Source: an uncultured delta proteobacterium (lineage in GTDB: Bacteria > Desulfobacterota > Binatia > UBA9968). Taken from it: DNA of 64,000 nucleotides. The stretch is taken from NCBI GenBank assembly GCA_963771465.1, contig CAVYTU010000017.1:384001-448000 (forward strand), written 5' to 3'. The notes beneath the pieces were generated by a model, which had not been told where the DNA came from, made no database searches, and saw nothing but the letters and a program-made list of their open reading frames with translations. Shown here one piece after another: positions 1 to 64,000 of this stretch. The position numbers were made by a program, and so were the translations under genes. The stretch's first letter is position 1. The number at the start of each line of letters is the position of its first letter.

Positions 1-685
1 GCGCTTTCATCAAGGCGCGAACCGCGGCGCGGGCGGAATCTGGTTCATCTTTGATGCGCTTGTCGGTGGCAACCAATGCCGAAAAAGTGTAGTGACGCGC
101 CGCTGTCGGCCCGTCGCCGCGGCGCACGTCAAGCACCATGGTGCCGACACCGCGGCGGACGGCGACTTCGCAACCCATGCCGTTGGCCCAGAAGCCGTCG
201 AGTTTATCTTCCTCGAGCGCTTTGGCGGCTGACAGACCGAAAGACACATTCGGACCGGCAGCGCCGGGAATCGGCATAATTTGCACGCCGTTCTCCACCG
301 GGTCGATGCCGGCTTCGACCAGCATCCGTTGGAGACTTAGATTGACTCCGGGCGCGGCGCCGATGCGCAAACCTTTCACTAAGCTCAAATCGCCGCGTTT
401 GGGATTGAGATCGCTGCGGATGACGAGGAACCAATAGGTATGCTGGCCGCAGGCGGCGAGCAATTTCGCTCCCTGCCAATGGGGAAAAGCGAGCAGCGTC
501 GCATGCGCGGAACCGACGACAAAGTCGAGTTGTCCATCGCGCAAGGCTTCGAAGGTTTTCGGAATCGGGAACAGTAAATCCACTGAAGCATCGAAGCCTT
601 CTTCTTTGAAAAAACCCATCTCGACGGCGGCGATGATTGGGAAATACGAGTTTGAAACTAGGTCCGGTACCGCAATGCGTAGCAT
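1..685 (-). CDS. NMT1/SsuA/THI5-like substrate-binding-fold protein (3' end runs off the window)
   Basis: Absent from the ORF track. Manual translation from ATG 685: MLRIAVPDLVSNSYFPIIAAVEMGFFKEEGFDASVDLL...ALRDGQLDF...LVKGLRIGAAPG; open to base 1; no signal peptide. Confidence 0.85.
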   Translation of the reverse strand, partial: MLRIAVPDLVSNSYFPIIAAVEMGFFKEEGFDASVDLLFPIPKTFEALRDGQLDFVVGSAHATLLAFPHWQGAKLLAACGQHTYWFLVIRSDLNPKRGDLSLVKGLRIGAAPGVNLSLQRMLVEAGIDPVENGVQIMPIPGAAGPNVSFGLSAAKALEEDKLDGFWANGMGCEVAVRRGVGTMVLDVRRGDGPTAARHYTFSALVATDKRIKDEPDSARAAVRALMKA

Positions 686-716
686 GGCTTCTCCGAGATT
701 CCTTTCCGGGTTTCGC

Positions 717-754
717 AACGACTGGAACGATTTGAACGTTTGGAACTATTGGAA
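717..754 (-). repeat. 9-bp-period tandem micro-array (GTTC[AC]Annn family), 4 units
   Basis: Plus strand reads aacgactgg aacgatttg aacgtttgg aactattgg, the reverse complement of the GTTCAAnnn arrays at 8098, 9645, 21152 and 33459. Confidence 0.75.
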
Positions 755-764
755 TCTCTATCTT

Positions 765-1115
765 TTAGTCCGTCAGCGGCACGGTCATGAAGACATGGGG
801 CTCGCTGCCGAGCACGCGGGATGTGTGGCCTTCACCGGCGGTGTCGTCCGCCAGCATGACGTCGCCAGTTTTGAAGACGCGCTTGACGCCGTTGCTCGCT
901 TCGATCTCCCACGAGCCCGAGAGAGTCACTAAAAATTGGCGGCGCGGCGCGGGATGGCGCTCCAGAAAAAGTCCCGCCGGCGCGCTGCGAAAAACCGCGC
1001 TGGTGGCGCCGCGGGCGTCGGTGGTGAGCATCGGTTGGTTGCCGCCGAATTGCATGTCAACTTCTTCGAAATGAGATTTTTGATCGCTGCCGGTGTAAAG
1101 TCTAACGAATTTCAT
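765..1115 (-). CDS. Cupin-fold protein
   Basis: HPAPRRQFLVTLSG...GDVMLADDTAGEGHTS cupin motifs; GGAG upstream. Confidence 0.8.
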   Translation of the reverse strand: MKFVRLYTGSDQKSHFEEVDMQFGGNQPMLTTDARGATSAVFRSAPAGLFLERHPAPRRQFLVTLSGSWEIEASNGVKRVFKTGDVMLADDTAGEGHTSRVLGSEPHVFMTVPLTD

Positions 1116-1160
1116 TTTAGCTCCTTCGCTTTCACTGGATGATGATTTGCTGTGGCTGAA

Positions 1161-1808
1161 TTACAGCGGAATTTGCTGCTTGTCCATCGCCTGGCGCCAT
1201 TTCTTATCGGCATTGCTGCCGAAGATCAATGCTTTATCGCCGGGAACGACGATCCATGAATGCATTTTCAATTCCGCTTCGAGTTGACCCGGCGCCCAGC
1301 CGGCATAGCCCAGCATGAAGAGCGACTGGCGCGGGCCTTTGCCGGCCGCGATCGCTTCGATCATTTTCGCGTCGGCCGTCATGGCGACACCGTTAGCCAC
1401 CTTGGCGCTATTCTCCAACAACGTTTCGTCCGAATGGAGAACAAATCCTTGGCGCGCACCCACCGGGCCGCCATAGTGAATGATAATCTCGCGCTTGGAG
1501 CTTTTTCCTTCCAGACCGAATCCCTTGAGCAACTCTTCGATCGGTCCTGTGGCCATGGGCTTATTGATCACGAGACCCATGGCGCCGGTGGAATCATGCT
1601 TGACCATATAGATGACGCTTTCGGCGAAACGCGGATCTTTCATCTCCGCCGTAGCGACTAATAATTGTCCGATATGGTAACGTCTGCCTTCGGCGGCGCG
1701 GCTATCATGGCCGCCGGTAAGCGCGCCAAAAAGTAGCCAGAGAATCGCAATTCTCAAGGCCGTGAAACGAGACGGCGGTCGACTGTAGCCACGATCGTTA
1801 TTCGCCAT
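1161..1808 (-). CDS. YqgE/AlgH (DUF179) family protein with N-terminal signal-like segment
   Basis: LLVAT..MKDPRFAESVIY, GAMGLVINKP, YGGPV, LGYAGWAPGQLEAEL motifs. Confidence 0.9.
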   Translation of the reverse strand: MANNDRGYSRPPSRFTALRIAILWLLFGALTGGHDSRAAEGRRYHIGQLLVATAEMKDPRFAESVIYMVKHDSTGAMGLVINKPMATGPIEELLKGFGLEGKSSKREIIIHYGGPVGARQGFVLHSDETLLENSAKVANGVAMTADAKMIEAIAAGKGPRQSLFMLGYAGWAPGQLEAELKMHSWIVVPGDKALIFGSNADKKWRQAMDKQQIPL

Positions 1809-1813
1809 GAAGG

Positions 1814-2245
1814 CTAACCACGCACCTTTGGGCCGAAGCTTTCGATGGTGATGCGAATGATCACGCGCTTTTCGCGCGCCATGCGTTCATGAAATTCCGG
1901 CCAGCTTTTATGTTCGCCGTAGGCTTGCCGTTGCAAGTAGACGAGGGTGTCCAGCGCTTGAGGCAGCGAAATGATATTCGCCGTGCCGTTCACCTGCACC
2001 CAGCCTTCGCCGTGAAAGGTTTTGGCGAATGCGCACAGCGCGGCGCGCGGGTCGCGGCGTAAGTTATTTACCTTGTAGGCGGTCTCCCGGCTGCTGATGA
2101 CGGCGCGCCCTTCGCTGTCCAATCCGCACGTAACCGGCGACATTTGCAAGTCGCCGTTCTTGCGCCGCGTCGCGAGCACGCCATAATGATGGTTCTCGAT
2201 AAACGCTTTGGCTCGGTCGAGCTCCATGGGGGTGAATTCAGCCAT
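1814..2245 (-). CDS. PPOX-class (F420-dependent-like) split-barrel oxidoreductase
   Basis: GVLATRRKNGDLQMSPV, KVNNLRRDPR, EKRVIIRITIE. Confidence 0.85.
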   Translation of the reverse strand: MAEFTPMELDRAKAFIENHHYGVLATRRKNGDLQMSPVTCGLDSEGRAVISSRETAYKVNNLRRDPRAALCAFAKTFHGEGWVQVNGTANIISLPQALDTLVYLQRQAYGEHKSWPEFHERMAREKRVIIRITIESFGPKVRG

Positions 2246-2394
2246 TTTTCAATTTCCTCTTGGTTGATCGTGCGATTCAAACGGGTGCACGACAAAGTAG
2301 AATATCACAGCGATGGAATGCAAGCTGAGCGCCGAGTTGTCTTGACCGTTTCAGCAGGTTACCTTATAACCGAACTTTAGCGAGGGAAGAAAAC

Positions 2395-3084
2395 GTGGCG
2401 ATGACGATTCCACAGATGAATTTGCCGGATGTCTTGCCGGTGTTTCCGTTGACAGGCGTGATGCTTTTACCGGGGACGGTATTGCCGCTGCATATTTTCG
2501 AGCCGCGCTACCGCAACATGGTCGAAGACGCGCTCGACGGCGACAAAGTTTTCGGCATGATCCAGCCCTTTGCGCCGCAAAACGATAACCGCGGCCCGCA
2601 GCCGGACGCGGCCAACGCGGCGCCGGATTTATACAAAGTCGGCTGCGCCGGTTTGATTGAGAAATCCGAAAAGCTCGCCGACGGCCGTTTTTTCGTTCAA
2701 CTTAGAGGCGTGAACCGGTTTCGTTTTACCGAAGAGTTTTCTTTGCAGCGTGGCTACCGGCGGGTTAAAGCGATTTATCAGGAATTTCCCGATGCCAATC
2801 TAGCCGAAGGCTGGCAGTGCGAGCGGGCTGCGGTGCTGGAGGCATTGTCGCTCTTTGGCAAAGCGCACGGTATGCAAGTGCGGCCCGATCAGGCCGAGCG
2901 ATTCTCGGATCTAGAGCTGATCAATCTCCTCGGCGTTTCGCTGCCGTTTCATCCGGCGGAAAAGCAGGCGCTGTTGGAAGCACCGACGCTCAAAGACCGG
3001 GAAACGATGCTCATCGACTTACTCCGCCTCGGCGCCGGCCCGGTCGACGAAGATATCCAAAGCACGCCACGAACGCTCAACTAA
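2395..3084 (+). CDS. Lon peptidase substrate-binding (N-terminal) domain protein
   Basis: LPVFPLTGVMLLPGTVLPLHIFEPRYRNMV; AEKQALLEA; no AAA or protease domain. Confidence 0.9.
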   Translation: MAMTIPQMNLPDVLPVFPLTGVMLLPGTVLPLHIFEPRYRNMVEDALDGDKVFGMIQPFAPQNDNRGPQPDAANAAPDLYKVGCAGLIEKSEKLADGRFFVQLRGVNRFRFTEEFSLQRGYRRVKAIYQEFPDANLAEGWQCERAAVLEALSLFGKAHGMQVRPDQAERFSDLELINLLGVSLPFHPAEKQALLEAPTLKDRETMLIDLLRLGAGPVDEDIQSTPRTLN

Positions 3085-3182
3085 TTCACTGATCGTTAGG
3101 GACGATAAGTCGTAAAGAGCCAGAAGTCAGAAATCAGCGGGAACTCCTGACTGCTAACATTTCGTTCCTCACTGCTTCATCC

Positions 3183-3992
3183 TCACTCAGAAATATCGAT
3201 CATCACGCCGTCTGGGTCGGCGATGAAGTGTTGGCCTAGACAACAGCGGCGAAAGTCTTCTTCGTTCTTCTTGCCGTTGCCGCCGACGAAACGTCCGCTC
3301 GGTGTCTGCGGATCGCTTGCCGCCAATGCGTCCAAATCTTTTTTGGTTTGCTCCAGGTTATCGACTTTGAAACCGAAGTGATCGAGGCCCTCGCGCAGGC
3401 CGCGGTAGAGGCTATTGTCGCGTGGGCGGAGCAGCAGTTTTACTTTGCCGTCGGTCATACAGATCGAGCCGTCGTCGCGGTAAGTTTCGGCTTCCTTGAG
3501 CTCGAAGATCTTCTCGTAGAACTCGGCGACCTGCGACGGGTCATGGGCACGCAGGGAAATGTGATTGATCCAGCGCGGCTGCTCCCATCCCGATTGATTA
3601 TAACCTTCGCGCACGTTGGCGACGTGGGCTTGAGCGATGTCGAACTGCGTGCCGGCCGGATCGTAGCTGCGTAATCCTGCGAACGGAACGTATTCCAACC
3701 CCTTGGCGATCATCGTTTTCGGATAATGCTGCTCCATGCGTCGGACATATTCCTTGATATCTTCGACCTCGAAGCCGTAGTGATCCATGCCCGATTGCAT
3801 GCCGGCGTAGCGCGACAAGATTGCCAGACCGATGACGCCGTCGCTGATGTGGCCGCGATTGGTGTTCTGCTTGCCCGATTCGTCGAGGGTGTTGCTGGTC
3901 ATGCGTTTCATGGCGAAAACCGATTGATAAAACTTATCGACCGCGGCGTGATTGTGGGTGTACATGGCGATATGGCGAATCTTGGCGAACAT
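3183..3992 (-). CDS. VOC/glyoxalase family protein (two modules)
   Basis: KIRHIAM...GMDHYGFEVEDI and INHISLR...GLDHFGFKVDNL, DPDGVMIDISE; start moved to ATG 3992 (GGAGG upstream). Confidence 0.85.
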   Translation of the reverse strand: MFAKIRHIAMYTHNHAAVDKFYQSVFAMKRMTSNTLDESGKQNTNRGHISDGVIGLAILSRYAGMQSGMDHYGFEVEDIKEYVRRMEQHYPKTMIAKGLEYVPFAGLRSYDPAGTQFDIAQAHVANVREGYNQSGWEQPRWINHISLRAHDPSQVAEFYEKIFELKEAETYRDDGSICMTDGKVKLLLRPRDNSLYRGLREGLDHFGFKVDNLEQTKKDLDALAASDPQTPSGRFVGGNGKKNEEDFRRCCLGQHFIADPDGVMIDISE

Positions 3993-4110
3993 GATTTTCC
4001 TCCGACCGAATAAGCTGATTTGGTTGTAAGGTAGCGCCTGCAAGCTTGTCAAGCGTGCTTGATTACGAAACTTTGCGCGCCGATGCGAATTTCCCCGCGC
4101 AACGCGCAGA

Positions 4111-4923
4111 CTACAAATGGGCAGCTAGAAACTGGCCAATGATTTCATGCGCCGCGTCGGGGTTAGTCATCAAATAGTTGTGCGCTTCGTTTGGGATAAC
4201 GGTGAACCGGCCGTTCGGCAATTCCTGCGCCATCGTTTGTGACGAAACGCGATGCGACGAGCCCGTCGCCGAGCCGTGATCTTGGTCGCCGACGAGGACG
4301 AGCGTCGGATGCTTGATTTCCTTGATTCGGCTGCTCAAGTCGCAGGCCTGTCTGGCGACGACGTGGCGCAGATAATCTTCGAGAGTCGGTAGGTTGTTCA
4401 TGCGGAGCGTCAGAAAATGCTCCACGCGCTCCGCGTGCTGCTGTATGTATTCCCGGGTCCAGCCGACTTCGAGGGTGTGTTCGCGGACATACTTCTCGTA
4501 GCCCCATTCGACCATCTCTTTGCACATCTTGAACGGTATCGGCGGCGCGTTCGGAACACCGGGACCGACGGATGCTACGATAAGTTTTTTGACCTTCTCC
4601 GGATATTTAAGCGCGATCAGCATCGCCACCCGACCGCCCATCGAGTGGCCGAGCAAGATCGCCGGCGCGACGTTCAATTGATCGAGGATCGCCGCGGCGT
4701 CGTCGGCAAAGTCTTCGCACGAGTATTGGGTCGTCGGTTTGCTGGACCTGCCGGTGCCGCGATAGTCATGCGTGATAACCATGTGGTCGCGAGAAAACTT
4801 CGGAACTTGATAACTGTACCAGATATTGCCAGGGCAAGCCGTTTCACAAAAGAACATGAATGGCGTTCCGGCGCCGTGGGTTTCATAGTGGATTTCAACG
4901 TCATTGCGTTTGATTAAAGGCAT
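4111..4923 (-). CDS. Alpha/beta hydrolase
   Basis: DYRGTGRS, GHSMGG nucleophile elbow, PTLVLVGDQD, C-terminal His (EAHN). Confidence 0.9.
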   Translation of the reverse strand: MPLIKRNDVEIHYETHGAGTPFMFFCETACPGNIWYSYQVPKFSRDHMVITHDYRGTGRSSKPTTQYSCEDFADDAAAILDQLNVAPAILLGHSMGGRVAMLIALKYPEKVKKLIVASVGPGVPNAPPIPFKMCKEMVEWGYEKYVREHTLEVGWTREYIQQHAERVEHFLTLRMNNLPTLEDYLRHVVARQACDLSSRIKEIKHPTLVLVGDQDHGSATGSSHRVSSQTMAQELPNGRFTVIPNEAHNYLMTNPDAAHEIIGQFLAAHL

Positions 4924-4952
4924 GAGACTTCACGGGCGGGGTTCAATGAATT

Positions 4953-7283
4953 CTACGCGTTTGTCCGCAATGAACGCAGTACTTTTTCCGCCGTGATCGG
5001 CAACTCGCGGATGCGCACGCCGATGGCGTCGTTGACGGCGTTGGCGATGGCCGCGGCTACGGGCACGAGGGGCGGTTCGCCGAGCGCTTTGGCGCCGTAG
5101 GGGCCGATGGGGTCGGGCTGCTCGATCAAGACCGCTTCGATGGGCGGGATGTCGATCAGGTTGGGAATCTTGAACGAGTCGAGATTGAGCGTGAGCGGCG
5201 CGCCGGTGTCTGGGTCCATGGGGATTTCTTCCATCAGCGCGTAGCCGATGCCTTGGACGACTCCGCCGATGATCTGGCCGCGCGCGGCTTCGGGATGGAT
5301 GATGCGGCCGGAGTCGTGCACGGCGACATAGCGCACGACGCGCACGCTGCCGCTGTCGGGGTCGACTTCGACCTCGGCGAAATGAGCGGCGAAAGAATTG
5401 ATGATATGGGTTTTGCTGCCGGCGCGCAGTATGGCTTCGCCGACGATGGTTTGATCGGGTTGGCGCCGAATGACGTGACTCACGGGAATTTTTAGCTCCG
5501 GTGTGTCGGTGACGGAAATAAATTCATCGCGCCAGACCAACTTGGCCGGCTCGACTTCGAGCAGTTTGGCGGCTGATTCAAACAAGCGCCGTTTGGCGTC
5601 GTCAGCGGCTTGCTGCGCGGCGAGTCCCGACGTGAATGTCGTCGTGCTGCCGGAGGTGCTGTGCGCGAACGGCGTCGTTTCGGTGTCAGCAAAGGTTGCA
5701 TGAACCTTTTCGAACTCTACGCCGAGTGTTTCGGCGGCGATCTGTCTCAATATCGTCCATGCACCCTGGCCGATCTCGGTGATGCTCATGAGTAATTCGG
5801 CGCTGCCGTCGGGTTTCAATTTGACGAGGGCGGAAGATTGGGATTGCCCCGTTTTGTAAATGCACGCGGCCAAACCCATGCCGCGATATTTACCATTGAC
5901 CCTGCGTTTGCGCGGACCGTTGGAGCGCGGTTTCCAGCCGATTCGCTTTGCGCCTTCACGCAGACATTCCGTTAAGAGATTGCTGGAGAAGGGGACGCCG
6001 CCTTCGATCGGTTGTGCCGGAATCAGACTGTCGACTGGCGTGACGCGCGCGCCGGGCTGACCTTCGGAACGCACACAATGGCGCAGGCGATATTCCAACG
6101 GGTCGATGCCGAGTTTTTCAGCGACTTCATCGGCAAATGACTCCAGCGCAAAATGCGCCTGGGGCGCGCCGAGGCCGCGGTAGGAACCGGCGACGGGACT
6201 GTTGGTGAATGCGACTTTGCCGACGAAACGTGCGTTGGGACAGCGGTAAAGATAAGTCAGGCCGTGGCCCAAGCGCGAAGCGACGCCGTAGCCCGGCGCG
6301 TACGGTCCAGTGTTGAGCGCGCTCGTGGTGTCGATGGCGGTGACCGTGCCGTCGCGTTTGAGTCCCATTTTGATTCGTGTCGTAGTCGCATGGCGCCATT
6401 TGCCGTAACCCAGCTCTTCTTCGCGCGTGTAACCCATGCGCACGGGCTTGCCCGCTTTACGCGCGAGCAGCGCGGTGATCAATCCCAAACGAGTCTCGTC
6501 TTTGCTGCCGAAACCGCCGCCAAGATACGCCGCGATGACGCGCACGCGTTCGTGCGGTAGCGAGAATATCCTGGCGAGTTTATCGCGGTCGCCGTATACA
6601 TTGCGGCTGGCTTTCCAGACTGTGAGTCCATCGCCGTCCCAAGACGCGACGCTATAACGCGGTTCGAGCGCCAGCGGGCTGGTGGATTGGGTGCGATAGG
6701 TTTGCTCGAGGATCAGCTCCGCTTGCTTCATACCGAGATCGATATCGCCGCGGGAAAACTCGATGGGTTCTTTGCCGGCGAGATTGCCACCGCCACGGAC
6801 CGACGGCGCATCGGGTTCGAGCGCGCGCTCTTCGTTCAATACGAACGGCAAGGAGCGATACTCAACTTGAATCAAGCCGAGCGCTTCTTCGGCGATCTCT
6901 TCCGTGTCGGCCGCTACCGCCGCCACTTCGTCGCCGACATGGCGTAAAGTTTTATTGAGAAGATAAACCGGAGCCACCGGTGCGTCAGGTTGGGAATCGT
7001 CACCGTCTTCGAACGGGATCGCCGGCGCGTCGCGATACGTGATCACCGCGTGGACGCCGGGCAAAGTCTCGGCTTTCGACGTATCGATGCTGATTATCTC
7101 CGCATGGGCATGGGGACTGCGCAGGGTTTTGCCATGCAGTAGATTCTTTGCCGACAGGCGGTCGGCGGAAAATTCCGCCGCGCCGCTAATCTTTGCGTGT
7201 GCGTCGACACGGGTTACTGAGTGGCCAACGATGCGCAGGGTGGACGGTGTTTGATCGGTGTTTTTGGGCATCTTGATGTGCAT
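4953..7283 (-). CDS. Xanthine dehydrogenase family molybdopterin-binding large subunit
   Basis: LRSPHAHA, GGGFGSK, YRGLGAPQ, GQIIGGVVQGIGYAL, KALGEPP; start may be ATG 7271. Confidence 0.92.
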   Translation of the reverse strand: MHIKMPKNTDQTPSTLRIVGHSVTRVDAHAKISGAAEFSADRLSAKNLLHGKTLRSPHAHAEIISIDTSKAETLPGVHAVITYRDAPAIPFEDGDDSQPDAPVAPVYLLNKTLRHVGDEVAAVAADTEEIAEEALGLIQVEYRSLPFVLNEERALEPDAPSVRGGGNLAGKEPIEFSRGDIDLGMKQAELILEQTYRTQSTSPLALEPRYSVASWDGDGLTVWKASRNVYGDRDKLARIFSLPHERVRVIAAYLGGGFGSKDETRLGLITALLARKAGKPVRMGYTREEELGYGKWRHATTTRIKMGLKRDGTVTAIDTTSALNTGPYAPGYGVASRLGHGLTYLYRCPNARFVGKVAFTNSPVAGSYRGLGAPQAHFALESFADEVAEKLGIDPLEYRLRHCVRSEGQPGARVTPVDSLIPAQPIEGGVPFSSNLLTECLREGAKRIGWKPRSNGPRKRRVNGKYRGMGLAACIYKTGQSQSSALVKLKPDGSAELLMSITEIGQGAWTILRQIAAETLGVEFEKVHATFADTETTPFAHSTSGSTTTFTSGLAAQQAADDAKRRLFESAAKLLEVEPAKLVWRDEFISVTDTPELKIPVSHVIRRQPDQTIVGEAILRAGSKTHIINSFAAHFAEVEVDPDSGSVRVVRYVAVHDSGRIIHPEAARGQIIGGVVQGIGYALMEEIPMDPDTGAPLTLNLDSFKIPNLIDIPPIEAVLIEQPDPIGPYGAKALGEPPLVPVAAAIANAVNDAIGVRIRELPITAEKVLRSLRTNA

Positions 7284-7429
7284 AAGCCTGGGATTTGTTT
7301 CCTTGGATAGCAGAGCGGCGGTTGGACGACAAGCAGATCAATAGGGTCGAATGGCAAATCTATCACCGGACATTGACATTCTCACGAACAAAATGGATGT
7401 TGGCGAGGAAAATAGTTCTGCGGGGAATC

Positions 7430-8077
7430 ATGTCGGTGCAACGCACGCAAATCATCATCGTTCGCCACGGTCAGACCGAGTGGAATATTCGAGGCATTCG
7501 ACAGGGTTATCTCGATAGCCGCTTGACCGAGCGAGGCGTCGCCCAGGCGAAGGCGCTCGGGCAGCGTTTGGCGCGGGAAAAATTCACGGCGCTCTATAGC
7601 AGCGATCTTGGCCGGGCGGTGCAAACCGCGCAAGAGATCGCCAACGTCACGGGGCATGCGATTATTACCGACGAGCGATTGCGTGAGCGCCATCTCGGCA
7701 TCTTTCAGGGGCTTAACGGCGAAGAGATTATTTCCAAGTATCCCGAGGAGCGCAAACAGATGCGCACCCAAGGGCCCAGTTATGTGATCCCCGGCGGCGA
7801 AAGCATGGTCCAGCAGGTGGCGCGCAACATCGGATGCTTGAATGAATTGGCCGCGAAACATCAGGGCGAGCAGATCGTCGTCGTGACCCACGGCGGCGTC
7901 GTCAGTGGATTCTTTCGCCACACACTGGAGATTTCTCTCGAAGCGCCGCGCCGCTTCGAGTTCGTCAACGCGGGGATAAATGTATTCGTCCATGAGGACG
8001 GTAACTGGATGCTTCTGACCTGGGGCGATGTGAGCCATCTCGCGCCGGGAGCGGCGAGTGAAGGGGATGATCCCTAG
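7430..8077 (+). CDS. Histidine phosphatase family protein
   Basis: IIVRHGQTEWN, YSSDLGRA, LRERHLG, VVTHGG; start moved to ATG 7430. Confidence 0.9.
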   Translation: MSVQRTQIIIVRHGQTEWNIRGIRQGYLDSRLTERGVAQAKALGQRLAREKFTALYSSDLGRAVQTAQEIANVTGHAIITDERLRERHLGIFQGLNGEEIISKYPEERKQMRTQGPSYVIPGGESMVQQVARNIGCLNELAAKHQGEQIVVVTHGGVVSGFFRHTLEISLEAPRRFEFVNAGINVFVHEDGNWMLLTWGDVSHLAPGAASEGDDP

Positions 8078-8097
8078 CCGGCCGCTTTGCGGCGGCG

Positions 8098-8142
8098 GTT
8101 CAAGCCGTTCAAACAGTTCAAAACGTTCAAGCCGTTGAAGTC
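8098..8142 (+). repeat. 9-bp-period tandem micro-array, 5 units
   Basis: gttcaagcc gttcaaaca gttcaaaac gttcaagcc gttgaagtc. Confidence 0.85.
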
Positions 8143-8162
8143 AGAAGTCAGAATCTCTCCTT

Positions 8163-9626
8163 TTAATCCGTCGCGCGCTTTTCCATTCTCACGGTAAATC
8201 CCGGCTGCTTGATGTAAACCTGATTCGAATCTTTGCGCTTCGCTAGCTGCTCGATGATTTTTACCAACGGCTGGGTTGCGTCGAGATACTCGCGCGGTTT
8301 ACCGTGATCGGGCAATGCCTTGACGTAATCTGCACCGGCGAAGTAGTGGAGAATAAGATCTTCGTCGGAAAGCTGCGCGCCGTATTTTTGGCGAATCTCA
8401 TGCAACGTCGGCTCCGGCTGTTGCCAATGCGTCCACTCTTTGGCGCGCGGCCGGCTTAAAATTTTATCTCTCACGTTGGGATCCATTACCTCGACCGCTT
8501 CTTTGCCCCAGATGCCCAACGCGTACTGAATGTTTTGATCCGGAACCTCTTTGTAGCGCTCGCCGACGATGACGTTGATCGCCGCTTGGGTGCCGACGAA
8601 TTGCGATAGCGGCGTGACCATGATCGGATAGCCGAAGTCCTTGCGCACCACGCCGGCTTCTTCCAGCGCCGCTTCCATCAGGTGTTCCTTGCCGACGATT
8701 TTCAATTGGTGGCGCATGTTGGAAATCATGCCGCCGGGCACTTGGTGTTGGTACATCGCTTCGTCGTATTCCACCGGTTTGCCGATCGGTAGGCCGTCGC
8801 GTTTGGCGACTTCGGTGAAATGTTTCACCACCGGCTCGAGTGGCTTTAGTTCGATCTGCGGTTCGTAGCCAAGCGCTTTAAGATTGTTGGCGATGTTAAA
8901 GATCGACGGTTGCGACGAGCCGTTGGCCAGCGGCGGGATCGCGGTGTGGAGGATGCGCATGCCGAGCTTGACGCCTTCCAAGTAGTTCAATGGCGCCTGG
9001 CCGCTGTTGCAGTGGGCGTGAAATTCTACCGGAATAGCGCCGGCGGCTTTGAGCACTACCGGTATTAAAGTGCGCGCGCGGTCAGGCGTGAGCAGGCCAC
9101 CGACGTCTTTGAAACAGATGCGCCAGGGTTTACTCGCTGCCGCCTCTTTGGCTTTTCTGGCGTAATATTCGTCGGTGTGGCGCGGCGAGACGGAGTAGAT
9201 CAGATTGGCCACGGTGTCCATGCCGTGGTTTCTCAAATCGTCGATCTCTTCCTTGAACGCGCTGTAATCGTTCCAGCAATTCGACGTGCGCGTCAGCGTG
9301 AGTCCGTAGGAGACCAGCCGCTCGACCAGTAGCTTGAGAATGGCATGCGGGGTTTTTTCAAAAGCGCTGTGCATGCCGCCGTGATAGCGCAGGCGAGTTT
9401 TTTTGATCCGTTTAGTGCCTTCTTTGAGCCAGTACCAAGGATTTTCCTTGTGTTCGCGGACATATTTCTTGAAAATCACGCTGAGAAAAAATTCCATCGA
9501 CTCGAAGCCGGCTTCGTCCATATGCGCCAGCGCCGGCAGCATGGAGCCGATCTTCATATTCAATGCCCATAGGCTTTGGTTGCCGTCGCGCACGGTGGTG
9601 TCGATGAAGCGCACTTCGTTGGTCAT
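8163..9626 (-). CDS. Pyruvate carboxylase subunit B / oxaloacetate decarboxylase alpha-like carboxyltransferase, no biotinyl domain
   Basis: DTTVRDGNQSL, CFKDVGGLL, FHAHCNSG, QVPGGMISN, YPIMVTPLSQFVG; no EAMKM motif; start ATG 9626 after GAGGAG. Confidence 0.88.
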   Translation of the reverse strand: MTNEVRFIDTTVRDGNQSLWALNMKIGSMLPALAHMDEAGFESMEFFLSVIFKKYVREHKENPWYWLKEGTKRIKKTRLRYHGGMHSAFEKTPHAILKLLVERLVSYGLTLTRTSNCWNDYSAFKEEIDDLRNHGMDTVANLIYSVSPRHTDEYYARKAKEAAASKPWRICFKDVGGLLTPDRARTLIPVVLKAAGAIPVEFHAHCNSGQAPLNYLEGVKLGMRILHTAIPPLANGSSQPSIFNIANNLKALGYEPQIELKPLEPVVKHFTEVAKRDGLPIGKPVEYDEAMYQHQVPGGMISNMRHQLKIVGKEHLMEAALEEAGVVRKDFGYPIMVTPLSQFVGTQAAINVIVGERYKEVPDQNIQYALGIWGKEAVEVMDPNVRDKILSRPRAKEWTHWQQPEPTLHEIRQKYGAQLSDEDLILHYFAGADYVKALPDHGKPREYLDATQPLVKIIEQLAKRKDSNQVYIKQPGFTVRMEKRATD

Positions 9627-9644
9627 TCTTACTCCTCGAAAACC

Positions 9645-9680
9645 GTTCAAGTCGTTCAAGCCGTTCAAAAAGTTCAAATC
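9645..9680 (+). repeat. 9-bp-period tandem micro-array, 4 units
   Basis: gttcaagtc gttcaagcc gttcaaaaa gttcaaatc. Confidence 0.85.
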
Positions 9681-9760
9681 GCCGGACCCGAGCCTGACTT
9701 GACGATTCAATATCTGTATAAATAAATTGCTCTCAGTTCAAACTACCGAGGTGCGACGTT

Positions 9761-10180
9761 ATGAAAAGTTTTCGCAAGGAACTTTGGTTCAATACCCCGA
9801 CGCGGGTGGCGTTCGTCAATATCACGCGGCAGGTTGAAGAGTGCATCCGCGAAAGCGGTGTGAAAGAAGGTCTCGTGCTGGCCAATGCCATGCATATCAC
9901 CGCGTCGGTATTCATCAACGACGATGAGACCGGCTTGCACCATGATTATTCCGCTTGGTTGGAAAAACTCGCGCCCCATGAGCCGATCAAGCAATACCGT
10001 CACAACGACACCGGCGAGGACAACGCCGACGCGCATATCAAGCGCCAAGTCATGGGCCGTGAAGTGGTCGTCGCGATCACCGACGGCAAGCTCGACTTCG
10101 GTCCGTGGGAGCAAATTTTCTACGGCGAATTCGACGGGCGCCGGAAAAAGCGTGTGCTGGTTAAAATTATCGGCGAATAG
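9761..10180 (+). CDS. yjbQ: YjbQ (UPF0047, secondary thiamine-phosphate synthase) family protein
   Basis: [36 protein letters not shown]. Confidence 0.9.
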
Positions 10181-10215
10181 CGGAGTCTTCGCTCGCGCGG
10201 CAATTGGGTTTAGGC

Positions 10216-11094
10216 TTATTTAGCCAGAGCGACTTCGACCGTGTTACCGATGTCGAACGCCATCAAGTCGTCTCCCACCACGAGTGGCCCAGCATAGTGC
10301 GCGCGCGTCGCCGGAATCAGATCTTCGGCTTTCGCGCCGCCGAACAGCAGGAGATGATTGTACACCGCCAATTTCGGCTGTACGCGGGAAAAGACGATGC
10401 CGGCTTGGTCCGGCGTCGTGTGGTTGCTGCTGATTCTTTTGAGTTGTTCCTGGTTTTCCGCTGCCGCGCCCGCCGCGGCGGTGACTTCGTGGATTAACAA
10501 GTCCGTGCCCTTCGCGTGGCGAATGAGGTTCTCGTTGAACGTCGTGTCGCCGGAAAGAACGACCGAATGGCCGCGGTAATTGATCCGGTAGCCGAATGCC
10601 GGCAAGTCCTCGCCGCCATGATCGACTTCGAAGGCGAAGATTCTCACGCCGTTGCGATCGAACACCATGCCTTCGTTGATGCCGTCCGCTTCCAGCTTTA
10701 CGCCTTCGGGCGGATAGTTGTGGCTGCGCACGCGGATGTCGACGTGAAATGCTTTCGGCAAGTGCTCCATCATCTGTTTGGTTCCGTCAGGTCCCCAAAC
10801 CCGCAGCGGAGTTTTTCTCATGCCCCAGGGTCGGCCGATCCAACCGGTGAGCCAGAGATCGACAAAGCCGACGACGTGGTCCGAGTGATGGTGCGTGAGA
10901 AAAACGCCGGTGATGTCGGCGAAGGGAATGCTCAATTGATGCAGCCGCTGCATGGCGCCGCGCCCGGCATCGAAGATTAGTTTCTCTTTGCCCGCTTCGA
11001 CCAGCGTGCTCGGACCGAAGCGGTCGAGCACCGGCGGCGGCGCGCCGCTGCCTAACAGTGTGACGCGAAATAAGTCCGTGGGTTGTTCGGCCAT
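10216..11094 (-). CDS. MBL-fold metallo-hydrolase (RNase Z/arylsulfatase-like)
   Basis: TLLGSG, FLTHHHSDH, VVLSGDT, LLIHEV, NHTTP. Confidence 0.9.
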   Translation of the reverse strand: MAEQPTDLFRVTLLGSGAPPPVLDRFGPSTLVEAGKEKLIFDAGRGAMQRLHQLSIPFADITGVFLTHHHSDHVVGFVDLWLTGWIGRPWGMRKTPLRVWGPDGTKQMMEHLPKAFHVDIRVRSHNYPPEGVKLEADGINEGMVFDRNGVRIFAFEVDHGGEDLPAFGYRINYRGHSVVLSGDTTFNENLIRHAKGTDLLIHEVTAAAGAAAENQEQLKRISSNHTTPDQAGIVFSRVQPKLAVYNHLLLFGGAKAEDLIPATRAHYAGPLVVGDDLMAFDIGNTVEVALAK

Positions 11095-11220
11095 GTTGGA
11101 CTCCTGATTCCCGTTTGTTCAATCAATCGCGAGTACGCGCGTAGCCTACCACCATGAGGATCAAATTGAGAAGCGTCATGCGCAATTGATTGACGACCTG
11201 TTGACCTATATGTTTGGCAA

Positions 11221-12453
11221 GTGAAGACAACGTCAAAGGATCGATTGCTACCCGCGGCGCGTGATAAGCGCGATAGATCAGTTGGAGCGCACCGTGAACC
11301 CTACGAGTCGCCGTGCCCGCACTTTCCCAACTGCGTCGGCTGTCCTTTCATAAAGCTGCCCTATCCCGAGCAATTGTTGCGCAAGCGCGAAATCGTTCGG
11401 CGCGCCTTCACCGAATATTCGTCACTGGCTGCCGTCGAGATTCCCCCGGTGGCGCCGTCGCCCGAGCGACTGGGCTATCGCGCGCGGGTGAAGCTGGTCG
11501 TCCGGCGCAATCGCGGCGAGGTCGCGGTGGGATTATTTGTCCCGCAAACCCATCGCGTCATCGACATCTCCTCTTGCCCGGTGCATCCGCGGCCGGTCAA
11601 TCAAGTCGTCTATTACCTGAAGAAGAAACTGGTCGAGCTTGGCATCGCGCCCTACGATGAGCGTAACGACAGCGGCGATGTGCGCTATTTGGATTTCCGT
11701 TACAGTTTCGCGCGCAAGGAATTGAGCGTCACGCTGGTGACGCGCCACGACTCGTTGCCACAAGGCGAAGCGCTGGCGGATGCGTTGCATCACCGTTTTC
11801 CGTTCATCACCGGCGTGATCCAAAACGTCAACGAGGAGCGCGGCAACGTTATCTGGGGCAAGAGCTTTCGGATGCTCGGTGGGCGCGACACGTTGATGGA
11901 ACGGATCGGCGATCTGAAGCTGGTGTTTCCCGCCGGCGCCTTTTCTCAAGCTAATCCTTTCACCGCGCGCAAACTCTACGAACATGTGCGCGCGCTAGCA
12001 GATCTGAAAGGCGTCGAAACCGTCTTCGATCTTTATTGCGGCGTCGGGCCGATTTCGTTTTATCTCGCGACTTCGGCGCGCCAAGTCTGGGGGGTGGACG
12101 ATAGTGAGCTTTCAATCACGACGGCCAAGCAAAATGGCCGGCGCAATGGGCGCGGCAACTGCCGCTTCGTCGCCGGCGAGGTGGCGACGATAGTGAGTCA
12201 ATGGAAGCAATCGATACCGGATGTCGATTTGATCGTGCTCAATCCGCCGCGCAAAGGCATTCAGAGCGCGGCGATGACGGAGTTATTGGAGATCGGCGCG
12301 CCGAGGTTGATTTACGTGTCGTGCGAGCCGAAAAGTCTGGCGCGCGACTTAAACAAGTTCAATGAACACGGCTATCGTATTACCCATGTCCAGCCCTTCG
12401 ATATGTTTCCGCAGACTGAGGAAGTGGAAACTGTGGTGAGGTTGGAGAGGTGA
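11221..12453 (+). CDS. rlmD: 23S rRNA (uracil-C5)-methyltransferase RlmD-like, no TRAM domain
   Basis: CPHFPNCVGC Fe-S motif, FSQAN, DLYCGVG, NPPRKG, YVSC, DMFPQT. Confidence 0.85.
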   Translation: MKTTSKDRLLPAARDKRDRSVGAHREPYESPCPHFPNCVGCPFIKLPYPEQLLRKREIVRRAFTEYSSLAAVEIPPVAPSPERLGYRARVKLVVRRNRGEVAVGLFVPQTHRVIDISSCPVHPRPVNQVVYYLKKKLVELGIAPYDERNDSGDVRYLDFRYSFARKELSVTLVTRHDSLPQGEALADALHHRFPFITGVIQNVNEERGNVIWGKSFRMLGGRDTLMERIGDLKLVFPAGAFSQANPFTARKLYEHVRALADLKGVETVFDLYCGVGPISFYLATSARQVWGVDDSELSITTAKQNGRRNGRGNCRFVAGEVATIVSQWKQSIPDVDLIVLNPPRKGIQSAAMTELLEIGAPRLIYVSCEPKSLARDLNKFNEHGYRITHVQPFDMFPQTEEVETVVRLER

Positions 12454-12487
12454 AGCAACTGACGGTGGAAGTAAATTTTCTCGTTAT

Positions 12488-13678
12488 TCAATCCGACCGA
12501 TAACTCCATAGCTGGGGGATCGCCCAGCAGGTTGCCAGTACGGTAACCGTGCAAAGCACGCAGCCGACCAGCGCGGCGTTGGGCGCGCCGAGGAGCGCCG
12601 CGCCGGCGCCAGCGATGACCGCGCCGGTGGCGTTGGTGGTTTGCGCGAAGACCGTTAGAAAACTCGTGGCGCGCCCGCGCATGTCGTCGGGCGCGAGTAT
12701 TTGCACGACGGTGCGGCGCATGGCGACGCTGACCGCGTCGCCGATGCCGAGCAGTCCGAGCGCGATCAATCCCATCCAATACCATTGTGACAGGCCGAGA
12801 AAGCCGAGACTTAGCGCGAACGCCAGCGTAGCGATCGCGGAAACGGCGCCTTTGCGCTTGATGTCGCCGCAACTGAGTAGGATCGCCGAGCCGACGACCG
12901 CGCCGATGGCCGGCGCGGCATAAAGCATGCCCAAGCCGCGCGCGCCAACGTGGTAAACCTCTTCGGCGAAGATCGGCAGAATGGGGCGAAAGTAGCCGAA
13001 CAAGACGGCGAAAAAATCGAGCAGGAACAGCGACAGAATAATTCGCGTGTGCCAGAGAAATTCGAAACCTTCGATCAAGCTGCGCCAGCCGATCCGGCGG
13101 CGCGCGCCTTGGGGTTGGCCGGAGGCACTAATCATCAGCGCCGCGATGACCGATGGGATTGGCAGCGCGGCGTCGATAAAGTAGGAAGTCGCGACGCCGA
13201 ACAAGTCGATCACAAAACCGGCGATGACTGGCGCGGTGAGTTGTGCGCCTTGCATCAACAGCGTGGTTATCGTCACCGCATTCAAGAGATGCGATTGCGG
13301 AATCACGCTCGGCACGATCGCCTGGCGCGCCGGGCCGCCGAGCACTTGCAATGCTCCCGCGATAACGCTCAGCACATTGACATGCCACACCTCGACGGTT
13401 CCCGTTACCGTTAGAATTCCCAGCGCCAATCCCGGCAAGATGTTGAGCGTGTGGGTGACCGCGATCAGCCGCTTGCGATTAAAAGTATCGGCGAGCACGC
13501 CGCCGAACAGGCCGAAGACGATCGCTGGCAGCGCCTGGAAGAATCCGGCGAAGCCGAGCTGCACCGACGATCCCGACAGCTGATAGACTTGATAGAGGCT
13601 CGCCACCGAACGCATGTGGTTCGAGGTGCTGCCGCAAATAATCGTTATGAAGATCAAACGATAGTCGCGGATCAACAA
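12488..13678 (-). CDS. MFS transporter (EntS/H+ antiporter-like); true start uncertain
   Basis: About 12 hydrophobic helices; GGVLADTFNRKRL motif A; DDMRGR. The frame stays open upstream (TEPSTGPIRPWSS) without a canonical start. Confidence 0.88.
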   Translation of the reverse strand: MLIRDYRLIFITIICGSTSNHMRSVASLYQVYQLSGSSVQLGFAGFFQALPAIVFGLFGGVLADTFNRKRLIAVTHTLNILPGLALGILTVTGTVEVWHVNVLSVIAGALQVLGGPARQAIVPSVIPQSHLLNAVTITTLLMQGAQLTAPVIAGFVIDLFGVATSYFIDAALPIPSVIAALMISASGQPQGARRRIGWRSLIEGFEFLWHTRIILSLFLLDFFAVLFGYFRPILPIFAEEVYHVGARGLGMLYAAPAIGAVVGSAILLSCGDIKRKGAVSAIATLAFALSLGFLGLSQWYWMGLIALGLLGIGDAVSVAMRRTVVQILAPDDMRGRATSFLTVFAQTTNATGAVIAGAGAALLGAPNAALVGCVLCTVTVLATCWAIPQLWSYRSD

Positions 13679-13829
13679 CGACGACCAAGGACGGATCGGA
13701 CCCGTTGACGGTTCGGTGAGAGGGATGACCAGAAGCTTCTGACACTCGGTTGCTCTTGACGCGGAAATCGCAGTGCCGCCAATGTAGCGGTTCGATTGGA
13801 GAGCGTCAAACGTGGAGAGGAGGAAGAAT

Positions 13830-13860
13830 TTAGCCGCAAAGAACTCAAAGCGCGAAAAAA
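13830..13860 (+). repeat. Half of a dispersed TTAGCCGCAAAG-type repeat
   Basis: ttagccgcaaag at about 13830 is the reverse complement of ctttgcggctaa at about 23220. Confidence 0.45.
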
Positions 13861-13862
13861 GT

Positions 13863-14336
13863 CTAAGGTTCTCGAACAGTGGGCTTCATTGATCCTTTTG
13901 AAATATCTTCATTCAGAGTTCGAATACAATCAAAACAAATGATGGCGTTCGTGCCTTCAAAGCATCCTTCTATTTTGAAATATGGTTTGCCGCAGAAGGA
14001 ACATTTGGGCTCGAAGTCTTCTGGTAGCAGGTCCTTTTCACTGATGTTTGGATGCTCCCAAATGTTGGACACCCCTTCATATTCTACTTCGGCACGGTTC
14101 ATTGCTGCTTCTAGGGTATTAAATGCCGAAGCACCCAGAACTTCCCAATCATCTTTACAGTAGCAAAGCAGGAATTCTGTATCCTCGATTTGCTGACAAA
14201 TGGCTAGAGCAGGAACCCGCCCAACGGGTTTGCCGTCAACAAATACATTAGTGCGATTCTTAAACGTCACCGATGAATCAAGAATCGCAAAGGCCTTCAG
14301 CAACGCACTGGCAAGAAGTCTTGGCGGCTGTTTCAT
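13863..14336 (-). CDS. Hypothetical protein with C-terminal ClpX-type C4 zinc finger
   Basis: CSFCGK...IICFDCI; AT-richer than neighbours; start moved to ATG 14336 because the ORF-track start overlaps the next gene. Confidence 0.75.
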   Translation of the reverse strand: MKQPPRLLASALLKAFAILDSSVTFKNRTNVFVDGKPVGRVPALAICQQIEDTEFLLCYCKDDWEVLGASAFNTLEAAMNRAEVEYEGVSNIWEHPNISEKDLLPEDFEPKCSFCGKPYFKIEGCFEGTNAIICFDCIRTLNEDISKGSMKPTVREP

Positions 14337-14365
14337 TGTTTTGACGCTCAACGATGGAATTCTCG

Positions 14366-15718
14366 TTATAGAAAATAACCGCCCACCACCGCCTCCTTCC
14401 ATGACTTGATCACCGACGGCACGATCCCCGCAGGTAAATCCTTTTCCGGTTTCCAAAAACTATGGACGCCGGCGCCGAAGCGGGTGATGGCGATTTTCGG
14501 GGCGGGTTTCATGGCGCGAAAGCCGGGCAGGATCACTTCGTTGTAAACTTCAGGACTGTGATCGCGGCTGTCTTTCGATATCTCGAACAGGAACGGCGGC
14601 ACGGGTTTTACGTTTGGCCCTGACATTTCCCGGGTGTAGCCGACGAATCGATTGACCAGCGCTTCGGTTTCCTCTTTGTTCATTTTCATTCTTGCCGCGG
14701 TCACCCGCGCGCCTTCGGCGAGAGAGGTCGTGATCGCGTGGGTGACGAGATATTCGGCCTTGAACTGGGGCCGGTTTTTCGCGCGTTCCCAGGCGTCGAG
14801 CACATCTTCCATGAGTGCTGGCAAGCGCATCAACGCGTTGGGTCCTTCCTGGCCGAGTGACTCTGGGCCTAAGTAACGGGCAAGATCGCGCCAGGTGCGA
14901 ATGTAGAGTTCATCGAACGGATCGCTGCGCGGCTTGCCTTGCTTCTCTGGTTTTTCGTAGCCGCTGATTTTGCCGAGTTCCCCGCCCCACACCTCCCGGC
15001 CGGAGCAAAGATAGCCGAAGGGAGAATGCTCGGTGGCGCACACGCCGGCCATGTTGGGAATGCGCTGCGACAACATGCAGATGAACGGGCCGCCGGTGGA
15101 GTGGCCTTGGCCGTAGACGGAAAATTCACCGACGGGGAAGTGGCGCCGGCAGGCTTCGATCATGCCTTCTTCGAACGCCGCCGGCCAGGCGGCCATGCGA
15201 TACCAGAAAATTGTTTCCGGCTTGGCTTTCGCCAACGTACGCGTGCCGTAGCGGTTGCGCTTGGTGGGATCTTTGACGACTTCGTACTGATCCGGTGTGA
15301 TCAATTCGCCTTGTTTCCAGATCGGCGTGCGCACCGTGCCGTCGGCGTGGATCGTGTCGTCGGGCCAGTCGCGTTTGGCATCGGGAAAGTAAAATCGTCC
15401 GGGAAACGTGCCGGCGATGATCCGGCAGCCGTATTTGCTGGCGAGCAATTTGGCGTGGCGCTCGATGCCTTTGAAATCGCTCGAACCGCCGTGCAGCAAG
15501 AAAAAGCCGATCTTTTTACCGTCGGCGCCGGTGGGGATTTTACTGGCGTCCACCGGTTCGTGCACGACCATGCCCAAGTCCCAATCGAGCCCGAGCACGT
15601 TGATGCGATAAATATCTTCGCTGCTCTTGATCGCAATGTCGGGCGTGCCCAACACTTCCTCGGTGTCCTTGATGCACTGCTCGCGTGAGATAAATTGAGG
15701 TGCTTGCCATTGGCTCAT
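14366..15718 (-). CDS. Uncharacterised large alpha/beta-hydrolase-fold protein
   Basis: FLLHGGS, GHSTGG elbow, C-terminal GVHS; start ATG 15718 after AAGGAG. Confidence 0.75.
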   Translation of the reverse strand: MSQWQAPQFISREQCIKDTEEVLGTPDIAIKSSEDIYRINVLGLDWDLGMVVHEPVDASKIPTGADGKKIGFFLLHGGSSDFKGIERHAKLLASKYGCRIIAGTFPGRFYFPDAKRDWPDDTIHADGTVRTPIWKQGELITPDQYEVVKDPTKRNRYGTRTLAKAKPETIFWYRMAAWPAAFEEGMIEACRRHFPVGEFSVYGQGHSTGGPFICMLSQRIPNMAGVCATEHSPFGYLCSGREVWGGELGKISGYEKPEKQGKPRSDPFDELYIRTWRDLARYLGPESLGQEGPNALMRLPALMEDVLDAWERAKNRPQFKAEYLVTHAITTSLAEGARVTAARMKMNKEETEALVNRFVGYTREMSGPNVKPVPPFLFEISKDSRDHSPEVYNEVILPGFRAMKPAPKIAITRFGAGVHSFWKPEKDLPAGIVPSVIKSWKEAVVGGYFL

Positions 15719-15869
15719 GATTGGCTTCTCCTTATTCTTGATTGTCGTTCCTTCGATTAACTCGCGTCGGTAGGCCAAGTCAACCGTCGGAATGGTTGGG
15801 CGACGATGCGCCGGAAAATTTGCCGCCAGGCTTTGCAATAGATGGCCCAGTGATAATAGAAGTGAGGGC

Positions 15870-16832
15870 ATGAAAGTTCTGATCACAGGCGGCATGGGCG
15901 TCAACGGCGCGGTGACGGCGCGCTTGATGGTGCGCGACGGTTTGCGGCCGGTGCTGATGGACAACCGCGTCGATCTGACTTTGACGGCTGACATCAAGGA
16001 CAAGGTCGACATCGTCACCGGCGATATCTGCGATCAAGCGGTTTTGGAAAAAGCCGTGGATGACTTCAAGGTCACGCACATCGCGCACCTAGCGGCGTTG
16101 ATGCCGGAACCAGCAGAGGCCAATCCGCGTCTTGGCGTCAAAGTCAGTCTCGACGGCACGATCAACGTGCTCGAAGTCGCGCGCGCTAAGGGCATCAAGC
16201 GCGTGGTCTACACGAGCTCGAAGGCGGTGTACGGCGAGATCAACGGCGACGAAGGGCCGCCGAATTACAAACCGGTGCGCGAAGATTATCGTAAGATTCC
16301 CGCCGATCTTTATGGCTCGATGAAAGTCGGCTGCGAGGAGCTTGGGCGCTACTATCGCGAGACTTACGGTATCGAATTCATCGCGCTGCGCTTCGTGTCG
16401 ATCTACGGTCCCGGCAAAGAGGCGCGCCACGGGCCGCTGTCTTTTTACGGCCAGTTGATCGAAAAGGCGCGCGAAGGGGCCAAGTGGGTGATCCCGCAGG
16501 GCGGCGATCAGTTGAATGACGCGGTTTACGTTGGCGACGTTGGCCGTTCGGTTTATCTGGCGCTCAAAGCACCGCCGCCGAAGCAGTGGACGTTTAACAT
16601 CGGCACCGGCAAGGCGAGCACGCCGCGAGAGTTCTTGAACGCGGCGGCGAAACTATTTCCAGAGCATCGCATCGAACTCGGACCTGGACCGAGCAAGTTG
16701 GGCCGCAGCAAGCAAAGCTATTGCATCTTCGATGTTTCGGCGGCGCAGCGCAATATCGGCTACGAGCCGGCGTATGACGTCGAGCAAGGCGTGAAGGACT
16801 ACGTGGAAACATTGGATCGGCTGGGGCGATAA
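15870..16832 (+). CDS. NAD-dependent epimerase/dehydratase (extended SDR)
   Basis: KVLITGGMGVNG, HLAA, YTSS, YGSMK (YxxxK), FNIGTG. Confidence 0.9.
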   Translation: MKVLITGGMGVNGAVTARLMVRDGLRPVLMDNRVDLTLTADIKDKVDIVTGDICDQAVLEKAVDDFKVTHIAHLAALMPEPAEANPRLGVKVSLDGTINVLEVARAKGIKRVVYTSSKAVYGEINGDEGPPNYKPVREDYRKIPADLYGSMKVGCEELGRYYRETYGIEFIALRFVSIYGPGKEARHGPLSFYGQLIEKAREGAKWVIPQGGDQLNDAVYVGDVGRSVYLALKAPPPKQWTFNIGTGKASTPREFLNAAAKLFPEHRIELGPGPSKLGRSKQSYCIFDVSAAQRNIGYEPAYDVEQGVKDYVETLDRLGR

Positions 16833-16844
16833 GAAGAAGACAAC

Positions 16845-16925
16845 TCACCACGAAGGACACGAAGAGCACGAAGTTCGGAGTTATAATTTTCCGAAACCTT
16901 CGTGTTCTTCGTGCCTTCGTGGTGA
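16845..16925. repeat. Long imperfect inverted repeat with 9-bp-periodic arms (CACGAAGnn)
   Basis: tcaccacgaaggacacgaagagcacgaagttcgga ... tccgaaaccttcgtgttcttcgtgccttcgtggtga; second copy at 40371. Confidence 0.85.
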
Positions 16926-16979
16926 AAAAATCAGTTTCGATAATACGGGTAAATTCGGCATTCTAAAAACGGAGGAAAT

Positions 16980-18779
16980 ATGGCAGAGGCACCGAAAGGC
17001 GGCGGAGAAATTTGGTCGGCGGGCATCGGCCGGAAGAGTAATGCCCAGTATGGTTCGGACTTGATGGTCGAAGTGCTGCGCGAGCTGGGGATTAAATATA
17101 TCGCGCTCAATCCCGGCGCGAGTTATCGCGGCCTGCACGATTCGATGGTCAACTTCGAGCCCGGCAAAGGACCGGAGATGATCATGTGCACCCATGAAGA
17201 GATCGCCGTGGCGATCGCCAACGGGTACGCGCGGGCGACCGGTGAGATCATGGCGACGGGCTTGCACAATATCGTCGGCTTACAGCACGCCAGCATGGCG
17301 ATCTTCAACGCCTGGTGCGACCGCACGCCGATCTTGAACCTCGGCGGCGGCGGGCCGCAGGATACCACCCAGCGCCGTTCCACCGATTGGGTGCACACGG
17401 CCAACGTTCAAGGTTTGGCCGTGCGCGAGTACGTCAAGTTCGACGATCAGCCGAACTCGGTGGATGCCGTCGCCGAATCATTTCTAAAAGCTTACCGCAT
17501 CGCCATGACCGATCCGAAGGGGCCGGTTTATATCTGCCTCGATAGCGACGTGCAGGAAGCCAAGATCGGCAAGCCAATGGTGGTGCCGCACGCGCAACTG
17601 TTCCGTCCGCCGTCAAGCCCTGGGGCAAATCCGGAAGCCTTGAAAACCGCAGCGCGCTTGCTCGCCGAGGCGCAGTGGCCGGCGATCGTCGCCGGCGAGT
17701 TGGGCAAAAATCCCAAGGCGCTGCCGCCGATGCTCGACTTAGCTGAAGCGTTGGGCGCGCCGGTCGTCGATGCCGACGGACGCTACGCTTTTCCGAGCAC
17801 GCATCGGTTGAATCTTACCAACGCGCGCGAGGATGCTTTGCAAAACGCCGACGTGGTGCTGGCGCTCGATGTGCCGAGCTTGGGCGTGCCGCTCGGCCCG
17901 TCGGTGCGTGAGCGCGGCACTTTTGCGCCGATCGTTTCGCCCTCCTGCAAAGTGATTCACATCACGCTGCTCGATCTCGAGCGGCAGAGCTGGGTGAGCG
18001 ATAACATGTGGCTTTTGCCGGTGCATGTGCCGATTGCGGCGGACACTGCGGTGGCGCTGCCGCCGTTGCTCGAACAAGTGCGGGAGCGTTTGGCGGCGAA
18101 CCCGAGTTCGGCAAAACTAGTGCAAGAACGGCGCGCCAAAGTCGAAGCGATCTATCAAGAGACGCGGCAGAAGAGCCAGGAGTGGATCAAGAAAACTTGG
18201 GACGAAAAACCGATCTCGCAAGCGCGCTTTTTCAGCGAGATCAATCAGCGCGTGCAGGGAAAATCCTGGGCGCTGGTTTCATCGCATGGGCGGCGCTGGC
18301 GCGAAGCCATCGAAGTCACCGAGCCGGCCCACGGCATGGGCGGCGGGCGTGGCGGAGGCGTTGGTTACGGTTTGCCTTCGTCGATCGGCTCCGCGCTGGG
18401 TTTTAAAGAAAGCGGCCGGCTGTGCGTTAGCATTCTCGGCGACGGCGATTTCTTGATGACCTCCAACGCGCTGTGGACCGCGTCGAAATATCAGATTCCT
18501 TTACTCGTGGTCGTGCTCAACAATCGCTCTTACTACAACGATGAAGAGCATCAAGAGCGCATGGCGCGGGCGCGCCAGCGGCCGGTGGAGAACAAGGGCA
18601 TCGGCATTCGCATCGAAGATCCGGCGCCCGACTTGTCGACCATCGCGCGCGCGTTTAGCGTCGATGCTTTCGGACCGATCACCGAACCGGCTGAGCTCGG
18701 CGCCGCGCTCGATAAGGCGATCGCGATCGTCGAAAGCGGCAAGCCGGCGGTGGTCGATGTGGTCACGCAACCGCGCTGA
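16980..18779 (+). CDS. Thiamine pyrophosphate-dependent enzyme (benzoylformate decarboxylase/acetolactate synthase-like)
   Basis: NPGASYRGLHDS, CTHEE, GDGDFLM...VLNNRSY TPP motif. Confidence 0.92.
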   Translation: MAEAPKGGGEIWSAGIGRKSNAQYGSDLMVEVLRELGIKYIALNPGASYRGLHDSMVNFEPGKGPEMIMCTHEEIAVAIANGYARATGEIMATGLHNIVGLQHASMAIFNAWCDRTPILNLGGGGPQDTTQRRSTDWVHTANVQGLAVREYVKFDDQPNSVDAVAESFLKAYRIAMTDPKGPVYICLDSDVQEAKIGKPMVVPHAQLFRPPSSPGANPEALKTAARLLAEAQWPAIVAGELGKNPKALPPMLDLAEALGAPVVDADGRYAFPSTHRLNLTNAREDALQNADVVLALDVPSLGVPLGPSVRERGTFAPIVSPSCKVIHITLLDLERQSWVSDNMWLLPVHVPIAADTAVALPPLLEQVRERLAANPSSAKLVQERRAKVEAIYQETRQKSQEWIKKTWDEKPISQARFFSEINQRVQGKSWALVSSHGRRWREAIEVTEPAHGMGGGRGGGVGYGLPSSIGSALGFKESGRLCVSILGDGDFLMTSNALWTASKYQIPLLVVVLNNRSYYNDEEHQERMARARQRPVENKGIGIRIEDPAPDLSTIARAFSVDAFGPITEPAELGAALDKAIAIVESGKPAVVDVVTQPR

Positions 18780-18798
18780 ACGGATGGCCATACGCGGA

Positions 18799-19371
18799 AT
18801 GACAAAAATAGTTTTGCTGGGAATACTTTGCGTGGCATTGGGTTGCGGAGAAAAGAAGGTTGCCATCGACACGGCGGTGGAGCGCGGTAAATACTTGGTG
18901 ACGATTACCGGCTGTCATGATTGCCATACGCCCAAGCTCGAAGGGCCGGGTGGCAAACCGGTTTTGGATGAAAAGCGATTGCTAGCCGGACATCCGGAGC
19001 AGGCACCTTATCCTTCTTGGACGCCCGACGATATGAAGCAGCGCAACGCCATGGCGCTGACGAATCCCATGCTGACCGCATGGGCCGGGCCGTGGGGCGT
19101 GAGCTTTGCGATCAATTTGACGCCGGACAAAGCAACGGGCATCGCTGAATGGAGCGAGCAAAACTTTATTCAGGCGATGCGCACCGGTAAGCATCAAGGC
19201 CAGCCCAACGGCCGCGATATTTTGCCGCCCATGCCATGGGAAGGTTTCAAGGTCATGACTGACGACGATCTCAAAGCCATGTTCGCATATCTGCGCAGCA
19301 TCGCGCCGGTGAAAAACCAAGTGCCGTTGCCGCTGCTGCAGGGCGGAGCGGCTCCCGAAGCGAAACCATAA
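18799..19371 (+). CDS. Mono-heme c-type cytochrome, probable lipoprotein
   Basis: Hydrophobic leader ending ALGC, CHDCH heme motif, NLTPD, PPMPW Met ligand. Confidence 0.85.
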   Translation: MTKIVLLGILCVALGCGEKKVAIDTAVERGKYLVTITGCHDCHTPKLEGPGGKPVLDEKRLLAGHPEQAPYPSWTPDDMKQRNAMALTNPMLTAWAGPWGVSFAINLTPDKATGIAEWSEQNFIQAMRTGKHQGQPNGRDILPPMPWEGFKVMTDDDLKAMFAYLRSIAPVKNQVPLPLLQGGAAPEAKP

Positions 19372-19410
19372 TGACGCAAGAGGAACGATGCCAATTACGG
19401 AGGAGTAAAA

Positions 19411-19602
19411 ATGGACAAGGTCATCGAACAATACTTGAAAGCGGTGCTTGAGCGCGAAGGTTTGGAGCCGAAGCCGGGCGACCTGGAACAGTTCGGCGAA
19501 ATCATCGGGCTCTATATGGAAAGTCTCAAACAACTGCACTCGGTCAATTTAGGCGAGGAAGAGTTGGGTCCCGTGTTCCGGCCGGAGTGGACAGGGAAGT
19601 AA
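19411..19602 (+). CDS. Small AtzG/GatC-like amidase accessory protein
   Basis: 63 aa, GGAGGAG RBS, C-terminal ELGPVFRP, directly upstream of an amidase. Confidence 0.65.
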   Translation: MDKVIEQYLKAVLEREGLEPKPGDLEQFGEIIGLYMESLKQLHSVNLGEEELGPVFRPEWTGK

Positions 19603-19606
19603 GGGC

Positions 19607-19641
19607 GAATTGAGAATTGACAATGGAGAATTGAAAATTGA
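19607..19641 (+). repeat. 7-bp-period tandem repeat
   Basis: gaattga gaattga caatgga gaattga aaattga. Confidence 0.75.
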
Positions 19642-19750
19642 GGGAAGCTTGTGGGAGCGGGTTGTGCTTCCATCGACTCGCAAGTTTCGTTGTTCGGGCC
19701 GATGAGCAGCTTATTGCCGATCGGTTTCTTGACCTAAGAGGAGACTCACC

Positions 19751-21136
19751 ATGGCCGTCGCCGAAAAACCGCTTTACTACTTTACGATTCATGAAGCGCA
19801 GCAACTGATTCACGATCGCAAACTTTCACCGGTGGAGTTGACCCAAGCTGTTCTCGATCGTATTGCCGCCGTCGACGGCACGCTGCACGCGTACATCAAC
19901 TTGATGTCCGACAGCGCGCTAGCCGAGGCGCGCCGCGCCGAAGCGGAGATTGCCAAAGGCAATTGGCGCGGCGCGCTGCACGGCATACCCGTCGCAGTGA
20001 AAGACCAGTTGGACGTCGCCGGGGCGCCGGCGCGCATTCGCCAATTCACTAAGGGCGTGGGCGACGCAACGCCCGTGCGCAAACTGCGCGAAGCGGGCGT
20101 CGTCTTGATGGGCAAGCTGCATATGAGCAGCCTGCCGGATGCCGACCTGCCGCTGCCGCGTAATCCATGGAACACCGAACATATCACCGGCGGATCGAGC
20201 ACAGGTTCTGGCGCCGCAGTCGCTGGCGGTTTGTGTCTTGGTGCCCTCGGCGAAGACACCGCGGGATCGATCCGCAATCCGTCGGCGTTTTGCGGCATCG
20301 CCGGCTTAAAAGCGACCTACGGTCGAGTCAGTCGGCATGGACTGGCGCCGCTCAGTTGGTCGCTGGATCACTGTGGCCCGATGGCGCGCGCGGTGGAAGA
20401 CTTGGCGCACATGCTCAATGCCATCGCCGGTTACGATGCCAACGATCCGACTTGCAGCGCCGCGCCGGTGGTCGATTACACCAGCGCGCTGCGCGACGAC
20501 GTCAAAGGCCTGACCATCGGCGTGCCGCGCGATTACATCGACGCCTGCGCGCCGCGCACGGATGCAGTGGTGCTTAAGCGCGTCGACGAAGCGATCGCCG
20601 TGCTGAAATCGTTGGGCGCTAAAGTAGCGGACGTAAAGTCGCCGACGCTTCATCTAGCAACCATTGCCAACGCGGTGATTTACTACAACGAGTTTTGGGC
20701 GGCGCACAAGAACGACGCGGCGTGGGTGCTGAAAAACGGCGCAGCGCAGCGGCGCGCGCGGATTTATCTGGGCCTGCTAACCGGCTCGGCGGATTATATT
20801 CAAGCGCAACGTATTCGCAGTCGCTGCCGCGCTGAGTTGGCGGAAGTGTTTGGCTCGGTCGACTGCCTGGCATTGCCTAATCAAGCCGGCCCCGCGCCGC
20901 GGGTCAAAGATGTCGGGCCGATCGATTCGCTTTACAAGCATGTGCGGCCCGAGTTTCACGGACCGTTTAACCTGACCGGTCTGCCGACGCTATCCGTGCC
21001 GTGCGGTTTCTCCGAAAGTAATCTGCCGATCGCATTGCAGTTGGTCGGCAAGCCTTTCGATGAAGTTACAGTACTGCGCGCGGGCTATACCTATCAGCAG
21101 CAGATGAAGTGGTACGAAAAGCGGCCGGGGATCTAA
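19751..21136 (+). CDS. Amidase-signature family enzyme
   Basis: GIPVAVKD, GGSSTGS, GEDTAGSIR (Lys-Ser-Ser triad), FNLTGLP. Confidence 0.92.
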   Translation: MAVAEKPLYYFTIHEAQQLIHDRKLSPVELTQAVLDRIAAVDGTLHAYINLMSDSALAEARRAEAEIAKGNWRGALHGIPVAVKDQLDVAGAPARIRQFTKGVGDATPVRKLREAGVVLMGKLHMSSLPDADLPLPRNPWNTEHITGGSSTGSGAAVAGGLCLGALGEDTAGSIRNPSAFCGIAGLKATYGRVSRHGLAPLSWSLDHCGPMARAVEDLAHMLNAIAGYDANDPTCSAAPVVDYTSALRDDVKGLTIGVPRDYIDACAPRTDAVVLKRVDEAIAVLKSLGAKVADVKSPTLHLATIANAVIYYNEFWAAHKNDAAWVLKNGAAQRRARIYLGLLTGSADYIQAQRIRSRCRAELAEVFGSVDCLALPNQAGPAPRVKDVGPIDSLYKHVRPEFHGPFNLTGLPTLSVPCGFSESNLPIALQLVGKPFDEVTVLRAGYTYQQQMKWYEKRPGI

Positions 21137-21151
21137 AAAATTCTGGTGGTC

Positions 21152-21192
21152 GTTGAAAACGTTCAAGCCGTTCAAATCGTTCAAATCGTTCA
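21152..21192 (+). repeat. 9-bp-period tandem micro-array
   Basis: gttgaaaac gttcaagcc gttcaaatc gttcaaatc gttca. Confidence 0.85.
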
Positions 21193-21213
21193 CGAGGTAT
21201 AGGAGAAGATAAA

Positions 21214-21558
21214 ATGGATATTCAACGAATCAATCCGCGCGAGTGGAACTGCAATGCGGCTGTGTTTGGCGATCTGGTGTTTTGCTCCGGCATGGTTGCC
21301 GACGATAAGTCGCTCGATATGAAAGGGCAGACGGCGCAGGTGTTAAAGAAGATCGATGCGGTGTTGGCCCAGGCCGGGACGAGCAAATCGCGCATCCTAA
21401 GCGCGACGGTCTACATGCAGGATGCCAGTTTGAAGGACGCAATGAACGAATCGTGGATGGCCTGGGTTGACCGTTCGAACCTACCCACCCGGACTGCCGT
21501 TGGGGCCGACTTGACGCCGGGGACCATGGTTGAAATCACCGTCTGCGCCGCGAAGTAG
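21214..21558 (+). CDS. RidA/YjgF family protein
   Basis: LVFCSGMV, QTAQVLKKID, MNESW, PTRTAV, VEIT. Confidence 0.9.
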   Translation: MDIQRINPREWNCNAAVFGDLVFCSGMVADDKSLDMKGQTAQVLKKIDAVLAQAGTSKSRILSATVYMQDASLKDAMNESWMAWVDRSNLPTRTAVGADLTPGTMVEITVCAAK

Positions 21559-21740
21559 CAGGTCGACAGTTTCCTAAATAGCCATATTTTGCTCTAATTT
21601 ATCCTGTGGATTACTAATATCTTTGTAGGTGAAACACCGATAAGTTGGCGGCTTGACCTTTCCCTCCGATTCAAATAGATAGTGTCTCCCAATACCGTGA
21701 GTTGGCCATGGACGGCGATGACGGATATGAGTTGAGTGCG

Positions 21741-21959
21741 ATGATGGATGATCCATCCGGAACTAAGAATCTGCCAGAGAAGCTGTTGACCTTAGAACAG
21801 GTCGCGGAGTACCTAAGCGTCGATAAGTTTACGATCTATCGTCTGCTCGCGGAAAAGGGCTTGCCCGCATTTAAGGTCGGAAACCAGTGGCGCTTCAAAA
21901 GGAGGCTGTTGGAGAACTGGCTACAGAAAAACTCTAACGCCCGCAAAAAAGATTCTTAG
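21741..21959 (+). CDS. Excisionase-like helix-turn-helix DNA-binding protein
   Basis: LLTLEQVAEYLSV...TIYRL...LPAFKVGNQWRF; start uncertain. Confidence 0.85.
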   Translation: MMDDPSGTKNLPEKLLTLEQVAEYLSVDKFTIYRLLAEKGLPAFKVGNQWRFKRRLLENWLQKNSNARKKDS

Positions 21960-22126
21960 CCAACCTATTGGCTGAGTCTACCGTAGAAAAAATCTCACAC
22001 TACTCCGCTTCCCGACAAAGCACTTCCACATTGTAACTCTCCGGATCCAAACGAATGCGCCGTAATAGCTGACGCTATAGTGAGGCCGCGCCCAGGCTCG
22101 TCGTTGTCTCCGCCTCCGGCGGTGAC

Positions 22127-23110
22127 TCAATAACCGCTCGACTGGATTCTCTGAATAAACGTCGCGTCAAGAATCGATTCCGGCTTCAGCGTCGAGAGCT
22201 TGGGATTGCTGCGAGTTAAAATCGAGTAGATCTTTTGCAGGCCTTCAGGTTTGGGCCGCAAATCACTGCTGTAAGCCGCGACCATGGCGTTGTAGCCGAT
22301 TTCTGCGTCTTCGACCCGGTTAAGCCGGAGATGTTTGGCCATTGTCTTTAGAACCTGCGGTTTGTTTTCCGGTTTTTGAAAAAACCGCAGCGAATCAATG
22401 GTTCCCTTGAGCAACGCTTCGTAGGTTCTCGCCTCCTGGTGCGCGACGTTCTTCTTGACCACCAAGGACGAACCGACGTAGGGGATTGGCACGCGGCTTA
22501 AGTCGACCAACAACGTGAAGCCTTTTTTCTTGAGCGGCGCGCTGAAGGTCGAGCCCATCCATGACGCCTGGGCGCGGCCGGTTTCGAGAGCTTGGATGCG
22601 CGAGGGCTGATCGCCAAGCACAATGAAATGGATATTGTCGCGGTCCGGATCGAGACCGAGGTAGTCCAAAGCGAGTATATTGTTGGCCCAACCGCCGCCG
22701 CCGATACTCTGGATCGCGACCAACTTGCCTTTGAGATCTTCCGGCCTCTTGAACTCGGGCCGCGCCATAAAGTCCCCCTCCGGGCGTTGGAACAGCGTGC
22801 CGATGATAACGACATCTAACCCTCCGGCGGCGAGATTCAACACGGCGTTGGAGCTGGTCAGAACCGCATTCACATCACCGGATACCAACGCCGATGCGGC
22901 GAGGGAACCAACGCGCATATAGATGGTCTCGACGTTAAGCCCGTGCTTGCGGTAAAAGCCTTGCTCAACCCCGACCCAAAGCACCGCCGGGTTTTCCCCG
23001 GACGTGCCGTTGGCGATGCGGAACGTGGTGAGCGGTTGGGCGTTGATCGTGCTCGTGAGCGTGATCGTGAAGAGAAATGCGAGGCGAATAAACTTGAACG
23101 TTGTTTTCAC
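22127..23110 (-). CDS. NMT1/SsuA-type ABC substrate-binding protein
   Basis: Signal peptide; GFYRKHGLNVE, ALVSGDV, EDLKGK. Confidence 0.85.
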   Translation of the reverse strand: MKTTFKFIRLAFLFTITLTSTINAQPLTTFRIANGTSGENPAVLWVGVEQGFYRKHGLNVETIYMRVGSLAASALVSGDVNAVLTSSNAVLNLAAGGLDVVIIGTLFQRPEGDFMARPEFKRPEDLKGKLVAIQSIGGGGWANNILALDYLGLDPDRDNIHFIVLGDQPSRIQALETGRAQASWMGSTFSAPLKKKGFTLLVDLSRVPIPYVGSSLVVKKNVAHQEARTYEALLKGTIDSLRFFQKPENKPQVLKTMAKHLRLNRVEDAEIGYNAMVAAYSSDLRPKPEGLQKIYSILTRSNPKLSTLKPESILDATFIQRIQSSGY

Positions 23111-23184
23111 TTTATCATCTTTCGTGTCTTCTTACCTTCGCTCGGTTGAGGGAGAGGGAAGGAGGAGGGTCGATCGAAGTTAAG

Positions 23185-23207
23185 AGGGCGGGTTACAAAC
23201 CCGCCCT
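23185..23207. repeat. REP-like palindrome or terminator hairpin
   Basis: agggcgggtt-aca-aacccgccct, 10-bp stem. Confidence 0.65.
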
Positions 23208-23237
23208 TGTTTTTGTGCGCTTTGCGGCTAATTCCAT

Positions 23238-24329
23238 CTAGTTTGTCGGCAGCCCGTAGAATCTTTCCGCGTTTCGATATCTCACGCCATCCTTGTCTTC
23301 CTTCGTCAACCGCGTGTTCTCGTCCAGCTCTTCGAGTTCTTCCTTGCAGGTGTCGTTGTTCACTTCATGAGGAAAGTCCGATGAGAAAATAAACGGCTTG
23401 TTACCGACGACGCTGACGGCGAAGGGCAGCGTCAGCTCGTCGCCTTCGACACCGACGTAAATGCGGTTTTCGTCGACGTGGCGCTTGATGTAATCGGTGA
23501 TCGATTCTTTTTCTCGCAACTTCAAGAAGCGCCCGCGCGGGTCGTATTGCACGTGACTGTTCCAGGCGCGTTCGAAGCGTTCGATACAGTTCACGAACCA
23601 GCCGGCGCCGGCTTCCATGAAGCCGAAGCGGACTTTGGGATACTTATCGAAAACGCCGTTGAATAGGATTCCGGCGAAATTCACCATCTGGCCGAACGGA
23701 TGGCCCAACGCATTGACCGGCGCGTAGGGCGTCATGTCGTCCAATCCCATGTGATCGTGCACGCCGCCGTGGATGCCGATGCAACATTCGAGACGATTGG
23801 CCTCTTCATAGATCGGCCAATACTTTTCATCGCCGAGATGATTCTGCGCGCCCATGACGCCGGTGCTCGGCAACATGGCGCCGCAAAAGCCCAACTCTTT
23901 GACGATGCGGCGCAGTTCTTTGACCGCTTCCGCCGGCTCCTGCAGTGGGATCAAGCCGAGCGCCTGAAAGCGCGAGCTCTTGCTCAAGTATTCGTCGTGC
24001 ATCCAGTCGTTGTAGGCATGCGCCAACTCGATGGCCCAGTCCAAACTGACGACACGGCCGAACGACAAGCCGTTGGTCGGATAGAGCACGGCGCTGGTGA
24101 GACCGACATCTTCCATGAAATCGATCCAGCCTTCGCGCCCGACTTTGGCGAAAGCGCCGGGAGGCAGGGCGTGCGCGTTGGCTGAATGCAAATGGTCGTT
24201 TGGAGGATAAGGGCTGCGGCTCGAGCCGAAACGGTCGCGATAAATTTCCGACATGCGGCCGGCGATCGCCGAGTGATCTTCGACGACATGACCGTCGCCG
24301 TCGATAATTTTGTGTTTTGGCTGTCACAT
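23238..24329 (-). pseudogene. Amidohydrolase_2 family gene with in-frame TGA at codon 2
   Basis: AGGAG-7nt-ATG(24329) TGA CAG CCA AAA CAC AAA ATT ATC GAC GGC GAC GGT CAT = M*QPKHKIIDGDGH, in frame with the 338-aa ORF; collinear with the 364-aa neighbour. Confidence 0.75.
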
Positions 24330-24373
24330 GTGATTGCTCCTCTGAATAGTCATGTCTCGAGCTCGGAGCCGGA

Positions 24374-24413
24374 GAATCTCGTTTTGCAAATCCGAGATTC
24401 TCGCTACGCCAGG
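24374..24413. repeat. REP-like inverted repeat between tandem amidohydrolases
   Basis: gagaatctcg ... cgagattctc (coordinates approximate). Confidence 0.55.
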
Positions 24414-24422
24414 AGACCTCTC

Positions 24423-25517
24423 TTAATTGAGCGTCAGCTGATAAAATCGCTGCGAGTTGCCGAATAGGATCGCGTCTTTGTCGGCTTGTTTAAGGTTCGG
24501 GTTCTCGCGCAGCTCCTCCAACTCATGCTTGCAGGTCTCGGCGTCGACTTCGTGCGGATAGTCGGTGGAGAAGACATAGGGCTTGTTGCCGGTGATGCGC
24601 ACCGCTTCGGTGATGCTCAACTCCTCGCCTTCGCAGCCGACGAAGATGCGTCCTTCGTCGATGTGGCGGTTGATATAATCTTTGATTTTCTCGCCTTTTT
24701 TCAGTTGCAAGAAACGGCCGCGCGGATCGAACTGCACATGACTCGCCCACGAGCCGGTGAACCGTTCCATACAGGTGAGCAGCCAGGCGCAGCCGGCTTC
24801 CATGAAGCCGATGCGCAAGCCGGGGAATTTATCGAAGATACCGTTGAAAATGATTCCGGCGAAGGCGATCATTTGGCTCATCGGATGGCCGAGCGCATTG
24901 GCGACGGCGTAGGGACTCATGTCATCCATCAATAGATTCTCATGGGCGCCGCCGTGAATCGCGATGGCGCAGCCCAGTCGTTCGGCTTCGCCGTAGATCG
25001 GCCAGTACTTCTCCGAGCCCAGGTGCGGCATATTGACGCCCATGGACGGCAACATCGCGCCGGAAAAGCCGAGATCGCGGACGATGCGGCGCAGTTCGAT
25101 TACCGCTTCCGTTGGCTCCTGCAGTGGAATCAATCCCATCGCTTTGAAGCGCTGGCTTTTAGAAAGATAGGTGTCGTGGATCCAATTGTTATACGCGCGC
25201 GCTAGCTCGATGGCCCAGTCGCGGCTGACGATCTTGCCGAAGGCGAGGCCAGCGCTGGTGTAGAGCACCGTGGTGCCGATGCCGACATCTTCGAGAAAAA
25301 GTTCCCAGCCTTCGCGCCCGACGTTGGCAAAGGCGCCTTTGGGCGTGATGTGGCGGTTGGCCGAGTGCAAATGATCGATGGGCGGAAAGGGATTCTTGCC
25401 GCGCGCCTCGGAAAAACTCCTGGCGATATATTCTTCCGGCATGTACTTGACGATGGACGCGATGTCTTCAACCACGTGGCCGTCGCCGTCGATGATTTTT
25501 TGTTGGGTGGCTGTCAT
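24423..25517 (-). CDS. Amidohydrolase_2 family protein
   Basis: IIDGDGH, IAIHGG, GFMEAG, FSTDYPH. Confidence 0.92.
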   Translation of the reverse strand: MTATQQKIIDGDGHVVEDIASIVKYMPEEYIARSFSEARGKNPFPPIDHLHSANRHITPKGAFANVGREGWELFLEDVGIGTTVLYTSAGLAFGKIVSRDWAIELARAYNNWIHDTYLSKSQRFKAMGLIPLQEPTEAVIELRRIVRDLGFSGAMLPSMGVNMPHLGSEKYWPIYGEAERLGCAIAIHGGAHENLLMDDMSPYAVANALGHPMSQMIAFAGIIFNGIFDKFPGLRIGFMEAGCAWLLTCMERFTGSWASHVQFDPRGRFLQLKKGEKIKDYINRHIDEGRIFVGCEGEELSITEAVRITGNKPYVFSTDYPHEVDAETCKHELEELRENPNLKQADKDAILFGNSQRFYQLTLN

Positions 25518-25813
25518 GTTGGTACCTTCTTGCTCCTTATAATCGGTCGGCTCAGTCGGATCCGACGATCAATCAATAAACTGCCTCACGCGGTTTTCCG
25601 CGCCGCTTCTTTCACCAGCGGATATTTTTCGCACAGCGTCTTCGTTGGAAGTGATCATGCAAATCTCCTTGCGCGGAATTTGCCGGATTCTCCAACAGGT
25701 GAGGGTGGGAGTCAAGGTGCTATTGGACTTGCAAAGGATGTAAAATGGCGTCCGCTGGTTTCGCCAGGTAAAATATCGGCTGGATTTTATTTTCGAGATT
25801 TAACAACGTGCCA

Positions 25814-25842
25814 TTGACTTCATCGAGAGTAACGCGTAGCTT
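25814..25842 (+). promoter_or_regulatory. Putative sigma70 promoter of the RRM gene
   Basis: TTGACT-17 nt-TAGCTT, about 200 nt upstream of ATG 26044. Confidence 0.45.
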
Positions 25843-26043
25843 GACACTATCTTCTTCAGTCAATGGCCTTCTGAGAGGACAGAAAAATTTGAAGGCCTCT
25901 TTCCGTCTCTATCCTCTGATAGCAATTTCTAAATGACAATCCGACCAGAGCGGGGGTTTAGTTTTTACGAGCCCATGTTCTGCCCCTTTAGCAGTTAGAT
26001 TCTCAGGATCACAGACCATAACAATGTCTCATAGGAGGACAAC

Positions 26044-26361
26044 ATGGGTAGTAAATTATATGTCGGTGGTTTGCCTTATTCAGTCACAGAAGGAAGTTTG
26101 CGGGAGCTTTTCTCGGCACATGGCACGGTTGAATCGGCCAACGTGATCTCGGATAAGTTTACCGGACAATCGCGCGGCTTCGGCTTTGTCGAAATGTCGT
26201 CGAGCGGCGAGGCGCAAAGCGCCATCCAGTCGCTCAACGGCACGCAATTCGAAGGGCGCAGCTTGACCGTCAATGAAGCCAAGCCGATGGCCAAGCGCGA
26301 TAACTTCGGTGGCGGTGGTGGCCGTAACGGCGACCGCGACGGCGGACGAAACCGCTATTAG
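26044..26361 (+). CDS. RRM RNA-binding protein with Gly/Arg-rich tail
   Basis: RNP2 LYVGGL, RNP1 RGFGFVEM; AGGAGG RBS. Confidence 0.95.
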   Translation: MGSKLYVGGLPYSVTEGSLRELFSAHGTVESANVISDKFTGQSRGFGFVEMSSSGEAQSAIQSLNGTQFEGRSLTVNEAKPMAKRDNFGGGGGRNGDRDGGRNRY

Positions 26362-26383
26362 TTTTTTCGTTAGATAAGTAGTG

Positions 26384-26423
26384 AAGAGGGAGGCATCTGG
26401 TCGGGGTGTCTCCCTCTTTTTTT
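26384..26423 (+). terminator. Intrinsic terminator
   Basis: aagagggaggcatc...ggtgtctccctctt followed by a T run. Confidence 0.8.
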
Positions 26424-26556
26424 GTGCGAACGGAGCGGCGTTTGAGGCTACCCTTGTTTAAGTAACCGAAAAGCCCTAGCCTAACTGACATACCTTTCCG
26501 CAAATCTCTCCAACCCGAGCAGCGTCGGCAGAACCGTTGTTTTCAGGAGGTTTCAT

Positions 26557-26745
26557 ATGTACAGAATTTTGTGTGACCGAACGCCTGCGCGCGAACTCGG
26601 TTCGGGTCTAACTTGGTATAGGAAAGACGGTAAGGTCGTCGAATTCGCTACGACGGAAGAAGCCGGGGTGATGGTAAAGGAGTTAAGCGCAGGTCGCAGC
26701 GCGGCCACGGTGAAGTACACGGCGAAAGAATTCAACATCGAGTAA
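26557..26745 (+). CDS. Small hypothetical protein (62 aa)
   Basis: AGGAGG RBS 5 nt upstream; protein-like composition. Confidence 0.65.
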   Translation: MYRILCDRTPARELGSGLTWYRKDGKVVEFATTEEAGVMVKELSAGRSAATVKYTAKEFNIE

Positions 26746-27715
26746 GTTCGATTCAATTAAGCGCGGTCTGCTAGGAATTCCGGCAGCGTCGCAGAATGTC
26801 CTTAGCACGGATCTCTCATGTGCAGAGTTGGCGAATAGACCGTCGCTTGCCGAACATCGAGGCGATGAAGCCGGAGTCGTCGAGTTCCGTGCTTGAGCGA
26901 TCGAATTTCAGGATGGAGTTGATCCTAATTTCGCTACTAGCGCAGTATCAAAAGAAAGAATCGAGACTCGACGTTTGTGATTCGTGGATTACAAAAAGCT
27001 TGGATCAGTGTCACGACAGTATTGATTGTTATGCTTGATTCCGATCCCTAACCCCAATCCCGACCCTGGATTTCCAACTCGTTCTTAAAACGCTCATTGC
27101 TGAATTCTCACGTCTTAAAAGCCGCTGCGCCGAGCGGCGTTGCCGACAAAGCTTATCGGCAATTGAATCGGGAAGCCGATTCGTCGGTCCATTTCATTTC
27201 ATGTGGGCGGGATCGTCAAAAAAAGGCATCTAGATACCGGCGTCCGCCGGTATGACGGCCGAGTGCGAACACTCGTTTAGTCGCTATCACGATCTCTGCA
27301 ATCGGCATTCTTACCACCGAGTCACTGAGACGATGAAGTTTGAAGCCTCGATGGGGTCGATCGTTTCGCGCTGTGTTGGCCCAACGGCGAAAAATGCGCT
27401 ACTCGCGTTTTTGTCTTGCTCGGCTTGGTGAAATCGTGTTAAGCGGCATGTGCCCTAAGAGTATAAAATTGGGGCGCGGCTCTGAAGTGCGAAACTCCCG
27501 ATGTTTCAACTGATCAATGGATGTATAGAATGCGCTGAGTGCAGGCACGAGATTCGCCACGGCGACGAATTCAATTGCCAATCCTGCGGAGCGAGCATCT
27601 GCGACAGTTGTCTCTTTTATCATGAAGACGAATGCCTTTTGGGAAATTGGGGCGACAAGCATTTTCATTGACTAGGAAAAGGGTTTTAGCGTTTTCGGGC
27701 GCTGGCGCACGCTTT

Positions 27716-27866
27716 CTAAATTCGAAATCCGAATATCGAAATCCGAAACAATTTCAAATTTCCAAATATTCAAATCCAAAACTCAAGTCCGAATCGAGGT
27801 TGTTTGGAACATTTGGGCTTTTGTCATTCGATATTGTTTCGAGCTTTGGATTTCGAGCTTCGAACT
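27716..27866. repeat. Long imperfect inverted repeat with 7-bp-periodic arms
   Basis: ttcgaaa tccgaat atcgaaa tccgaaa caat... versus ...attg tttcgag ctttgga tttcgag cttcgaa. Confidence 0.75.
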
Positions 27867-27945
27867 TACGCGTTTATTAGCGTCTCTGCGGTGGAACCTT
27901 CCGACGTCGGACCGTCACGACCCACGCGCACGTACACGAGCCTCA

Positions 27946-28716
27946 CTATTTCATTGCCTCCTCATTCAGATCGAACTCCGCGATAACCGGCGCATGATCG
28001 CTGGTGCCGACCTCGCGATAGGCAGCGCACCGGGCGGCTTTCACCGCCAAGGGTTCGCTCGCCAGGATGTAATCGATGCGCCAGCCGATATTGCGCTCGC
28101 GCAACTTGCGCCAGGGCGCCCACCAGGTGAAAAGGTTATCGTTGTCCGGGTCGAGCGCGCGGCCGACATCGACGAGCCCGCGCGCCAGCAGGCGCTCGAA
28201 GATTTCTCTTTCCTCCGGCCGCTGTCCGACCACGCTGGGATTGCGCTCTTTGGGATGGACGTCGCGTTCGCTGCGCGCGATATTGATGTCGCCGCACAAA
28301 ACGATGCGCATGCCGCCGGCGTGAGCTTCGCCGATGAAAGCCTCCATCTGCCGCAAGAATTCCATCTTCGCAGGAAAGTCTTTGCCGCCGTTCGGCACAT
28401 ACACGGAGACGAAGAGCAGATCGCCCAGCTGCGCCGTCACGATACGGGTTTCGACGTCGAAAGCGGGATGGCTAAACACCGGCGCGTCGGCAAATGCGTC
28501 GCGCCGGATGTGGAGCCCCACCCCCGAGTAAGCGCGCTCACCGTGCCAGTAACAGCGATATCCCTGCAGCTCGCAGAGTGCCGCCGGCACCTGAGCCACG
28601 GTCGATTTGAGCTCCTGCAGGCAGACCACGTCCGGCCGCTCGCGCTCGATCCATTCAAGAACCTGAGCCTCGCGCGCACGGATCCCGTTAACGTTCCAGG
28701 TGGCGATTTTCAGCAT
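27946..28716 (-). CDS. xth: Exodeoxyribonuclease III
   Basis: IATWNVNGIR, CLQELK, YVPNG, GDINIA, GWRIDY, SDHAP. Confidence 0.95.
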   Translation of the reverse strand: MLKIATWNVNGIRAREAQVLEWIERERPDVVCLQELKSTVAQVPAALCELQGYRCYWHGERAYSGVGLHIRRDAFADAPVFSHPAFDVETRIVTAQLGDLLFVSVYVPNGGKDFPAKMEFLRQMEAFIGEAHAGGMRIVLCGDINIARSERDVHPKERNPSVVGQRPEEREIFERLLARGLVDVGRALDPDNDNLFTWWAPWRKLRERNIGWRIDYILASEPLAVKAARCAAYREVGTSDHAPVIAEFDLNEEAMK

Positions 28717-29079
28717 TTAAAAAATTATAGAAAGAGATCAGGCAATGTTCAAACCCGGTGGACTTCAAATGAAAGAGTCGGATGGTTCTCCGCTGAGCTT
28801 TGCATAGTACGCCTCCGTCTCCAAAGTGTCAGCGTGAAGTTGCAGATAAACCTGCTACCGCTCGTCCCAACTCAGCTGTGACTACCTTATCCGTCGCAAC
28901 GACCCATCAGCACTTAAAAAGAAAATCCTGAATCGTGGTTGGTTGGGGGCCTGAGTGTTTCAATGCAAGCACAAAATCTCGCAAAAAGTCTGAGTCGGCG
29001 AAGGTTGTGAACTTTAATCTCATATTTCGGTAAATCAACTCAACCAGGCAAGTTGTCGTGATTCCCGAGCCGCTGGGGT

Positions 29080-29149
29080 AGCCCTGCAGAGTATGAACGG
29101 TCCGCAGCTGTTGCTTAATTTACCTGTCCCTGAAATCGGGGCTAGCCCA
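29080..29149 (+). mobile_element. IS3-family right-end remnant
   Basis: agc cct gca gag tat gaa ... taa = SPAEYERSAAVA*, typical of an IS3 integrase C-terminus, then ctgtccctgaaatcggggctagccCA, an IS3-like IRR ending in CA at 29149. Confidence 0.65.
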
Positions 29150-29827
29150 CTCCGACCCGACTCCGTCGTAGCTGACCCGTAGAGAACCACCACTCTTTTT
29201 TCAACCAATCACTTTTAAAGTCCGTCAGCAAAGAGGAAAGTTTCGATGCGATCTCGCGCCGGATGTCGTTGGCTCGCTGCCGTCTCAGCTCTGCGGTGCT
29301 TGGCTGTTGGATAGGTTTTTCATTGCTGCCGGAGGATTCATGATCTGCCAATAGGTCCAGGACGAAGGCAGTATTGATTCCAGTCCATCCGTAATCTTCG
29401 TTGGTACCCGTCGTGTAACCACGTTCATAAAACTGCAGCGATTGCTCCAAATAACGCTCTTGCCCGGAAAGTTCCCACTTGCGTTTGTAGATGGCACCGG
29501 CCAATCCCAAGGTCTCGCGATCCGTTGTTCGATCGAGGTCAACTTCCCTGAGTATTTGCAGCGCTGTATCTAATTTCTCCTCGGAGAGTAAATCGGGATC
29601 CTTGTAGGTACACAGAGCACGTTGTTGGGCAATTTTGACACGGAGGTTCGTGTCGCCTCGAACCGCAGAATCGGTACCATACTTGTCAAGCAGCTTCCGT
29701 CCAAGGCCAAACGCACGCTCTCTCTTTAGCGTTCCCACAAGGTCAATGACCTCGGACGGGTCACTTGTCGCCCCCGAAGAATGTCTTTACCCATTTTTAC
29801 AGCGTTACTCGCTTCGGTTTGCGCCAT
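29142..29827 (-). pseudogene. TPR (TRAF-binding/DUF4071/TPR-S-like) gene, frameshifted and C-terminally truncated
   Basis: ALCTYKDPDL, ETLGLAGAIYKRKWE, WTGINTAF. The N-terminus MAQTEASNAVKMGKDILRG (ATG 29827) joins ATSDPSEVIDLV if one G is added in the G5 run at 29771-29775. The frame loses protein-like character after EWWF and runs into the IS end. Confidence 0.7.
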
Positions 29828-30003
29828 ATAGTCTTTTGATCAGCCGGTCATATCATTCCATCCGGAATGGGTAGAGTTTGCCACGGCAAATCCATTTAAC
29901 GGGTGCCCACATTTCTTGTTCTGTGCATCTGCGTTTCTGTTTAAAGCGACACAAGATATTCATGGCCGAAATTACGACTGCGATGAGAAAGCCCCATTCG
30001 GCC

Positions 30004-31065
30004 TCAATTTATTTTGACCCCTCTCTCGATCAAAGCTCTAACCATCACGGCAGCCCCGCATTGTTGTGAGATCACCTGCGGATCGAAGTGGCCATCGGCC
30101 ACATACTTTCCTTTTTCGTAATGATTCGAAAAACTCCACAAATAGGGAGTGGATAAGCGCATGTTTCGATAACCGAACCCATTAAACTTCTCAAACAAGT
30201 AAAGTATGTGCGGTATAGACCAGTCAGTTACGTTTGCCAGGCCATCCAGTTTTAACGCGTCAACGGCACTTGCTTCCCATGGGAATGGTGGTGTGCCGTT
30301 CCGCGGGTGACCAGCAGGGACATGACTTGTCTGCCTCGTTAGCGGATCGCCGTTGTGCAAATGACACGCGAAGTTAAAGCCGCATTCCATGGCATGAATG
30401 ATGCCGACCACTGCCCAAGGAACATTATTCACCGTGGATCCGACTGACTGATAACGGCTCTGGTTTTTAAGTAATTGATTAACATGCCAGTCGACCTTGC
30501 TTTGTTGATCCGCTTTGATGACCAGTGTTCCGAAAAACCGTTCGTATTCCACACGCAGAACAGCAAAGTCTTTACTGGGATCTATCGTCAAACCGTTCGC
30601 TGGCATTCGATGTGTTGATGGGGAACTGGGTGGTACTGGTGAGGCGGGCGTTGGTTGGGATGGTCTCGAGGAAGGAGCGGTCGTCGTACTCGAAGTGGAT
30701 CCGGGCGATGCTGGCGACGGTGCACCTGGTGGTTCAATCGCCCGAGGTGAAGGTTCTGAAAGCTCTCCGTTCCGGAGCAGCTGATTGGTGCGAGTGATTA
30801 CTCCTTCGATCGCTTTGACGAAGTCATCAAAAGGACCCAGGCGTGCACTGTTTACGACTCGCTCGAGAGAAATAGTGGCGCTTTGAATGGCGTTCGCTGC
30901 ATCTTGTAAGTCATCTTGATTAAGCCGCGCTCGAATATTGTTGAGTTGGTTGATGGCTTCAGTAATCGTAGCTTGTTCTGAAGCGTCCGTGGTCTGGCTG
31001 AATCGATCGGTCAAAACGTTCAAAGCTTCAGTGAGTTTTCCCCGCGCTTCATTCTTGATTCCCAT
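30004..31065 (-). CDS. Lysozyme-family protein with N-terminal helical domain and P/S/T linker
   Basis: VPWAVVGIIHAME (putative catalytic Glu), HLHNGDPL, WEASAVDAL, EKFNGFGY, PYLWSFSNHY, GKYVADG; no signal peptide. Confidence 0.8.
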   Translation of the reverse strand: MGIKNEARGKLTEALNVLTDRFSQTTDASEQATITEAINQLNNIRARLNQDDLQDAANAIQSATISLERVVNSARLGPFDDFVKAIEGVITRTNQLLRNGELSEPSPRAIEPPGAPSPASPGSTSSTTTAPSSRPSQPTPASPVPPSSPSTHRMPANGLTIDPSKDFAVLRVEYERFFGTLVIKADQQSKVDWHVNQLLKNQSRYQSVGSTVNNVPWAVVGIIHAMECGFNFACHLHNGDPLTRQTSHVPAGHPRNGTPPFPWEASAVDALKLDGLANVTDWSIPHILYLFEKFNGFGYRNMRLSTPYLWSFSNHYEKGKYVADGHFDPQVISQQCGAAVMVRALIERGVKIN

Positions 31066-31128
31066 TTCTTGACCCTCCTGCTATTGCTTCCCAATATCGT
31101 TGGAGTTGCGCTGCAGAATAATCTGACA

Positions 31129-32085
31129 TTAAGCACCCGACCCACGCAGGGTCGAGTAGACCCTTCTCCATGCATCGGCATGCACTGCCAAACGAGCGGA
31201 TTTTTCGGCTACAAAGGCAACGGATGCCGTGTTTTTGGGTTGCCGTACCGCTGTTACTAGCTCGTCAAACGTATTTTGTAACTCCCCGAGCAGGACAACG
31301 TAGTTAGACACAACGATGCGGTAAGTTGATATACGATCCAAATGGTTTTTAGCAATTACCGGATTCTTCAAAGCGTCGGTACTGGTTACTCCTTTTACAG
31401 ATTGAAAGATTAGGGTGTTAAAAACTGCTGGAGCCCCATCTCGCAAGCTCATTACTAACTTTGTCACATGGGGAGCACCCGCTAGGACGAGGCGATTCAT
31501 TTCCTCGATATTCTTACGCTGAGCAGCGTCTCTAATGATCGGATCGAGTGCAGCGAGTGCTCCCGAAAATCCTGCGCCGCCTCCCGGTCCTGCCCCCATA
31601 GCAATCAGTGCTGCTATGTTTCCGCCAAGATTTTGAATCTGCGCTGAGGTCTCGTCGAGATTGCGACCTTCGGCGAGAGTTAATAGTACTTCGGAGTAAC
31701 GGCCAATCAATCGAATACCATCACGAATCCGTCGCGTTGTGGGTGGATCGCCGATTTCCGAATAATAAGATGCATCGTTAGTACAGTAGCCATCGATGAA
31801 GCCGACTTTGGCCCACAGTATACCGCTACATTCCCCAAGGAATGCACTGTCTTTGGCGTTTGCTTCGGCGACATTCTGACCCTGTCGCCTTTCAGCGATG
31901 GCTAGGTCATCAAATAACGGCTGACTGGCCTCGTTGAAGGTGATAAAGGCGCTGTTAAATAGCCTGACTTCCTGAACTGGCGCTACGGCGCAGCTGGTCA
32001 GTATTGTTAAAGTGAGCGGCAGCACAAGTGCGAGACCGCTTTTATTGCTCCCTTGAGCTGACTTTCCCCGGCGTTGGACTCTCAT
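31129..32085 (-). CDS. All-alpha lipoprotein of unknown function
   Basis: Basic N-region, hydrophobic stretch, lipobox LTSC; long amphipathic helices; GGGAG upstream. Confidence 0.75.
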   Translation of the reverse strand: MRVQRRGKSAQGSNKSGLALVLPLTLTILTSCAVAPVQEVRLFNSAFITFNEASQPLFDDLAIAERRQGQNVAEANAKDSAFLGECSGILWAKVGFIDGYCTNDASYYSEIGDPPTTRRIRDGIRLIGRYSEVLLTLAEGRNLDETSAQIQNLGGNIAALIAMGAGPGGGAGFSGALAALDPIIRDAAQRKNIEEMNRLVLAGAPHVTKLVMSLRDGAPAVFNTLIFQSVKGVTSTDALKNPVIAKNHLDRISTYRIVVSNYVVLLGELQNTFDELVTAVRQPKNTASVAFVAEKSARLAVHADAWRRVYSTLRGSGA

Positions 32086-32394
32086 AACGATCTCCCATCG
32101 TGCGTCAGTGCGAATTGATATTTTATCCCAGCAATACTAATACCAGACACCATTGGTGTCCGAATCGCTATTCAACGCTTGAAATTACAGTCTTAAATTA
32201 GCGGTAGGTTGCTCAATGTAGTCGGGATATCGTTTAACCCGGCAACCAGCGTTTACGCCAAGTGTAAACAAAGTTATCGCGCGACTTCTCTTCATCAGTC
32301 TCGATCGCCATCCTTCGGACATTTCACGAACCCCTACCATCATCTCATTTGCTTCATAGCGTTTGCCCAAGTGGCTGTCCAATAAATAATATTT

Positions 32395-32408
32395 ATGACG
32401 ACCGTCAT
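32395..32408. promoter_or_regulatory. Possible operator palindrome in divergent intergenic region
   Basis: ATGACG-AC-CGTCAT next to an AT-rich tract, between the lipoprotein gene and LysR. Confidence 0.3.
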
Positions 32409-32545
32409 TCGAAATTTTTAGGATGGTTGACGGCTGAAGCTTCTCTCAACTAGATTCCGACGCTGGATTCGGGTGTGGCGTGGTCTTTGCTTGTTACAGT
32501 GCAGATTATCTGAGAATAGGAACGTTCATAGTTTGGAGGGAGCCG

Positions 32546-33517
32546 ATGACCTTACAGCAGTTCAGAATTTTTTCGGCGATTGCGAAGTTTGGCAATCTAA
32601 CTAAGGCTGCGCTTGTACTGCGCACGAGCCAACCGGCTATCTCGCATCATATGAAACTTCTCAAGGATGGTTATGGCGAGATACTCTATATTCGCACGCC
32701 TTTTGGGGTCGTGCTCACGCCGGCGGGCGAAGGATTGCTCGCTAAGATCGAGCCGATTCTAGAATTGGTCGGGAAGTTAAAGTCCAGCGCCGCACTGACT
32801 ATGTTGCGCACGGCCGACCGCGATGTGTTGCGCGTCGGTGGTGTTGAGAGCGCTTCGACTCATTTACTGCCCGCTGCCTTGGCGCAATTCCGCGCGCGCC
32901 ATCCCATTGTCGCCCTTGAGTTTCGCACCCGCACTTCGGATCTTCTCGAACGCATGGTCCTCAATACTTCGATGGATATAGCCGTAACTGCGCGCCAGTC
33001 GATCTCCCTGGATTTGCAATGCGAACCCTTGCGTCGTGAGAGAGTCGCGCTGTTTGTGCCGACTCGTCATAGGCTGGCGAATAGCAAAACTTTGCAGCTA
33101 CACGACGTGCTCGCCGAGCCGCTGATTCTGCGCGGCGGCCGAGGTGGCGGTGGTGTAACCGATCGCGCGTTGAATCAATTGCGAGACCGCGGTGTAGAAA
33201 TTCGCGTCGGCATGTACTGTGACGGACCGGCGGCGATCAAAGCGGCGGTGGCTCAAGGCATGGGCGTCGGCATGGTATTTGAGGAATCGCTCAAGGCCGA
33301 GGCTGCGGCTGGCAAGTTCAAAATTCTTAGAGTGCGTGGTCTGGAGCTAGAGGGGCATAGCTACATCGTTTATTCGAAGAGTCGACCGCTGTTGCCTTTG
33401 GCGCAGGAGTTTCTTGAAATATTGCGCGAGGAACGTGATGGCGTCGCTTTTAACGGCCGTTCAAAACGTTCAAATCGTTCAATCAGCGCTCGGTTCAAGC
33501 CGTATGAGATCCCCTGA
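32546..33517 (+). CDS. LysR family transcriptional regulator
   Basis: MTLQQFRIF...NLTKAA...SQPAISHHMK HTH; AIKAAVAQGMGVG; start ATG 32546 after GGAGGGAG. Confidence 0.92.
   Translation: MTLQQFRIFSAIAKFGNLTKAALVLRTSQPAISHHMKLLKDGYGEILYIRTPFGVVLTPAGEGLLAKIEPILELVGKLKSSAALTMLRTADRDVLRVGGVESASTHLLPAALAQFRARHPIVALEFRTRTSDLLERMVLNTSMDIAVTARQSISLDLQCEPLRRERVALFVPTRHRLANSKTLQLHDVLAEPLILRGGRGGGGVTDRALNQLRDRGVEIRVGMYCDGPAAIKAAVAQGMGVGMVFEESLKAEAAAGKFKILRVRGLELEGHSYIVYSKSRPLLPLAQEFLEILREERDGVAFNGRSKRSNRSISARFKPYEIP
33459..33501 (+). repeat. 9-bp-period micro-array inside the LysR 3' end
   Basis: gttcaaaac gttcaaatc gttcaatca gcgctcg gttcaagcc. Confidence 0.75.
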
Positions 33518-33734
33518 CTTAGTCACGGAGAGCAGTAATCCGAATGGTAAATTGGTCCCAGCCGCCACGCTGGATGGTTCCAAGATCTTTAGCGTTGGTA
33601 GCAAGCAAAAAAGCACCGATTCTCTTCGCGGCTAACGCCAGGCGAGTCGGATAAAAACATTCGACGTGGCGCCTTTAAACAAATCAGCACCGAGGGTTGA
33701 TACCGCGCAGCTTGTTGGGGGGTAGTTCGATCCT

Positions 33735-35507
33735 TTATCTTCGCCGCCGCTGCGGTTTCACCCATGGGATCGCTTTGCCGAGTATTGTGCCCGGCCCGAC
33801 GAGGCTGGGCGTTTGTTTGTAACCCAAGGCTTTCAACCTATCCGTTGTCAGTTTCGTCAGCGCGCGGAAATTTGAGTTCTTGCCGCGCGTTCGGCCTTCG
33901 CGAAGAACTTTCGCCAGACTAAATGTAAACGCGCCATAGGAGTTAGCGCCGTCGCGGTACTCGTAGGAAAGCTCCTGCTCCTGGCATGCTTCGAAAATGA
34001 TCGGTAGATAGGCGCCCTTGTGGCGCAATGCTTTGCGCTGATTATCGTAGCGACGGTTGGGAAGACCTCGCAGTACGACGCCGCGACCGAGACGGTATGT
34101 GACGCCGTTGCGGCCCAAGTAGGCTTTGCCGATTGCAGACTGCTCCAACGATTGGTTGGGGGATTGAAGATCTCGGTCCTCCCACATGCCGAGCTCGATG
34201 TTCCAGCGCAAAGCGCGATGGCGAATATCGTCGGGCGGATTGATGCCGCGGGCGCGTGGACCGCCATCGCGCGTCATGCCGCCGGAGTGGCAACAATCGA
34301 AGATGGCGGCAAAACGGGCGTCATAGGGCAACTGGCTGTAGAAGGCGACAAACTGATTATCGATGATCGCGTGTTCTGGGCTCCAGTCGAAATCGTACGG
34401 CACCAGGCACTCGTCCATGCGGTCGACTTCTTCTTTGGCCCCATAGGCCGGAATCTGCGCGCCGTGCCCTGAAAAGAAAAACACGCGCTCGTCGCCGGCG
34501 CGCACGTCGTCGAGCAGCCAGTGCAGGCGCTCCAAGATATTCGCGGCTGTGGCACGATCATTCAGCAATACGCGAATATCCTCCGGCGGGAAGTTGCATT
34601 CCTGGAGCACCGAGCTCATCAGAAAAGTATCGTTGACGCAGCCCTCTAAACGAATTGCCGGGTTGGGGTAATCGTTGATGCCGACAAGCAGAGCACGGCG
34701 GTTGGCCGGCGCGGCGCTTGCTCGGGCCAAACGCATATCGCGACGAGTCAATGAGCGCGCCGGCCGCGCCGCGGCAATATCGAACCAGGCGCGCGCCTGA
34801 GTATTGGCGTGATTGAAATAATAAATCGGATCGTGATTGAGGATGTCGTTGGGTTTGTCGAACCGGGTATCGATCTGGGCAAACCTGACGTCGTTGAGTC
34901 TCAGTTTGGCCGTGAATACGCCGTCGTCGTCGTTGTACAAGTGATACCACATGCGCGCGTCGAGGGGCTCGATGCGGCCGGCGAAGCAATCGCGGACGAA
35001 GGGATTGGCTATTTGCGAGCCAAAAGTGAGCAGCGTCTTGTTGCCAAGCGCGCCCGGGTTTTGCCGAAAGGTGTCGTAGGAAAGCAGCGAACCCAGACTA
35101 TGCGCCGCGATCACGTGATAGTGCTTTTTCCCCATCATACCGAGCAGGCGGGTGCGCAGGGCGGCGCGCAGATTATCCTCTGAAGCCCATTGGGCAATCA
35201 TGCCGGCAGTCCAGCGAATCTGTTCGGGAAGATCGAAAATACCGCGGCTGGCGGGGATGAAATCGCCGATGCCGTGCGTCACGCCGCTGGCGAGAAGTTT
35301 AGCGAGGGCTTTGCCGTACGTCGCCGGGTTCCGTGGCGCGTGATCGAACAGATCATCGTATTTTAGAAAGTCACAGATGACTTCAGCGTGAGCATTCCAC
35401 CGTTTGAGGTTTTTTGTAATCGCGTCAGTCCAAGACGGCATAAGGGCCGGATCGACGTCACCGTGGCCGACGCCATGGACGCACAGGACACTAATTTGAC
35501 TTGGCAT
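33735..35507 (-). CDS. Alpha/beta-hydrolase - metacaspase (peptidase C14) fusion protein
   Basis: N-terminal VHGVG, AHSLGS, LTFGS, C-proximal Asp/His; C-terminal ALLVGINDY, GCVND, FSGHG (His), DCCHSG (Cys), GAFT; GGAGG RBS. Confidence 0.88.
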   Translation of the reverse strand: MPSQISVLCVHGVGHGDVDPALMPSWTDAITKNLKRWNAHAEVICDFLKYDDLFDHAPRNPATYGKALAKLLASGVTHGIGDFIPASRGIFDLPEQIRWTAGMIAQWASEDNLRAALRTRLLGMMGKKHYHVIAAHSLGSLLSYDTFRQNPGALGNKTLLTFGSQIANPFVRDCFAGRIEPLDARMWYHLYNDDDGVFTAKLRLNDVRFAQIDTRFDKPNDILNHDPIYYFNHANTQARAWFDIAAARPARSLTRRDMRLARASAAPANRRALLVGINDYPNPAIRLEGCVNDTFLMSSVLQECNFPPEDIRVLLNDRATAANILERLHWLLDDVRAGDERVFFFSGHGAQIPAYGAKEEVDRMDECLVPYDFDWSPEHAIIDNQFVAFYSQLPYDARFAAIFDCCHSGGMTRDGGPRARGINPPDDIRHRALRWNIELGMWEDRDLQSPNQSLEQSAIGKAYLGRNGVTYRLGRGVVLRGLPNRRYDNQRKALRHKGAYLPIIFEACQEQELSYEYRDGANSYGAFTFSLAKVLREGRTRGKNSNFRALTKLTTDRLKALGYKQTPSLVGPGTILGKAIPWVKPQRRRR

Positions 35508-35584
35508 ACTTTTTCACCTCCAACGGACGCAGCCCATCGACATCGTCCGATATAAATCACGCTCGGAGTTAAATGGTCGGTGTC

Positions 35585-36397
35585 TTAGATAGCGAATGGT
35601 TTCTGCGCTTCGTAGGCGGAATTTGCCGCGCCGACGTAATAATAATTGGGCGTCTGCGTCGACGGCAGTAGCGAAACGATCTTGTCACGCAGCTTGCGAT
35701 AGTTACCGCTGAACTTGCCGCCATTCCAGACTTTCTTCAGCGTGCCCGTAAAGGCGCCGTTGTTGTCGCCGTCCATGGAAGTCTGATTATCCATGCAACC
35801 GGAGATTAACAGCACGCTGGCAGCGACTTTTATCTTTTCCGTGCCGCGGTTGTTTTTTTGGATGCTCTTATAAAGAGCGCTGTTGGCTTTCTCCACTGCT
35901 ACGCCGACGGTGCGGGGCATGGCGCGCGGACGCGGGCCGACTCCTAAGAACGGCGGGATGTCCCTCACCACCGTACCGCTGTGGCAACTGTCGGATAGAA
36001 CCAAAATGCGCACGCCGGCTTTGAATTTGGCCCACAGGTTGTAAAGTTCGTCATCGACGAGCTGGCGGTCGAATAGAACCCAAGTCTCGTCCATGCGGTC
36101 GTTATCCTTCTCGTCGCTGTTGGTATCGCGCACCTGTCCGCCGTGACCGGAATAAGTAAGAAAAAGCATATCGCCTTTGACGAGTTTCTTGCCGGCGTCC
36201 TGAATCGCTGCCATGACCGCCTCGGCGGTTGCTTGTCCATCGAGGAGCAACGTGTTGCCGATGAAGCCTTTTTTCTTGGCCAGAGCGCGCATGTCCTTGG
36301 CGTCGGCGATGCACGCGTTAAGCTCGCCGTCCCAGCCTTGATAATGTTTGGGATCGACGTGATTCAAACCGATATGCAAAGAAATCCCTTTTGCCAT
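35585..36397 (-). CDS. Stand-alone metacaspase (peptidase C14)
   Basis: LHIGLN, YSGHGG (His), DETW, SDSCHSG (Cys), LISGCMDNQTSMD, GAFT; GAGGAGG RBS. Confidence 0.92.
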   Translation of the reverse strand: MAKGISLHIGLNHVDPKHYQGWDGELNACIADAKDMRALAKKKGFIGNTLLLDGQATAEAVMAAIQDAGKKLVKGDMLFLTYSGHGGQVRDTNSDEKDNDRMDETWVLFDRQLVDDELYNLWAKFKAGVRILVLSDSCHSGTVVRDIPPFLGVGPRPRAMPRTVGVAVEKANSALYKSIQKNNRGTEKIKVAASVLLISGCMDNQTSMDGDNNGAFTGTLKKVWNGGKFSGNYRKLRDKIVSLLPSTQTPNYYYVGAANSAYEAQKPFAI

Positions 36398-36816
36398 GAA
36401 TGCCTCCTCATAAAACTGTTAGTGTAATGACTCGAACTGTAAAGGCGTGGCGATCCAGCTGTCAAGAAAATTTCGCGGTGAAGACGGTCTTCCTTATTTA
36501 GCATTGGCAAACATTTCCGCTTTTCTGCTAAATCTTCACATCACGGCTTCCAACTCTGTTTGTTAGCTGGGCGTTCTTTTGAGTTTCCTCGTCGACGTGA
36601 CCGACGCTGCTAAACGACTTCACCCTGTCGTCGTACATGCGGCTGACCAAAGGGCGATCCAATTTGGTGAATTCGTTGCGCCGATGACGTTGTTGCGATT
36701 CCGACCTGCGAGGCCGGTGCTTTTTGGCAGGATTAGCTGTCTCACCTTGTCCTAGTGGCGTCCCGAGTTGCTAGCGCGAGCCGCAATCGGTAAGCTTCCC
36801 AGGGTCTAGAGAAGGC

Positions 36817-37488
36817 TTGGTTTGCGAACAGGAAATTGAATTGAGAAGCTTCCGCAGAGTCAAATATCCGTGTCCGGTCTGCGCGGCGGCGCGCGAGTCT
36901 TGTTTGTGCGCGGCGCTGCCGAGGATTGAACTCGCCACCAAGATTTGTCTGGTGATTCATCATCGAGAGCTCACGCGCAGCAGCAATACCGGACTGCTTG
37001 CAGCTCGTGCGCTAGTCAATAGCGAGGTGCGGGTGCGCGGCGCGGACCGCGAGACTCTCGATCTCAAGAATATTGTGACGCCGCAGTATCGAACGTTTAT
37101 GCTCTATCCTTCTCGGGACGCTTTGGATTTGGATTATGCCTTGACGGTGAACGCCGCGCGTCCGATTCAACTGATTGTGCCAGACGGCACTTGGCGGCAA
37201 GCGCGGAAGCTTCACTTCCGCCATCCTGAGCTGAATGATGTCACACGCGTGAAGGTTAATGTCCCCGGCGACTCGGCTTATCAGCTGCGCGCGCAAAGCC
37301 AACCGGGACGGATGGCGACGCTGCAAGCGATCGCTCATGCGCTAGGAGTGATCGAAGGGGCATCGGTGCGAGATCAATTGATGAAGCTCTATCATGCCAA
37401 GATCGATCGCACACTCATCGGCCGCGGCATTTTGCCGCGGATAAAAGAGTTACCGCTAGGCGAGCCAGATGTCGCCGCCAAAGCGTGA
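36817..37488 (+). CDS. DTW-domain tRNA-uridine aminocarboxypropyltransferase (TapT-like)
   Basis: CPVC...CLC, HHRE...SNTG, LYP, VPDGTWRQARK; start uncertain. Confidence 0.85.
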   Translation: MVCEQEIELRSFRRVKYPCPVCAAARESCLCAALPRIELATKICLVIHHRELTRSSNTGLLAARALVNSEVRVRGADRETLDLKNIVTPQYRTFMLYPSRDALDLDYALTVNAARPIQLIVPDGTWRQARKLHFRHPELNDVTRVKVNVPGDSAYQLRAQSQPGRMATLQAIAHALGVIEGASVRDQLMKLYHAKIDRTLIGRGILPRIKELPLGEPDVAAKA

Positions 37489-37587
37489 ATTGCTGAGCGT
37501 AAGTCGTCTTTAATAAATTATCCCAATATGTAATAGAGAGGCCGGGACGGAATTCCGACACTTTAATAAATCAAAAAGGAGTCAATC

Positions 37588-38496
37588 GTGGCGTTTCAAA
37601 AAATTGGCATTATGAGTATCGGCGAGATGGGGTTTCACTGGGCCAAGCTGCTCAAGAGCCACGGCGTGGACGTTTTGACCTATGACAAGGATCGCGGTGA
37701 AGTGAGCCGCAAGCGGGCGGAAAATGCCGGCGTGAGATCGGTTGCGTCGATGAACGCGCTCGTCAAGGAAGCGGAATTAATAGTGTCCATCGTCATACCG
37801 TTCGCGGCTAAGAAAGTCGCGGTGAAGGTTGCCAAGGCGGCGGCAAAAGTCGGACGGAAGGATCTCTTGTATCTCGACGCCAACGCGATCTCGCCGATGA
37901 CCGCGGATGCGATCGCATCGGTGTTGACGCCGGCGGGTGTCAATTTTGTCGACGGTTGCATCATCGGCGGAGCTTCGAAGATGGGTAAGGGGACGATGGT
38001 TTACGTTTCCGGGCCGGACGCGGCGCGCATGCAGGCGTTGGAAGCATTCAACATTCCCGTCAAGATTCTCGGCCCGCGCACCAATCAAGCATCGGCCTTC
38101 AAAGTTGTCTACGCTGGATTCACCAAAGGTTTGCAGGGACTTTTCTGCGAGTTGTTAATGGGCGCGCAAAAGTTCGGCATGCTGAACGAGATTCGCGCCC
38201 AATACGAAGACAGTTATCCCGGTCTGTTGGATAAAGTATCGGGAAGCATTATCGGTCTGCGCATTCACGCCGGGCGGCGCGCCGAGGAGATGGACGAGCT
38301 GAAGCGCACGTTCAATACCCACGGTTTGAATTCCTACATGGCGCCCGGGGCGCAAAAAGTTTTGCAGGCGATCGCTGCGCTCGATGTCGGTCAGGTTTCC
38401 GACAGCGGCGCGCGCCAGGGCGACCTGGCCGACACGTTAGAACTATTTTACGAAAAGGGGCTGTTGCAGATTGAATCGCCAGGTAAAAATCTTTAA
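37588..38496 (+). CDS. NAD(P)-dependent oxidoreductase (6PGDH/3-HIBADH-like, DUF1932-type)
   Basis: IGIMSIGEMG, DANAISP, FVDGCIIG, ASAFKVVYAGFTKG, HAGRRAEEM. Confidence 0.85.
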   Translation: MAFQKIGIMSIGEMGFHWAKLLKSHGVDVLTYDKDRGEVSRKRAENAGVRSVASMNALVKEAELIVSIVIPFAAKKVAVKVAKAAAKVGRKDLLYLDANAISPMTADAIASVLTPAGVNFVDGCIIGGASKMGKGTMVYVSGPDAARMQALEAFNIPVKILGPRTNQASAFKVVYAGFTKGLQGLFCELLMGAQKFGMLNEIRAQYEDSYPGLLDKVSGSIIGLRIHAGRRAEEMDELKRTFNTHGLNSYMAPGAQKVLQAIAALDVGQVSDSGARQGDLADTLELFYEKGLLQIESPGKNL

Positions 38497-38564
38497 CCCC
38501 CTAGCCAGGCGGCGGCTTTCCTGGTATTGAGAGCGAATCTATAGATTCAGGGGGAACTCCAAAT

Positions 38565-40334
38565 ATGTCCAGAGTAGAAAAGAAACAACCGGAATACGGC
38601 TCGGATGTGGTGGTCGATTTGATGAAGGCGCACGACATCGAATACACCGCGTTCAATCCGGGCGCGACTTTCCGCGGCATCCACGATTCCATCGTCAACT
38701 ATGGCGGCAACTACAAGCCGGAAGTGATCTTTTGCCATCACGAAGAAATCTCGGTCGCCATCGCCCACGGCTACGCCAAGGCGAAGAACAAACCGATGAT
38801 CGCCATCGTCCACAACATGGTCGGTTTGCAGCACGCCAGCATGGCGATCTTCAACGCCTACATCGATCGCGTGCCGATGATGGTGCTAGGCGGCACTGGG
38901 CCGATGGTCACCAAGCGGCGCCGGCCGCGCATCGACTGGATTCACACGGCGCTCGTGCAAGGCAATCAGGTGCGCGATTACACCAAGTGGGACGATCAAC
39001 CTTACTCTCTCGCCGACGTGCCGGATTCTTTTATCCGCGGCTACCGCATTTCCACCACCGATCCGACAGCGCCGGTTTATATTAACTACGATGCCGATAT
39101 TCAAGAAGACGCGGTCAAGACCATGGTCGACGTGCCGGACGTGAGCCGCCACTCCAGACCGGCGCCGGCGCAGGCGAACCCGGAAGCATTGCGCCGCACG
39201 GCCGAGGCGTTGGTCAACGCGCAGACGCCGCTGATCGTCGCCGATATGCTCGGACGCAATCCCAAAGCTGTGGCATCCCTAATTGAGTTGGCTGAGTTGC
39301 TGGCGGTGCCGGTGGTCGACAAGGGCGCGCGCTTCAATTTCCCATCGGTGCATCCGTTGGATGTGACTGACGGCGCCCGCGAGATTCTCCAAAAGGCCGA
39401 TTTTATTTTGGCGCTCGATGTCGGCGACCTGTTCGGCGCGCTGACTACGGTGAGCAAGCAAACCCGCGAGAGCGAATATATCACAACCGCCGGAGTGAAA
39501 ATCGCCAGCATCTCGATGAACGACATGTTGGTGCATTCCTGGGCCAACGATTTCCAAGCGCTTCAGGCGATCGACATTCCGATGAGCGCCGATACGTCGA
39601 TTGCCGTGCCGGAACTGACCCGGCTCTGCCGGGAATTAATCGGCAACGACAGCAAGAAAAAATCGGTCATCGAGGCACGGCAAAAGGAATTGGCGGAGAA
39701 GCACAAAGCGCGGCGCGGCAAATGGCTCGCCGACGCCCAAGCGAAAGGCTCGCAGAAAGAAATTTCCACCGCGTGGCTGGCGCTGGAAGTCGGCGAAGCG
39801 ATCAGGCGCGAGGATTGGGTGTGTGTCAACGGCACATCCAACGGTTGGACGCGCCGGCTGTGGGATTTCAGCAAGGCGAATCAATCCCTCGGCGGCAGCG
39901 GCGGCGCCGGCTTGGGCTACGGTCCCGGCGCGGCGATCGGCGCGGCGTTAGCGCTCAAGGGTAGCGGCAAGCTCGCCGTGGCGATTCAGTCCGACGGCGA
40001 TATGCTGATGACATCGAGCGCGTTGTGGACGGCGGCGAAGCATCGCATTCCTTTACTCATGGTCATGCATAACAACCAGTCGTACTACAATTCGGAAGAG
40101 CACGGCATCGAAGTCGCCAAGTTCCGCAAACGCGATGTCGGCAACGCCGGCATCGGCACCCATGTCGACGATCCGGCGATCGACTTCGCGATGATGGCGA
40201 AATCCTTCGGTGTTAACGGCGAAGGGCCGATTGTCAATCCAGCCGACCTACGCGCGGCCATCGAGCGCGGCGTAAAGTACGTCAAAGAAAAGCAGTTGCC
40301 GTACTTGGTCGATGTCATCGCTGAGCCGCGTTAG
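38565..40334 (+). CDS. Thiamine pyrophosphate-dependent enzyme (paralog of 16980..18779)
   Basis: NPGATFRGIHDS, CHHEE, SDGDMLM...HNNQSYYN. Confidence 0.92.
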   Translation: MSRVEKKQPEYGSDVVVDLMKAHDIEYTAFNPGATFRGIHDSIVNYGGNYKPEVIFCHHEEISVAIAHGYAKAKNKPMIAIVHNMVGLQHASMAIFNAYIDRVPMMVLGGTGPMVTKRRRPRIDWIHTALVQGNQVRDYTKWDDQPYSLADVPDSFIRGYRISTTDPTAPVYINYDADIQEDAVKTMVDVPDVSRHSRPAPAQANPEALRRTAEALVNAQTPLIVADMLGRNPKAVASLIELAELLAVPVVDKGARFNFPSVHPLDVTDGAREILQKADFILALDVGDLFGALTTVSKQTRESEYITTAGVKIASISMNDMLVHSWANDFQALQAIDIPMSADTSIAVPELTRLCRELIGNDSKKKSVIEARQKELAEKHKARRGKWLADAQAKGSQKEISTAWLALEVGEAIRREDWVCVNGTSNGWTRRLWDFSKANQSLGGSGGAGLGYGPGAAIGAALALKGSGKLAVAIQSDGDMLMTSSALWTAAKHRIPLLMVMHNNQSYYNSEEHGIEVAKFRKRDVGNAGIGTHVDDPAIDFAMMAKSFGVNGEGPIVNPADLRAAIERGVKYVKEKQLPYLVDVIAEPR

Positions 40335-40370
40335 AAGAGATGGCGATGAGCTTTAGGCAATAAGATTTCT

Positions 40371-40426
40371 CACCACGAAGGATACGAAGGAAAGAAAAAC
40401 AATTCCGGATTCGTGTCCTTCGTGGT
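40371..40426. repeat. CACGAAG-type inverted repeat (second copy)
   Basis: caccacgaaggatacgaag ... ttcgtgtccttcgtggt. Confidence 0.8.
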
Positions 40427-40492
40427 TGATAAAAAAAGATTGGCGTCTGCTCAATGATTCGCAGCGAAGCATAACGCGCCACAATTCGCCCA

Positions 40493-41326
40493 TTGGCTAC
40501 CGATCCTTATCGCGAATTTCGTCAGGCTGCCGAACGACCGGAAGAACAAATCGATCTCGGTCGCGCGGCCCTGACGATCGCGCTGCCGGAGTATCCCGCA
40601 TTAGATTTTTCCGCCTATCTCGGCCGGATCAATGATTTGGCGCTGGAAGCCTGTGAGCGCGCCGGCGCCGACGCCGACGTGTTTCGTTCCATCGCGGCGC
40701 TCAACTTCGTTTTGTTTGCGCGCCATGGCTTTCGCGGCAACCGCGACGACTACTACGATCCCAAGAATAGCTTTCTCAACCAAGTGCTCGATCGCAAATG
40801 CGGCATCCCGATCACGCTTTCGGTGCTTTACATGGAAATTGCCGAGCGCCTCGGTCTTAGGATCAACGGCATCGGTTTTCCCGGGCACTTTATGGTGATG
40901 GTGCGAGCGGATAGCACCGACGTCGTCATCGACCCGTTCAACTCGGGCGACATCAAAACCGATGAAGAGCTGGCGGCCATGTTGCAACAACTGTACGGTG
41001 GCAAAGTGAATCTGCGCAGCGAATTTCTCGCGCCGGTGTCGAAGAAGCAAATTCTGACGCGCATGTTGACGAACCTAAAAGCGATCTACGCCAAAGCCAA
41101 CGACATGGTAAAAACTTTGGGAACGTTGGATCGCTTGCTGATTCTCGATCCAGGCTCGGCAGCCGACACCCGCGATCGCGGCGTGATCTATTCGCGGCTT
41201 GAATGTTACGGCCAGGCGAAGGACGATTTCGAGCGTTATCTTGAGCTCGCTCCCGACGCCGACGATGCCGCGGCGATACGCGAGCAGCTGGTCGAGCTCG
41301 CCAAGCAAGTGGTGTTGATTCACTGA
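40493..41326 (+). CDS. SirB1 family (transglutaminase-like + TPR) protein
   Basis: DYYDPKNSFLNQVLDR, GIPITLSVLY, FPGHF, RDRG. Confidence 0.9.
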   Translation: MATDPYREFRQAAERPEEQIDLGRAALTIALPEYPALDFSAYLGRINDLALEACERAGADADVFRSIAALNFVLFARHGFRGNRDDYYDPKNSFLNQVLDRKCGIPITLSVLYMEIAERLGLRINGIGFPGHFMVMVRADSTDVVIDPFNSGDIKTDEELAAMLQQLYGGKVNLRSEFLAPVSKKQILTRMLTNLKAIYAKANDMVKTLGTLDRLLILDPGSAADTRDRGVIYSRLECYGQAKDDFERYLELAPDADDAAAIREQLVELAKQVVLIH

Positions 41327-41359
41327 GAGACGGTAAAAATATTTGCAGCTCCCCTGCGC

Positions 41360-41908
41360 CTAGCGAAAGCTTGCTGGATCCTTGGACTCCCGCGGAAACC
41401 AGCCGCCAAGCCGGTGATAAGCTTTCAAGTAACTGATCTGCCCCTGGTTATTCATCGCATTCTCCAACACGCTGACGAGGCGTATGGCGACCGTTGGCAG
41501 CGGTTGATGCTGAGGTTCGTCGAGCTGACGCGCTAGATCCTCTGCAGTTAGCGTTTCGATATAGCGCTTCAATCGCTCATACGCGGCATCGTGATATTTC
41601 AAAAGCAGCTCCGGTGAGGCGCGGAATGCGCGCACTTGCTCGCGCGTGTGCGCCGCGGATCGGCCATAGTCGGCGGGATCAGGCGCCATGCCGAATCGAG
41701 CGGCCCATCCGTCGCCGATCCAAAGCTGCTGCCGGTCGGAAAGGTGCGACGCGTTGTGATCCATGACTCGGCTGAGCCGCCACGCAAGCCAACCTATGGA
41801 CGGATGCGGCTCCTGGACAAGCTCGGTCTCGGTGAGATCAGCCAATGTGCGGTGCAGCGATTGGTAGACCCGCGTGAACGCGTCCAACAATACATCAGTT
41901 TGTGCCAT
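41360..41908 (-). CDS. DinB family protein
   Basis: SIGWLAWR, LWIGDGWAARFG, LLKYHDA, GQISYL; the usual metal-binding His residues are replaced. Confidence 0.8.
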   Translation of the reverse strand: MAQTDVLLDAFTRVYQSLHRTLADLTETELVQEPHPSIGWLAWRLSRVMDHNASHLSDRQQLWIGDGWAARFGMAPDPADYGRSAAHTREQVRAFRASPELLLKYHDAAYERLKRYIETLTAEDLARQLDEPQHQPLPTVAIRLVSVLENAMNNQGQISYLKAYHRLGGWFPRESKDPASFR

Positions 41909-42000
41909 TGCAAATCACCTTTCAGCTTCTGATTGTCAATCGGCTCTCAATATCATCAGGCATTGGTTATATCACGGTGCGCTTAGGCAAAGCTCAGCCT

Positions 42001-42561
42001 CTATGCTGGCACAAGGGCAGGCTCGCCGGGAGTTTCAAGCCCGTCACGTTCGCCGCGCCTCAGGTATTCGAAACTCGTAAAGGCGTTACGAATGCCGGCG
42101 ATCTCGCACACGGACCGTAGCAAATCGGACGCATACGTTACATTGGTGGCGTCTGCTAGGATTGACACCAGTCGCGCACGGTTCTCCGCATCACATACTT
42201 CCGCCAGCGCCTCGAGTTTGGTGGCTAGTTTGTCGCGTTCCTTGCCAGTCCGCTTTCGACCGACTCCGACCTTGAACCACGGCAGTTGTTTGCCATTACG
42301 AAAGAACATGAGGTAAAGGTCGTCTTCGTCCGACGATAGAAGGGGCAGTATAAGGCAATCGAGCTGGGCCGACAGCGTCTTCGATATCCGTTCCAACTCT
42401 GGCGTAAAGTTCGGGAATACCGCCAACCACTTATCAATTGGCTCTGTGACGTAGAACTGCAAACCAGCAGCCGCATTCGCCGCAGCGATTGACGCCAAAC
42501 ACGCGAGCGCTGTGTCACGGTCGGTCATCCGAAGTTGCAGCGATAAATAAAACGCACCCAT
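42001..42561 (-). CDS. Hypothetical protein
   Basis: 186-aa ORF with globular-protein composition; no recognised family. Confidence 0.6.
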   Translation of the reverse strand: MGAFYLSLQLRMTDRDTALACLASIAAANAAAGLQFYVTEPIDKWLAVFPNFTPELERISKTLSAQLDCLILPLLSSDEDDLYLMFFRNGKQLPWFKVGVGRKRTGKERDKLATKLEALAEVCDAENRARLVSILADATNVTYASDLLRSVCEIAGIRNAFTSFEYLRRGERDGLETPGEPALVPA

Positions 42562-42733
42562 TCGAGGAATCTCCCAGCAAAATTAGTGTTGCGGACAACT
42601 TGGAGTTGTCGAGCGCTGCCGTTGCCAATCACGATCGTCACCGAGCGCAACGCCTGAGCCGGCGGAACAACTCGCTTACCACAATCCGCATTGAAGCGCT
42701 TGTTGGTGGCCACTTGACCGCGGCAAGCAGCCG

Positions 42734-43040
42734 CTAGAGATCGGCGGCCAATTCACGCGTCAGTTGAGCGGCCGGCACTTCTTTGCATCCGCTGGCATTC
42801 TGCCCGCACCGGAGTGGCGAGAAATCGCCGGAGCCTTGGCTTTCAGCTTTGGCACGTAAAGGAGCGATGGCAGTCGTGGCTAAGGGAAAAGCGGGCGCCG
42901 CAATGCTGATCGGGCCAAGCTCTTTCATGATGCGGTTCATGATTCCGCGGGCGGGTCGGCCGGTGAAGAGGTTCGTGAGCGCCGTGTGGCAGGCAGTTCG
43001 CTCTTCAGCGCGGCACGATGCACTGGGCTGGTGGTGGCGC
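42734..43040 (-). pseudogene. Nitronate monooxygenase (2-nitropropane dioxygenase) 3' fragment
   Basis: ATTSPVHRAALKSE / frameshift / HTALTNLFTGRPARGIMNRIMKELGP...GDFSPLRCGQNA; N-terminal two thirds absent. Confidence 0.8.
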
Positions 43041-43450
43041 CGAAGAGAATATCTTCGAGCCCCAGGCTCTCACTCGCGCCAGCAATTCAGCCGATGGCAA
43101 ACCAAAATGAAAACTTACTACAGCCGGCTTGAATTCGGCGAGCACATCGGCGGCTTCGGAACTGAAGGCTGCACGCCCCGGCCCGACGGATGATCGGTAG
43201 GTCTACGTCTACGAGTTGTTGCAAGGTCATGATTGGGATTCCGATTTGTTTCGCGCTCGGGGCACGAAGCCGCCATGGAGATTCTAAGGGTTAACTATTG
43301 GGTGCGATTTTTTCGCCGTCGTTGGCCGCATATCTGACAGAGAGGGCGAATTACCAGATTGGGTTGTGATAACTTGCTGGTTCGCAACGATGTCGGGCTT
43401 CACTAAACGAGTCATGCTGATCGCTGAGCGAATCAGCATGACGGTTTTTT

Positions 43451-45676
43451 TCAATGCGTGCCGAGTTTGGAGAATTCCCGGAAGGTGTTGGCGAAAGACG
43501 TGGTTAGGAAAAAATCCCGCGCCATGGCTCGGCCCCAGCGCAATGGGCGAATCGCCCATAACTTGAACTGTCGTAAGTTGCCCAGGCTCTCGCTCCAGAT
43601 GCGTTGAAGCTCTTGACGCGAATAGACCACACGATCGTTGATGGCGTCGTATTTGATCAGGCTAAGCTGAGCTTTCGACGGTAGCGAATCGCGTAGCCGG
43701 TTATAGGTGTCCTGCCACTCGTGAATGCGGTCGCTGAAACGAATGTTGTTTTGAATCTGCTGTATATCATCGAGCCATTTGCGCGTGGTCTCGGACTCGA
43801 CCAGCCGTAGTTCTTGGATGCTTTGGCGCAGGTGCTCCCATTGCTTTAAGAAGCGATTCAAATCGCCCCGGTTATAAAGGATCCGCGACGACAGATCGTC
43901 CAGCGGCGCGAGCAACGTTCTGGCCCGTTCAGGCAAGGTGTCCCTGGCGCTATTATAAATGTTTTGGATCTCGCCGATCCGTAACGCCTGCCAGATGTCA
44001 GATTGAGTTTTTTGGATTTGCTCCAGCCAGCGCTCTTCGGTCTCGCTTTTCTTGCGGGTTTGCAGCCAGACCTCTTCCATCTCTTTTAGAAACTTCGCCC
44101 ACGAGATCAACAGCGCGGCGATCTCTTTGGCGCGTTTCCAGTAATGCGCCGGGATCGCTTCGACCGCGTAGCCCGTTCGGCGCACCTTGCGGTCTTTCAA
44201 ACGGAAAAAGCCGGCGACCATCGGGTGCTGCTTCTCAATCAAGGCGGCGTTCTTATACCAGAAAAAGATCGACATTAGGTTCCAGTAATGTTTCGGACTG
44301 TCGGTCCACTTCGACAGCAACTTGATCATGTTCTCTTTGCTGTAGAAAGTTTTCCACGCTTCCTCGTAGGCTTCCGTCCATTCTTCGGCACTCATGAGTG
44401 GATGATTGATCGTCGGGTGGAAAGAGTCGCGCTTATTAAAATCCGGGTCCATCCAGTCGCCGCGTTTTTTCATTTCGCGGTGATCGTGCGAGCCGGGGAG
44501 CGGCGTGAGCATGAAAAAAGACGCTTGGTCCGGTTCCACTTCGTCCTTGAGGAACCGCATGTCTTCGGCGACTTGCTCTTTGGAGTCCCAGGGCAGGCCG
44601 ATGATGTAGCCGGTATGCACCAGCACTCCGGCGTCGTGCCATTCTTTAATGATGCCGCGATACTCTTCGACTTTATTTTGCTTTTTGTCCTCGGCTGCTA
44701 AGTTCTGCGGGTTGACGCTCTCCATGCCGATGAAAACTTGAGTGCAGCCTGCCTTAGCCGCGAGAGTGACAAAGTCTTTCGGCTTACGCGCCAGGTCGAC
44801 CTGCATCATGAAGGTTACGTCGAGTCCCTCTTCGCGCAGTTTGATGATTTCCTCGAACGTCTCGCGCCAGAGTTTCTTGCGCGCGAAGTTATCGTCGGTG
44901 AAGAAATAAAAGGACAAACCATTGTCGCGATAGTTGCGCCGCATCATGGTGGCGATGCTCTCGGGGCTGCGTTCGCGCATCTTGCGTCCCTGAACGTTGA
45001 TAATGGTGCAGAAGCTGCACGAGAACGGACAGCCGCGCGATGTGTCGGCGGTGGCAAAGCTTGGATAGGCGAAGTGCTCCATGGTTTTCGCGCTAGCTTT
45101 GGGCAGTGGCGCCGAGCCTATGTCGACCAAATTTTGCAGATCTTGGGCAAAGCTATAGAGCGGTTTTAGTTGACCGTGGAGGTAATCGGCGAGGATGCCG
45201 TCCCACTTACCTTCTACTTCGCCGGAAACCACGCAGATGCCTTCGTGAAACAATTCCTGGATGTCCGGCTCATCGACGCCGAGCATGTTGATCGTGCCGC
45301 TGGTGTGAAAGCCGCCGATGATGACGGTGATGTTTTCGGCCTTGAACTGTCTGGCCATGTCCAAGGCGCGCGGAAACTGATTGGTTTGTACGCCGACCAA
45401 ACAAACCAACAGCTTGGTGCCGTCTTGCTTGCTCCAGCGAATGATTTTTTTGACTGGGACTTTCTCAGCGGTCTCGTCGAAGGTGGTAACTTGGATGGGC
45501 AGCGTGCCGAACACGCGTCGCTCTCTGATATCTTCGGTGAGGCCGTGCAACACGTTGAGCGTATTGCTCGGCAACACACCTTTCCAAAATCGGATCAGGT
45601 AGCCATCGTCGTCGTACTTCGAGGGCTTGATCAATACGATGTGGAATTTATCGATGCGTTCCAGCGTCGCTACCAT
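43451..45676 (-). CDS. B12-binding-type radical SAM protein with long helical C-terminal extension
   Basis: SRGCPFSCSFC (CxxxCxxC), FTDDNF, FIGMES, LTPLPGS; N-terminal IKPSKYDDDGY and IIGGFH. Confidence 0.88.
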   Translation of the reverse strand: MVATLERIDKFHIVLIKPSKYDDDGYLIRFWKGVLPSNTLNVLHGLTEDIRERRVFGTLPIQVTTFDETAEKVPVKKIIRWSKQDGTKLLVCLVGVQTNQFPRALDMARQFKAENITVIIGGFHTSGTINMLGVDEPDIQELFHEGICVVSGEVEGKWDGILADYLHGQLKPLYSFAQDLQNLVDIGSAPLPKASAKTMEHFAYPSFATADTSRGCPFSCSFCTIINVQGRKMRERSPESIATMMRRNYRDNGLSFYFFTDDNFARKKLWRETFEEIIKLREEGLDVTFMMQVDLARKPKDFVTLAAKAGCTQVFIGMESVNPQNLAAEDKKQNKVEEYRGIIKEWHDAGVLVHTGYIIGLPWDSKEQVAEDMRFLKDEVEPDQASFFMLTPLPGSHDHREMKKRGDWMDPDFNKRDSFHPTINHPLMSAEEWTEAYEEAWKTFYSKENMIKLLSKWTDSPKHYWNLMSIFFWYKNAALIEKQHPMVAGFFRLKDRKVRRTGYAVEAIPAHYWKRAKEIAALLISWAKFLKEMEEVWLQTRKKSETEERWLEQIQKTQSDIWQALRIGEIQNIYNSARDTLPERARTLLAPLDDLSSRILYNRGDLNRFLKQWEHLRQSIQELRLVESETTRKWLDDIQQIQNNIRFSDRIHEWQDTYNRLRDSLPSKAQLSLIKYDAINDRVVYSRQELQRIWSESLGNLRQFKLWAIRPLRWGRAMARDFFLTTSFANTFREFSKLGTH

Positions 45677-45840
45677 GGCATCCCTCCGCTAGCTTGCGTC
45701 CAGGCTTGTAAGTCGCGGCACCGTCTTTTATAAGTGAGGTGCGAGTTTTCAGCCCCGGCAAATCTAACAACCAGGGTTATCCGTGTCAAGTAAGAAATTC
45801 AAATAAGTTCTTAATCTAACTGCGGAATTTTGCAGTTTCA

Positions 45841-46530
45841 ATGATCCAATTCGAGCACGTCGGGAAAACCTATCCACCTAACTATCGCGCTCTTTGCGAT
45901 ATCAATCTCGAAATTGACCGCGGCGAGTTTGTTTACCTAGTCGGCGCTAGCGGCGCGGGTAAATCGACGTTTCTCAAGCTGCTGTTTTGCGCTGAGGAAC
46001 CGAGCGCGGGAGAAATTCGCCTCAACGGAGAGAACATCGGCAAACTCAAAAGGCGCGGCGTCGCCGCGCTCCGGCGAAAAATCGGCTTGGTGTTCCAAGA
46101 GTTCAAACTGTTAACCAACTTAACGGTTGTCGATAACGTCGCTCTAGCGGCCGAGGTGACCGGCGCGTCGCAAAAAGATAGCCGAAGCAAAGCGGTAAGT
46201 CTTCTCCGGGAATTGGGAATCGACCACCGCCACCATGACATGCCGTTGGCGCTTTCGGGCGGCGAGCAGCAGCGCGTCGCCATCGCCCGGGCGCTGATTA
46301 ACGATCCGATCTTGGTTCTTGCCGATGAGCCGACGGGTAATCTCGACGCCGCAGTCGCCGACGAGACCATGCGGCTATTTGCCAAGATTCGCGCGCGCGG
46401 CGCGACGATCATTCTGGCGACCCACGATCTTAAACTGGTTAACCGCTACGGCACGCGCGTCATCTCGTTGCGGCACGGTGAATTAGTCGACGACCTCAGC
46501 CGGGTCGACGCCGGAGACGGCGCTCAGTGA
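45841..46530 (+). CDS. ftsE: Cell division ATP-binding protein FtsE
   Basis: [27 protein letters not shown]; operon with ftsX-envC. Confidence 0.92.
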
Positions 46531-47429
46531 AATTGTCGCTGCTTGGTTTCACTCTGCGGTGGGTTGGCAACAGTCTGCGTCGACTTATTTGGAGTTATGT
46601 GCTGGCGACGGCGACAATGGCGGTGGCGCTATTTGTCTTCGGCGCGTTCTTGCTTTTGCAATCCAATTTGGACCAATTGCTCAGACAATGGAGCGAGCAG
46701 ATTCAGATAACTATTTACTTGAATAAAGAGTTGGTCGCGGCAGACATCGAAAGCTTGCGTCAGCGCTTAGCGAGCCTGCCTGAGGTGGCTGGGGTACGCT
46801 ATACTAGTTCGGAGCAGGCTTGGCGTGAGTTTCAGGGCGCTTTGGGCAAGCAGTCCGCGCTGCTCGACGGCTTACCGCGCGACCTTTTACCGGCTTCTTT
46901 CGACATCGCGCTTAAGCCGGCCCATCGTGACGAGCCGGTCGTGGAGGAACTCGCTGAGCGCCTGCGCAAAGAAAAAGCGATTACCAGCGTTGAATACCCA
47001 AAAGAGTGGGTCGAACGGTTGGCGATGATCGTGCTCGCGGTCCAATCGGCCAAATGGATTTTTGGCGGCCTGATGTTTGTGGTGACTTTTGTCATTGTCA
47101 GCGGTACGGTTAAGCTAGCGCTGGTGGCGCGCCGGGATGAGATCGAGATCATGCAGTTGGTCGGTGCCAGCGAAGAATTGATTCAAGCGCCGTTCGTGAT
47201 TGACGGTATGATTCAGGGACTTACCGGCGGCGTGATTTCGATCGCCGCACTGTGGGGCGTGTTTGCGCTGGTACGGAGCGAAATGCCGACCTTGGCCGTT
47301 TTCCTGGCGCCACGCGCCGAACCGCAGTTTTTGGACGGCGGGACTATTTTGCTCGTTATAGCGATGGGCTTGTTATTGGGAGCGTCGGGTAGTTTATTTT
47401 CGCTTAGGAGATTTATCCAGACATGGTAG
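46527..47429 (+). CDS. ftsX: Cell division permease FtsX
   Basis: 4 TM segments plus periplasmic loop, ARRDEIEIMQLVGA; GTGA overlap with ftsE. Confidence 0.92.
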   Translation: MKLSLLGFTLRWVGNSLRRLIWSYVLATATMAVALFVFGAFLLLQSNLDQLLRQWSEQIQITIYLNKELVAADIESLRQRLASLPEVAGVRYTSSEQAWREFQGALGKQSALLDGLPRDLLPASFDIALKPAHRDEPVVEELAERLRKEKAITSVEYPKEWVERLAMIVLAVQSAKWIFGGLMFVVTFVIVSGTVKLALVARRDEIEIMQLVGASEELIQAPFVIDGMIQGLTGGVISIAALWGVFALVRSEMPTLAVFLAPRAEPQFLDGGTILLVIAMGLLLGASGSLFSLRRFIQTW

Positions 47430-48577
47430 TGGTTAGGCGGCGCAAACTGAAGTCGAGCTTGGTTTGGTTGGCGGCGCTACCGTGGCTCGTAGGCGCAGCC
47501 GCGGTCGATCGCGATCTCGAAGGCATCAGGAAAAAAATCGACAGCGAAAAAAAAGAACTGTCCGAGCTCAAGGCGAAGGAAGGCTCGGTACGCCAATCAT
47601 TGGGCAAGATCGAAAGCGACCTCAAACAGCGCAGCCGCGAGCTCAAAACCGCCAGCGCCAAGTTGACCCTGCTCGGGCGTGAAGTCGAAAATAAGCGAGC
47701 CGAAGCCGCACGGCTCGACCGCACCCTTACCGAGCGCCAGGATGTGCTTTCTAAGCGTGCTCTAGCGCTCTATCGTTGGCAGCGCGGCGGCAGTGTATTG
47801 GCGTTGCTTCACGGCGCAGAATCGTTGCGCGAATTGACGCAACGCAAGCATTACCTTCAAGTCGCGCTTTCATTCGATCAAGACTTGCTCGCGCAAATGC
47901 GCCAAGAAAGCGAACGGCAAGCGGTCGTGCGCCGAGAGCTGGCGGACAAACACGCTGAGTTGGAAAACCAGAAGCAGGTGCTCGGCGCGGCCCAAGAAGC
48001 TGTGCGTCAGGAGGCCGAGAAGAAAAAAGTCTTGCTCGCTAGCCTGGGCCAGGAAAAAGCAGTGCGCCAGCGCGCGCTCCGCGATATGGAAGCAGCGGCG
48101 CAGCGTTTGGCGCGCATGCTCAACGATCTGTCGCGCCGCGCTGTGGTGAAACCGGGCGATCCGCCGCCGCCGGCGTCCACTGGACGCGGTCTTGACCCGG
48201 AGCGTGGCCGCCTTGAGTGGCCGGTCCGAGGCGACGTAAGCGCCCCGTACGGCAAATTCAAACACCCGGAGTTCGCCGCCGAGATCGTCCGCAAAGGTAT
48301 CGATATCGATGCGCCGGCGGGCGATGCGGTCAAGGCGGTGGAGCGCGGCCGGGTTGCCTATGCCGACCCATTTGCCGGCTACGGTAACATGATCATCGTC
48401 GACCATGGCGAGCGCTTTTATACGGTGTACGGCCATTTGGCCCAGCTACTGAAGAAAAAAGGCGACGAGGTGCGCCGCGGTGAACCGCTGGGCCGGGTCG
48501 GCGAGGGCGATATTTATTTTGAAATGCGCAAGGATGGCCACTCTGTGGACCCCCTCGCCTGGCTGATGAAGCAATAG
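47423..48577 (+). CDS. envC: Murein hydrolase activator EnvC (coiled coil + degenerate M23)
   Basis: Long coiled coil; WPVRG, GIDI, YGNMIIVDHG, YFEMR. Confidence 0.88.
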   Translation: MVVVRRRKLKSSLVWLAALPWLVGAAAVDRDLEGIRKKIDSEKKELSELKAKEGSVRQSLGKIESDLKQRSRELKTASAKLTLLGREVENKRAEAARLDRTLTERQDVLSKRALALYRWQRGGSVLALLHGAESLRELTQRKHYLQVALSFDQDLLAQMRQESERQAVVRRELADKHAELENQKQVLGAAQEAVRQEAEKKKVLLASLGQEKAVRQRALRDMEAAAQRLARMLNDLSRRAVVKPGDPPPPASTGRGLDPERGRLEWPVRGDVSAPYGKFKHPEFAAEIVRKGIDIDAPAGDAVKAVERGRVAYADPFAGYGNMIIVDHGERFYTVYGHLAQLLKKKGDEVRRGEPLGRVGEGDIYFEMRKDGHSVDPLAWLMKQ

Positions 48578-48641
48578 CTTTTGTTGGATTGTTGGGTTAG
48601 ACTTATCTGGTCGATGTTCTTAAGCGACAAGGAGATGCGCG

Positions 48642-50003
48642 ATGCGAATCGTACGTAGACATGGCACCCCGTTACTTTTATTGATCGTCGGCATGGCATT
48701 AGGCTTTTTTCTGTCGGGCCATTGGGTACCGAACGTCGCCGCCGTTGGGCGGCAGGATTATGAAAGCCTCGAGGCGTTCAGCAATATACTTTCAATCGTC
48801 AAGAAGAACTATGTCGAGGACATAGAGACCAAAACTCTTGTCAATGGCGCGATTAATGGCATGCTCACTTCCCTCGACCCGCATAGCGCCTATCTGACGC
48901 CGGAACTCTACAAAGACTTGCAAAGCGATACTCAAGGTCGCTTTGGCGGTTTGGGCATTGAGATCACCGTCAAGGGCGGAATCTTAACCGTCGTTTCGCC
49001 CATCGAAGATACGCCTGCGGCCAAGGCCGGCATCAAACCGGGCGATCAGATTTTTAAGATAGAAGACGAATTCACCAAAGACATGTCGCTGGTCGACGCG
49101 GTCAAAAAAATGCGCGGCCTCAGGGGCACCAAGATCAATCTGACGATCCGCCGTGAAGGGGCCAACGAGTTAATAGATTTTACCTTGGTGCGCGATGTCA
49201 TTCGCGTGCAGAGCGTTCGCAGTCGCACTCTCGAGCCAGGCTATGGTTACGTTCGTCTTGCCCAGTTTCAGGAGCGTAGCGACCGCGATCTCCAGAGGGC
49301 ACTGGAAAAAATAGTCGCGGAAAAGAGCGGCCTGAAAGGGTTAGTGCTCGATCTCAGAAACAATCCGGGCGGCCTGCTGACCCAAGCGGTCAGAGTTTCG
49401 GATATGTTTTTGGACTCCGGCCTGATCGTTTATACCGAAGGCCGCATCGAGGCGCAAAAGCAAAAATACTTCGCCCAGAAAGATAACACCTCGCAGGAGT
49501 ATCCAATCGTTGTCCTGGTCAACGGCGGCAGCGCTAGCGCCTCGGAAATCGTCGCCGGCGCATTACAGGACCATAAGCGCGCAGTCGTGCTCGGCACGAA
49601 AACTTTCGGTAAAGGATCGGTGCAAACCATTTTGCCGCTGGATGACAATTCGGCGTTGCGCCTAACCACGGCGCGTTACTTTACGCCCAAGGGTCGTTCG
49701 ATTCAGGCCACGGGCATCGTGCCGGATATCATTGTCGAGGCAGTGGCGACGCAAGATGGCAAACCCGACGAACGCAAACGGTCGGGGCTGCGCGAAGAGA
49801 ACTTGCCGGGCCACCTGTCTAACCCGCAGCAGAATGGTAACTCGCAGCAAGAGCAGATCGACCGGGAGAAAGAAAAGCAGATCCCGACCACCGCCCCCAC
49901 CGGCGATGAAACCATCGACAATGATCAGCAGCTCAAGCGCGCTCTCGACTTGCTCAAGAGCTGGGACGTTTTTAAGCTAGTGGTGCAGAAAAAAGCCGCG
50001 TGA
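48642..50003 (+). CDS. ctpA: Carboxyl-terminal processing protease (S41A)
   Basis: LDPHSAY, PDZ GGLGI, DLRNNPGGLL, SASASEI, FGKGSVQ. Confidence 0.93.
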   Translation: MRIVRRHGTPLLLLIVGMALGFFLSGHWVPNVAAVGRQDYESLEAFSNILSIVKKNYVEDIETKTLVNGAINGMLTSLDPHSAYLTPELYKDLQSDTQGRFGGLGIEITVKGGILTVVSPIEDTPAAKAGIKPGDQIFKIEDEFTKDMSLVDAVKKMRGLRGTKINLTIRREGANELIDFTLVRDVIRVQSVRSRTLEPGYGYVRLAQFQERSDRDLQRALEKIVAEKSGLKGLVLDLRNNPGGLLTQAVRVSDMFLDSGLIVYTEGRIEAQKQKYFAQKDNTSQEYPIVVLVNGGSASASEIVAGALQDHKRAVVLGTKTFGKGSVQTILPLDDNSALRLTTARYFTPKGRSIQATGIVPDIIVEAVATQDGKPDERKRSGLREENLPGHLSNPQQNGNSQQEQIDREKEKQIPTTAPTGDETIDNDQQLKRALDLLKSWDVFKLVVQKKAA

Positions 50004-50031
50004 GATTTTATCTACTGTTCGTTCACCACCC

Positions 50032-50061
50032 AAAAAAGCCCTCCACTAGGAGGGCTTTTTT
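50032..50061. terminator. Bidirectional intrinsic terminator
   Basis: aaaaaagccctcc-acta-ggagggctttttt between convergent genes. Confidence 0.9.
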
Positions 50062-50138
50062 AGTTAAGCCGTAGGGCGCCGAGACCAGGAATAATGAAGA
50101 CCCTATTTGCTGAGCGCTGGGCCTTAGGTAATAAAACT

Positions 50139-50534
50139 TTAGGTCTCTTTGGCAAACGATAATTCCCAGCGGTTGCCGTCGGGGTCGAAGACGTTGATCG
50201 AGTAATTATCCGTGCCGCGGTGCGGGCGTATTTTTTCCACCATAGCGCCGTTGTCCTGCAGCGCTTTCAGCGCTTGGTCTTTTTCTTGCCAAGGAATATT
50301 GAGTGTGTGGTGCGGGTCGGCCGCGCGCGGTCCTTTCGAAGCGTCAAAGATGTGCACTTCAAAATTGCCCAGGCGCACGTCGACTTCTTTAACTTGGCCT
50401 GCTTTGAGTTGCTCTTCCGTCGGCTCGACAGTTTTGACGATCTTGCCACCGACAATCTTGGTATAGAATTGCACCGATTTGTTAAGGTCCTTGGCGCTCA
50501 TGGCGAAAGTTCTGATGCCTTTGATTTCGAACAT
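50139..50534 (-). CDS. VOC/glyoxalase family protein
   Basis: KDLNKSVQFY, DPDGNRWEL. Confidence 0.85.
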   Translation of the reverse strand: MFEIKGIRTFAMSAKDLNKSVQFYTKIVGGKIVKTVEPTEEQLKAGQVKEVDVRLGNFEVHIFDASKGPRAADPHHTLNIPWQEKDQALKALQDNGAMVEKIRPHRGTDNYSINVFDPDGNRWELSFAKET

Positions 50535-50604
50535 GGGGACCTCCTTGATTACGATCTCACGTTATTAGCGGCAAGTAGTGGGTGTCAAATAATGGCGTCA
50601 CAGT

Positions 50605-51636
50605 TTATTGCTCCATGAGCGTCTTTACCCGCGCCACTACTTCCGGCGGCTGCGACATCACTTGTCTGGCCAGTGCTTCAAGCTCTTCACCGGTCGACGG
50701 CGTGATGTCGAAATTTTTTCGTTTAGCTTCGGTCAAGAGATCGGGATCCTTCATGGTCTTTAGAAATGCGTCGCGCAGGACTCTCGTGCGCTCCGCAGGG
50801 ACTCCTGGTGGCGCGACAATCGGACGGCCGAAATCAGTCGCGGCGAGCACCATCGGTACCAAGCGGCGCTCTGATTCAGAGGTTTTATGCTCGTCCATGA
50901 GTTCGCGAAGAGTGGGCACATCCGCCAATCGCGGATCTCGTGTTTGGCCGGTCTGCATCAAAATACGCGCGAAACTCTTCTTGCGCCAGGTGTGGTACGG
51001 TTCACGGGAATGATAGGCTTGAATGGTGAAAGCGCGACAGTGCAGCTCGCCCCGCTCAACGGCCAGATCGATCTCGCCTCCTCCCTGGTAGCCCGCAACG
51101 ATGGTAAATTTAGTACCCAGCGTTTCTTCCAACAATTTTGGCATGTAGCTGCCTGAGGTGCCGGCTCCGGTGGAACCGCATTTGGGCGGTTCTTTAGCTT
51201 TTCGAACGTCGGCCAAGCTTTTGTACGGCAGATCGGCGCGCATGTAGAGAAGGTAATCCGATTTGTCTGAACTGCCGATCCAGGTGAACTTAACCCAATC
51301 GTACCTCACTTCTTTTTGTTTCAAGAGCTGGTTGAAATAGATCGACGGCTGAATCGCGCCAATCGTTAGCCCGTCGGGCTTAGAAACGTTATACAAATAA
51401 TTGGTGCCGATAATCGATCCCGCGCCCGGCATATTTTGTACGATGAAGTTGGGATTGCCGGGAATATGTTTGCCCATGAATTGCGCCATGAGACGGGCGT
51501 AAAGATCGTAAGCGCTGCCGGCGCTGGCGGCAGCGATGACGGTGATCGTCTTGCCTTGATAGAATGGGTTCTGCGCAAATAATTCCGCGCTCCAGAGAAG
51601 CATCCCGGCTAATAGCAGATTTGTCTTCATACGCAT
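50605..51636 (-). CDS. Bug/TctC tripartite tricarboxylate transporter substrate-binding protein
   Basis: Signal peptide, FYQGKTI, VQNMPGAGS, KPDGLT, AVERGE. Confidence 0.9.
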   Translation of the reverse strand: MRMKTNLLLAGMLLWSAELFAQNPFYQGKTITVIAAASAGSAYDLYARLMAQFMGKHIPGNPNFIVQNMPGAGSIIGTNYLYNVSKPDGLTIGAIQPSIYFNQLLKQKEVRYDWVKFTWIGSSDKSDYLLYMRADLPYKSLADVRKAKEPPKCGSTGAGTSGSYMPKLLEETLGTKFTIVAGYQGGGEIDLAVERGELHCRAFTIQAYHSREPYHTWRKKSFARILMQTGQTRDPRLADVPTLRELMDEHKTSESERRLVPMVLAATDFGRPIVAPPGVPAERTRVLRDAFLKTMKDPDLLTEAKRKNFDITPSTGEELEALARQVMSQPPEVVARVKTLMEQ

Positions 51637-51647
51637 CTATTCTCAGA

Positions 51648-52763
51648 TCAATTCAATCCGTAAAACCGCTTCGGATTCTTGCTCATGATTTGTTCAGCCA
51701 GTCCCTCAGATAAATCCTCTCGCGTTTGCATCGTCTGCACCAGCACCTTTTCTTCCGCCGGATCGTTGTGGCCGTAGTCGGAGCCGATAAGTAAATTATC
51801 TGCGCCGATGTATTCGGCCAAGTAGGGAATGTCTTCGTCGGCTTCGCAGGCGACATAGATGCGATAGTCGCGGAAAAGATCCTTGCATGACGCGTGTTTC
51901 CAGCGCGCGTTGGGAAAGCTTGGGCGTGGGCGGGCGGAACGTTTCAGATGATGATAGAGAAACGGCACCCAGCTGGCCGAGACCTCCAGGAAGCCAAATT
52001 TCAAGGCTGGGAACTTTTCCGGAATCTCGCCGGCGACGAGATCGCGGAATCCAATGATCGGCGGCAGATGTGAAGCCGCGAAGGTGCCGTTCAATTCCAG
52101 ATCGAAAAAATCGAGCAGGTGCCGGCAGCTCTGTCCGGTGTGGATACAGATGGGCAGGCCGAGCTTTTCAGCTTCGGCGTAGATGGGAAAGAAGTGCGGA
52201 TTGTTGAGCGTCAGCGAGCCGACGATGCCGCTGAAGAAGATTCCCACCGCGCCGTTCTGCTTGGCTTCGTGCATTTGCTTGATCGATTCATCAATAGATT
52301 TTAACGGCAGAACCGTTACCCACCGGAGTCGATTGTTGGAGTTGCGATAAACCTCGCCAAGGAACTTGTTGTAAGCGCCGCACAATGCAATTTCTAAGTT
52401 CACATCGTCGGTAATGTGGATGAGAAAAAGTGTCGGGTAGATCACTTGAGTTTCGACGCCGGCTTTGTCCATGTCGGCGAGACGGGCAGCGACGTCGGTA
52501 ATCTCGCGGCAGCCGAGGCTGATATCGGTTCTTCCCGCTTCGCGCTTCGATGCCGTCGGCGTGATAATCCGAAAGCCGCCTTTGCCCGACGCTTTGGGAA
52601 AAATGTTGCCGTCGATGAGCCACAGGACGTTGAAATCGCGATAGAGCGTGTCATCCGGCGCCGAGACCATCACCGGCCGGCGCTGATACATGCTCGGATC
52701 AAAATATTTCCACATGCTCTCGGACTCGGCGATGTGAGTGTCGGCGTCGATGATGCCCGGCAT
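51648..52763 (-). CDS. Amidohydrolase_2 family protein
   Basis: IIDADTH, ICIHTG, FGFLE, GSDYGH. Confidence 0.9.
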   Translation of the reverse strand: MPGIIDADTHIAESESMWKYFDPSMYQRRPVMVSAPDDTLYRDFNVLWLIDGNIFPKASGKGGFRIITPTASKREAGRTDISLGCREITDVAARLADMDKAGVETQVIYPTLFLIHITDDVNLEIALCGAYNKFLGEVYRNSNNRLRWVTVLPLKSIDESIKQMHEAKQNGAVGIFFSGIVGSLTLNNPHFFPIYAEAEKLGLPICIHTGQSCRHLLDFFDLELNGTFAASHLPPIIGFRDLVAGEIPEKFPALKFGFLEVSASWVPFLYHHLKRSARPRPSFPNARWKHASCKDLFRDYRIYVACEADEDIPYLAEYIGADNLLIGSDYGHNDPAEEKVLVQTMQTREDLSEGLAEQIMSKNPKRFYGLN

Positions 52764-52955
52764 ATTCAGTCTCCTTAAAACTGCGTGAAGCTCGGAAGTC
52801 TAGCTCCCTGAGTGGGTGGCTTAACACTGGCCCGCGCGCGCTGTCAATGTCGCGCTGATGCGCTTTCGCCACAGACTACGTTGACAGCTGGAAGCGAATC
52901 GGAATATACGCCATCTAGTGCGGCGCTCTATTTATCGCTAACAGGAGGCTGAATT

Positions 52956-54611
52956 ATGTTAGGTGGTCACGCAGTAGCTCAGTGTCTTCGCAACGAAGGC
53001 GTGAAATATGTTTTCAGCGTGCCGGGAGAAAGCTACATCGCTGTCGTCGATGGATTAGTTAATCATCCCGAGATCAAGCTCATCGCCAATCGTCAGGAGG
53101 GCTGCGCGGCGTTCATGGCGGAAGGTTACGCCAAAGCGACGCGCCAAGTCGGTGTCTGCATCGTCACGCGCGGCCCCGGCGCGACCAATGCGAGCATTGC
53201 GGTCCACAGTGCCAAGTACGATTCCGTGCCGCTGGTTCTTTTGGTCGGCCAAGTAGGACGCGCCGCTCGCGGCCGGGAAGCCGGCCAAGAAATCGACTAC
53301 ACGCATTTCTTCGGTTCCATCGCCAAATGGGTCATTGAGATCAACGATCCAAAACAAATTCCGCAGATCATATCCCGCGCGTTTCATCTGGCGCGCTCGG
53401 GACGGCCGGGGCCGGTGGTGGTTTCGCTGCCGCGCGATGTGATCGAGGAGAACGTCGACATCACGATGATCGATCCCTATCAAGTGGTGCGTCCGAGTCC
53501 CGACCCGGCGGCGATGGAAAGTTTGGTCGGACGGATCAACGCGGCGCGCAAGCCGGTTTTGCTCGTCGGTTCCGGCACGCAGTATGCCGGCGCGTGGCGA
53601 GAGGTGATCGAATTCGCGGAGAAGTTTCAGGTCCCTGTGCTGACAGCTTATAAACGCCAAGATGCCTTTCCCAACAGTCACCCCAACTATGCCGGTAATC
53701 TTGCCAACGCCAATCGCGGGACGCGCGCGTTGGCGACGGACGAGACTGACTTGCTCGTGGTACTCGGCTGCCGGCTCAATCAGCCGACCACCGGCGGGTT
53801 TGCCTTTCCCAAGCCCGGCCAGTCTTTTATTCAGATCGACGCAGACGAGACCTACATTGGCCAGAACTCGCGGCCGGAAATCGGCATCGTCGCCGACGCC
53901 AAGCAGGCGCTGCGCATCGCGCTGAAACATTCCGGTCCGCGGCCCAACGAGAGCCGTGCCTCATGGATCGCCGAGTTGCACGTCAAGCAGAAGGATTACG
54001 CGAGTCCTAAGGAATGTCCGACCCGGCGCGTCTCCATGGAACGGGTCATGAAGGATCTCAAGTCGGCCTTGCCGCCCAACGCGATCACGACCACGGACGC
54101 CGGCAGTTTCGGCCAATGGCACCAACGCTATCTCGAATTTGAGCAGCCCAACTCCTATATCTCGCCGACGCTAGGATGCATGGGACCGGGCGTTCCTTCC
54201 GCCGTCGGCGCGAAATTCGCGTATCCCGATCGAGTGGTCGTGTCGCACTCAGGCGACGGCGGCTTTCTCATGACCGGTCAGGAGCTGGCGACGGCGAAAC
54301 AGTATGGCGCCAACATCATCGCCATCGTTTACAACAACCAAGGTTTCAACACGATTCGCATGCATCAGGAGGCGCAGTATCCCGGCCGGCAGTACGGCAT
54401 CGCACTAGAAAATCCCGACTTCGCCGCCATGGGAGAAGCCTACGGCGCGCTCGGTTTGAAGGTCACGCGTGATGAAGAGTTCCTACCAGCATTCAAACGC
54501 GCGCTGGCCGCCGATCGCTCGGCGCTGATCGAAGTCGAGACCGACTACGAATTCGTCACGCCGACGGTAAAGCTTGCGGATTTAGCCGGCAAGAAACTGG
54601 CGGGGGATTGA
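52956..54611 (+). CDS. Thiamine pyrophosphate-dependent enzyme (acetolactate synthase-like)
   Basis: VPGESY, NRQE, TRGPGATN, GDGGFLM...YNN. Confidence 0.92.
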   Translation: MLGGHAVAQCLRNEGVKYVFSVPGESYIAVVDGLVNHPEIKLIANRQEGCAAFMAEGYAKATRQVGVCIVTRGPGATNASIAVHSAKYDSVPLVLLVGQVGRAARGREAGQEIDYTHFFGSIAKWVIEINDPKQIPQIISRAFHLARSGRPGPVVVSLPRDVIEENVDITMIDPYQVVRPSPDPAAMESLVGRINAARKPVLLVGSGTQYAGAWREVIEFAEKFQVPVLTAYKRQDAFPNSHPNYAGNLANANRGTRALATDETDLLVVLGCRLNQPTTGGFAFPKPGQSFIQIDADETYIGQNSRPEIGIVADAKQALRIALKHSGPRPNESRASWIAELHVKQKDYASPKECPTRRVSMERVMKDLKSALPPNAITTTDAGSFGQWHQRYLEFEQPNSYISPTLGCMGPGVPSAVGAKFAYPDRVVVSHSGDGGFLMTGQELATAKQYGANIIAIVYNNQGFNTIRMHQEAQYPGRQYGIALENPDFAAMGEAYGALGLKVTRDEEFLPAFKRALAADRSALIEVETDYEFVTPTVKLADLAGKKLAGD

Positions 54612-54734
54612 CCGTCGCAAGGCGGAGAAAGCGGAATGGCCGTTAAATTTATTCGAAGCGAGGAGATATTGACCGAGGGAAGACTTTGATCACCGAGACA
54701 ACAAACCTGACCTGCCGAAAAGGAGGATCGAGAA

Positions 54735-55781
54735 ATGAAGATCGTTCGATTGATCGTCTTGGTTCTTTCACTGCCGCCATTTGCCGCGGTAGCGCAAACG
54801 AAAAAGCCGGCGTCCATCGCCGAGCTGGCGGGTTACCTCGGCTCCGATCGCGAGCAAGTGCTTTACGCCGGCGCGAAGGCCGAGGGCAAGGTTGTCTGGT
54901 ACACTTCACTCGCGGGTGGGTCGTACAAAGAGATCGCCGAAGTTTTCGAGAAAAAATATTCCGGCGTGAAGGTCGAGTCGTTTCGAGCCTCGGGGAGCGA
55001 ATTGACCGTCAAATTGGAGGAAGAGACCAAAGCCCGTCGCTATATCGCTGACGCCATTGAAACGACCGAAGGCAACCTTATGTTCATGCGCGACGGCAAA
55101 TTACTCAGGCCGTACAGTTCCCCACATCTAAAATCCTACCCTGATGACGCCAAAGAGCCGGCGGGAAAAGGTCTCTATTATTGGGCGCTGGCGAGAGAGT
55201 CTTATATCGGCTTCATGTACAACAAGACACTTGTTCAGAAAGGGATTTTACCGAAGAACTTCGACACACTGCTTAATCCCGAGCTCAAAGGCCGGATGGG
55301 CATCAGTGTCGGCGAGACCAGCGGCAAAATCCTCGGCGCAATGATCCGCAGCAAAGGCGAGGAGTTTGTCAAAAAGTTAAAATCCCAGGAGATCAGACTT
55401 TACTCCATCGACGCGCCGGCGCTGGTCAATGTGATCGCGTCTGGAGAGATCGTCGCTTCGCCGGCGATCTTTCAAACCCATACGCTGCTCGCGGCGTCAA
55501 AAGGCGCGCCGCTGGAGTGGGTGCCGATGGATTTGGTGCCGACCAACGTGGGCAGCGCCGCGGTGGCGGCCAATCCGCCCCATCCTCATGGCGCGTTGCT
55601 GATGGCTGACTTCTTGTTGAGTCCGGACGGGCAAGCCGTGCTCGAAAAATATTACTACGGCAGCGCGACCAAGGAACACGGATTCAAAAAATGGCGTCCT
55701 GAACGTGGCTTGACGACCGACAACTACGAAAAAGAGCTGCTTCGTTGGGAAAAACTTTTGAAGGAGATCACGCGGAAATGA
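54735..55781 (+). CDS. Extracellular solute-binding protein (AfuA/Fe3+-type fold)
   Basis: Signal peptide, GAKAEGKVVWYTSL, FEKKY, PHPHGALL. Confidence 0.88.
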   Translation: MKIVRLIVLVLSLPPFAAVAQTKKPASIAELAGYLGSDREQVLYAGAKAEGKVVWYTSLAGGSYKEIAEVFEKKYSGVKVESFRASGSELTVKLEEETKARRYIADAIETTEGNLMFMRDGKLLRPYSSPHLKSYPDDAKEPAGKGLYYWALARESYIGFMYNKTLVQKGILPKNFDTLLNPELKGRMGISVGETSGKILGAMIRSKGEEFVKKLKSQEIRLYSIDAPALVNVIASGEIVASPAIFQTHTLLAASKGAPLEWVPMDLVPTNVGSAAVAANPPHPHGALLMADFLLSPDGQAVLEKYYYGSATKEHGFKKWRPERGLTTDNYEKELLRWEKLLKEITRK

Positions 55782-55790
55782 GGGAAGAAA

Positions 55791-55871
55791 GGATTGGAGT
55801 GATGGAGTATCGGAATGTTGGATTGCTGGGTCCGGCAACATCACTCCAATACTCCACCACTCCAGTACTCC
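55791..55871. repeat. Imperfect inverted repeat with 8-bp-periodic arms
   Basis: tggagtga tggagtat cggaatgt tggattgc ... tcactcca atactcca ccactcca gtactcc. Confidence 0.8.
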
Positions 55872-55981
55872 GTTCCGTTATAGAGGGGATCATGATGAAC
55901 GGCATGTCGGGCCCTTGTGGCTCTTTAAAATTCACTAGAAGCGTAATAAGGATTTAATAACGTTTCTGACGTAAGGAGAAT

Positions 55982-57076
55982 TTGGCGGTGAGAATTATCG
56001 ACGCTGACACGCATATCGACGAAACCGACGCGACTTGGGAATATATCAAGGGCAACGATCTACAATACAAACCGTCGACGGCTTTTCCTGCCAATCCCGA
56101 TCCTAAACTGCCACCGGCGCGCTACTGGGTGATCGACGGCAAGCGGCAAATCCGTTTCATTCGCAGCGACAAAGATTCAGGCACGACCGTGGACACGCGG
56201 GAGCTGCTCGATGTCAAAGCCCGGCTCAAGCATATGGACGAGCTCGGCACCGACATACAGGTCATCTACCCCACTTTGTTCTTGATGGAGGCCACCGATA
56301 AGCCGGAGATCAACACGGCGATGCGCCGCAGTTATAACCGTTGGTTGGGTGAGCGCTGTATGGAGTCAGGCGGCAGGCTGCGCTGGGTGTGCATGCCGCC
56401 GCTGCAAAACATGGATGCGACGGTGGAAGAGCTGACATGGTCCAAAGAACATGGCGCCTGCGGCGTGCTTAAAAAAGGCGACCGGGAAGCGGGCAAGTAT
56501 CCAGCCGATCCATACTTCGACCAGCTTTATGCCGAAGCGGAGAAGCTTGATCTGCCAATCTGCTTACACACCGGTTCCGGTATCCCAGATTTTTCACCGG
56601 CGCGGGAATTTTCCCATGGCCAATTCATGCGTACCAAAGCCGCCGCAATCAACGGCGTGCTGGGTCTCATCGTGCACAAGATTCCGGATCGGTTCCCCAA
56701 GCTTCGCATCGGTTGCATCGAAGCCGGGTCCATGTGGACGCCATTCGTCGCCTATGATCTACGCCGGCAGCAACTAAGACAGCAGGGACGCGAGGCGGTT
56801 GGCGTACTCGGAATTCCGGAGCTAAAAATCGCTGGCAACGTGTTTCGGGACAATCGAATCTACGTCACTTGCCAAGTCGACGAGGACTTGCCCTATATTA
56901 TCAAAACCGTCGGCGAAGATAACTTGATGGTCGGTTCCGACTACACGCACCGCGATCCGTCGATGGAACTGGAGTTCCGCAAAGTCCTGCAAGAACGCGC
57001 CGACAAAGGCGAGATTCCGCACGGGGTGATTCAGAAAATTCTCTACGATAATCCGAAAACGTTTTACGCGCTGTGA
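55982..57076 (+). CDS. Amidohydrolase_2 family protein
   Basis: AAGGAG + TTG start; IIDADTH, ICLHTG, IEAG, GSDYTH. Confidence 0.9.
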   Translation: MAVRIIDADTHIDETDATWEYIKGNDLQYKPSTAFPANPDPKLPPARYWVIDGKRQIRFIRSDKDSGTTVDTRELLDVKARLKHMDELGTDIQVIYPTLFLMEATDKPEINTAMRRSYNRWLGERCMESGGRLRWVCMPPLQNMDATVEELTWSKEHGACGVLKKGDREAGKYPADPYFDQLYAEAEKLDLPICLHTGSGIPDFSPAREFSHGQFMRTKAAAINGVLGLIVHKIPDRFPKLRIGCIEAGSMWTPFVAYDLRRQQLRQQGREAVGVLGIPELKIAGNVFRDNRIYVTCQVDEDLPYIIKTVGEDNLMVGSDYTHRDPSMELEFRKVLQERADKGEIPHGVIQKILYDNPKTFYAL

Positions 57077-57151
57077 GAGCGTAGATTGCATTGGCAGGTT
57101 CAGTTGCGGTCGTTTATAGTAACGACAAATTAGCTAGGAAGGGGACATTAG

Positions 57152-57703
57152 ATGATTGTTCTCAGTCCGGAAGGAAAGGCGCAGACTTCGGCGGCGAAAG
57201 TCGCTGGGTTGCCGCAGTTCACCGATCTTCGAGGCAAGGTTCTTGGTCTGCTCGATAACAGCAAGCCCAATGCCGACAAGCTGGCGGAGCGTTTCGCCGA
57301 ATTGCTGAAAGAAAAGTACGGCGTTGCCAGCGTGATCACGCGGCGCAAGCTAACGGCACAGCAGGGCGCGCCCAAACAGTACCTCGATGAGTTGGCGGCT
57401 CAGGCGGATATCGTCTTGAGCGGACTGGGCGATTGAGGATCGTGCACGTCGTGGAGTGTCCACGACTCAATCGAGATTCAAAAGCGCGGCCGCTTCGCGG
57501 TCACGCTCATCACCCACGCCTTCGATGCGCTGGCGAAATCCGAGAAGGAAGCCTTCGGCGCGCCGGATCATCCGGTACTGATCGTGCAGCACCCGATCGG
57601 CACGGTGAAAGTGGAAGAAGTGAAAAAGCGCGCCGATGCGGCGTTCGATAAATTGGTGAACATTCTGCTTGCTCCCAAAGCGGCGCGCGCGAAAGTCGCC
57701 TAG
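57152..57703 (+). CDS. UGSC-family selenoprotein (Sec encoded by TGA 57434-57436), 183 aa
   Basis: The ORF track stops at LSGLGD*, but the frame continues GSCTSWSVHDSIEIQKRG...HPIG...AKVA to TAG 57703; UxxC motif; SECIS-like hairpin downstream. Confidence 0.92.
57448..57466 (+). promoter_or_regulatory. Bacterial SECIS-like hairpin
   Basis: GTCGTGGA-GTG-TCCACGAC: perfect 8-bp stem, G-initiated loop, 11 nt after the TGA. Confidence 0.8.
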
Positions 57704-57787
57704 TAAAATCGGTTTTGAGTTTCGGGTTTCGAGTTAGCTAGGAGATTCGAAGCCTGAGTTTTTTCGTTTAATGCCTCGCCCTGGTTT

Positions 57788-57870
57788 CGTCATGCCGGTG
57801 AAAACCGGCATCCAGATTCGGCTTTGAGGTAAACACGAAATACCTGGATCCCGCGTGTGCGGGAATGACG
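57788..57870. repeat. REP-like doublet (GTCAT...ATCCAG / CTGGAT...ATGAC)
   Basis: cgtcatgccggtgaaaaccggcatccag and inverted ctggatcccgcgtgtgcgggaatgacg; a related half copy at about 27230 (ctagataccggcgtccgccggtatgacg). Confidence 0.75.
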
Positions 57871-57913
57871 GAATGCGACCCGACTCGTCGGTAATTTTTG
57901 AAGGGTAGGAATT

Positions 57914-58966
57914 ATGGCAACGGCAGCATTGCAAGCGGAACGGTTTGAGATCCCAGATGACCTCTGGGAGGCGCAGGCTTTTTTCGAGGAGAAGGGCTGG
58001 TCGGATGGGCTGCCGATCATTCCGCCGACTGAAGATCGAGTCGCCAGGATGCTGGCGGCGACCAAGCGTAAGCCGGAAGAAGCCATCGGCGCCGTCCCGC
58101 CGCGCTGGGCGCAGGCGACCGTGGAAAAAATCGCCATCAACGCGGTGATGGCCGGCTGCAAACCGGAATATATGCCGACGTTGATCGCCTGCGTCGAAGC
58201 GATTACCGATCCGAAACTGAATCTCTACGCTCTGCAGGCGACCACTGGCGGGCCGGCGGTGATGATCATCGTCAACGGCCCGATCCGCAAGCAATTGGAC
58301 GTCAACGGCGGTTCTAACGCATTGGGCGAAGGTTGGCGCGCCAACGCGACCATCGGCCGCTTCGTGCAATTGATTAAGCGCAACATCGGCGGCTCGTATC
58401 CGGGGACTACGTGCAAGGCGACGCTGGGCTGGCCGGGAAAATATTCCATCTGCGTCGGCGAGAACGAAGAGGCGAGCCCATGGGCGCCGCTCCATGTCGA
58501 GCGCGGTTTCAAAGCAGATCAGAGCACGGTGACGGCGATCAGCGCGGATGCCTCCGTGCGCGCGTCCGATTTGGATAGCTCCAAGGCTGAAGGCGTGCTC
58601 ATCAACTTTGCGCAGAAAATGGAAGGACCGTCGGGGCCGGAAGCGATCATGGTGATCTGTCCGGAACATGCGAAGATCATCGCCGGTGATGGCTTCAGCA
58701 AGAAAGACGTGCAGAAATTCATCTGGGAACGCGCTGCTTACCGCATGAAAGACTTGCCCGACGAAACTTTTGCCCAGCGCGTCAAGCGCCGTTCGGATTT
58801 GAATCTTACCCGCGACAGCATCATCCCGGTGACTGACAAGCCGGAAGATATTCTTGTCGTCGTCGCCGGCGGCGATGGCTCGCAGTCGCAATATATTCAC
58901 GTCTGGGGACAGAGCACGCCGGAAGGCGGCTCGACGCGCAGTGTCACGAAAGTCATCCGGGATTGA
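57914..58966 (+). CDS. Conserved uncharacterised UGSC-associated protein
   Basis: GWSDGLPIIPPTEDRV, ATVEKIAINAVMAGCKPEY, RANATIGR; I recall this family beside or fused to UGSC domains. Confidence 0.8.
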   Translation: MATAALQAERFEIPDDLWEAQAFFEEKGWSDGLPIIPPTEDRVARMLAATKRKPEEAIGAVPPRWAQATVEKIAINAVMAGCKPEYMPTLIACVEAITDPKLNLYALQATTGGPAVMIIVNGPIRKQLDVNGGSNALGEGWRANATIGRFVQLIKRNIGGSYPGTTCKATLGWPGKYSICVGENEEASPWAPLHVERGFKADQSTVTAISADASVRASDLDSSKAEGVLINFAQKMEGPSGPEAIMVICPEHAKIIAGDGFSKKDVQKFIWERAAYRMKDLPDETFAQRVKRRSDLNLTRDSIIPVTDKPEDILVVVAGGDGSQSQYIHVWGQSTPEGGSTRSVTKVIRD

Positions 58967-59091
58967 AGTTCCAATCGTTCAGGTAAACAATTCCAGGTCG
59001 CTCAGGAATAAATGGAGTGCGAAATCAAGCTAGTGCCTCATAAGAACTGGACGAGAATTCGGTTTGACACGGTGAGAACAGGAGATAACCA

Positions 59092-60045
59092 ATGAAAAGA
59101 CGTTTTCTTGATTTTGTCGAGCTGGCTCCCAGAAGCCAGAAACCGCGCGCAAAGGGTCTCAGCACATTTGGTGACCGGGGCTATCCCCTCGATTGGATTC
59201 GCGGCATGCTCGATGCCTACGGCGACTACATCGACGTCGTCAAATTCACTCCCACATGCCTTCTCGTTCCGTGGGACGACATCGAGAAAAAGGTTAAACT
59301 CTACCGCTCGCACAACGTCGGCGTTGGCAGTGACGATCCAATATTTGCAATTTCCTATTTGCAGGGTAAGGCTGAGGAACTTCTGCGAACACTGCGCGAA
59401 GTTGGATTTACCCATGTGCAGGTCGATACACGTCACGTGGAGACGCCTAACCCCGATGCGGCAAAGAAGGCCGATGAGGACGAACAACGGTACTATGCGC
59501 TGGCTCGTGAATTGAACCTAAAAATCATGGGTGAAATTGGTAAGAAATGGCCCAAGGGCGACCGGATGCGTGCGGGGAAAGGCTCCGTGGATGTTCAAGC
59601 ATCTGTGTCCGATACCAAGCGATTGTTGGCGTTGGGCTGCGAACATGTCTACCTGGAAAGTCGCGTGATTCGCGATGCCATTGGCGACTACGGCGAACGG
59701 CAGGAAGGAACCCGGCAGATAACTGAAATCGTCGAGGCGGTCGGCAGCGAAAAGCTCTTTATCGAAATTTCCGGTCAAATTCCGTTTGACACGCGCCAAT
59801 GCCATCGTTTTTGGGCGGTCAGGAATTTCGGCCCCGAAGTCAACATGGGCGGTGGCGGATCGATCGAGGAGGCTCGCTACGTCGAGGCGATTCGCCGGGG
59901 CATCACGTTCGTTGGCGGCGTGGGCCGGTCGTCGAGCAAATTGTGGATCAAGTCGCTTGCCAACCACGGCGGGAAAGCCGCCGCCGAATGGTGGAAAGAA
60001 GAGTACGAGCTTGATCCATCTTTGATTTCGGCAAGCAAAATTTGA
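59092..60045 (+). CDS. Phosphosulfolactate synthase (ComA)-like protein, divergent
   Basis: KPRAKGL, YIDVVKF, EIGKK, LESR, FGPEVN, VEAIRRG. Confidence 0.75.
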   Translation: MKRRFLDFVELAPRSQKPRAKGLSTFGDRGYPLDWIRGMLDAYGDYIDVVKFTPTCLLVPWDDIEKKVKLYRSHNVGVGSDDPIFAISYLQGKAEELLRTLREVGFTHVQVDTRHVETPNPDAAKKADEDEQRYYALARELNLKIMGEIGKKWPKGDRMRAGKGSVDVQASVSDTKRLLALGCEHVYLESRVIRDAIGDYGERQEGTRQITEIVEAVGSEKLFIEISGQIPFDTRQCHRFWAVRNFGPEVNMGGGGSIEEARYVEAIRRGITFVGGVGRSSSKLWIKSLANHGGKAAAEWWKEEYELDPSLISASKI

Positions 60046-60111
60046 GTGAATTACAATTTTTCACCGGCAGACTTGCGGGTTGCTAATAAGATAGAAAGCA
60101 GCGTGAGATAT

Positions 60112-61164
60112 ATGAATGCCAATTTCAACCATCGGGCGCTGAGAATCGGTCCTGCCTGTTACCATGCGCTCCACCTGACGGTTCTTACTGCGGCTCATGA
60201 AATGAATTTTCTCTACGACGAGGGGCTACAGGACGAAGCGGGAACACAACACTACGAAATAGTTCCTCATGGGTTGGCGCCGTTTGGCTTCGAAAGGACA
60301 ACTCTGGTTCAGGCGATGAAAGATAAGGCGGTTGATATCGCGACCGACGTGCAGCCGCGAACCGCCCTGTATCTGAGCAGCCAGGGGGAAGATTGCTGCG
60401 TGATCGCGGGCTGGCGCAACAACCGGGGACGGACTTTGGTGGCCAAACGTGAAGTCGAGACGCTCAAAGATCTGCGCGGAAAACGAATCGGCATCAGCGA
60501 TGTCGGTGACAACCATCATCTCTTGCTTACCTATTGGCTAAGGCAAGCAGGGCTTGATCCGGAATCTCAAGTGCAGTGGGTTACCGGAATCGGTCCGGAA
60601 TCCAGACTCACGAGTCTCGTTGAAGGAAGGGTCGATGCTGGACTGGTCACCCATGGCGGCGATCATAGCACCGAACTCCAGAAAGCCGGACTTGCGGTGC
60701 TTCAGGATTTTTCTTTGGCCTACCCGAACGGCCGGCCCGACCGCGTCATCGTCTCGTCGAATCGAGTGATCGAGGAGCGTCGCGATGAAGTTAAAGCCTT
60801 CCTGCGCGCCATTCTTAGAGTTTACTGGTTTGTCCGCGACGTGCGGAACTTTTTCTACTTCCAGAACCTGGAGCGACGACTACGACGGGAGAGCCCAAAC
60901 CATTTCGAACAGGTTCGGCCGGTTCATGCAAAATCACCCGAGTGGATGGAAAAACATCAAGCGTATCCCGTCGACGGGCTAGCAACCGGGCTCGAGGAGT
61001 ACGCCAAAGAAATGGTCGCCCTGGGAGACGTAAAGAAAATAGATCTGGAGAAGGTTATTAGACAAGACTTGATGCGCGAAGCCTTCCAAGAGTTATCGGT
61101 GTGCGACGAGATTAGGCCAGATCTTGAACGAGCCCAGGACGTGGTAAGACGTATCGGCTATTAG
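60112..61164 (+). CDS. NMT1/SsuA-fold protein without signal peptide
   Basis: LKDLRGKRIGI, AGLDPE, EGRVDA, VKAFLRAI; start ATG 60112 or GTG 60046. Confidence 0.8.
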   Translation: MNANFNHRALRIGPACYHALHLTVLTAAHEMNFLYDEGLQDEAGTQHYEIVPHGLAPFGFERTTLVQAMKDKAVDIATDVQPRTALYLSSQGEDCCVIAGWRNNRGRTLVAKREVETLKDLRGKRIGISDVGDNHHLLLTYWLRQAGLDPESQVQWVTGIGPESRLTSLVEGRVDAGLVTHGGDHSTELQKAGLAVLQDFSLAYPNGRPDRVIVSSNRVIEERRDEVKAFLRAILRVYWFVRDVRNFFYFQNLERRLRRESPNHFEQVRPVHAKSPEWMEKHQAYPVDGLATGLEEYAKEMVALGDVKKIDLEKVIRQDLMREAFQELSVCDEIRPDLERAQDVVRRIGY

Positions 61165-61258
61165 AAGAATCCAGGCAAATCTTTTGCGCAAGCAAGACTT
61201 CTCAATCGATTCTCCTCCGGTCAATAGTGATAGGCCCTAACCGCCGACGAGGTGCGAT

Positions 61259-62386
61259 ATGAAGAGTGACTTTATTAAGGTTGCCCTTTTGTGGATTAGC
61301 TTGGGTATATGGCAATCCGTGCCGGCCGCTACTGTGAATTCGCCTCTCGCTAAAGCCAAGAGCGAAGCCGAAGCGAAGGGCTATATTTTCTATACCAGCC
61401 ACGATCAAATAGTTTCTGAGGCAAAAAAAGAGCAGAAGCTCAAGGTCATGACCGGATTGGATCCGGAATCGATCAAAGCGATGGCGAGCGCGTTCAAAAA
61501 AAAATACCCCTTTATCAATTTGAACGCGGAGGAGGCACAGGGAATCGCCGAACATCAAAGGATTATCCTCGAACTCAAAGCCGGCATGAACAAGGAGTGG
61601 GATGTCATCTCGATGGCCAACGATTTGTATAACGAGTATATGCCCTACCAGAAAAAGTTCGATATTCTGGGAATGGCCGAACACGGCGTGCTGCAAATCC
61701 ATCCCAAAATGATCAACCCGCAAAACCGCAACGTCGCGGCGTTGACGGCCAATATACAAGTGGGAGTAGCGTTCAATAAAAATGTAATATCTCCGGAAAA
61801 AGCGCCCAACACCTGGGAGGATTATCTTAAGGCCGAATTCAAAGGAAAGAAATTCGTTGCCGATATCAGACCTACGGAAATAGCGGCCCTCGTGCCTGCA
61901 TGGGGACTGGAAAAGACAGTGGACTATGCCCGTAAACTGGCAGCCCAACAACCGGTATGGGTGCGCGGCGCGAGTCGAGGGCTGGTGAGCGTGGTTGCCG
62001 GTGAGTATCCCATGTTCATCGGCAATAACTATAAAACCATCAGAAGAGCGCAGCAGAAAGATCGCGCCGGGGTTCTGCAATACAAATTCATGGAACCGAT
62101 CCCGGTCCGTCCTAGTGAGTCTGTCGGGGTAATCGTCACAAGTGGCAATCCCCATGCCGCGTTATTATGGATTGAATTCGTAGCTACAGCGGAAGGTCAG
62201 AAAATTCTCGATGACTTTGATCCGTTCGGCGCCTCGATTTACGCCCCGGGCTCGATTCAAGGCCAGGAGATAAAGGGCAAGAAAGTATCCGTGGTGGATT
62301 GGGAGCATTATACGAAACTCGGCGAATATCAGGACAAGATAGTCGCTGCCTACGGCTTTCCCAAAGCCGATCCAAGTACTAAGTAG
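61259..62386 (+). CDS. Extracellular solute-binding protein (AfuA-type fold)
   Basis: Signal peptide, EAKKE, FKKKYP, PNTWED, NPHAALLWIEF. Confidence 0.85.
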   Translation: MKSDFIKVALLWISLGIWQSVPAATVNSPLAKAKSEAEAKGYIFYTSHDQIVSEAKKEQKLKVMTGLDPESIKAMASAFKKKYPFINLNAEEAQGIAEHQRIILELKAGMNKEWDVISMANDLYNEYMPYQKKFDILGMAEHGVLQIHPKMINPQNRNVAALTANIQVGVAFNKNVISPEKAPNTWEDYLKAEFKGKKFVADIRPTEIAALVPAWGLEKTVDYARKLAAQQPVWVRGASRGLVSVVAGEYPMFIGNNYKTIRRAQQKDRAGVLQYKFMEPIPVRPSESVGVIVTSGNPHAALLWIEFVATAEGQKILDDFDPFGASIYAPGSIQGQEIKGKKVSVVDWEHYTKLGEYQDKIVAAYGFPKADPSTK

Positions 62387-62411
62387 AAAGCCGGCAAACA
62401 GCGGAGCGAAA

Positions 62412-63272
62412 ATGATTTTGGTTTTGCGTGCGCCCTCGATGAGCGGTTTGCCGTTTTATGTGGCGGAGGATCTCGGATTTTTTGAAAAAGAAGGCGTCAA
62501 GGTTCACTGTATCCATTCGCACGATCCGAAGCGAAGAATCGTCCAACTCTTGGTAGAGGGTGAAATTGCCTTCTACACTTCGATAAGCGCGGTCGTCGAC
62601 GCCGTGACTCAAGGAGTCAAGGTCAAGGCGTTATGCGCGACGAGCAATTCAAAATATCCCTGCGCCGCTAGAGATGACATCCATACTTTTGCCGATCTAA
62701 AGAACAAAAAAGTCATGGTCGGTGGCGGCAGATCGCGCAACGAAGTTTTGTGGTTGTGCCGACACTACGATTGGCAGCCGGATCGTGACCTTGACGTGAT
62801 TTCCGGCGATCTCGCTTCTCGTGCGAAAGCTTTCACCGATCCGACCTTTTCCGCGGTGTTCGGGCGCCCTCAGTACCTGGCTTGGTTAAAGAAAGGTGGA
62901 TTTCATCTGTTGCCCTATCCGGACAAGGACGATGCGTGGCCTGAAGGGTGCCTAGCAACTAGCCAAGCGCTCATCGATGACAAGCCGGACGTTGTGCAAA
63001 AAGCTGTCAACGCGGTCGTAGCGGCCACCGAGTATGCGAGGACCCACAAGGACGAGGCTATTGCTGTTGCGATGAAGCATGTTGGCTATCTCGGCAAAGA
63101 GGCGGTCGAAGGTAATTACGACGTACTCCGTGAATGGTATTCGAGCGATATCAGCGAAACCGCCATCGCTCACATTGTCGAGGTTCTCGAGCTCAAAACC
63201 GCGGGCCGATCGACAAAGCTGGAGGATTTTGCCGACCTTTCGTTCTTGATGCGAACACGGCGAAGCTCGTAA
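62412..63272 (+). CDS. NMT1/SsuA-fold protein without signal peptide
   Basis: LPFYVAEDLGFFEKEGV, ADLKNKKV, DFADLSFL. Confidence 0.82.
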   Translation: MILVLRAPSMSGLPFYVAEDLGFFEKEGVKVHCIHSHDPKRRIVQLLVEGEIAFYTSISAVVDAVTQGVKVKALCATSNSKYPCAARDDIHTFADLKNKKVMVGGGRSRNEVLWLCRHYDWQPDRDLDVISGDLASRAKAFTDPTFSAVFGRPQYLAWLKKGGFHLLPYPDKDDAWPEGCLATSQALIDDKPDVVQKAVNAVVAATEYARTHKDEAIAVAMKHVGYLGKEAVEGNYDVLREWYSSDISETAIAHIVEVLELKTAGRSTKLEDFADLSFLMRTRRSS

Positions 63273-63437
63273 TGACGAAATATGATCGCTTTGAATAGCC
63301 ACAGGCGATCGTCAGGTTATTAGCAGCATCCCCACCGGCCATTTTTTTCTTTTTACGTTTGACTCGATCACGTTGACGGGTTCTAAAGTTTCTGATTATG
63401 GTGATCTCAGCTAATTCTAACTAAGGAGGACGCGTAC

Positions 63438-63836
63438 ATGGCGCAGATCAAACACATCGCGATCAGTTCGGACGACACCCAAAAGCTGGCTCGTTTCTAT
63501 CAGGAGGTTTTTGGCTTTCGGCCTTCTCGTCCAACGCCGGAGGGACTAAAGACCATTTATCTAACCGACGGCCACGTGGAGTTGACCATTCTAGAGAACA
63601 CGAACCAGCAGAATAGTAACGGCTTGCACCATTTCGGTATCCAGACCGACGATCTGGAAGACACGGTGCGCCGTATCGAAAAGCTCCAACCGGGAAAGTC
63701 GGTTGTCAGGCCGGAATCCAACGCCGCGGAACAAGCCTGGCTCTCGGACGCGGCAGGGAACCATATCTATCTTTCGGTTAATGGTAGGCTCGATTATCAG
63801 CCGATGGAAAAGTATGCCAATCGCAAGAAAAAATGA
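63438..63836 (+). CDS. VOC/glyoxalase family protein
   Basis: IKHIAI, YLTDG, GLHHFGIQTDDL; AAGGAGG RBS. Confidence 0.88.
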   Translation: MAQIKHIAISSDDTQKLARFYQEVFGFRPSRPTPEGLKTIYLTDGHVELTILENTNQQNSNGLHHFGIQTDDLEDTVRRIEKLQPGKSVVRPESNAAEQAWLSDAAGNHIYLSVNGRLDYQPMEKYANRKKK

Positions 63837-63909
63837 TTGATCGCCTAGGTATCAGTGTTGGCACTGCAAATCTAAAGAGGCGCTCATTGAACAACGAAAG
63901 GAACCGCTC

Positions 63910-64000
63910 ATGAACCAGCTCAGACATTTGGCCATACGAACCGAGGAGCCCGAGAAACTCGTCGCTTTTTATAAAGAAGCCTTTGGCTTTCGCGAAGTCA
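63910..64000 (+). CDS. VOC/glyoxalase family protein (partial, runs off the window)
   Basis: MNQLRHLAIRTEEPEKLVAFYKEAFGFREV; paralog of the preceding gene. Confidence 0.8.
   Translation, partial: MNQLRHLAIRTEEPEKLVAFYKEAFGFREV

Follow-up and report, generated by a model that had tools for sequence, protein, structure and literature searches.

A composite metacaspase island and its candidate protease-linked lytic cassette in a Binatia genome

The window, a stretch of 64,000 nucleotides from an uncultured Binatia bacterium, contains an island with two metacaspase genes (casp270 and casp590), a lipoprotein gene (p318), a lysozyme-like gene (p353) and a TPR-S gene fragment. This locus raises the question of whether these genes act together. 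An earlier note on the same DNA proposed that all five constitute one working protease-gated cascade here, with the lipase-like and lysozyme-like effectors set free through cleavage by the resident caspases.

Gene content and surroundings of the island

Five ORFs on the minus strand and one on the plus strand make up the island (Table 1), and this gene set and its flanks, xth and a DTW-domain gene, agree with the earlier description. The xth gene shows 94% and 91% identity to its counterparts in two genomes of the genus (G018 and G039), where casp270 is located 6-13 kb away. Between xth and casp270 the content varies across the genus, with unrelated PolX, IS200-like, BrkB and ORF6N genes there in other genomes. 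The IS scars suspected earlier were not recovered: none of the ORFs scanned belongs to a transposase family, no repeats flank the island, and the intergenic stretches adjoining p353 and p318 have no second copy in the genome. The only repeats found are the 45-bp element of Table 1, which has six other copies in the genome and many short matches across genus genomes, and a second repeat of ~150 bp (27715-27868) outside the island. PADLOC, named in the earlier note as a check, returns only a generic 'caspase' model hit for the window.

Table 1 Features of the island and its flanks (positions in the window).
Feature	Positions	Strand	Description
xth (exodeoxyribonuclease III)	27946..28716	-	TIGR00633, 227.6 bits; conserved, anchoring the variable interval on the left
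TPR-S gene fragment	29142..29786	-	Pseudogene remnant; PF20308, 70.1 bits (cut-off 27.6)
p353	30004..31065	-	Four-helix N-domain, Pro/Ser/Thr-rich linker, lysozyme-like C-domain
p353 C-domain	30007-30588
p353 N-domain	about 30766-31065
p318	31129..32085	-	Helical lipoprotein; 63 bp upstream of p353
LysR-family regulator	32480..33517	+	HTH_1 and LysR_substrate; probable start near 32546
Short dispersed repeat	33456..33503	.	45 bp; 3' end of the LysR ORF
casp590	33735..35507	-	Alpha/beta-hydrolase-like + metacaspase fusion; PF00656 at residues 270-569, 95.0 bits
casp590 N-terminal domain	34713-35507		Alpha/beta-hydrolase-like, 265 aa
casp270	35585..36397	-	Stand-alone metacaspase; PF00656, 83.7 bits (cut-off 21.4)
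DTW-domain gene	36817..37488	+	PF03942, 132.8 bits; right flank, outside the module

Both caspases retain the His-Cys dyad, as had been claimed, with the motifs YSGHGG and SDSCHSG in casp270 and FSGHGA and FDCCHSGG in casp590, which starts 77 bp downstream of casp270. Residues 269-569 of casp590 match Arabidopsis metacaspase-9 (E 4e-22), and H348 and C405/C406 are invariant in 25 aligned relatives, whose mean column identity is 73%. The architecture of ~590 residues is fixed in the 483 relatives found. The AHSLG and N-terminal HGxGHGD motifs of its hydrolase domain, earlier called lipase-like, are likewise invariant. No Pfam family matches this domain, and its resemblance by profile to the LCAT/PGAP1-like nucleophile-elbow region in giant CHAT proteins is weak.

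The LysR-family gene, whose NCBIfam alignments begin at residue 23, is divergent from p318 and convergent with casp590. Two other genomes (G015 and G006) possess a full-length homologue (49-53% identity) that is also convergent with casp590, and in G014 the homologue is split into two fragments. The gene is thus a pre-existing neighbour of casp590 rather than the interruption of an operon. At the left end of the island, the listed TPR-S ORF covers 29142-29738 and its open frame extends to 29786, bounded there by an in-frame stop (29787-29789) located 16 codons upstream of the GTG start. The fragment, the only PF20308 match in this genome, aligns only to residues 189-325 of a 433-residue relative (from locus L050), so it lacks about 190 residues at its N-terminus. 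The partial alignment and the upstream stop bear out its description as a remnant; as an effector, the other role given to it, the copy is dead, and the TPR-S family is better read as a sensor.

The p318-p353 pair and its relatives in other bacteria

p353 is a signal-less modular protein, in which a constant four-helix N-domain is joined by a flexible linker to a lysozyme-like domain with an invariant Glu. In the predicted model the linker (residues 101-157) is disordered, and the C-domain reaches a pLDDT of 88.6. Structural comparison of the C-domain places only cell-wall or polysaccharide enzymes among its first 40 matches, but the fold match is weak (best Z only 6.4; Foldseek E about 1), and none of the lysozyme HMMs matches p353. 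The model thereby fits the helical-domain lysozyme read from the DNA earlier. The residues E227, H235, H237, N238, G239 and D240 are invariant, the HxHNGD loop being poorly modelled. According to hydropathy p353 has neither a signal peptide nor a TM segment, and no holin-like gene is seen nearby; p353 therefore has no visible route across the inner membrane.

More than 5000 homologues of p353 exist, under the JGI name 'lysozyme family protein', and the family has no Pfam, NCBIfam, PADLOC or PHROGs model. No basic residue of the linker is conserved family-wide. A profile search with the N-domain against 1.84 billion representatives yielded 112 hits, 27 of which carry the p353 C-domain. In addition, the N-domain is fused to six further types of cell-wall hydrolase (Phage_lysozyme; Muramidase, in three proteins; VgrG3-like_C; VanY; Glucosaminidase + Amidase_3; CHAP/DUF2272) and to TIR_2. 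Each locus has a single copy of this domain, as does this genome.

In p318 a signal peptide precedes LTSC, and the lipobox Cys32 is invariant in all 16 aligned homologues, in line with the lipoprotein assignment of the earlier note; no family model matches p318. In 14 of the 26 loci with the N-domain, the gene immediately upstream of p353 is a p318 homologue. Such a homologue is missing from the other 12, mostly those with a caspase adjoining p353, and hence is not obligatory. Binding between p318 and p353 is weakly predicted, with a median ipSAE of 0.44 (runs 0.44, 0.16 and 0.77) against 0.00 for the best control, at least 63% of contacts shared between runs and a partner pLDDT of at least 80. 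Of 80 solved complexes 58 attained the ipSAE mark, as did 2 of 110 mismatched pairs; values up to 0.60 that still reach it came from only seven of the 80 solved complexes and from both passing mismatches, counts that hold only roughly because the analyst's own alignments were used.

In other phyla, p353 genes share operons with caspase, CHAT, trypsin, TIR, lipase and TPR-S genes; the hosts include Rhodocyclaceae, Thiobacillus, Steroidobacteraceae and Desulfobacterales. A caspase gene adjoins p353 in 10 of the 26 full-length loci versus 1 of 54 loci with the C-domain only, that single locus being cut by its contig end. Nine of the ten caspase genes are directly downstream of p353 and one (L030) is on the other strand, and the spacing of 26-57 bp looks operonic. 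Counting caspase, TIR, TPR-S or patatin together, 16/26 loci are positive versus 9/54 (Fisher p 9e-5, relatedness uncorrected), and local profiles detect none of the four in the remaining 10 full-length loci; these neighbour calls come from naive ORFs in flanks of at most 8 kb, and related genomes are non-independent samples. Pfam confirms caspase, TIR, patatin/Tle1, and TPR-S-trypsin with NucA near p353. Moreover, DUF7379-LCAT-CHAT-TPR-S proteins of ~1800-2000 residues stand beside p353 in six loci. This company makes a conflict or lysis role of p353, possibly protease-linked, plausible, as the earlier note had supposed.

Alternatively, p353 and p318 could be a secreted antibacterial toxin-immunity pair of polymorphic-toxin or bacteriocin logic, where the N-domain would be a module for trafficking, the variable C-terminal domain would act as the toxin and the periplasmic lipoprotein would confer immunity, the caspase and TIR neighbours being unrelated cargo of conflict islands. 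The constant N-domain with its swapped wall-hydrolase or TIR domains, one of them the T6SS VgrG3-like C-domain, points this way, as do the upstream lipoprotein gene with its weak predicted binding and a Tle1-like phospholipase adjoining p353 in L045. The T6SS muramidase pairs Tse3-Tsi3 and Tge2-Tgi2 (PDB 4luq, 4kt3) similarly combine a signal-less enzyme of lysozyme fold with a periplasmic lipoprotein, and both effectors are among the structural matches of p353 (Tge2, Z 6.0; Tse3, Z 5.2). However, TssC (PF05943), the sole T6SS marker searched, is absent from this 99.4%-complete genome, and the lipoprotein is lacking most often where a caspase adjoins p353. Unlike in the muramidase pairs, the p353 gene is tightly linked to caspases, at operon-like spacing, and its N-domain is common to other hydrolases and strongly conserved rather than diversifying. 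We regard a toxin-immunity pair as unlikely, if worth keeping in view.

The island consists of layers with different histories

Within the genus, the island resolves into three layers beside a resident metacaspase and is not one five-gene system. casp270 is this old, syntenic, chromosomal resident, with copies in 15 of 31 genus genomes (72-89% identity). In 13 of the 15 it occurs without p353 and p318 in a metabolic, syntenic context. Of 13 genus loci, 12 have NMT1 immediately upstream of casp270, and Amidohydro_2 genes flank it in most, downstream in at least three. The second layer is the highly conserved fusion casp590, found beside casp270 with the LysR gene in a few genomes (casp590 itself in 4/31, always adjoining casp270). 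The third and most recent layer is the AT-richer two-gene cassette of p318 and p353, a pair present in only 2/31 genomes. The gene that follows it has decayed, to the TPR-S fragment here and to a caspase C-terminal remnant in G014. GC is 0.50-0.52 for TPR-S, p353 and p318 (0.50-0.51 for the latter two), compared with 0.58 for casp590, 0.55 for casp270 and 0.557 for the genome. The dS values against G014 are 0.55-0.67 for p318 and p353, 1.0 for casp270 and 1.8 for casp590. Judged by GC, distribution and dS, the AT-richer left half and the separate origins of the two halves, both proposed earlier, are upheld.

These histories bear directly on the single cascade. In its favour, the genus distribution is nested and always adjacent, and the four intact genes occur together in G000 and G014 despite differing outer flanks. 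All four are under purifying selection (dN/dS against G014 0.10-0.15; 0.15 for p318 and 0.13 for p353). casp270 also resembles the caspases adjoining p353 elsewhere (31-41% identity): it is the best match in this genome to the p353-adjacent caspase of L014, and it groups with such caspases in a quick tree (SH-aLRT 86-89). Furthermore, the theme of protease, lipase and wall hydrolase returns in the giant DUF7379-LCAT-CHAT proteins next to p353, and it has been noted in single metacaspase polypeptides (Asplund-Samuelsson et al. 2012, PMC3501461). Against the cascade, the set exists in only two of the 31 genomes, casp270 is syntenic without the other genes in most, none of 80 metagenome loci of casp590 relatives has p353, p318, TPR-S or TIR nearby, dS and GC indicate different histories, and TPR-S is only a fragment. 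Here p353 and casp270 are 4.5 kb apart with the LysR gene between them on the other strand, so the island genes are not one operon. The five families are thus no recurrent set, and we consider a single working cascade improbable.

It is very doubtful that p318 and p353 are a leftover phage-type lysis or T10SS-like secretion cassette (endolysin plus spanin-like lipoprotein) placed beside caspases by chance: the Atlas clusters closest to the C-domain are 65-69% viral and the xth-casp270 interval takes up unrelated cargo, but there is no PHROG match, the window interval has no phage or holin genes, the N-domain form and not the viral-type C-domain-only form is enriched beside caspases, and the pair is under purifying selection.

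Proposed role of the cassette and related systems

We favour, at a probability of roughly 0.55, a composite island in which p318-p353 acts as a protease-linked lytic effector cassette that has lost its native partner to decay in this genome; the mechanism is a proposal. p353 would be the wall-attacking effector of a conflict module of the abortive-infection type, with its N-domain and linker holding it inactive or in the cytoplasm. Licensing may come from a partner protease, by analogy with the licensing of gasdermins by caspase-like proteases, and lipase-type partners could give it access across the membrane. p318 would be its partner in the envelope, serving either for inhibition or immunity or for docking. 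This genome would have lost the native sensor and protease partner, so the cassette may work alone, have been taken over by casp270/casp590, or be decaying.

Bacterial operons are reported to join gasdermins with caspase-like proteases. The p353 relatives share this grammar of an effector gene directly followed by a caspase-like protease gene, and the proteases near them are often CHAT or trypsin fused to TPR-type sensor repeats. They differ in that p353 is a lysozyme-like wall hydrolase with a four-helix N-domain, not a pore-former, that cleavage is putative, and that no protease gene adjoins p353 in the window. The TPR-S domain (PF20308), whose source we take to be Burroughs & Aravind (2020, J Bacteriol), is present in the window fragment and in many p353 neighbours, fused to trypsin, CHAT or N-terminal domains of unknown type; the window copy is a truncated remnant.

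Two further sources describe protease-activated pairs with nuclease proenzymes in antiviral systems (PMC12799240) and 'System 3' trypsin-NucA systems with lysozyme-type effectors attached (Kaur et al. 2020, PMC7159879). The gene row p318, p353, TIR-PASTA, TPR-S-trypsin and Endonuclease_NS of L019 resembles both. In System 3, as described there, the lysozyme is coupled through EAD1 adaptors present twice, whereas no Pfam EAD model recognises the N-domain of p353, each locus has this domain only once, and the NTPase core is absent from the window. Prokaryotic metacaspases, or orthocaspases, with fused destructive domains likewise link an intact His-Cys dyad to lipase and peptidoglycan-hydrolase activities (PMC3501461). 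The domain in casp590 is an unnamed alpha/beta-hydrolase and not the GDSL lipase or Amidase_2 named there, and the wall hydrolase p353 is encoded separately, with an N-domain of its own and a lipoprotein as partner. Taken at this strength, the island hints at an undescribed protease-linked lysis module, partly decayed in this genome, and the new lead that it offers is the p353 family.

Gene set of the island and architecture of p353

The island at 29142-36397 comprises five ORFs on the minus strand and one on the plus strand, and is flanked by the exodeoxyribonuclease III gene (xth) and the DTW gene. It encodes two metacaspases, namely the stand-alone casp270 and casp590, in which an alpha/beta-hydrolase-like domain is fused to the metacaspase. 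The other genes encode a LysR regulator, a TPR-S fragment, the lipoprotein p318 and p353, which is composed of an N-terminal four-helix domain (N-domain), a linker and a lysozyme-like C-domain. No model of Pfam, NCBIfam, PADLOC or PHROGs matches p353 or p318 even at E 10, and a PHROGs match is likewise absent for the TPR-S ORF. Among the component models of PADLOC-DB v2.0.0, the generic 'caspase' model PDLC02987 matches both caspases (E 4.7e-18, 1.8e-9), whereas a PbeC match stays below threshold (E 0.0087). Apart from the generic caspase model, these models identify no named anti-phage system in the island, in line with the earlier note, which had not recognized one.

Coordinates of the island genes and of further features discussed in the text (positions without a locus or contig name are those of the window)
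Feature	Location	Strand	Description
casp270	35585-36397	-	270 aa; Peptidase_C14 by Pfam
casp590	33735-35507	-	590 aa; Peptidase_C14 at residues 270-569 by Pfam
LysR regulator	32480-33517	+	Pfam/NCBIfam
p318	31129-32085	-	318 aa; matches no family model
p353	30004-31065	-	353 aa; matches no family model
TPR-S ORF	29142-29738	-	198 aa; PF20308
45-bp dispersed repeat	33456-33503		3' end of the LysR ORF
~150-bp dispersed repeat	27715-27868		left of xth
RRM-domain gene	26044-26361 (region 25831-26365)		PF00076
LysR fragments in G014	L009 (G014:C14) 7579-7987 and 10290-10661		residues 248-287 and 39-170
Lipase_3 and VanY-type genes	L010 (G018:C46) 10045-11804		near casp270
Peptidase_C1 gene	L011 (G015:C4) 6303-7235		papain family
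Second caspase locus of G000	C15:759482-765915 (L093:6474-12916)		
CHAT fragment in G000	C14:1148259-1148471		PF12770; 88 aa, open frame
Giant proteins	L014:10201-16188, L017:2402-7768, L021:9862-15360, L024:5936-11935, L026:1265-6958, L035:9309-15335		beside p353 and caspase; Beta-/Gammaproteobacteria
p353 cassette with trypsin and nuclease	L019:6964-14287		uncultured gammaproteobacterium
Split p318 homologue	L016:6879-7980		Rhodocyclaceae MAG

The p353 model contains the four-helix N-domain (residues 1-100), a disordered linker rich in Pro, Ser and Thr (101-157) and the C-domain, and the protein has neither a signal peptide nor a transmembrane segment. Because the N-domain yielded nothing beyond generic helical bundles when the whole model was used in fold searches, the C-domain was folded alone (pLDDT 88.6). 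The first 40 VIA-align matches of the C-domain are all peptidoglycan- or polysaccharide-active enzymes, none of which reaches a Z of 8. They include MltF (Z 6.4, rmsd 4.0, 127 aligned), MltE (Z 6.1), the T6SS protein Tge2 (6.0), Tse3 (5.2), Slt70 (5.2) and phage endolysins, and the best Foldseek match is a g-type lysozyme at E 0.99. E227, judged by conservation the candidate catalytic Glu, is invariant in 26/26 full-length and 32/32 C-domain sequences; the HxHNGD loop of the C-domain is also invariant. We take the region around E227 to resemble the SLT 'ES' and 'YNxG' motifs. No curated lysozyme or SLT model of Pfam, NCBIfam or PHROGs matches the C-domain, even at E 10, its PDB profile search was empty, and PDB sequence and profile searches with p353 gave nothing meaningful; in JGI the homologues are named 'lysozyme family protein'. 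The four-helix N-domain and the invariant E227 fit the helical-domain lysozyme of the earlier note, with fold matches of the C-domain that reach Z 6.4 at most. Metacaspases are Arg/Lys-specific, and an Arg or Lys lying shortly before the end of the linker, as seen in 8 of the 11 beta/gamma-clade p353 sequences, would suit them; this is a lead, and no basic linker residue is conserved family-wide.

The N-domain is a reusable module. Its profile recovered 112 proteins from 1.84 billion representative proteins, 27 of which carry the p353 C-domain (two with an added PG_binding_1). On other proteins the N-domain is joined to Phage_lysozyme, the N-acetylmuramidase PF11860 (three proteins), a VgrG3-like C-domain, VanY, Glucosaminidase together with Amidase_3, CHAP/DUF2272 and, in one case, TIR. 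Kaur 2020 (PMC7159879) describes lysozyme effectors that are recruited through EAD1. A paired EAD-type adaptor was considered for the N-domain and rejected, as no second copy of it was found. The N-domain is present once per N-domain locus and once in the whole genome from which the window derives (G000), and none of the Pfam EAD models matches it, so that it differs from the paired adaptors of Kaur et al. 2020. In addition, the EAD-coupled effectors of NTP-dependent conflict systems have the adaptor on a second core protein and an NTPase core, whereas the N-domain profile matches p353 alone and no NTPase was seen within the interval.

Gene neighbourhoods of p353 and the lipoprotein p318

A scan of one genome per species yielded 577 p353 relatives, and of the best 80 loci, which were kept, 26 contain the N-domain and the other 54 the C-domain alone. 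A caspase gene lies beside p353 in 10/26 N-domain loci, compared with 1/54 C-domain-alone loci (L034, which is cut by the contig start), and TIR is found in 8/26 and 4/54, respectively. Any of caspase, TIR, TPR-S or patatin is present in 16/26 against 9/54 loci (Fisher p 9e-5, uncorrected for relatedness, from naive ORF calling on short flanks of related genomes). The caspase is directly downstream of p353 in nine of the ten loci, at a spacing of 26-57 bp where the ORFs are clean; in L030 it is located ~2 kb away on the opposite strand. These p353-adjacent caspases are 31-41% identical to casp270, and the one from L014, used as a query, finds casp270 as its best match in G000.

Further neighbours identified by Pfam, in addition to caspases of 263-433 aa, are TPR-S proteins of 650-714 aa upstream of p353 and TIR, pYEATS-TIR and TIR-PASTA proteins, and patatin or Tle1-like phospholipases occur near p353 in four loci. 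Moreover, six p353 loci contain giant proteins of ~1800-2000 aa, each composed of two or three DUF7379 hydrolase domains, an LCAT/PGAP1-like lipase, CHAT and TPR-S. L014 has an intact operon of this kind, made up of TPR-S, p353, a caspase, a small ORF and the giant protein. In L019, genes for p318, p353, TIR-PASTA, TPR-S-trypsin and Endonuclease_NS (NucA) are consecutive, uniting the p353 cassette with a trypsin-nuclease pair that resembles 'System 3' and the protease-activated nucleases. The hosts of p353 include Rhodocyclaceae, Thiobacillus, Steroidobacteraceae, Desulfobacterales, relatives of Acetobacteraceae and a Citrobacter.

The lipoprotein assignment of p318 is borne out by a signal peptide and a lipobox (...LTLTILTS-C), whose Cys is invariant in 16/16 homologues; residues 16-38 form its only hydrophobic segment. 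PDB sequence and profile searches found no match for p318, and an Atlas search returned only unnamed Pseudomonadota clusters. A p318 homologue is located directly upstream of p353 in 14 of the 26 N-domain loci, with an additional case in L050, where the profile missed the N-domain. Since it is missing from the other 12, p318 would be an accessory guard or docking partner and not a core part. It may bind p353, as weakly supported by a predicted complex with a median ipSAE of 0.44 (runs 0.44, 0.16 and 0.77; best control 0.00), a contact agreement of at least 63% between runs and a partner pLDDT of at least 80. The ipSAE mark was reached by 58/80 solved complexes and 2/110 mismatched pairs (approximate counts, with our own alignments), and only 7 of the 80 solved complexes reached it with a value of 0.60 or less, as did both passing mismatches. 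In a Rhodocyclaceae MAG (L016), the p318 homologue is split over two frames, probably by a frameshift or an assembly error, and adjoins an intact p353 and a TIR-VHL protein.

The domain swapping on the N-domain and the lipoprotein nature of p318 would also fit a toxin-immunity pair formed by p353 and p318. However, the linkage with caspases is tight and p318 is optional. In T6SS effector-immunity pairs the cognate immunity gene is always adjacent to the effector and its product binds it; for p318 this compares with adjacency in 14/26 loci and a weakly supported predicted complex (0.44, best control 0.00). In addition, TssC (PF05943), the sole T6SS marker searched, was not found in G000 (99.4% complete), which weakens the reading of p353 as a T6SS effector. 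A remnant of phage or T10SS-type lysis fits less well: the C-domain has viral relatives, its nearest Atlas clusters being 65-69% viral, but a PHROG match and phage genes are absent, and the caspase enrichment is limited to the form with the N-domain.

The caspases and the history of the interval

Both caspases match PF00656 (83.7 bits for casp270 and 95.0 bits for casp590, cut-off 21.4), and casp590 also matches metacaspase-9 (E 4e-22). The His-Cys dyad that the earlier note had read in both is indeed kept, as SGHG and D(S/C)CHSG motifs in each, and none of 25 casp590 relatives deviates at H348 or C405/C406. The casp590 family (483 matches) is remarkably well conserved, with a fixed architecture of ~590 aa and a mean column identity of 73% over 25 aligned sequences, and its source names include Acidobacteria, Methylomirabilota, Nitrospirota and Usitatibacter. 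The N-terminal domain of casp590, matched by no Pfam model at E 10, possesses the GxSxG nucleophile elbow and conserved His/Asp candidates of an alpha/beta-hydrolase; AHSLG (S137), HGxGHGD, D195, D217, H225 and H233 show no variation across 25 sequences. In a set of 9 proteins, its profile matches to the LCAT/PGAP1-like elbow of six giant proteins are weak (E 6e-4 to 0.3). Asplund-Samuelsson 2012 (PMC3501461) noted amidase and lipase domains in fusion with metacaspases.

Outside the genus, casp590 was found in one genome (G106, 49% identity) of a 400-genome sample of the phylum, with a second caspase directly downstream. A second caspase adjoins casp590 relatives in 8 of the 38 loci whose flanks reach 1 kb or more on either side of the gene, upstream in the clade of the window and downstream in a clade of 54-58% identity. 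In a quick tree, these stand-alone caspases and casp270 form one clade (SH-aLRT 100) apart from the casp590 caspase domain. Own profiles for p353, p318, TPR-S and TIR found none of them near casp590 relatives in 80 metagenome loci. The two-caspase pairing is thus a recurrent minority state that is independent of p353. G000 has a second caspase locus (L093), containing a 640-aa caspase protein, a 417-aa DUF900 alpha/beta-hydrolase and, on the opposite strand, a heavily broken gene. The pieces of this gene correspond to both ends of 650-aa TPR-S-family proteins, residues 1-190 at the N-terminus and the C-terminal part, so that the theme of caspase, hydrolase and decayed TPR-S is repeated in the genome.

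Within the genus, casp270 is present in 15 of 31 genomes, casp590 in four and p353 in two, G000 and G014; G005, which is unpublished, is counted as a negative row. The distribution is nested: casp590 always adjoins casp270, and p353/p318 always adjoin casp590. casp270 is syntenic: of 13 loci in the genus, 12 have an NMT1-type binding-protein gene directly upstream of it and at least three have Amidohydro_2 genes downstream. The stretch between casp270 and xth varies among genomes; it is 13 kb with PolX, VanY, Lipase_3 and an IS200-like gene in G018 and 6 kb with PolX, BrkB and ORF6N in G039. In G018, the Lipase_3 gene stands side by side with the VanY-type peptidoglycan peptidase, forming another pair of lipase and wall hydrolase near casp270. 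This VanY protein was considered as a carrier of the p353 N-domain and ruled out, as the profile has no match in L010.

The GC content of p353, p318 and TPR-S is 0.50-0.52, lower than that of the genome (0.557) and of casp590 (0.58), and dS relative to G014 is 0.55-0.67 for p318 and p353, 1.0 for casp270 and 1.8 for casp590. GC, distribution and dS thus agree with the suggested AT-richer left half and possibly separate origins of the two halves, and p353/p318 and the caspases have separate histories. The dN/dS relative to G014 is 0.10-0.15 for p318, p353, casp270 and casp590, indicating that all four are maintained. LysR, earlier regarded as interrupting the gene set, is a convergent neighbour of casp590 in G015 and G006 as well, both of which lack p353. 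In G015, a papain-family gene, a third protease type at the locus, is divergent from the LysR that neighbours casp590-casp270. In G014, LysR fragments are located on either side of p353-p318, and what directly follows p353 is a 78-residue caspase C-terminal remnant, with 42% identity to the C-terminal end of casp590, and not a TPR-S fragment. The different remnants after p353, a TPR-S fragment in G000 and a caspase remnant in G014, suggest that the p318-p353 cassette probably arrived with its own downstream partner, whose decay then took a different course in each of them. G000 no longer has this native partner, and casp270 and casp590 may have taken its place.

The TPR-S ORF scores 70.1 bits against PF20308, for which Burroughs & Aravind 2020 is presumably the source paper. 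This ORF spans only residues 189-325 of a 433-aa relative, has a stop 16 codons upstream of its start and is the sole PF20308 match in G000; a full-length TPR-S protein with an N-terminal domain was not found in the window. What had been taken for a TPR effector is therefore a dead gene fragment. The only CHAT match of the genome is also a fragment, which may represent a decayed conflict gene. The supposed IS scars were not recovered: neither a transposase nor a flanking repeat was found. The only repeats are two short dispersed ones, the 45-bp element with 6 other genome copies and the ~150-bp element, outside the island, with about 8 more matches elsewhere in G000. The RRM-domain gene, which lies where genes are sparse between xth and the Amidohydro_2 genes, has three paralogues elsewhere in the genome (71-78% DNA identity). 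The island is a patchwork that was built up step by step, and its sensor partner is dead. The nested adjacency in the genus favours the single five-gene cascade of the earlier note; the 0/80 co-occurrence, the syntenic position of casp270 and the decay of the TPR-S gene speak against it.

A possible wall-directed effector class

The anatomy of p353, the modularity of its N-domain, its gene linkage and the purifying selection on it are established by these data. We propose that p353 acts as a wall-degrading effector of conflict modules, in which the N-domain and linker would hold the enzyme in check until it is licensed by a caspase, CHAT or trypsin protease encoded nearby, which is often coupled with a TPR-S sensor. 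Lipase-type partners may open a route over the inner membrane, which p353 alone could not cross. In gasdermin-protease systems the protease adjoins the effector. Ten of the 26 loci of p353 relatives share this feature, whereas in the window LysR and a distance of 4.5 kb separate casp270 from p353; no gasdermin family member was found among the window ORFs or the scanned neighbours.

In its widest form, to which we assign a probability of only about three in ten, the p353 family would constitute an undescribed class of protease-licensed cell-wall 'executioners'. The N-domain and linker would form a safety catch of universal use, recurring on TIR and on at least seven different peptidoglycan hydrolase domains; caspase, CHAT or trypsin with TPR-S sensors would remove or switch the catch, lipases would breach the membrane, and p318 would guard or dock the enzyme. 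Such a class would be the wall-directed counterpart of gasdermin-type suicide across Pseudomonadota and Thermodesulfobacteriota, grafted beside resident metacaspases in the genus.

In the literature examined, no account was found of this arrangement, in which caspase, TIR and TPR-S accompany an effector of the lysozyme type; an earlier one may stand in Burroughs & Aravind 2020 or Pei & Grishin 2005 (COG5526), and Kaur 2021 (PMC8195603) makes no mention of lysozyme, peptidoglycan or TPR-S. We regard it as a variant among the effector modules that are linked to proteases, with a composite and partly decayed copy in the window. Effectors that proteases activate, among them gasdermins and nuclease proenzymes, are a topic of current interest in bacterial immunity. 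The p353 family, with more than 5000 unannotated proteins that combine a constant regulatory N-domain with interchangeable wall hydrolases beside caspase, CHAT, TIR and TPR-S genes, may join them. If this is true, the cell wall would be added as a target of regulated self-destruction, and a testable role would be given to several unnamed families: the N-domain and C-domain of p353, the p318 lipoprotein, the hydrolase domain of casp590 and the DUF7379-LCAT-CHAT-TPR-S giants.

Follow-up and report, generated by a model that had tools for sequence, protein, structure and literature searches.

The gene at positions 57152-57703 (forward strand) of the window, the whole stretch of 64,000 nucleotides that was analysed, encodes a protein of the UGSC family, and the UGA in its frame is almost certainly decoded as selenocysteine. 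By analogy with known selenoenzymes, we would give even chances to the view that this protein supplies the selenium-bearing catalytic subunit of a reductase made of two parts, the other being the 350-residue product of the neighbouring gene. The frame opens at the ATG at 57152, 7 nt after a purine-rich stretch resembling a ribosome-binding site when the sequence is read directly (57136-57144, forward strand), and runs for 94 codons before meeting TGA as codon 95 (57434-57436, forward strand), after which 88 sense codons lead to a TAG ending at 57703. With the TGA read as Sec, 183 residues are encoded, including the motif U95-G-S-C98. A preliminary description of the locus had claimed this single frame, its length and its UxxC motif, all of which were confirmed, together with the splitting and mistranslation of the gene by automatic annotation: the mechanical ORF list shows only the first 94 residues and, in another frame, an unrelated ORF of 72 residues at 57433-57651.

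The readthrough protein scores 133.5 bits against the NCBIfam model NF041046 (cut-off 125) and 157 bits against Pfam PF24696 (cut-off 25), exceeding the curated cut-off of each along its full length, with its U/C-G-S-C motif sitting at the position of the family motif. Taken separately, the front and rear halves cover NF041046 positions 2-68 and 70-146, respectively, and score 45.8 and 66.3 bits, both below the cut-off of 125. The family shares the U-G-S-C motif and is composed mostly of Sec forms, with some Cys forms, and no family-level difference was seen in the protein studied here. In the available text of PMC1976440, the 2008 GOS paper (PMC2398784, with its supplement 1), PMC9312934 and the 2026 review PMC13188914, the UGSC-containing protein appears among the selenoproteins with no known function; these listings and the two model scores bear out the earlier assignment to a UGSC family whose function is unknown. 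The gene is an ordinary, common member of this catalogued family.

Comparison with homologues, including the Cys homologues whose alignment across the TGA had been proposed as a check, revealed homology on both sides of the codon, with either TGA or Cys at codon 95. At least 604 pattern hits were obtained in assembled genome contigs, and 599 of the 604 matches listed were relatives. Among the best 80 loci of these at least 604 matches, a set biased towards close matches, TGA was found in 85 of 85 hits, and the same TGA recurred across Binatia, Dehalococcoidia and Burkholderiales, while 61 distinct Cys forms carried TGC or TGT at the Sec codon. The closest named relatives belong to Candidatus Binatia or unclassified Deltaproteobacteria, and the sequencing runs sharing at least half of the window's words were soil metagenomes (seven entries). 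UGSC matches were present in 36 of the 41 relative genomes, each listed match spanning residue 95 having one TGA, and in 18 of 151 genomes drawn evenly from the phylum, one of them with 14 hits. Six of the loci (L064, L065, L067, L081, L084 and L113) come from metagenome-assembled records titled Bordetella parapertussis; their UGSC genes resemble environmental Betaproteobacteria loci, and these titles may be loose labels.

The genome also holds the machinery for Sec insertion. The genes selA (C14:197319), selB (C14:198805) and selD (C14:200711) all score above curated cut-offs, selD having its own in-frame TGA, and ARAGORN located a tRNA-Sec(UCA) of 95 nt on C13, so that the search for selA, selB, selC and selD suggested at the outset was answered in full. 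With this machinery present and homologues aligning on either side of the TGA, the two grounds on which the preliminary description allowed its hidden selenoprotein to be doubted have fallen away, and the claim itself is sustained by a readthrough frame that passes the family model, by the Sec genes and by homologues that span the TGA. A contrasting reading, in which the TGA would be a true stop or a sequencing error, the locus then being a pseudogene or a pair of small genes, or else a Trp codon under a changed genetic code, is hardly credible and has already been largely refuted. It can appeal to the W present at the Sec position in several full-length database homologues and to one paralogue on C14 that is broken by frameshifts. 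However, the W entries come from contigs about 1 kb long and would most simply reflect code-4 gene calls, and TGA is the commonest stop in the genome, a normal stop and not a Trp codon, because it ends 1,057 of 2,682 long frames, with tRNA-Sec as the sole UCA tRNA. Moreover, the TGA is fixed across the three groups named above in the best 80 loci. An assembly error is excluded because contigs from independent runs match letter for letter over the TGA: in a comparison of four public runs, one independent contig showed 0 differences over 57270-57544, and two further runs crossed the codon with shorter overhangs and 0 differences.

Eleven nucleotides after the TGA, nucleotides 57448-57455 pair with 57459-57466 to form an 8-bp stem closing a GUG loop (57456-57458), in agreement with the stem and G-led loop reported from the first reading of the sequence. 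This 11-nt distance is the spacing of the upper stem of the E. coli fdhF SECIS. The element (57448-57466, forward strand) is assigned as a bacterial SECIS upper stem-loop on its geometry, energy and codon conservation, the loop G and U being positions 23 and 24 when the U of the UGA is counted as 1. The published bacterial SECIS model, as given in the available text of PMC13188914 (Fig. 2A), calls for a loop of 3-9 nt, a stem of 4-16 bp, a G in the first two loop positions, a spacing of 16-37 nt and a minimum free energy of at most -7.5 kcal/mol. The hairpin falls within every one of these limits, having a stem of 8 bp, a loop that opens with G, a distance of 19 nt between UGA and loop and an energy of -12.5 kcal/mol, the loop being of 3 nt, or of 5 nt if taken as A-G-U-G-U, which fits N1-G-U-N-N2. 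Its folding energy is modest relative to shuffled sequences (z of -2.8 for the 26-nt hairpin and -1.3 to -1.9 for 47-101 nt). In the genome, the same stem-and-loop geometry follows 23 of 213,193 TGA triplets, five of the 23 being UGSC copies, in a scan that was post hoc, its geometry being copied from this very hairpin.

Where the element departs from the bacterial consensus is in being unusually frozen, the same codons being used in paralogues that are only 36-43% identical as proteins. Across 110 distinct TGA-form segments, a set that leaves out the broken copy and any segment truncated at a contig end, this freeze is limited to codons +4 to +10, the flanking codons varying normally. The Ser at +7 is encoded by AGT in all 110 TGA forms, against 10% elsewhere in the same genes, the Ser at +5 by TCG in 107 of 109 (32% elsewhere) and the His by CAC in 106 of 110 (44% elsewhere). 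Seven stem pairs are kept in 110/110, and the two-sided changes seen in the stem were two of G-C to A-U and one of G-C to C-G. As a control, metagenomes were scanned for the Cys version of the peptide, which gave 83 stretches, of which 80 were fetched and 61 were distinct. In these Cys forms, Ser +7 is encoded by AGC in all 25 that retain the Ser, and pairs 18-30 and 21-27 are held in only 36/61 and 42/61, respectively. The stem with its loop G-U is intact in 105/105 TGA forms versus 0/61 Cys forms, the latter figure being due mostly to the loop U and drawn from kin that are not independent, and the mean hairpin energy is -12.6 kcal/mol in TGA forms versus -7.8 kcal/mol in Cys forms. The contrast between the two forms shows, on comparative grounds, that the hairpin is under selection at the RNA level and that this selection is tied to the UGA.

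The partner gene (57914-58966, forward strand; 350 residues), which the preliminary description had passed over, is a more informative part of the locus than the UGSC gene itself. Its product matched no Pfam or NCBIfam family, and its homologues number in the thousands. A UGSC/Unknown_1 fusion with a conserved Cys is drawn in Figure S1A of PMC2398784, in the part of that paper available, and the same A-x-N-A-V-M-A-G-C segment with its conserved Cys is found in the 57914-58966 product, which we call "Unknown_1" on account of this segment. Its conserved residues are D31, N76, C82, T111, N144, R149, C180 and E183. In contrast to that fusion, UGSC and its partner are encoded separately here, with 210 nt between the genes. 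The gap between them contains a dispersed, REP-like inverted-repeat element (57785-57875, no strand assigned; 13 other genomic blastn hits) and a hairpin resembling a terminator, with a run of T after it (57721-57758, forward strand), which is not above chance, three such hairpins being found versus 4.1 expected in shuffles.

The association of the two proteins extends well beyond this locus. In the best 80 loci of the at least 604 matches, the partner is fused to UGSC in 20 of 85 hits, is the next gene downstream within 750 nt in 55 and lies just upstream in one, being fused or adjacent in 76/85; in the other cases it is elsewhere in the locus (three), absent at contig ends (three) or absent despite there being room for it (three). 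It also lies within 1.5 kb of the Cys-form gene in 73 of 80 loci. Fusions of UGSC and partner exist in both domain orders, and partner homologues are fused as well to AhpC/Redoxin or ferredoxin-thioredoxin-reductase beta domains. Four partner homologues (P0197, P0213, P0308 and P0312) are fused to a small C-x-x-C domain without a Pfam hit, which may resemble a NifU-like domain. Another six (P0171, P0173, P0200, P0219, P0260 and P0300), of about 710-740 residues, contain two to four stretches matching the partner, and apparently carry tandem copies of its domain.

Within the genome itself UGSC occurs six times, always with TGA at this codon: in two copies the partner is a separate gene, in three it is fused to UGSC, and one copy is broken. 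The further intact copies (C17:457659-459449, C18:174620-176287, C17:60977-62689 and C11:145089-146810) comprise one split form with its partner adjoining and three fusions. The C11 copy departs from the others in its motif, H-U-S-T-C, and in its hairpin, and the gene after it is thioredoxin-reductase-like (321 bits, cut-off 343). The broken UGSC-partner copy, at C14:928000-929400, has accumulated several frameshifts and stops, with the TGA and the SECIS hairpin retained.

Folded with Cys in place of Sec, the UGSC protein gave a model with a pLDDT of 93.7, in which five strands alternate with helices, no strand hairpin is formed and the UGSC motif spans the junction between the end of strand 3 and the helix after it. 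The model matches flavodoxin-like and Rossmann-like proteins with generic scores, and the predicted fold is a flavodoxin-like (beta/alpha)5 arrangement in which U95 closes strand 3 and C98 falls within the first turn of the helix that follows. The partner model is also confident (pLDDT 95.7), and fold searches with it returned no clear match among solved structures; one candidate relative, considered for both sequence and fold, was the class I fumarate hydratase alpha subunit. The thioredoxin fold combines beta-alpha-beta and beta-beta-alpha units in a core with a strand hairpin. Such a fold was considered for UGSC and rejected on the predicted model, which lacks the hairpin and has all five strands alternating with helices; HHalign of UGSC against a three-sequence Trx-like profile gave 0.5%. 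The predicted fold disagrees with the likely Trx-like fold and role proposed for UGSC in the available text of PMC2398784.

This bears on a second interpretation, which we regard as rather unlikely, that the protein is a true selenoprotein but serves as an electron carrier or as a general thiol/peroxide oxidoreductase, its U-x-x-C pair shuttling electrons and the chemistry taking place on the cysteines of the partner. A UxxC motif is indeed typical of thiol oxidoreductases, and a Trx-like role was assumed in the 2008 paper (PMC2398784, in the text available); C82 and C180 of the partner are present in 106 and 104 of 110 sequences, respectively, and a few fused homologues are without one or both motif cysteines. 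Opposed to it are the lack of thioredoxin topology in the predicted model and the separate Trx-like domains already carried by partners, the presence of which suggests that UGSC is not the carrier. In addition, T99, S100, W101, H104 and D105, which come after the motif, and N36, N40, K66 and H147 of UGSC are kept at 90% or more, which goes beyond what a carrier needs, although the SECIS also constrains part of the segment after the motif.

The catalytic role that we favour derives from a likeness to the selenoprotein B components GrdB and PrdB. HHalign of UGSC with a GrdB C-terminal profile gave 89.9%, placing Sec on Sec over 83 columns, and with a GrdB plus PrdB-like profile 93.0%, again Sec on Sec, over 69 columns, whereas none of seven control families exceeded 1.6% and an eighth reached 37% over 19 columns. 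Masking of the UGSC motif lowered the value to 41.7%, the register being unchanged. When the GrdB/PrdB profile was run on 35,436 six-frame genome segments, two UGSC copies were the top non-members, with non-significant E values of 0.12 and 0.44. The protein had no hit to PF07355, TIGR01918 or TIGR04483 at E 0.01, eleven aligned UGSC members had none to the GrdB/PrdB Pfam family at E 1, and no solved PrdB structure was found for comparison. UGSC resembles GrdB (PF07355, TIGR01918) and PrdB (TIGR04483) in the in-register likeness around Sec, the UxxC-type motif and the larger partner protein, but is much shorter and lies outside their family models. Its partner shows no relation to GrdE/PrdA, the pyruvoyl proprotein of those systems, HHalign giving 0.07% and no PF09338 hit being obtained. 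Given the fall in the masked score, the non-significant E values and a partner that is not of the GrdE type, UGSC may function in the manner of selenoprotein B while standing outside its family.

Systems of that kind are encoded elsewhere in the genome. There are five GrdE-like/GrdB-like pairs (C17:160162-162790, C11:115160-117888, C7:3951-6689, C13:123385-126080 and C15:775527-778182), every GrdB having an in-frame TGA. The match to the C15 copy is broken into three pieces that lie in different frames; three of the four GrdB-like motifs printed have no Cys three residues after Sec. A PrdB-like selenoprotein with the motif U-P-F-C (C15:394265-395059, L245) lacks an adjoining PF09338 gene, and C12:167445-167876 (L251) encodes a GrdA carrying C-x-x-U.

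Taking as template the reaction scheme for PrdB in the available text of PMC3091704, the pathway could be viewed as follows. As in established bacterial Sec decoding, SelB would bind the G-U loop and bring Sec-tRNA to codon 95. By analogy with PrdB and GrdB, the U95 selenolate would then attack a small substrate held at the interface between UGSC and partner, and C98 would resolve the adduct, releasing the substrate and leaving a selenenyl-sulfide, which the conserved cysteines of the partner would re-reduce by relaying electrons from thioredoxin-type donors. A different use of the same residues, in which U95, C98 and the two partner cysteines would bind a metal or iron-sulfur cluster in a carboxylic-acid hydro-lyase or isomerase, seems to us improbable.

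For the reductase that we prefer, our best guess is that the substrate is a small organic acid, or a derivative of an amino acid, imported into the cell. The neighbours recorded in the 80 loci included TctC (27), Amidohydro_2 (16), MmgE/PrpD (12), NMT1-type binding proteins (11) and CoA-transferase III (10), which only hint at a small imported substrate because such families are expanded in these genomes. In the window, a gene of the Amidohydro_2 family (55982-57076, forward strand), kept in close relatives, ends 75 nt upstream of the UGSC gene and possibly shares an operon with it, a link that is weak because the family has about 86 places in the genome. Further downstream, 59092-60045 encodes a ComA-like protein (phosphosulfolactate synthase; 78 bits against TIGR03849, cut-off 280), a divergent paralogue by its sequence score, after which NMT1-type binding proteins are encoded.

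In summary, the preliminary description proved right wherever it could be checked; the gene adds another wrongly annotated member to a family on record since 2007, and its value lies in the handle that it offers. New here are the Cys-form control on the SECIS and the controlled test of the GrdB/PrdB likeness, the former marking, through AGT in Sec forms and AGC in Cys forms, precisely which base of the loop SelB probably recognises. Somewhat short of even chances, UGSC and Unknown_1 would together constitute a widespread, undescribed class of selenium-dependent reductases, with a miniature selenoprotein-B domain, a partner of new fold, no pyruvoyl group, thioredoxin-type donors and up to 14 substrate-specific paralogues per genome. 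With its division into two genes, a fold predicted to be other than thioredoxin-like, a resemblance to GrdB/PrdB and the conserved cysteines of the partner, this locus offers a concrete enzyme for reconstitution.

Follow-up and report, generated by a model that had tools for sequence, protein, structure and literature searches.

A UGSC-family selenoprotein and its conserved partner: a probable two-part enzyme whose selenocysteine region resembles PrdB and GrdB

In the GOS metagenomes the UGSC family is represented by 255 sequences, fifth of 51 selenoprotein families (PMC2398784, Table 2). The same survey, by Zhang and Gladyshev in 2008, describes UGSC as a major GOS family of 'likely Trx-like' proteins and reports its fusion to a domain called 'Unknown_1', for which the text and figure available from that paper give no function, structure or mechanism. 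In the portions seen of PMC1976440, PMC9312934 and PMC13188914 the family is listed without a function, and the last of these, a 2026 review, still places UGSC among largely uncharacterised Trx-like proteins. A term search of the main text of the Haft preprint (10.1101/2022.07.06.499078) gave no mention of UGSC, and our literature search, whose coverage lay outside subscription journals, returned no functional study of it.

The closest systems of known chemistry are the selenoprotein subunits PrdB and GrdB/F/H (PF07355, TIGR04483), for which our source on the PrdB mechanism is the available part of PMC11229817. Like UGSC, they contain a strand-UxxC-helix-E-x-x-G-x-P-strand-...-H/F-P-x-G unit, and they pair a selenocysteine (Sec) subunit with a larger subunit. 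UGSC differs from them in being shorter, and its N-terminal half aligns poorly with theirs. The genes scanned in the window (the whole 64,000-nucleotide stretch of DNA analysed here) also differ from the Grd/Prd systems, in that none belongs to a pyruvoyl proprotein, PrdC, GrdA or GrdC/D family. The features discussed below are collected in Table 1.

Table 1. Features of the UGSC locus and its surroundings, in positions of the window.
Feature	Position	Strand	Remarks
Amidohydrolase-2 gene	55982..57076	+	Directly 5' of UGSC; kept there within the genus, not family-wide; context only
UGSC family selenoprotein gene	57152..57703	+	183 aa, Sec95-Gly-Ser-Cys98; basis: read-through ORF, PF24696 and NF041046 matches
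In-frame TGA, predicted Sec codon (residue 95)	57434..57436	+	Basis: TGA at the motif in paralogues and related loci, Cys in non-TGA fusions
SECIS-like hairpin	57448..57466	+	8 pairs, 3-nt GUG loop, begins 11 nt past the TGA; basis: covariation
Terminator-like hairpin	57721..57768	+	15 pairs and T run, between UGSC and partner genes; putative function
REP-like palindromic repeat	57787..57872	.	Intergenic spacer; matched at 15 places in the genome
Partner gene ('Unknown_1')	57914..58966	+	350 aa; unmatched in Pfam, NCBIfam and PDB; model confident but without clear fold match
Partner Cys82 (MAGC)	58157..58159	+	Conserved in 119/123 homologues and 66/66 full fusions
Partner N103-L-x-x-x-Q108-x-T110-T111-G112 loop	58220..58249	+	Predicted by the model to share the interface with the Sec site
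Partner Cys180, in K-Y-x-x-C-x-x-E-N-E-x-x-S-P-W block	58451..58453	+	Conserved in 116/123 homologues

Under translation table 11 the first gene of the pair is an open reading frame of only 94 aa; when its single TGA is read as Sec, the product extends to 183 aa with U95-G-S-C98 in the middle of the protein (residues D-U-G-S-C-T-S-W-S-V-H-D-S-I-E-I-Q-K-R-G-R-F-A-V-T-L around the Sec). The read-through protein matches PF24696 over positions 2-171/172 with 157 bits (cut-off 25) and NF041046 with 133.5 bits (cut-off 125). Since the PF24696 match spans both sides of the TGA, the two halves form one domain. A TGA occupies the motif in all six UGSC matches of the window's genome and in every UGSC match of 63 related loci, and the Sec forms keep UxxC in 96 of 97 sequences. 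Our initial search for Cys homologues found only two proteins; among 66 natural full-length fusions that have no TGA, 61 carry Cys at the Sec position and five have no Cys there. The motif is CxxS in 44 of these 66 which, together with the five, indicates that a resolving Cys is not universal. Thus, as judged from sequence, this is a true selenoprotein gene of the catalogued UGSC family and an ordinary copy of it, with no family-level difference from the 'UGSC-containing protein' in what was seen of PMC1976440 and PMC2398784. The preliminary description of this DNA was therefore right to call the gene a UGSC selenoprotein. It had also called the pair undescribed, which is not the case: the family is catalogued (PF24696, NF041046) and the UGSC/Unknown_1 fusion has been in print since 2008.

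The insertion of Sec at the UGA would depend on the SECIS-like hairpin just downstream. Across 58 distinct sequences, 89.7% of cells in this hairpin are paired and 40 double changes alter both sides; none of 500 shuffles scores as high, and controls slid along the alignment reach at most 50.4% paired and 13 double changes, a comparison that favours the hairpin insofar as its structure came from folding the window itself. Judged by the window sequence without its relatives, the hairpin is weak (z between -1.3 and -2.1). The genome encodes tRNA-Sec, and its selA, selB and selD exceed their cut-offs. A one-base shift interrupts selB near codon 27 (G000:C14 198726-200613; L089 ~1498), but the extra base is missing from near-identical contigs in four of four public DNA runs, one of which may be the source sample, and we therefore regard the shift as an assembly error. 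Further apparent frameshifts in the assembly, including those of a broken UGSC copy on the same contig, may be errors as well. From the sequence we strongly infer that Sec95 is inserted at the UGA via the downstream hairpin. At six other loci (L051, L081, L082, L083, L065, L084), selA- or selB-like genes, named from sequence without a profile scan, lie within 6 kb of the pair.

We now turn to the linkage of the two genes. In the window's genome, UGSC and partner form two split pairs and, as open frames of 555, 570 and 573 aa, three fusions; one further copy is broken. Among homologues, fusions occur in both orders. As related loci we took the best 80 of 600 partner loci confirmed in GTDB genomes, chosen by likeness to the partner. 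UGSC lies on the same strand in 63 of these 80, within 300 bp in 55 of the 63; by the nearest copy, 18 loci are UGSC-first and 45 partner-first, and three are fused. The remaining 17 loci have no nearby UGSC; ten of them belong to Poribacteria, three have less than 1.2 kb of downstream flank, and in all five of the genomes tested UGSC is found elsewhere. Because the loci had been picked by partner likeness, we made a second draw of 80 genomes from another phylum: the partner occurs in seven, UGSC in five, all of them among the seven, and neither in 73. Among close genomes UGSC is present in 37 of 41. Sequence distances of UGSC and partner are correlated as well (Mantel r of 0.915 over 61 pairs and 0.749 among distant pairs, against 0.127 for the highest of 999 shuffles), a correlation to which shared ancestry contributes. 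The survey of co-occurrence and fusion suggested at the outset thus finds that the two genes travel together, and the early view of a Sec protein with a conserved partner is borne out by their adjacency, co-occurrence and fusion. UGSC and partner are very probably the parts of one two-part enzyme. In a 3.2-Mb Dehalococcoidia genome (G103; L233, L239, L242), UGSC is matched 11 times and the partner 12 times.

The partner itself corresponds to a domain already in print. The published block AVNGVMAGCRPEYMP...NGP of 'Unknown_1' (PMC2398784, Fig. S1A) matches partner residues 74-123, including the highlighted Cys; by this match, the window partner is the 'Unknown_1' of Zhang and Gladyshev, here a separate gene and in the seen part of their paper fused to UGSC. 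Its family is large, with 5,625 clusters at 50% identity (E up to 0.001). The protein had been portrayed as a 350-aa neighbour with a conserved-looking MAGC and several more Cys; the length, the MAGC and four further Cys are indeed there (residues 82, 93, 167, 180 and 249 in all), but across 123 aligned homologues only Cys82 and Cys180 are conserved. Position 93 is mostly Ala (110/123) and position 167 mostly Asp (91/123), and position 249 is Cys in 38 of 123. The predicted structure is confident (pLDDT 95.4, pTM 0.93). Among 48,161 chains the best fold matches reach Z 4.5-4.6, none being 5 or higher, and Foldseek gives no hit with E of 0.001 or less; such a lack of structural matches does not prove a new fold. 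Searches of PDB sequences with either protein or either profile gave nothing significant, and the ESM Atlas returned the partner's own family only and, for a UGSC domain, no usable match. In seven single chains of 637-741 aa (P0124, P0126, P0153, P0172, P0213, P0253, P0312) the partner domain is duplicated in tandem, a hint that it may work as a dimer. In one further protein (P0194) it is fused behind an unrelated N-terminal domain that has no Pfam match.

In order to examine the fold of UGSC and its interface with the partner, we modelled a natural Cys fusion, P0271, whose two halves share 37.6% and 39.9% identity with the proteins of the window. The fusion model is confident (pLDDT 93.5, pTM 0.92). 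Its UGSC domain has a flavodoxin/Rossmann-like alpha/beta architecture, the top 50 structural matches having Z of 9.2-11.5 and rmsd of 2.5-4.7 A over 112-148 residues, and no thioredoxin title appears among those 50. The model of this Cys homologue thus differs from the 'likely Trx-like fold' given for UGSC in PMC2398784, as far as that paper was available: it suggests that the UGSC domain is flavodoxin-like rather than thioredoxin-like, and disfavours a thioredoxin fold.

When the halves of P0271 are modelled as two chains, they score 0.83, against 0.10 for the best of three controls; 116 of 157 solved complexes reach this mark, as do 2 of 215 mismatched pairs, a calibration that is roughly valid here, where our own alignment was used. 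At least 96% of contacts are shared between the two-chain runs, and the partner pLDDT is 91 or more. The model supports the binding of UGSC and partner to each other as a heterodimer, although halves of one gene pass such a test easily; PDB searches nevertheless gave no like complex. The tightest contacts join the N-terminal strand of UGSC to that of the partner. In window numbering, the residues named in the predicted interface are Sec95, G96, S97, T99-W101 and H104 on the UGSC side, and W29, P63-T69, N76, M79, N103, Y105-L107, A109-G112 and N157 on the partner side. Since the Sec site and the QxTT residues appear together in this list, which holds no Sec-to-residue distances, we take the Sec to face the QxTT loop. 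It had been suggested that multimer modelling might reveal whether the Sec faces a partner Cys; for this homologue binding is predicted, but the list of interface residues does not name the equivalents of the conserved Cys82 and Cys180, whose place there is uncertain. With an effective number of 41 for the 66 fusions, the mutual information between their domains was dominated by noise and is not used here.

To compare UGSC with PrdB and GrdB we built a PrdB/GrdB-like profile from loci none of which exceeds the TIGR04483 cut-off, using first 13 of 30 loci and then 22 in a wider alignment. HHalign aligns UGSC to this profile with a probability of 92.3% (E 5.5e-7) over 61 columns, which cover strand-UxxC-helix-ExxGxP-strand-HPxG; among 73 control families taken from the genome, none scores above 34.7%. 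The score falls to 81.6% when the Sec is masked and to 58% when Sec and Cys are both masked. Natural Cys-type UGSC domains align to the PrdB/GrdB-like profile with 84%; against the reversed profile the probability is 0.2-0.3%. The wider alignment, in which one row (L167) of the 22 is in a wrong frame and was kept, gives 89.5% in local and 68% in global mode with the Sec masked on both sides. The window UGSC protein itself has no match to PF07355 or TIGR04483 at E up to 0.01, and no PrdB/GrdB structure was present for comparison among the structural matches listed. On this evidence the Sec-bearing unit of about 60 residues is probably homologous to that of PrdB/GrdB, UGSC not being a PF07355 member. 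The partner has no PF09338 match, and HHalign gives 0.1% against PrdA/GrdE-like proteins and 0.5-3%, no match, against the PrdB-like profiles. Thus the PrdB-like layout that had been noticed around the Sec is upheld as an alignment of some 60 residues and does not extend to PF07355 membership; and of the proposed two-subunit analogue of Grd/Prd, a linked partner and a distantly similar Sec region remain, but the partner is not PrdA/GrdE-like.

The window's genome, from soil and with close homologues labelled Candidatus Binatia, also contains five separate GrdE/GrdB-like pairs with in-frame TGA (on C7, C11, C13, C15 and C17; L137-L142, L180, L194), as well as a PrdB-sized gene at C15:394343. 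Its relatives have up to ten GrdE-like matches.

Several observations bear on the supply of electrons. In 23 of the 80 loci the partner match is immediately preceded by a redoxin-like domain, and fusions to FTR-beta exist among homologues. A thioredoxin-reductase-like gene with a CASC motif follows a UGSC/partner fusion on contig C11, and does so again in 12 of the 14 related regions retrieved (of the other two, one stops at a contig edge and one has no such gene); it is not present in the six regions from the other phylum and stands beside one further locus. This divergent fusion (C11 144065-146810), with a USTC motif and the reductase-like gene directly after it, is the self-contained system best suited to an assay. 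No thioredoxin or reductase gene adjoins the window copy.

As to the neighbourhood of the window copy, an orthologue of the amidohydrolase (80-88% identity) stands 5' of UGSC in 12 of 12 testable orthologous regions, and a TPP enzyme lies nearby in seven of the 12; the SBP gene at 54735 is in none of them. The genome holds about 132 amidohydrolase-2-like open reading frames. The neighbours differ among the 80 loci, with an amidohydrolase at three, MmgE/PrpD at six, and transporters and others besides. The preliminary description had derived the substrate from the upstream SBP, amidohydrolase and TPP enzyme. This does not carry over to the family, given that the SBP is found only in the window, the TPP enzyme in seven of 12 regions, and none of the three as a family-wide neighbour; such a pathway is conceivable for this paralogue alone, and possible there. 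An MmgE/PrpD-family gene adjoins UGSC-first pairs in three phyla (L009, L010, L037, L043, L070, L072), and may be a clue to the substrate of that UGSC-first subfamily. Downstream in the window, a gene resembling ComA (phosphosulfolactate synthase) at 59092-60045 scores below the NCBIfam cut-off and is followed by NMT1/SsuA-like binding proteins; it is not found at the corresponding place in related regions.

Between the two genes, a hairpin with T run recurs at a similar place in six of the 12 orthologous spacers printed. It is a matter of speculation that partial termination at 57721-57768 could offset inefficient UGA read-through and so balance the two subunits. A scan for promoters and terminators gave no excess over shuffles (2 versus 2.5; 6 versus 7.5). 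A second and different REP-like palindromic intergenic repeat, also matched at 15 places in the genome, lies at 55790-55875. In one metatranscriptome the TPP, SBP, amidohydrolase, UGSC and partner genes are all represented by near-identical contigs, UGSC across its TGA, which indicates presence in an RNA library and does not establish transcription or linkage of these genes. Among the RNA contigs listed (213 more pieces exist) none bridges UGSC and partner, which proves nothing on linkage.

How, then, might the pair work? On balance we lean towards a thioredoxin-fed Sec reductase that acts on a small substrate. The UGA would be decoded as Sec95 with help of the downstream hairpin, and UGSC and partner would form a heterodimer equivalent to the natural fusions, a step for which linkage is observed and binding is modelled on the homologue. 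Sec95 would lie where a helix begins, opposite the NLxxxQxTT loop, W29, N76 and N157 of the partner, as their modelled co-location suggests, and these partner elements would make a substrate pocket in the cleft. By homology with PrdB/GrdB, the selenolate would attack a substrate atom and break a heteroatom bond, after which Cys98 would resolve the adduct to a selenenylsulfide. A resolving Cys and a selenenylsulfide step are general selenoenzyme chemistry. Binding or activation of the substrate would fall to the partner, which in contrast to PrdA/GrdE would use no pyruvoyl group for it. Finally, the site would be regenerated either by a thioredoxin-like protein together with thioredoxin reductase or by a ferredoxin:thioredoxin reductase, as suggested by the fusions and neighbours of other copies. 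The presence of many paralogues with differing neighbours suggests several small organic substrates. That the pair carries out specifically a PrdB-like reductive carbon-heteroatom cleavage is, by analogy, possible if doubtful.

Other readings must be weighed against the thioredoxin-fed reductase. The one that survives best, though we consider it rather unlikely, is a redox-neutral enzyme (a lyase, isomerase, hydrolase or group transferase) in which Sec is a covalent nucleophile and thioredoxin merely repairs the oxidised site. The CxxS of most Cys-type fusions (44/66) fits such an enzyme, as do the catabolic neighbours (amidohydrolases, MmgE/PrpD at 6/80 loci, CoA-transferases) and the window copy's want of a redox neighbour. 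However, the near-universal UxxC of the Sec sequences (96/97), the independent recurrence of redoxin, TrxB and FTR links, and the fact that the nearest profile relatives are reductase subunits all speak against it.

Less likely again is a reductase for detoxification or repair, acting on sulfur or metalloid oxides or on disulfides in the manner of Msr or arsenate reductase, in which Cys82 or Cys180 of the partner would serve as relay thiols. The UxxC motif, the two conserved partner Cys and the thioredoxin links would suit it, and the part seen of PMC2398784 suggests a redox role for the Unknown_1 Cys; yet the two conserved Cys are missing from the residues named for the predicted interface, itself an uncertain point, no metal-resistance family occurs among 85 neighbours scanned, and substrate diversification would better suit genomes with as many as 11 copies set among transporters and catabolic genes.

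We also considered the partner as a remote relative of the alpha part of class I (Fe-S) fumarate hydratase, the pair binding a metal or Fe-S cluster via Sec and Cys, and we hold this to be very unlikely. A fumarate hydratase heads the partner's Foldseek list (7xky, E 8.5e-3), and this family gives the longest structural alignments (167-192 residues), but with TM of 0.23-0.27, Z of 3.1-3.7 and rmsd of 5-6.5 A; the resemblance to fumarate hydratase/tartrate dehydratase alpha (PF05681) is of the weakest level, with noise-level scores. The HHalign probability is 0.18%, below the reversed control, and the partner has just two conserved Cys.

Finally, it is highly improbable that the genes are independent neighbours or that the TGA is a true stop, since the terminator-like hairpin between the genes, the 17 of 80 partner loci without nearby UGSC and the weakness of the post-TGA hairpin on the window alone (z -1.3 to -2.1) are outweighed by fusions, both gene orders, co-occurrence and co-divergence, by UGSC elsewhere in five of five tested genomes that have no nearby copy, and by Cys homologues and SECIS covariation.

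Of interest here is the picture at the level of the family; the locus is an ordinary copy of a known family beside a known, uncharacterised partner, itself of a large family without a solved relative. UGSC can probably not be studied without that partner. Tentatively, and with more doubt than we attach to the thioredoxin-fed reductase as such, UGSC and Unknown_1 may represent a third branch of the Grd/Prd type: a minimal selenoprotein-B domain docked to a substrate-binding subunit that is free of pyruvoyl and has a fold still to be solved, with thioredoxin as its electron source. Such a branch would have expanded in bacteria of soil and water, for the reductive carbon-heteroatom cleavage of several small organic compounds. 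The natural Cys-containing single-chain fusions can be expressed without Sec machinery, and so a question open since 2007 becomes directly testable.
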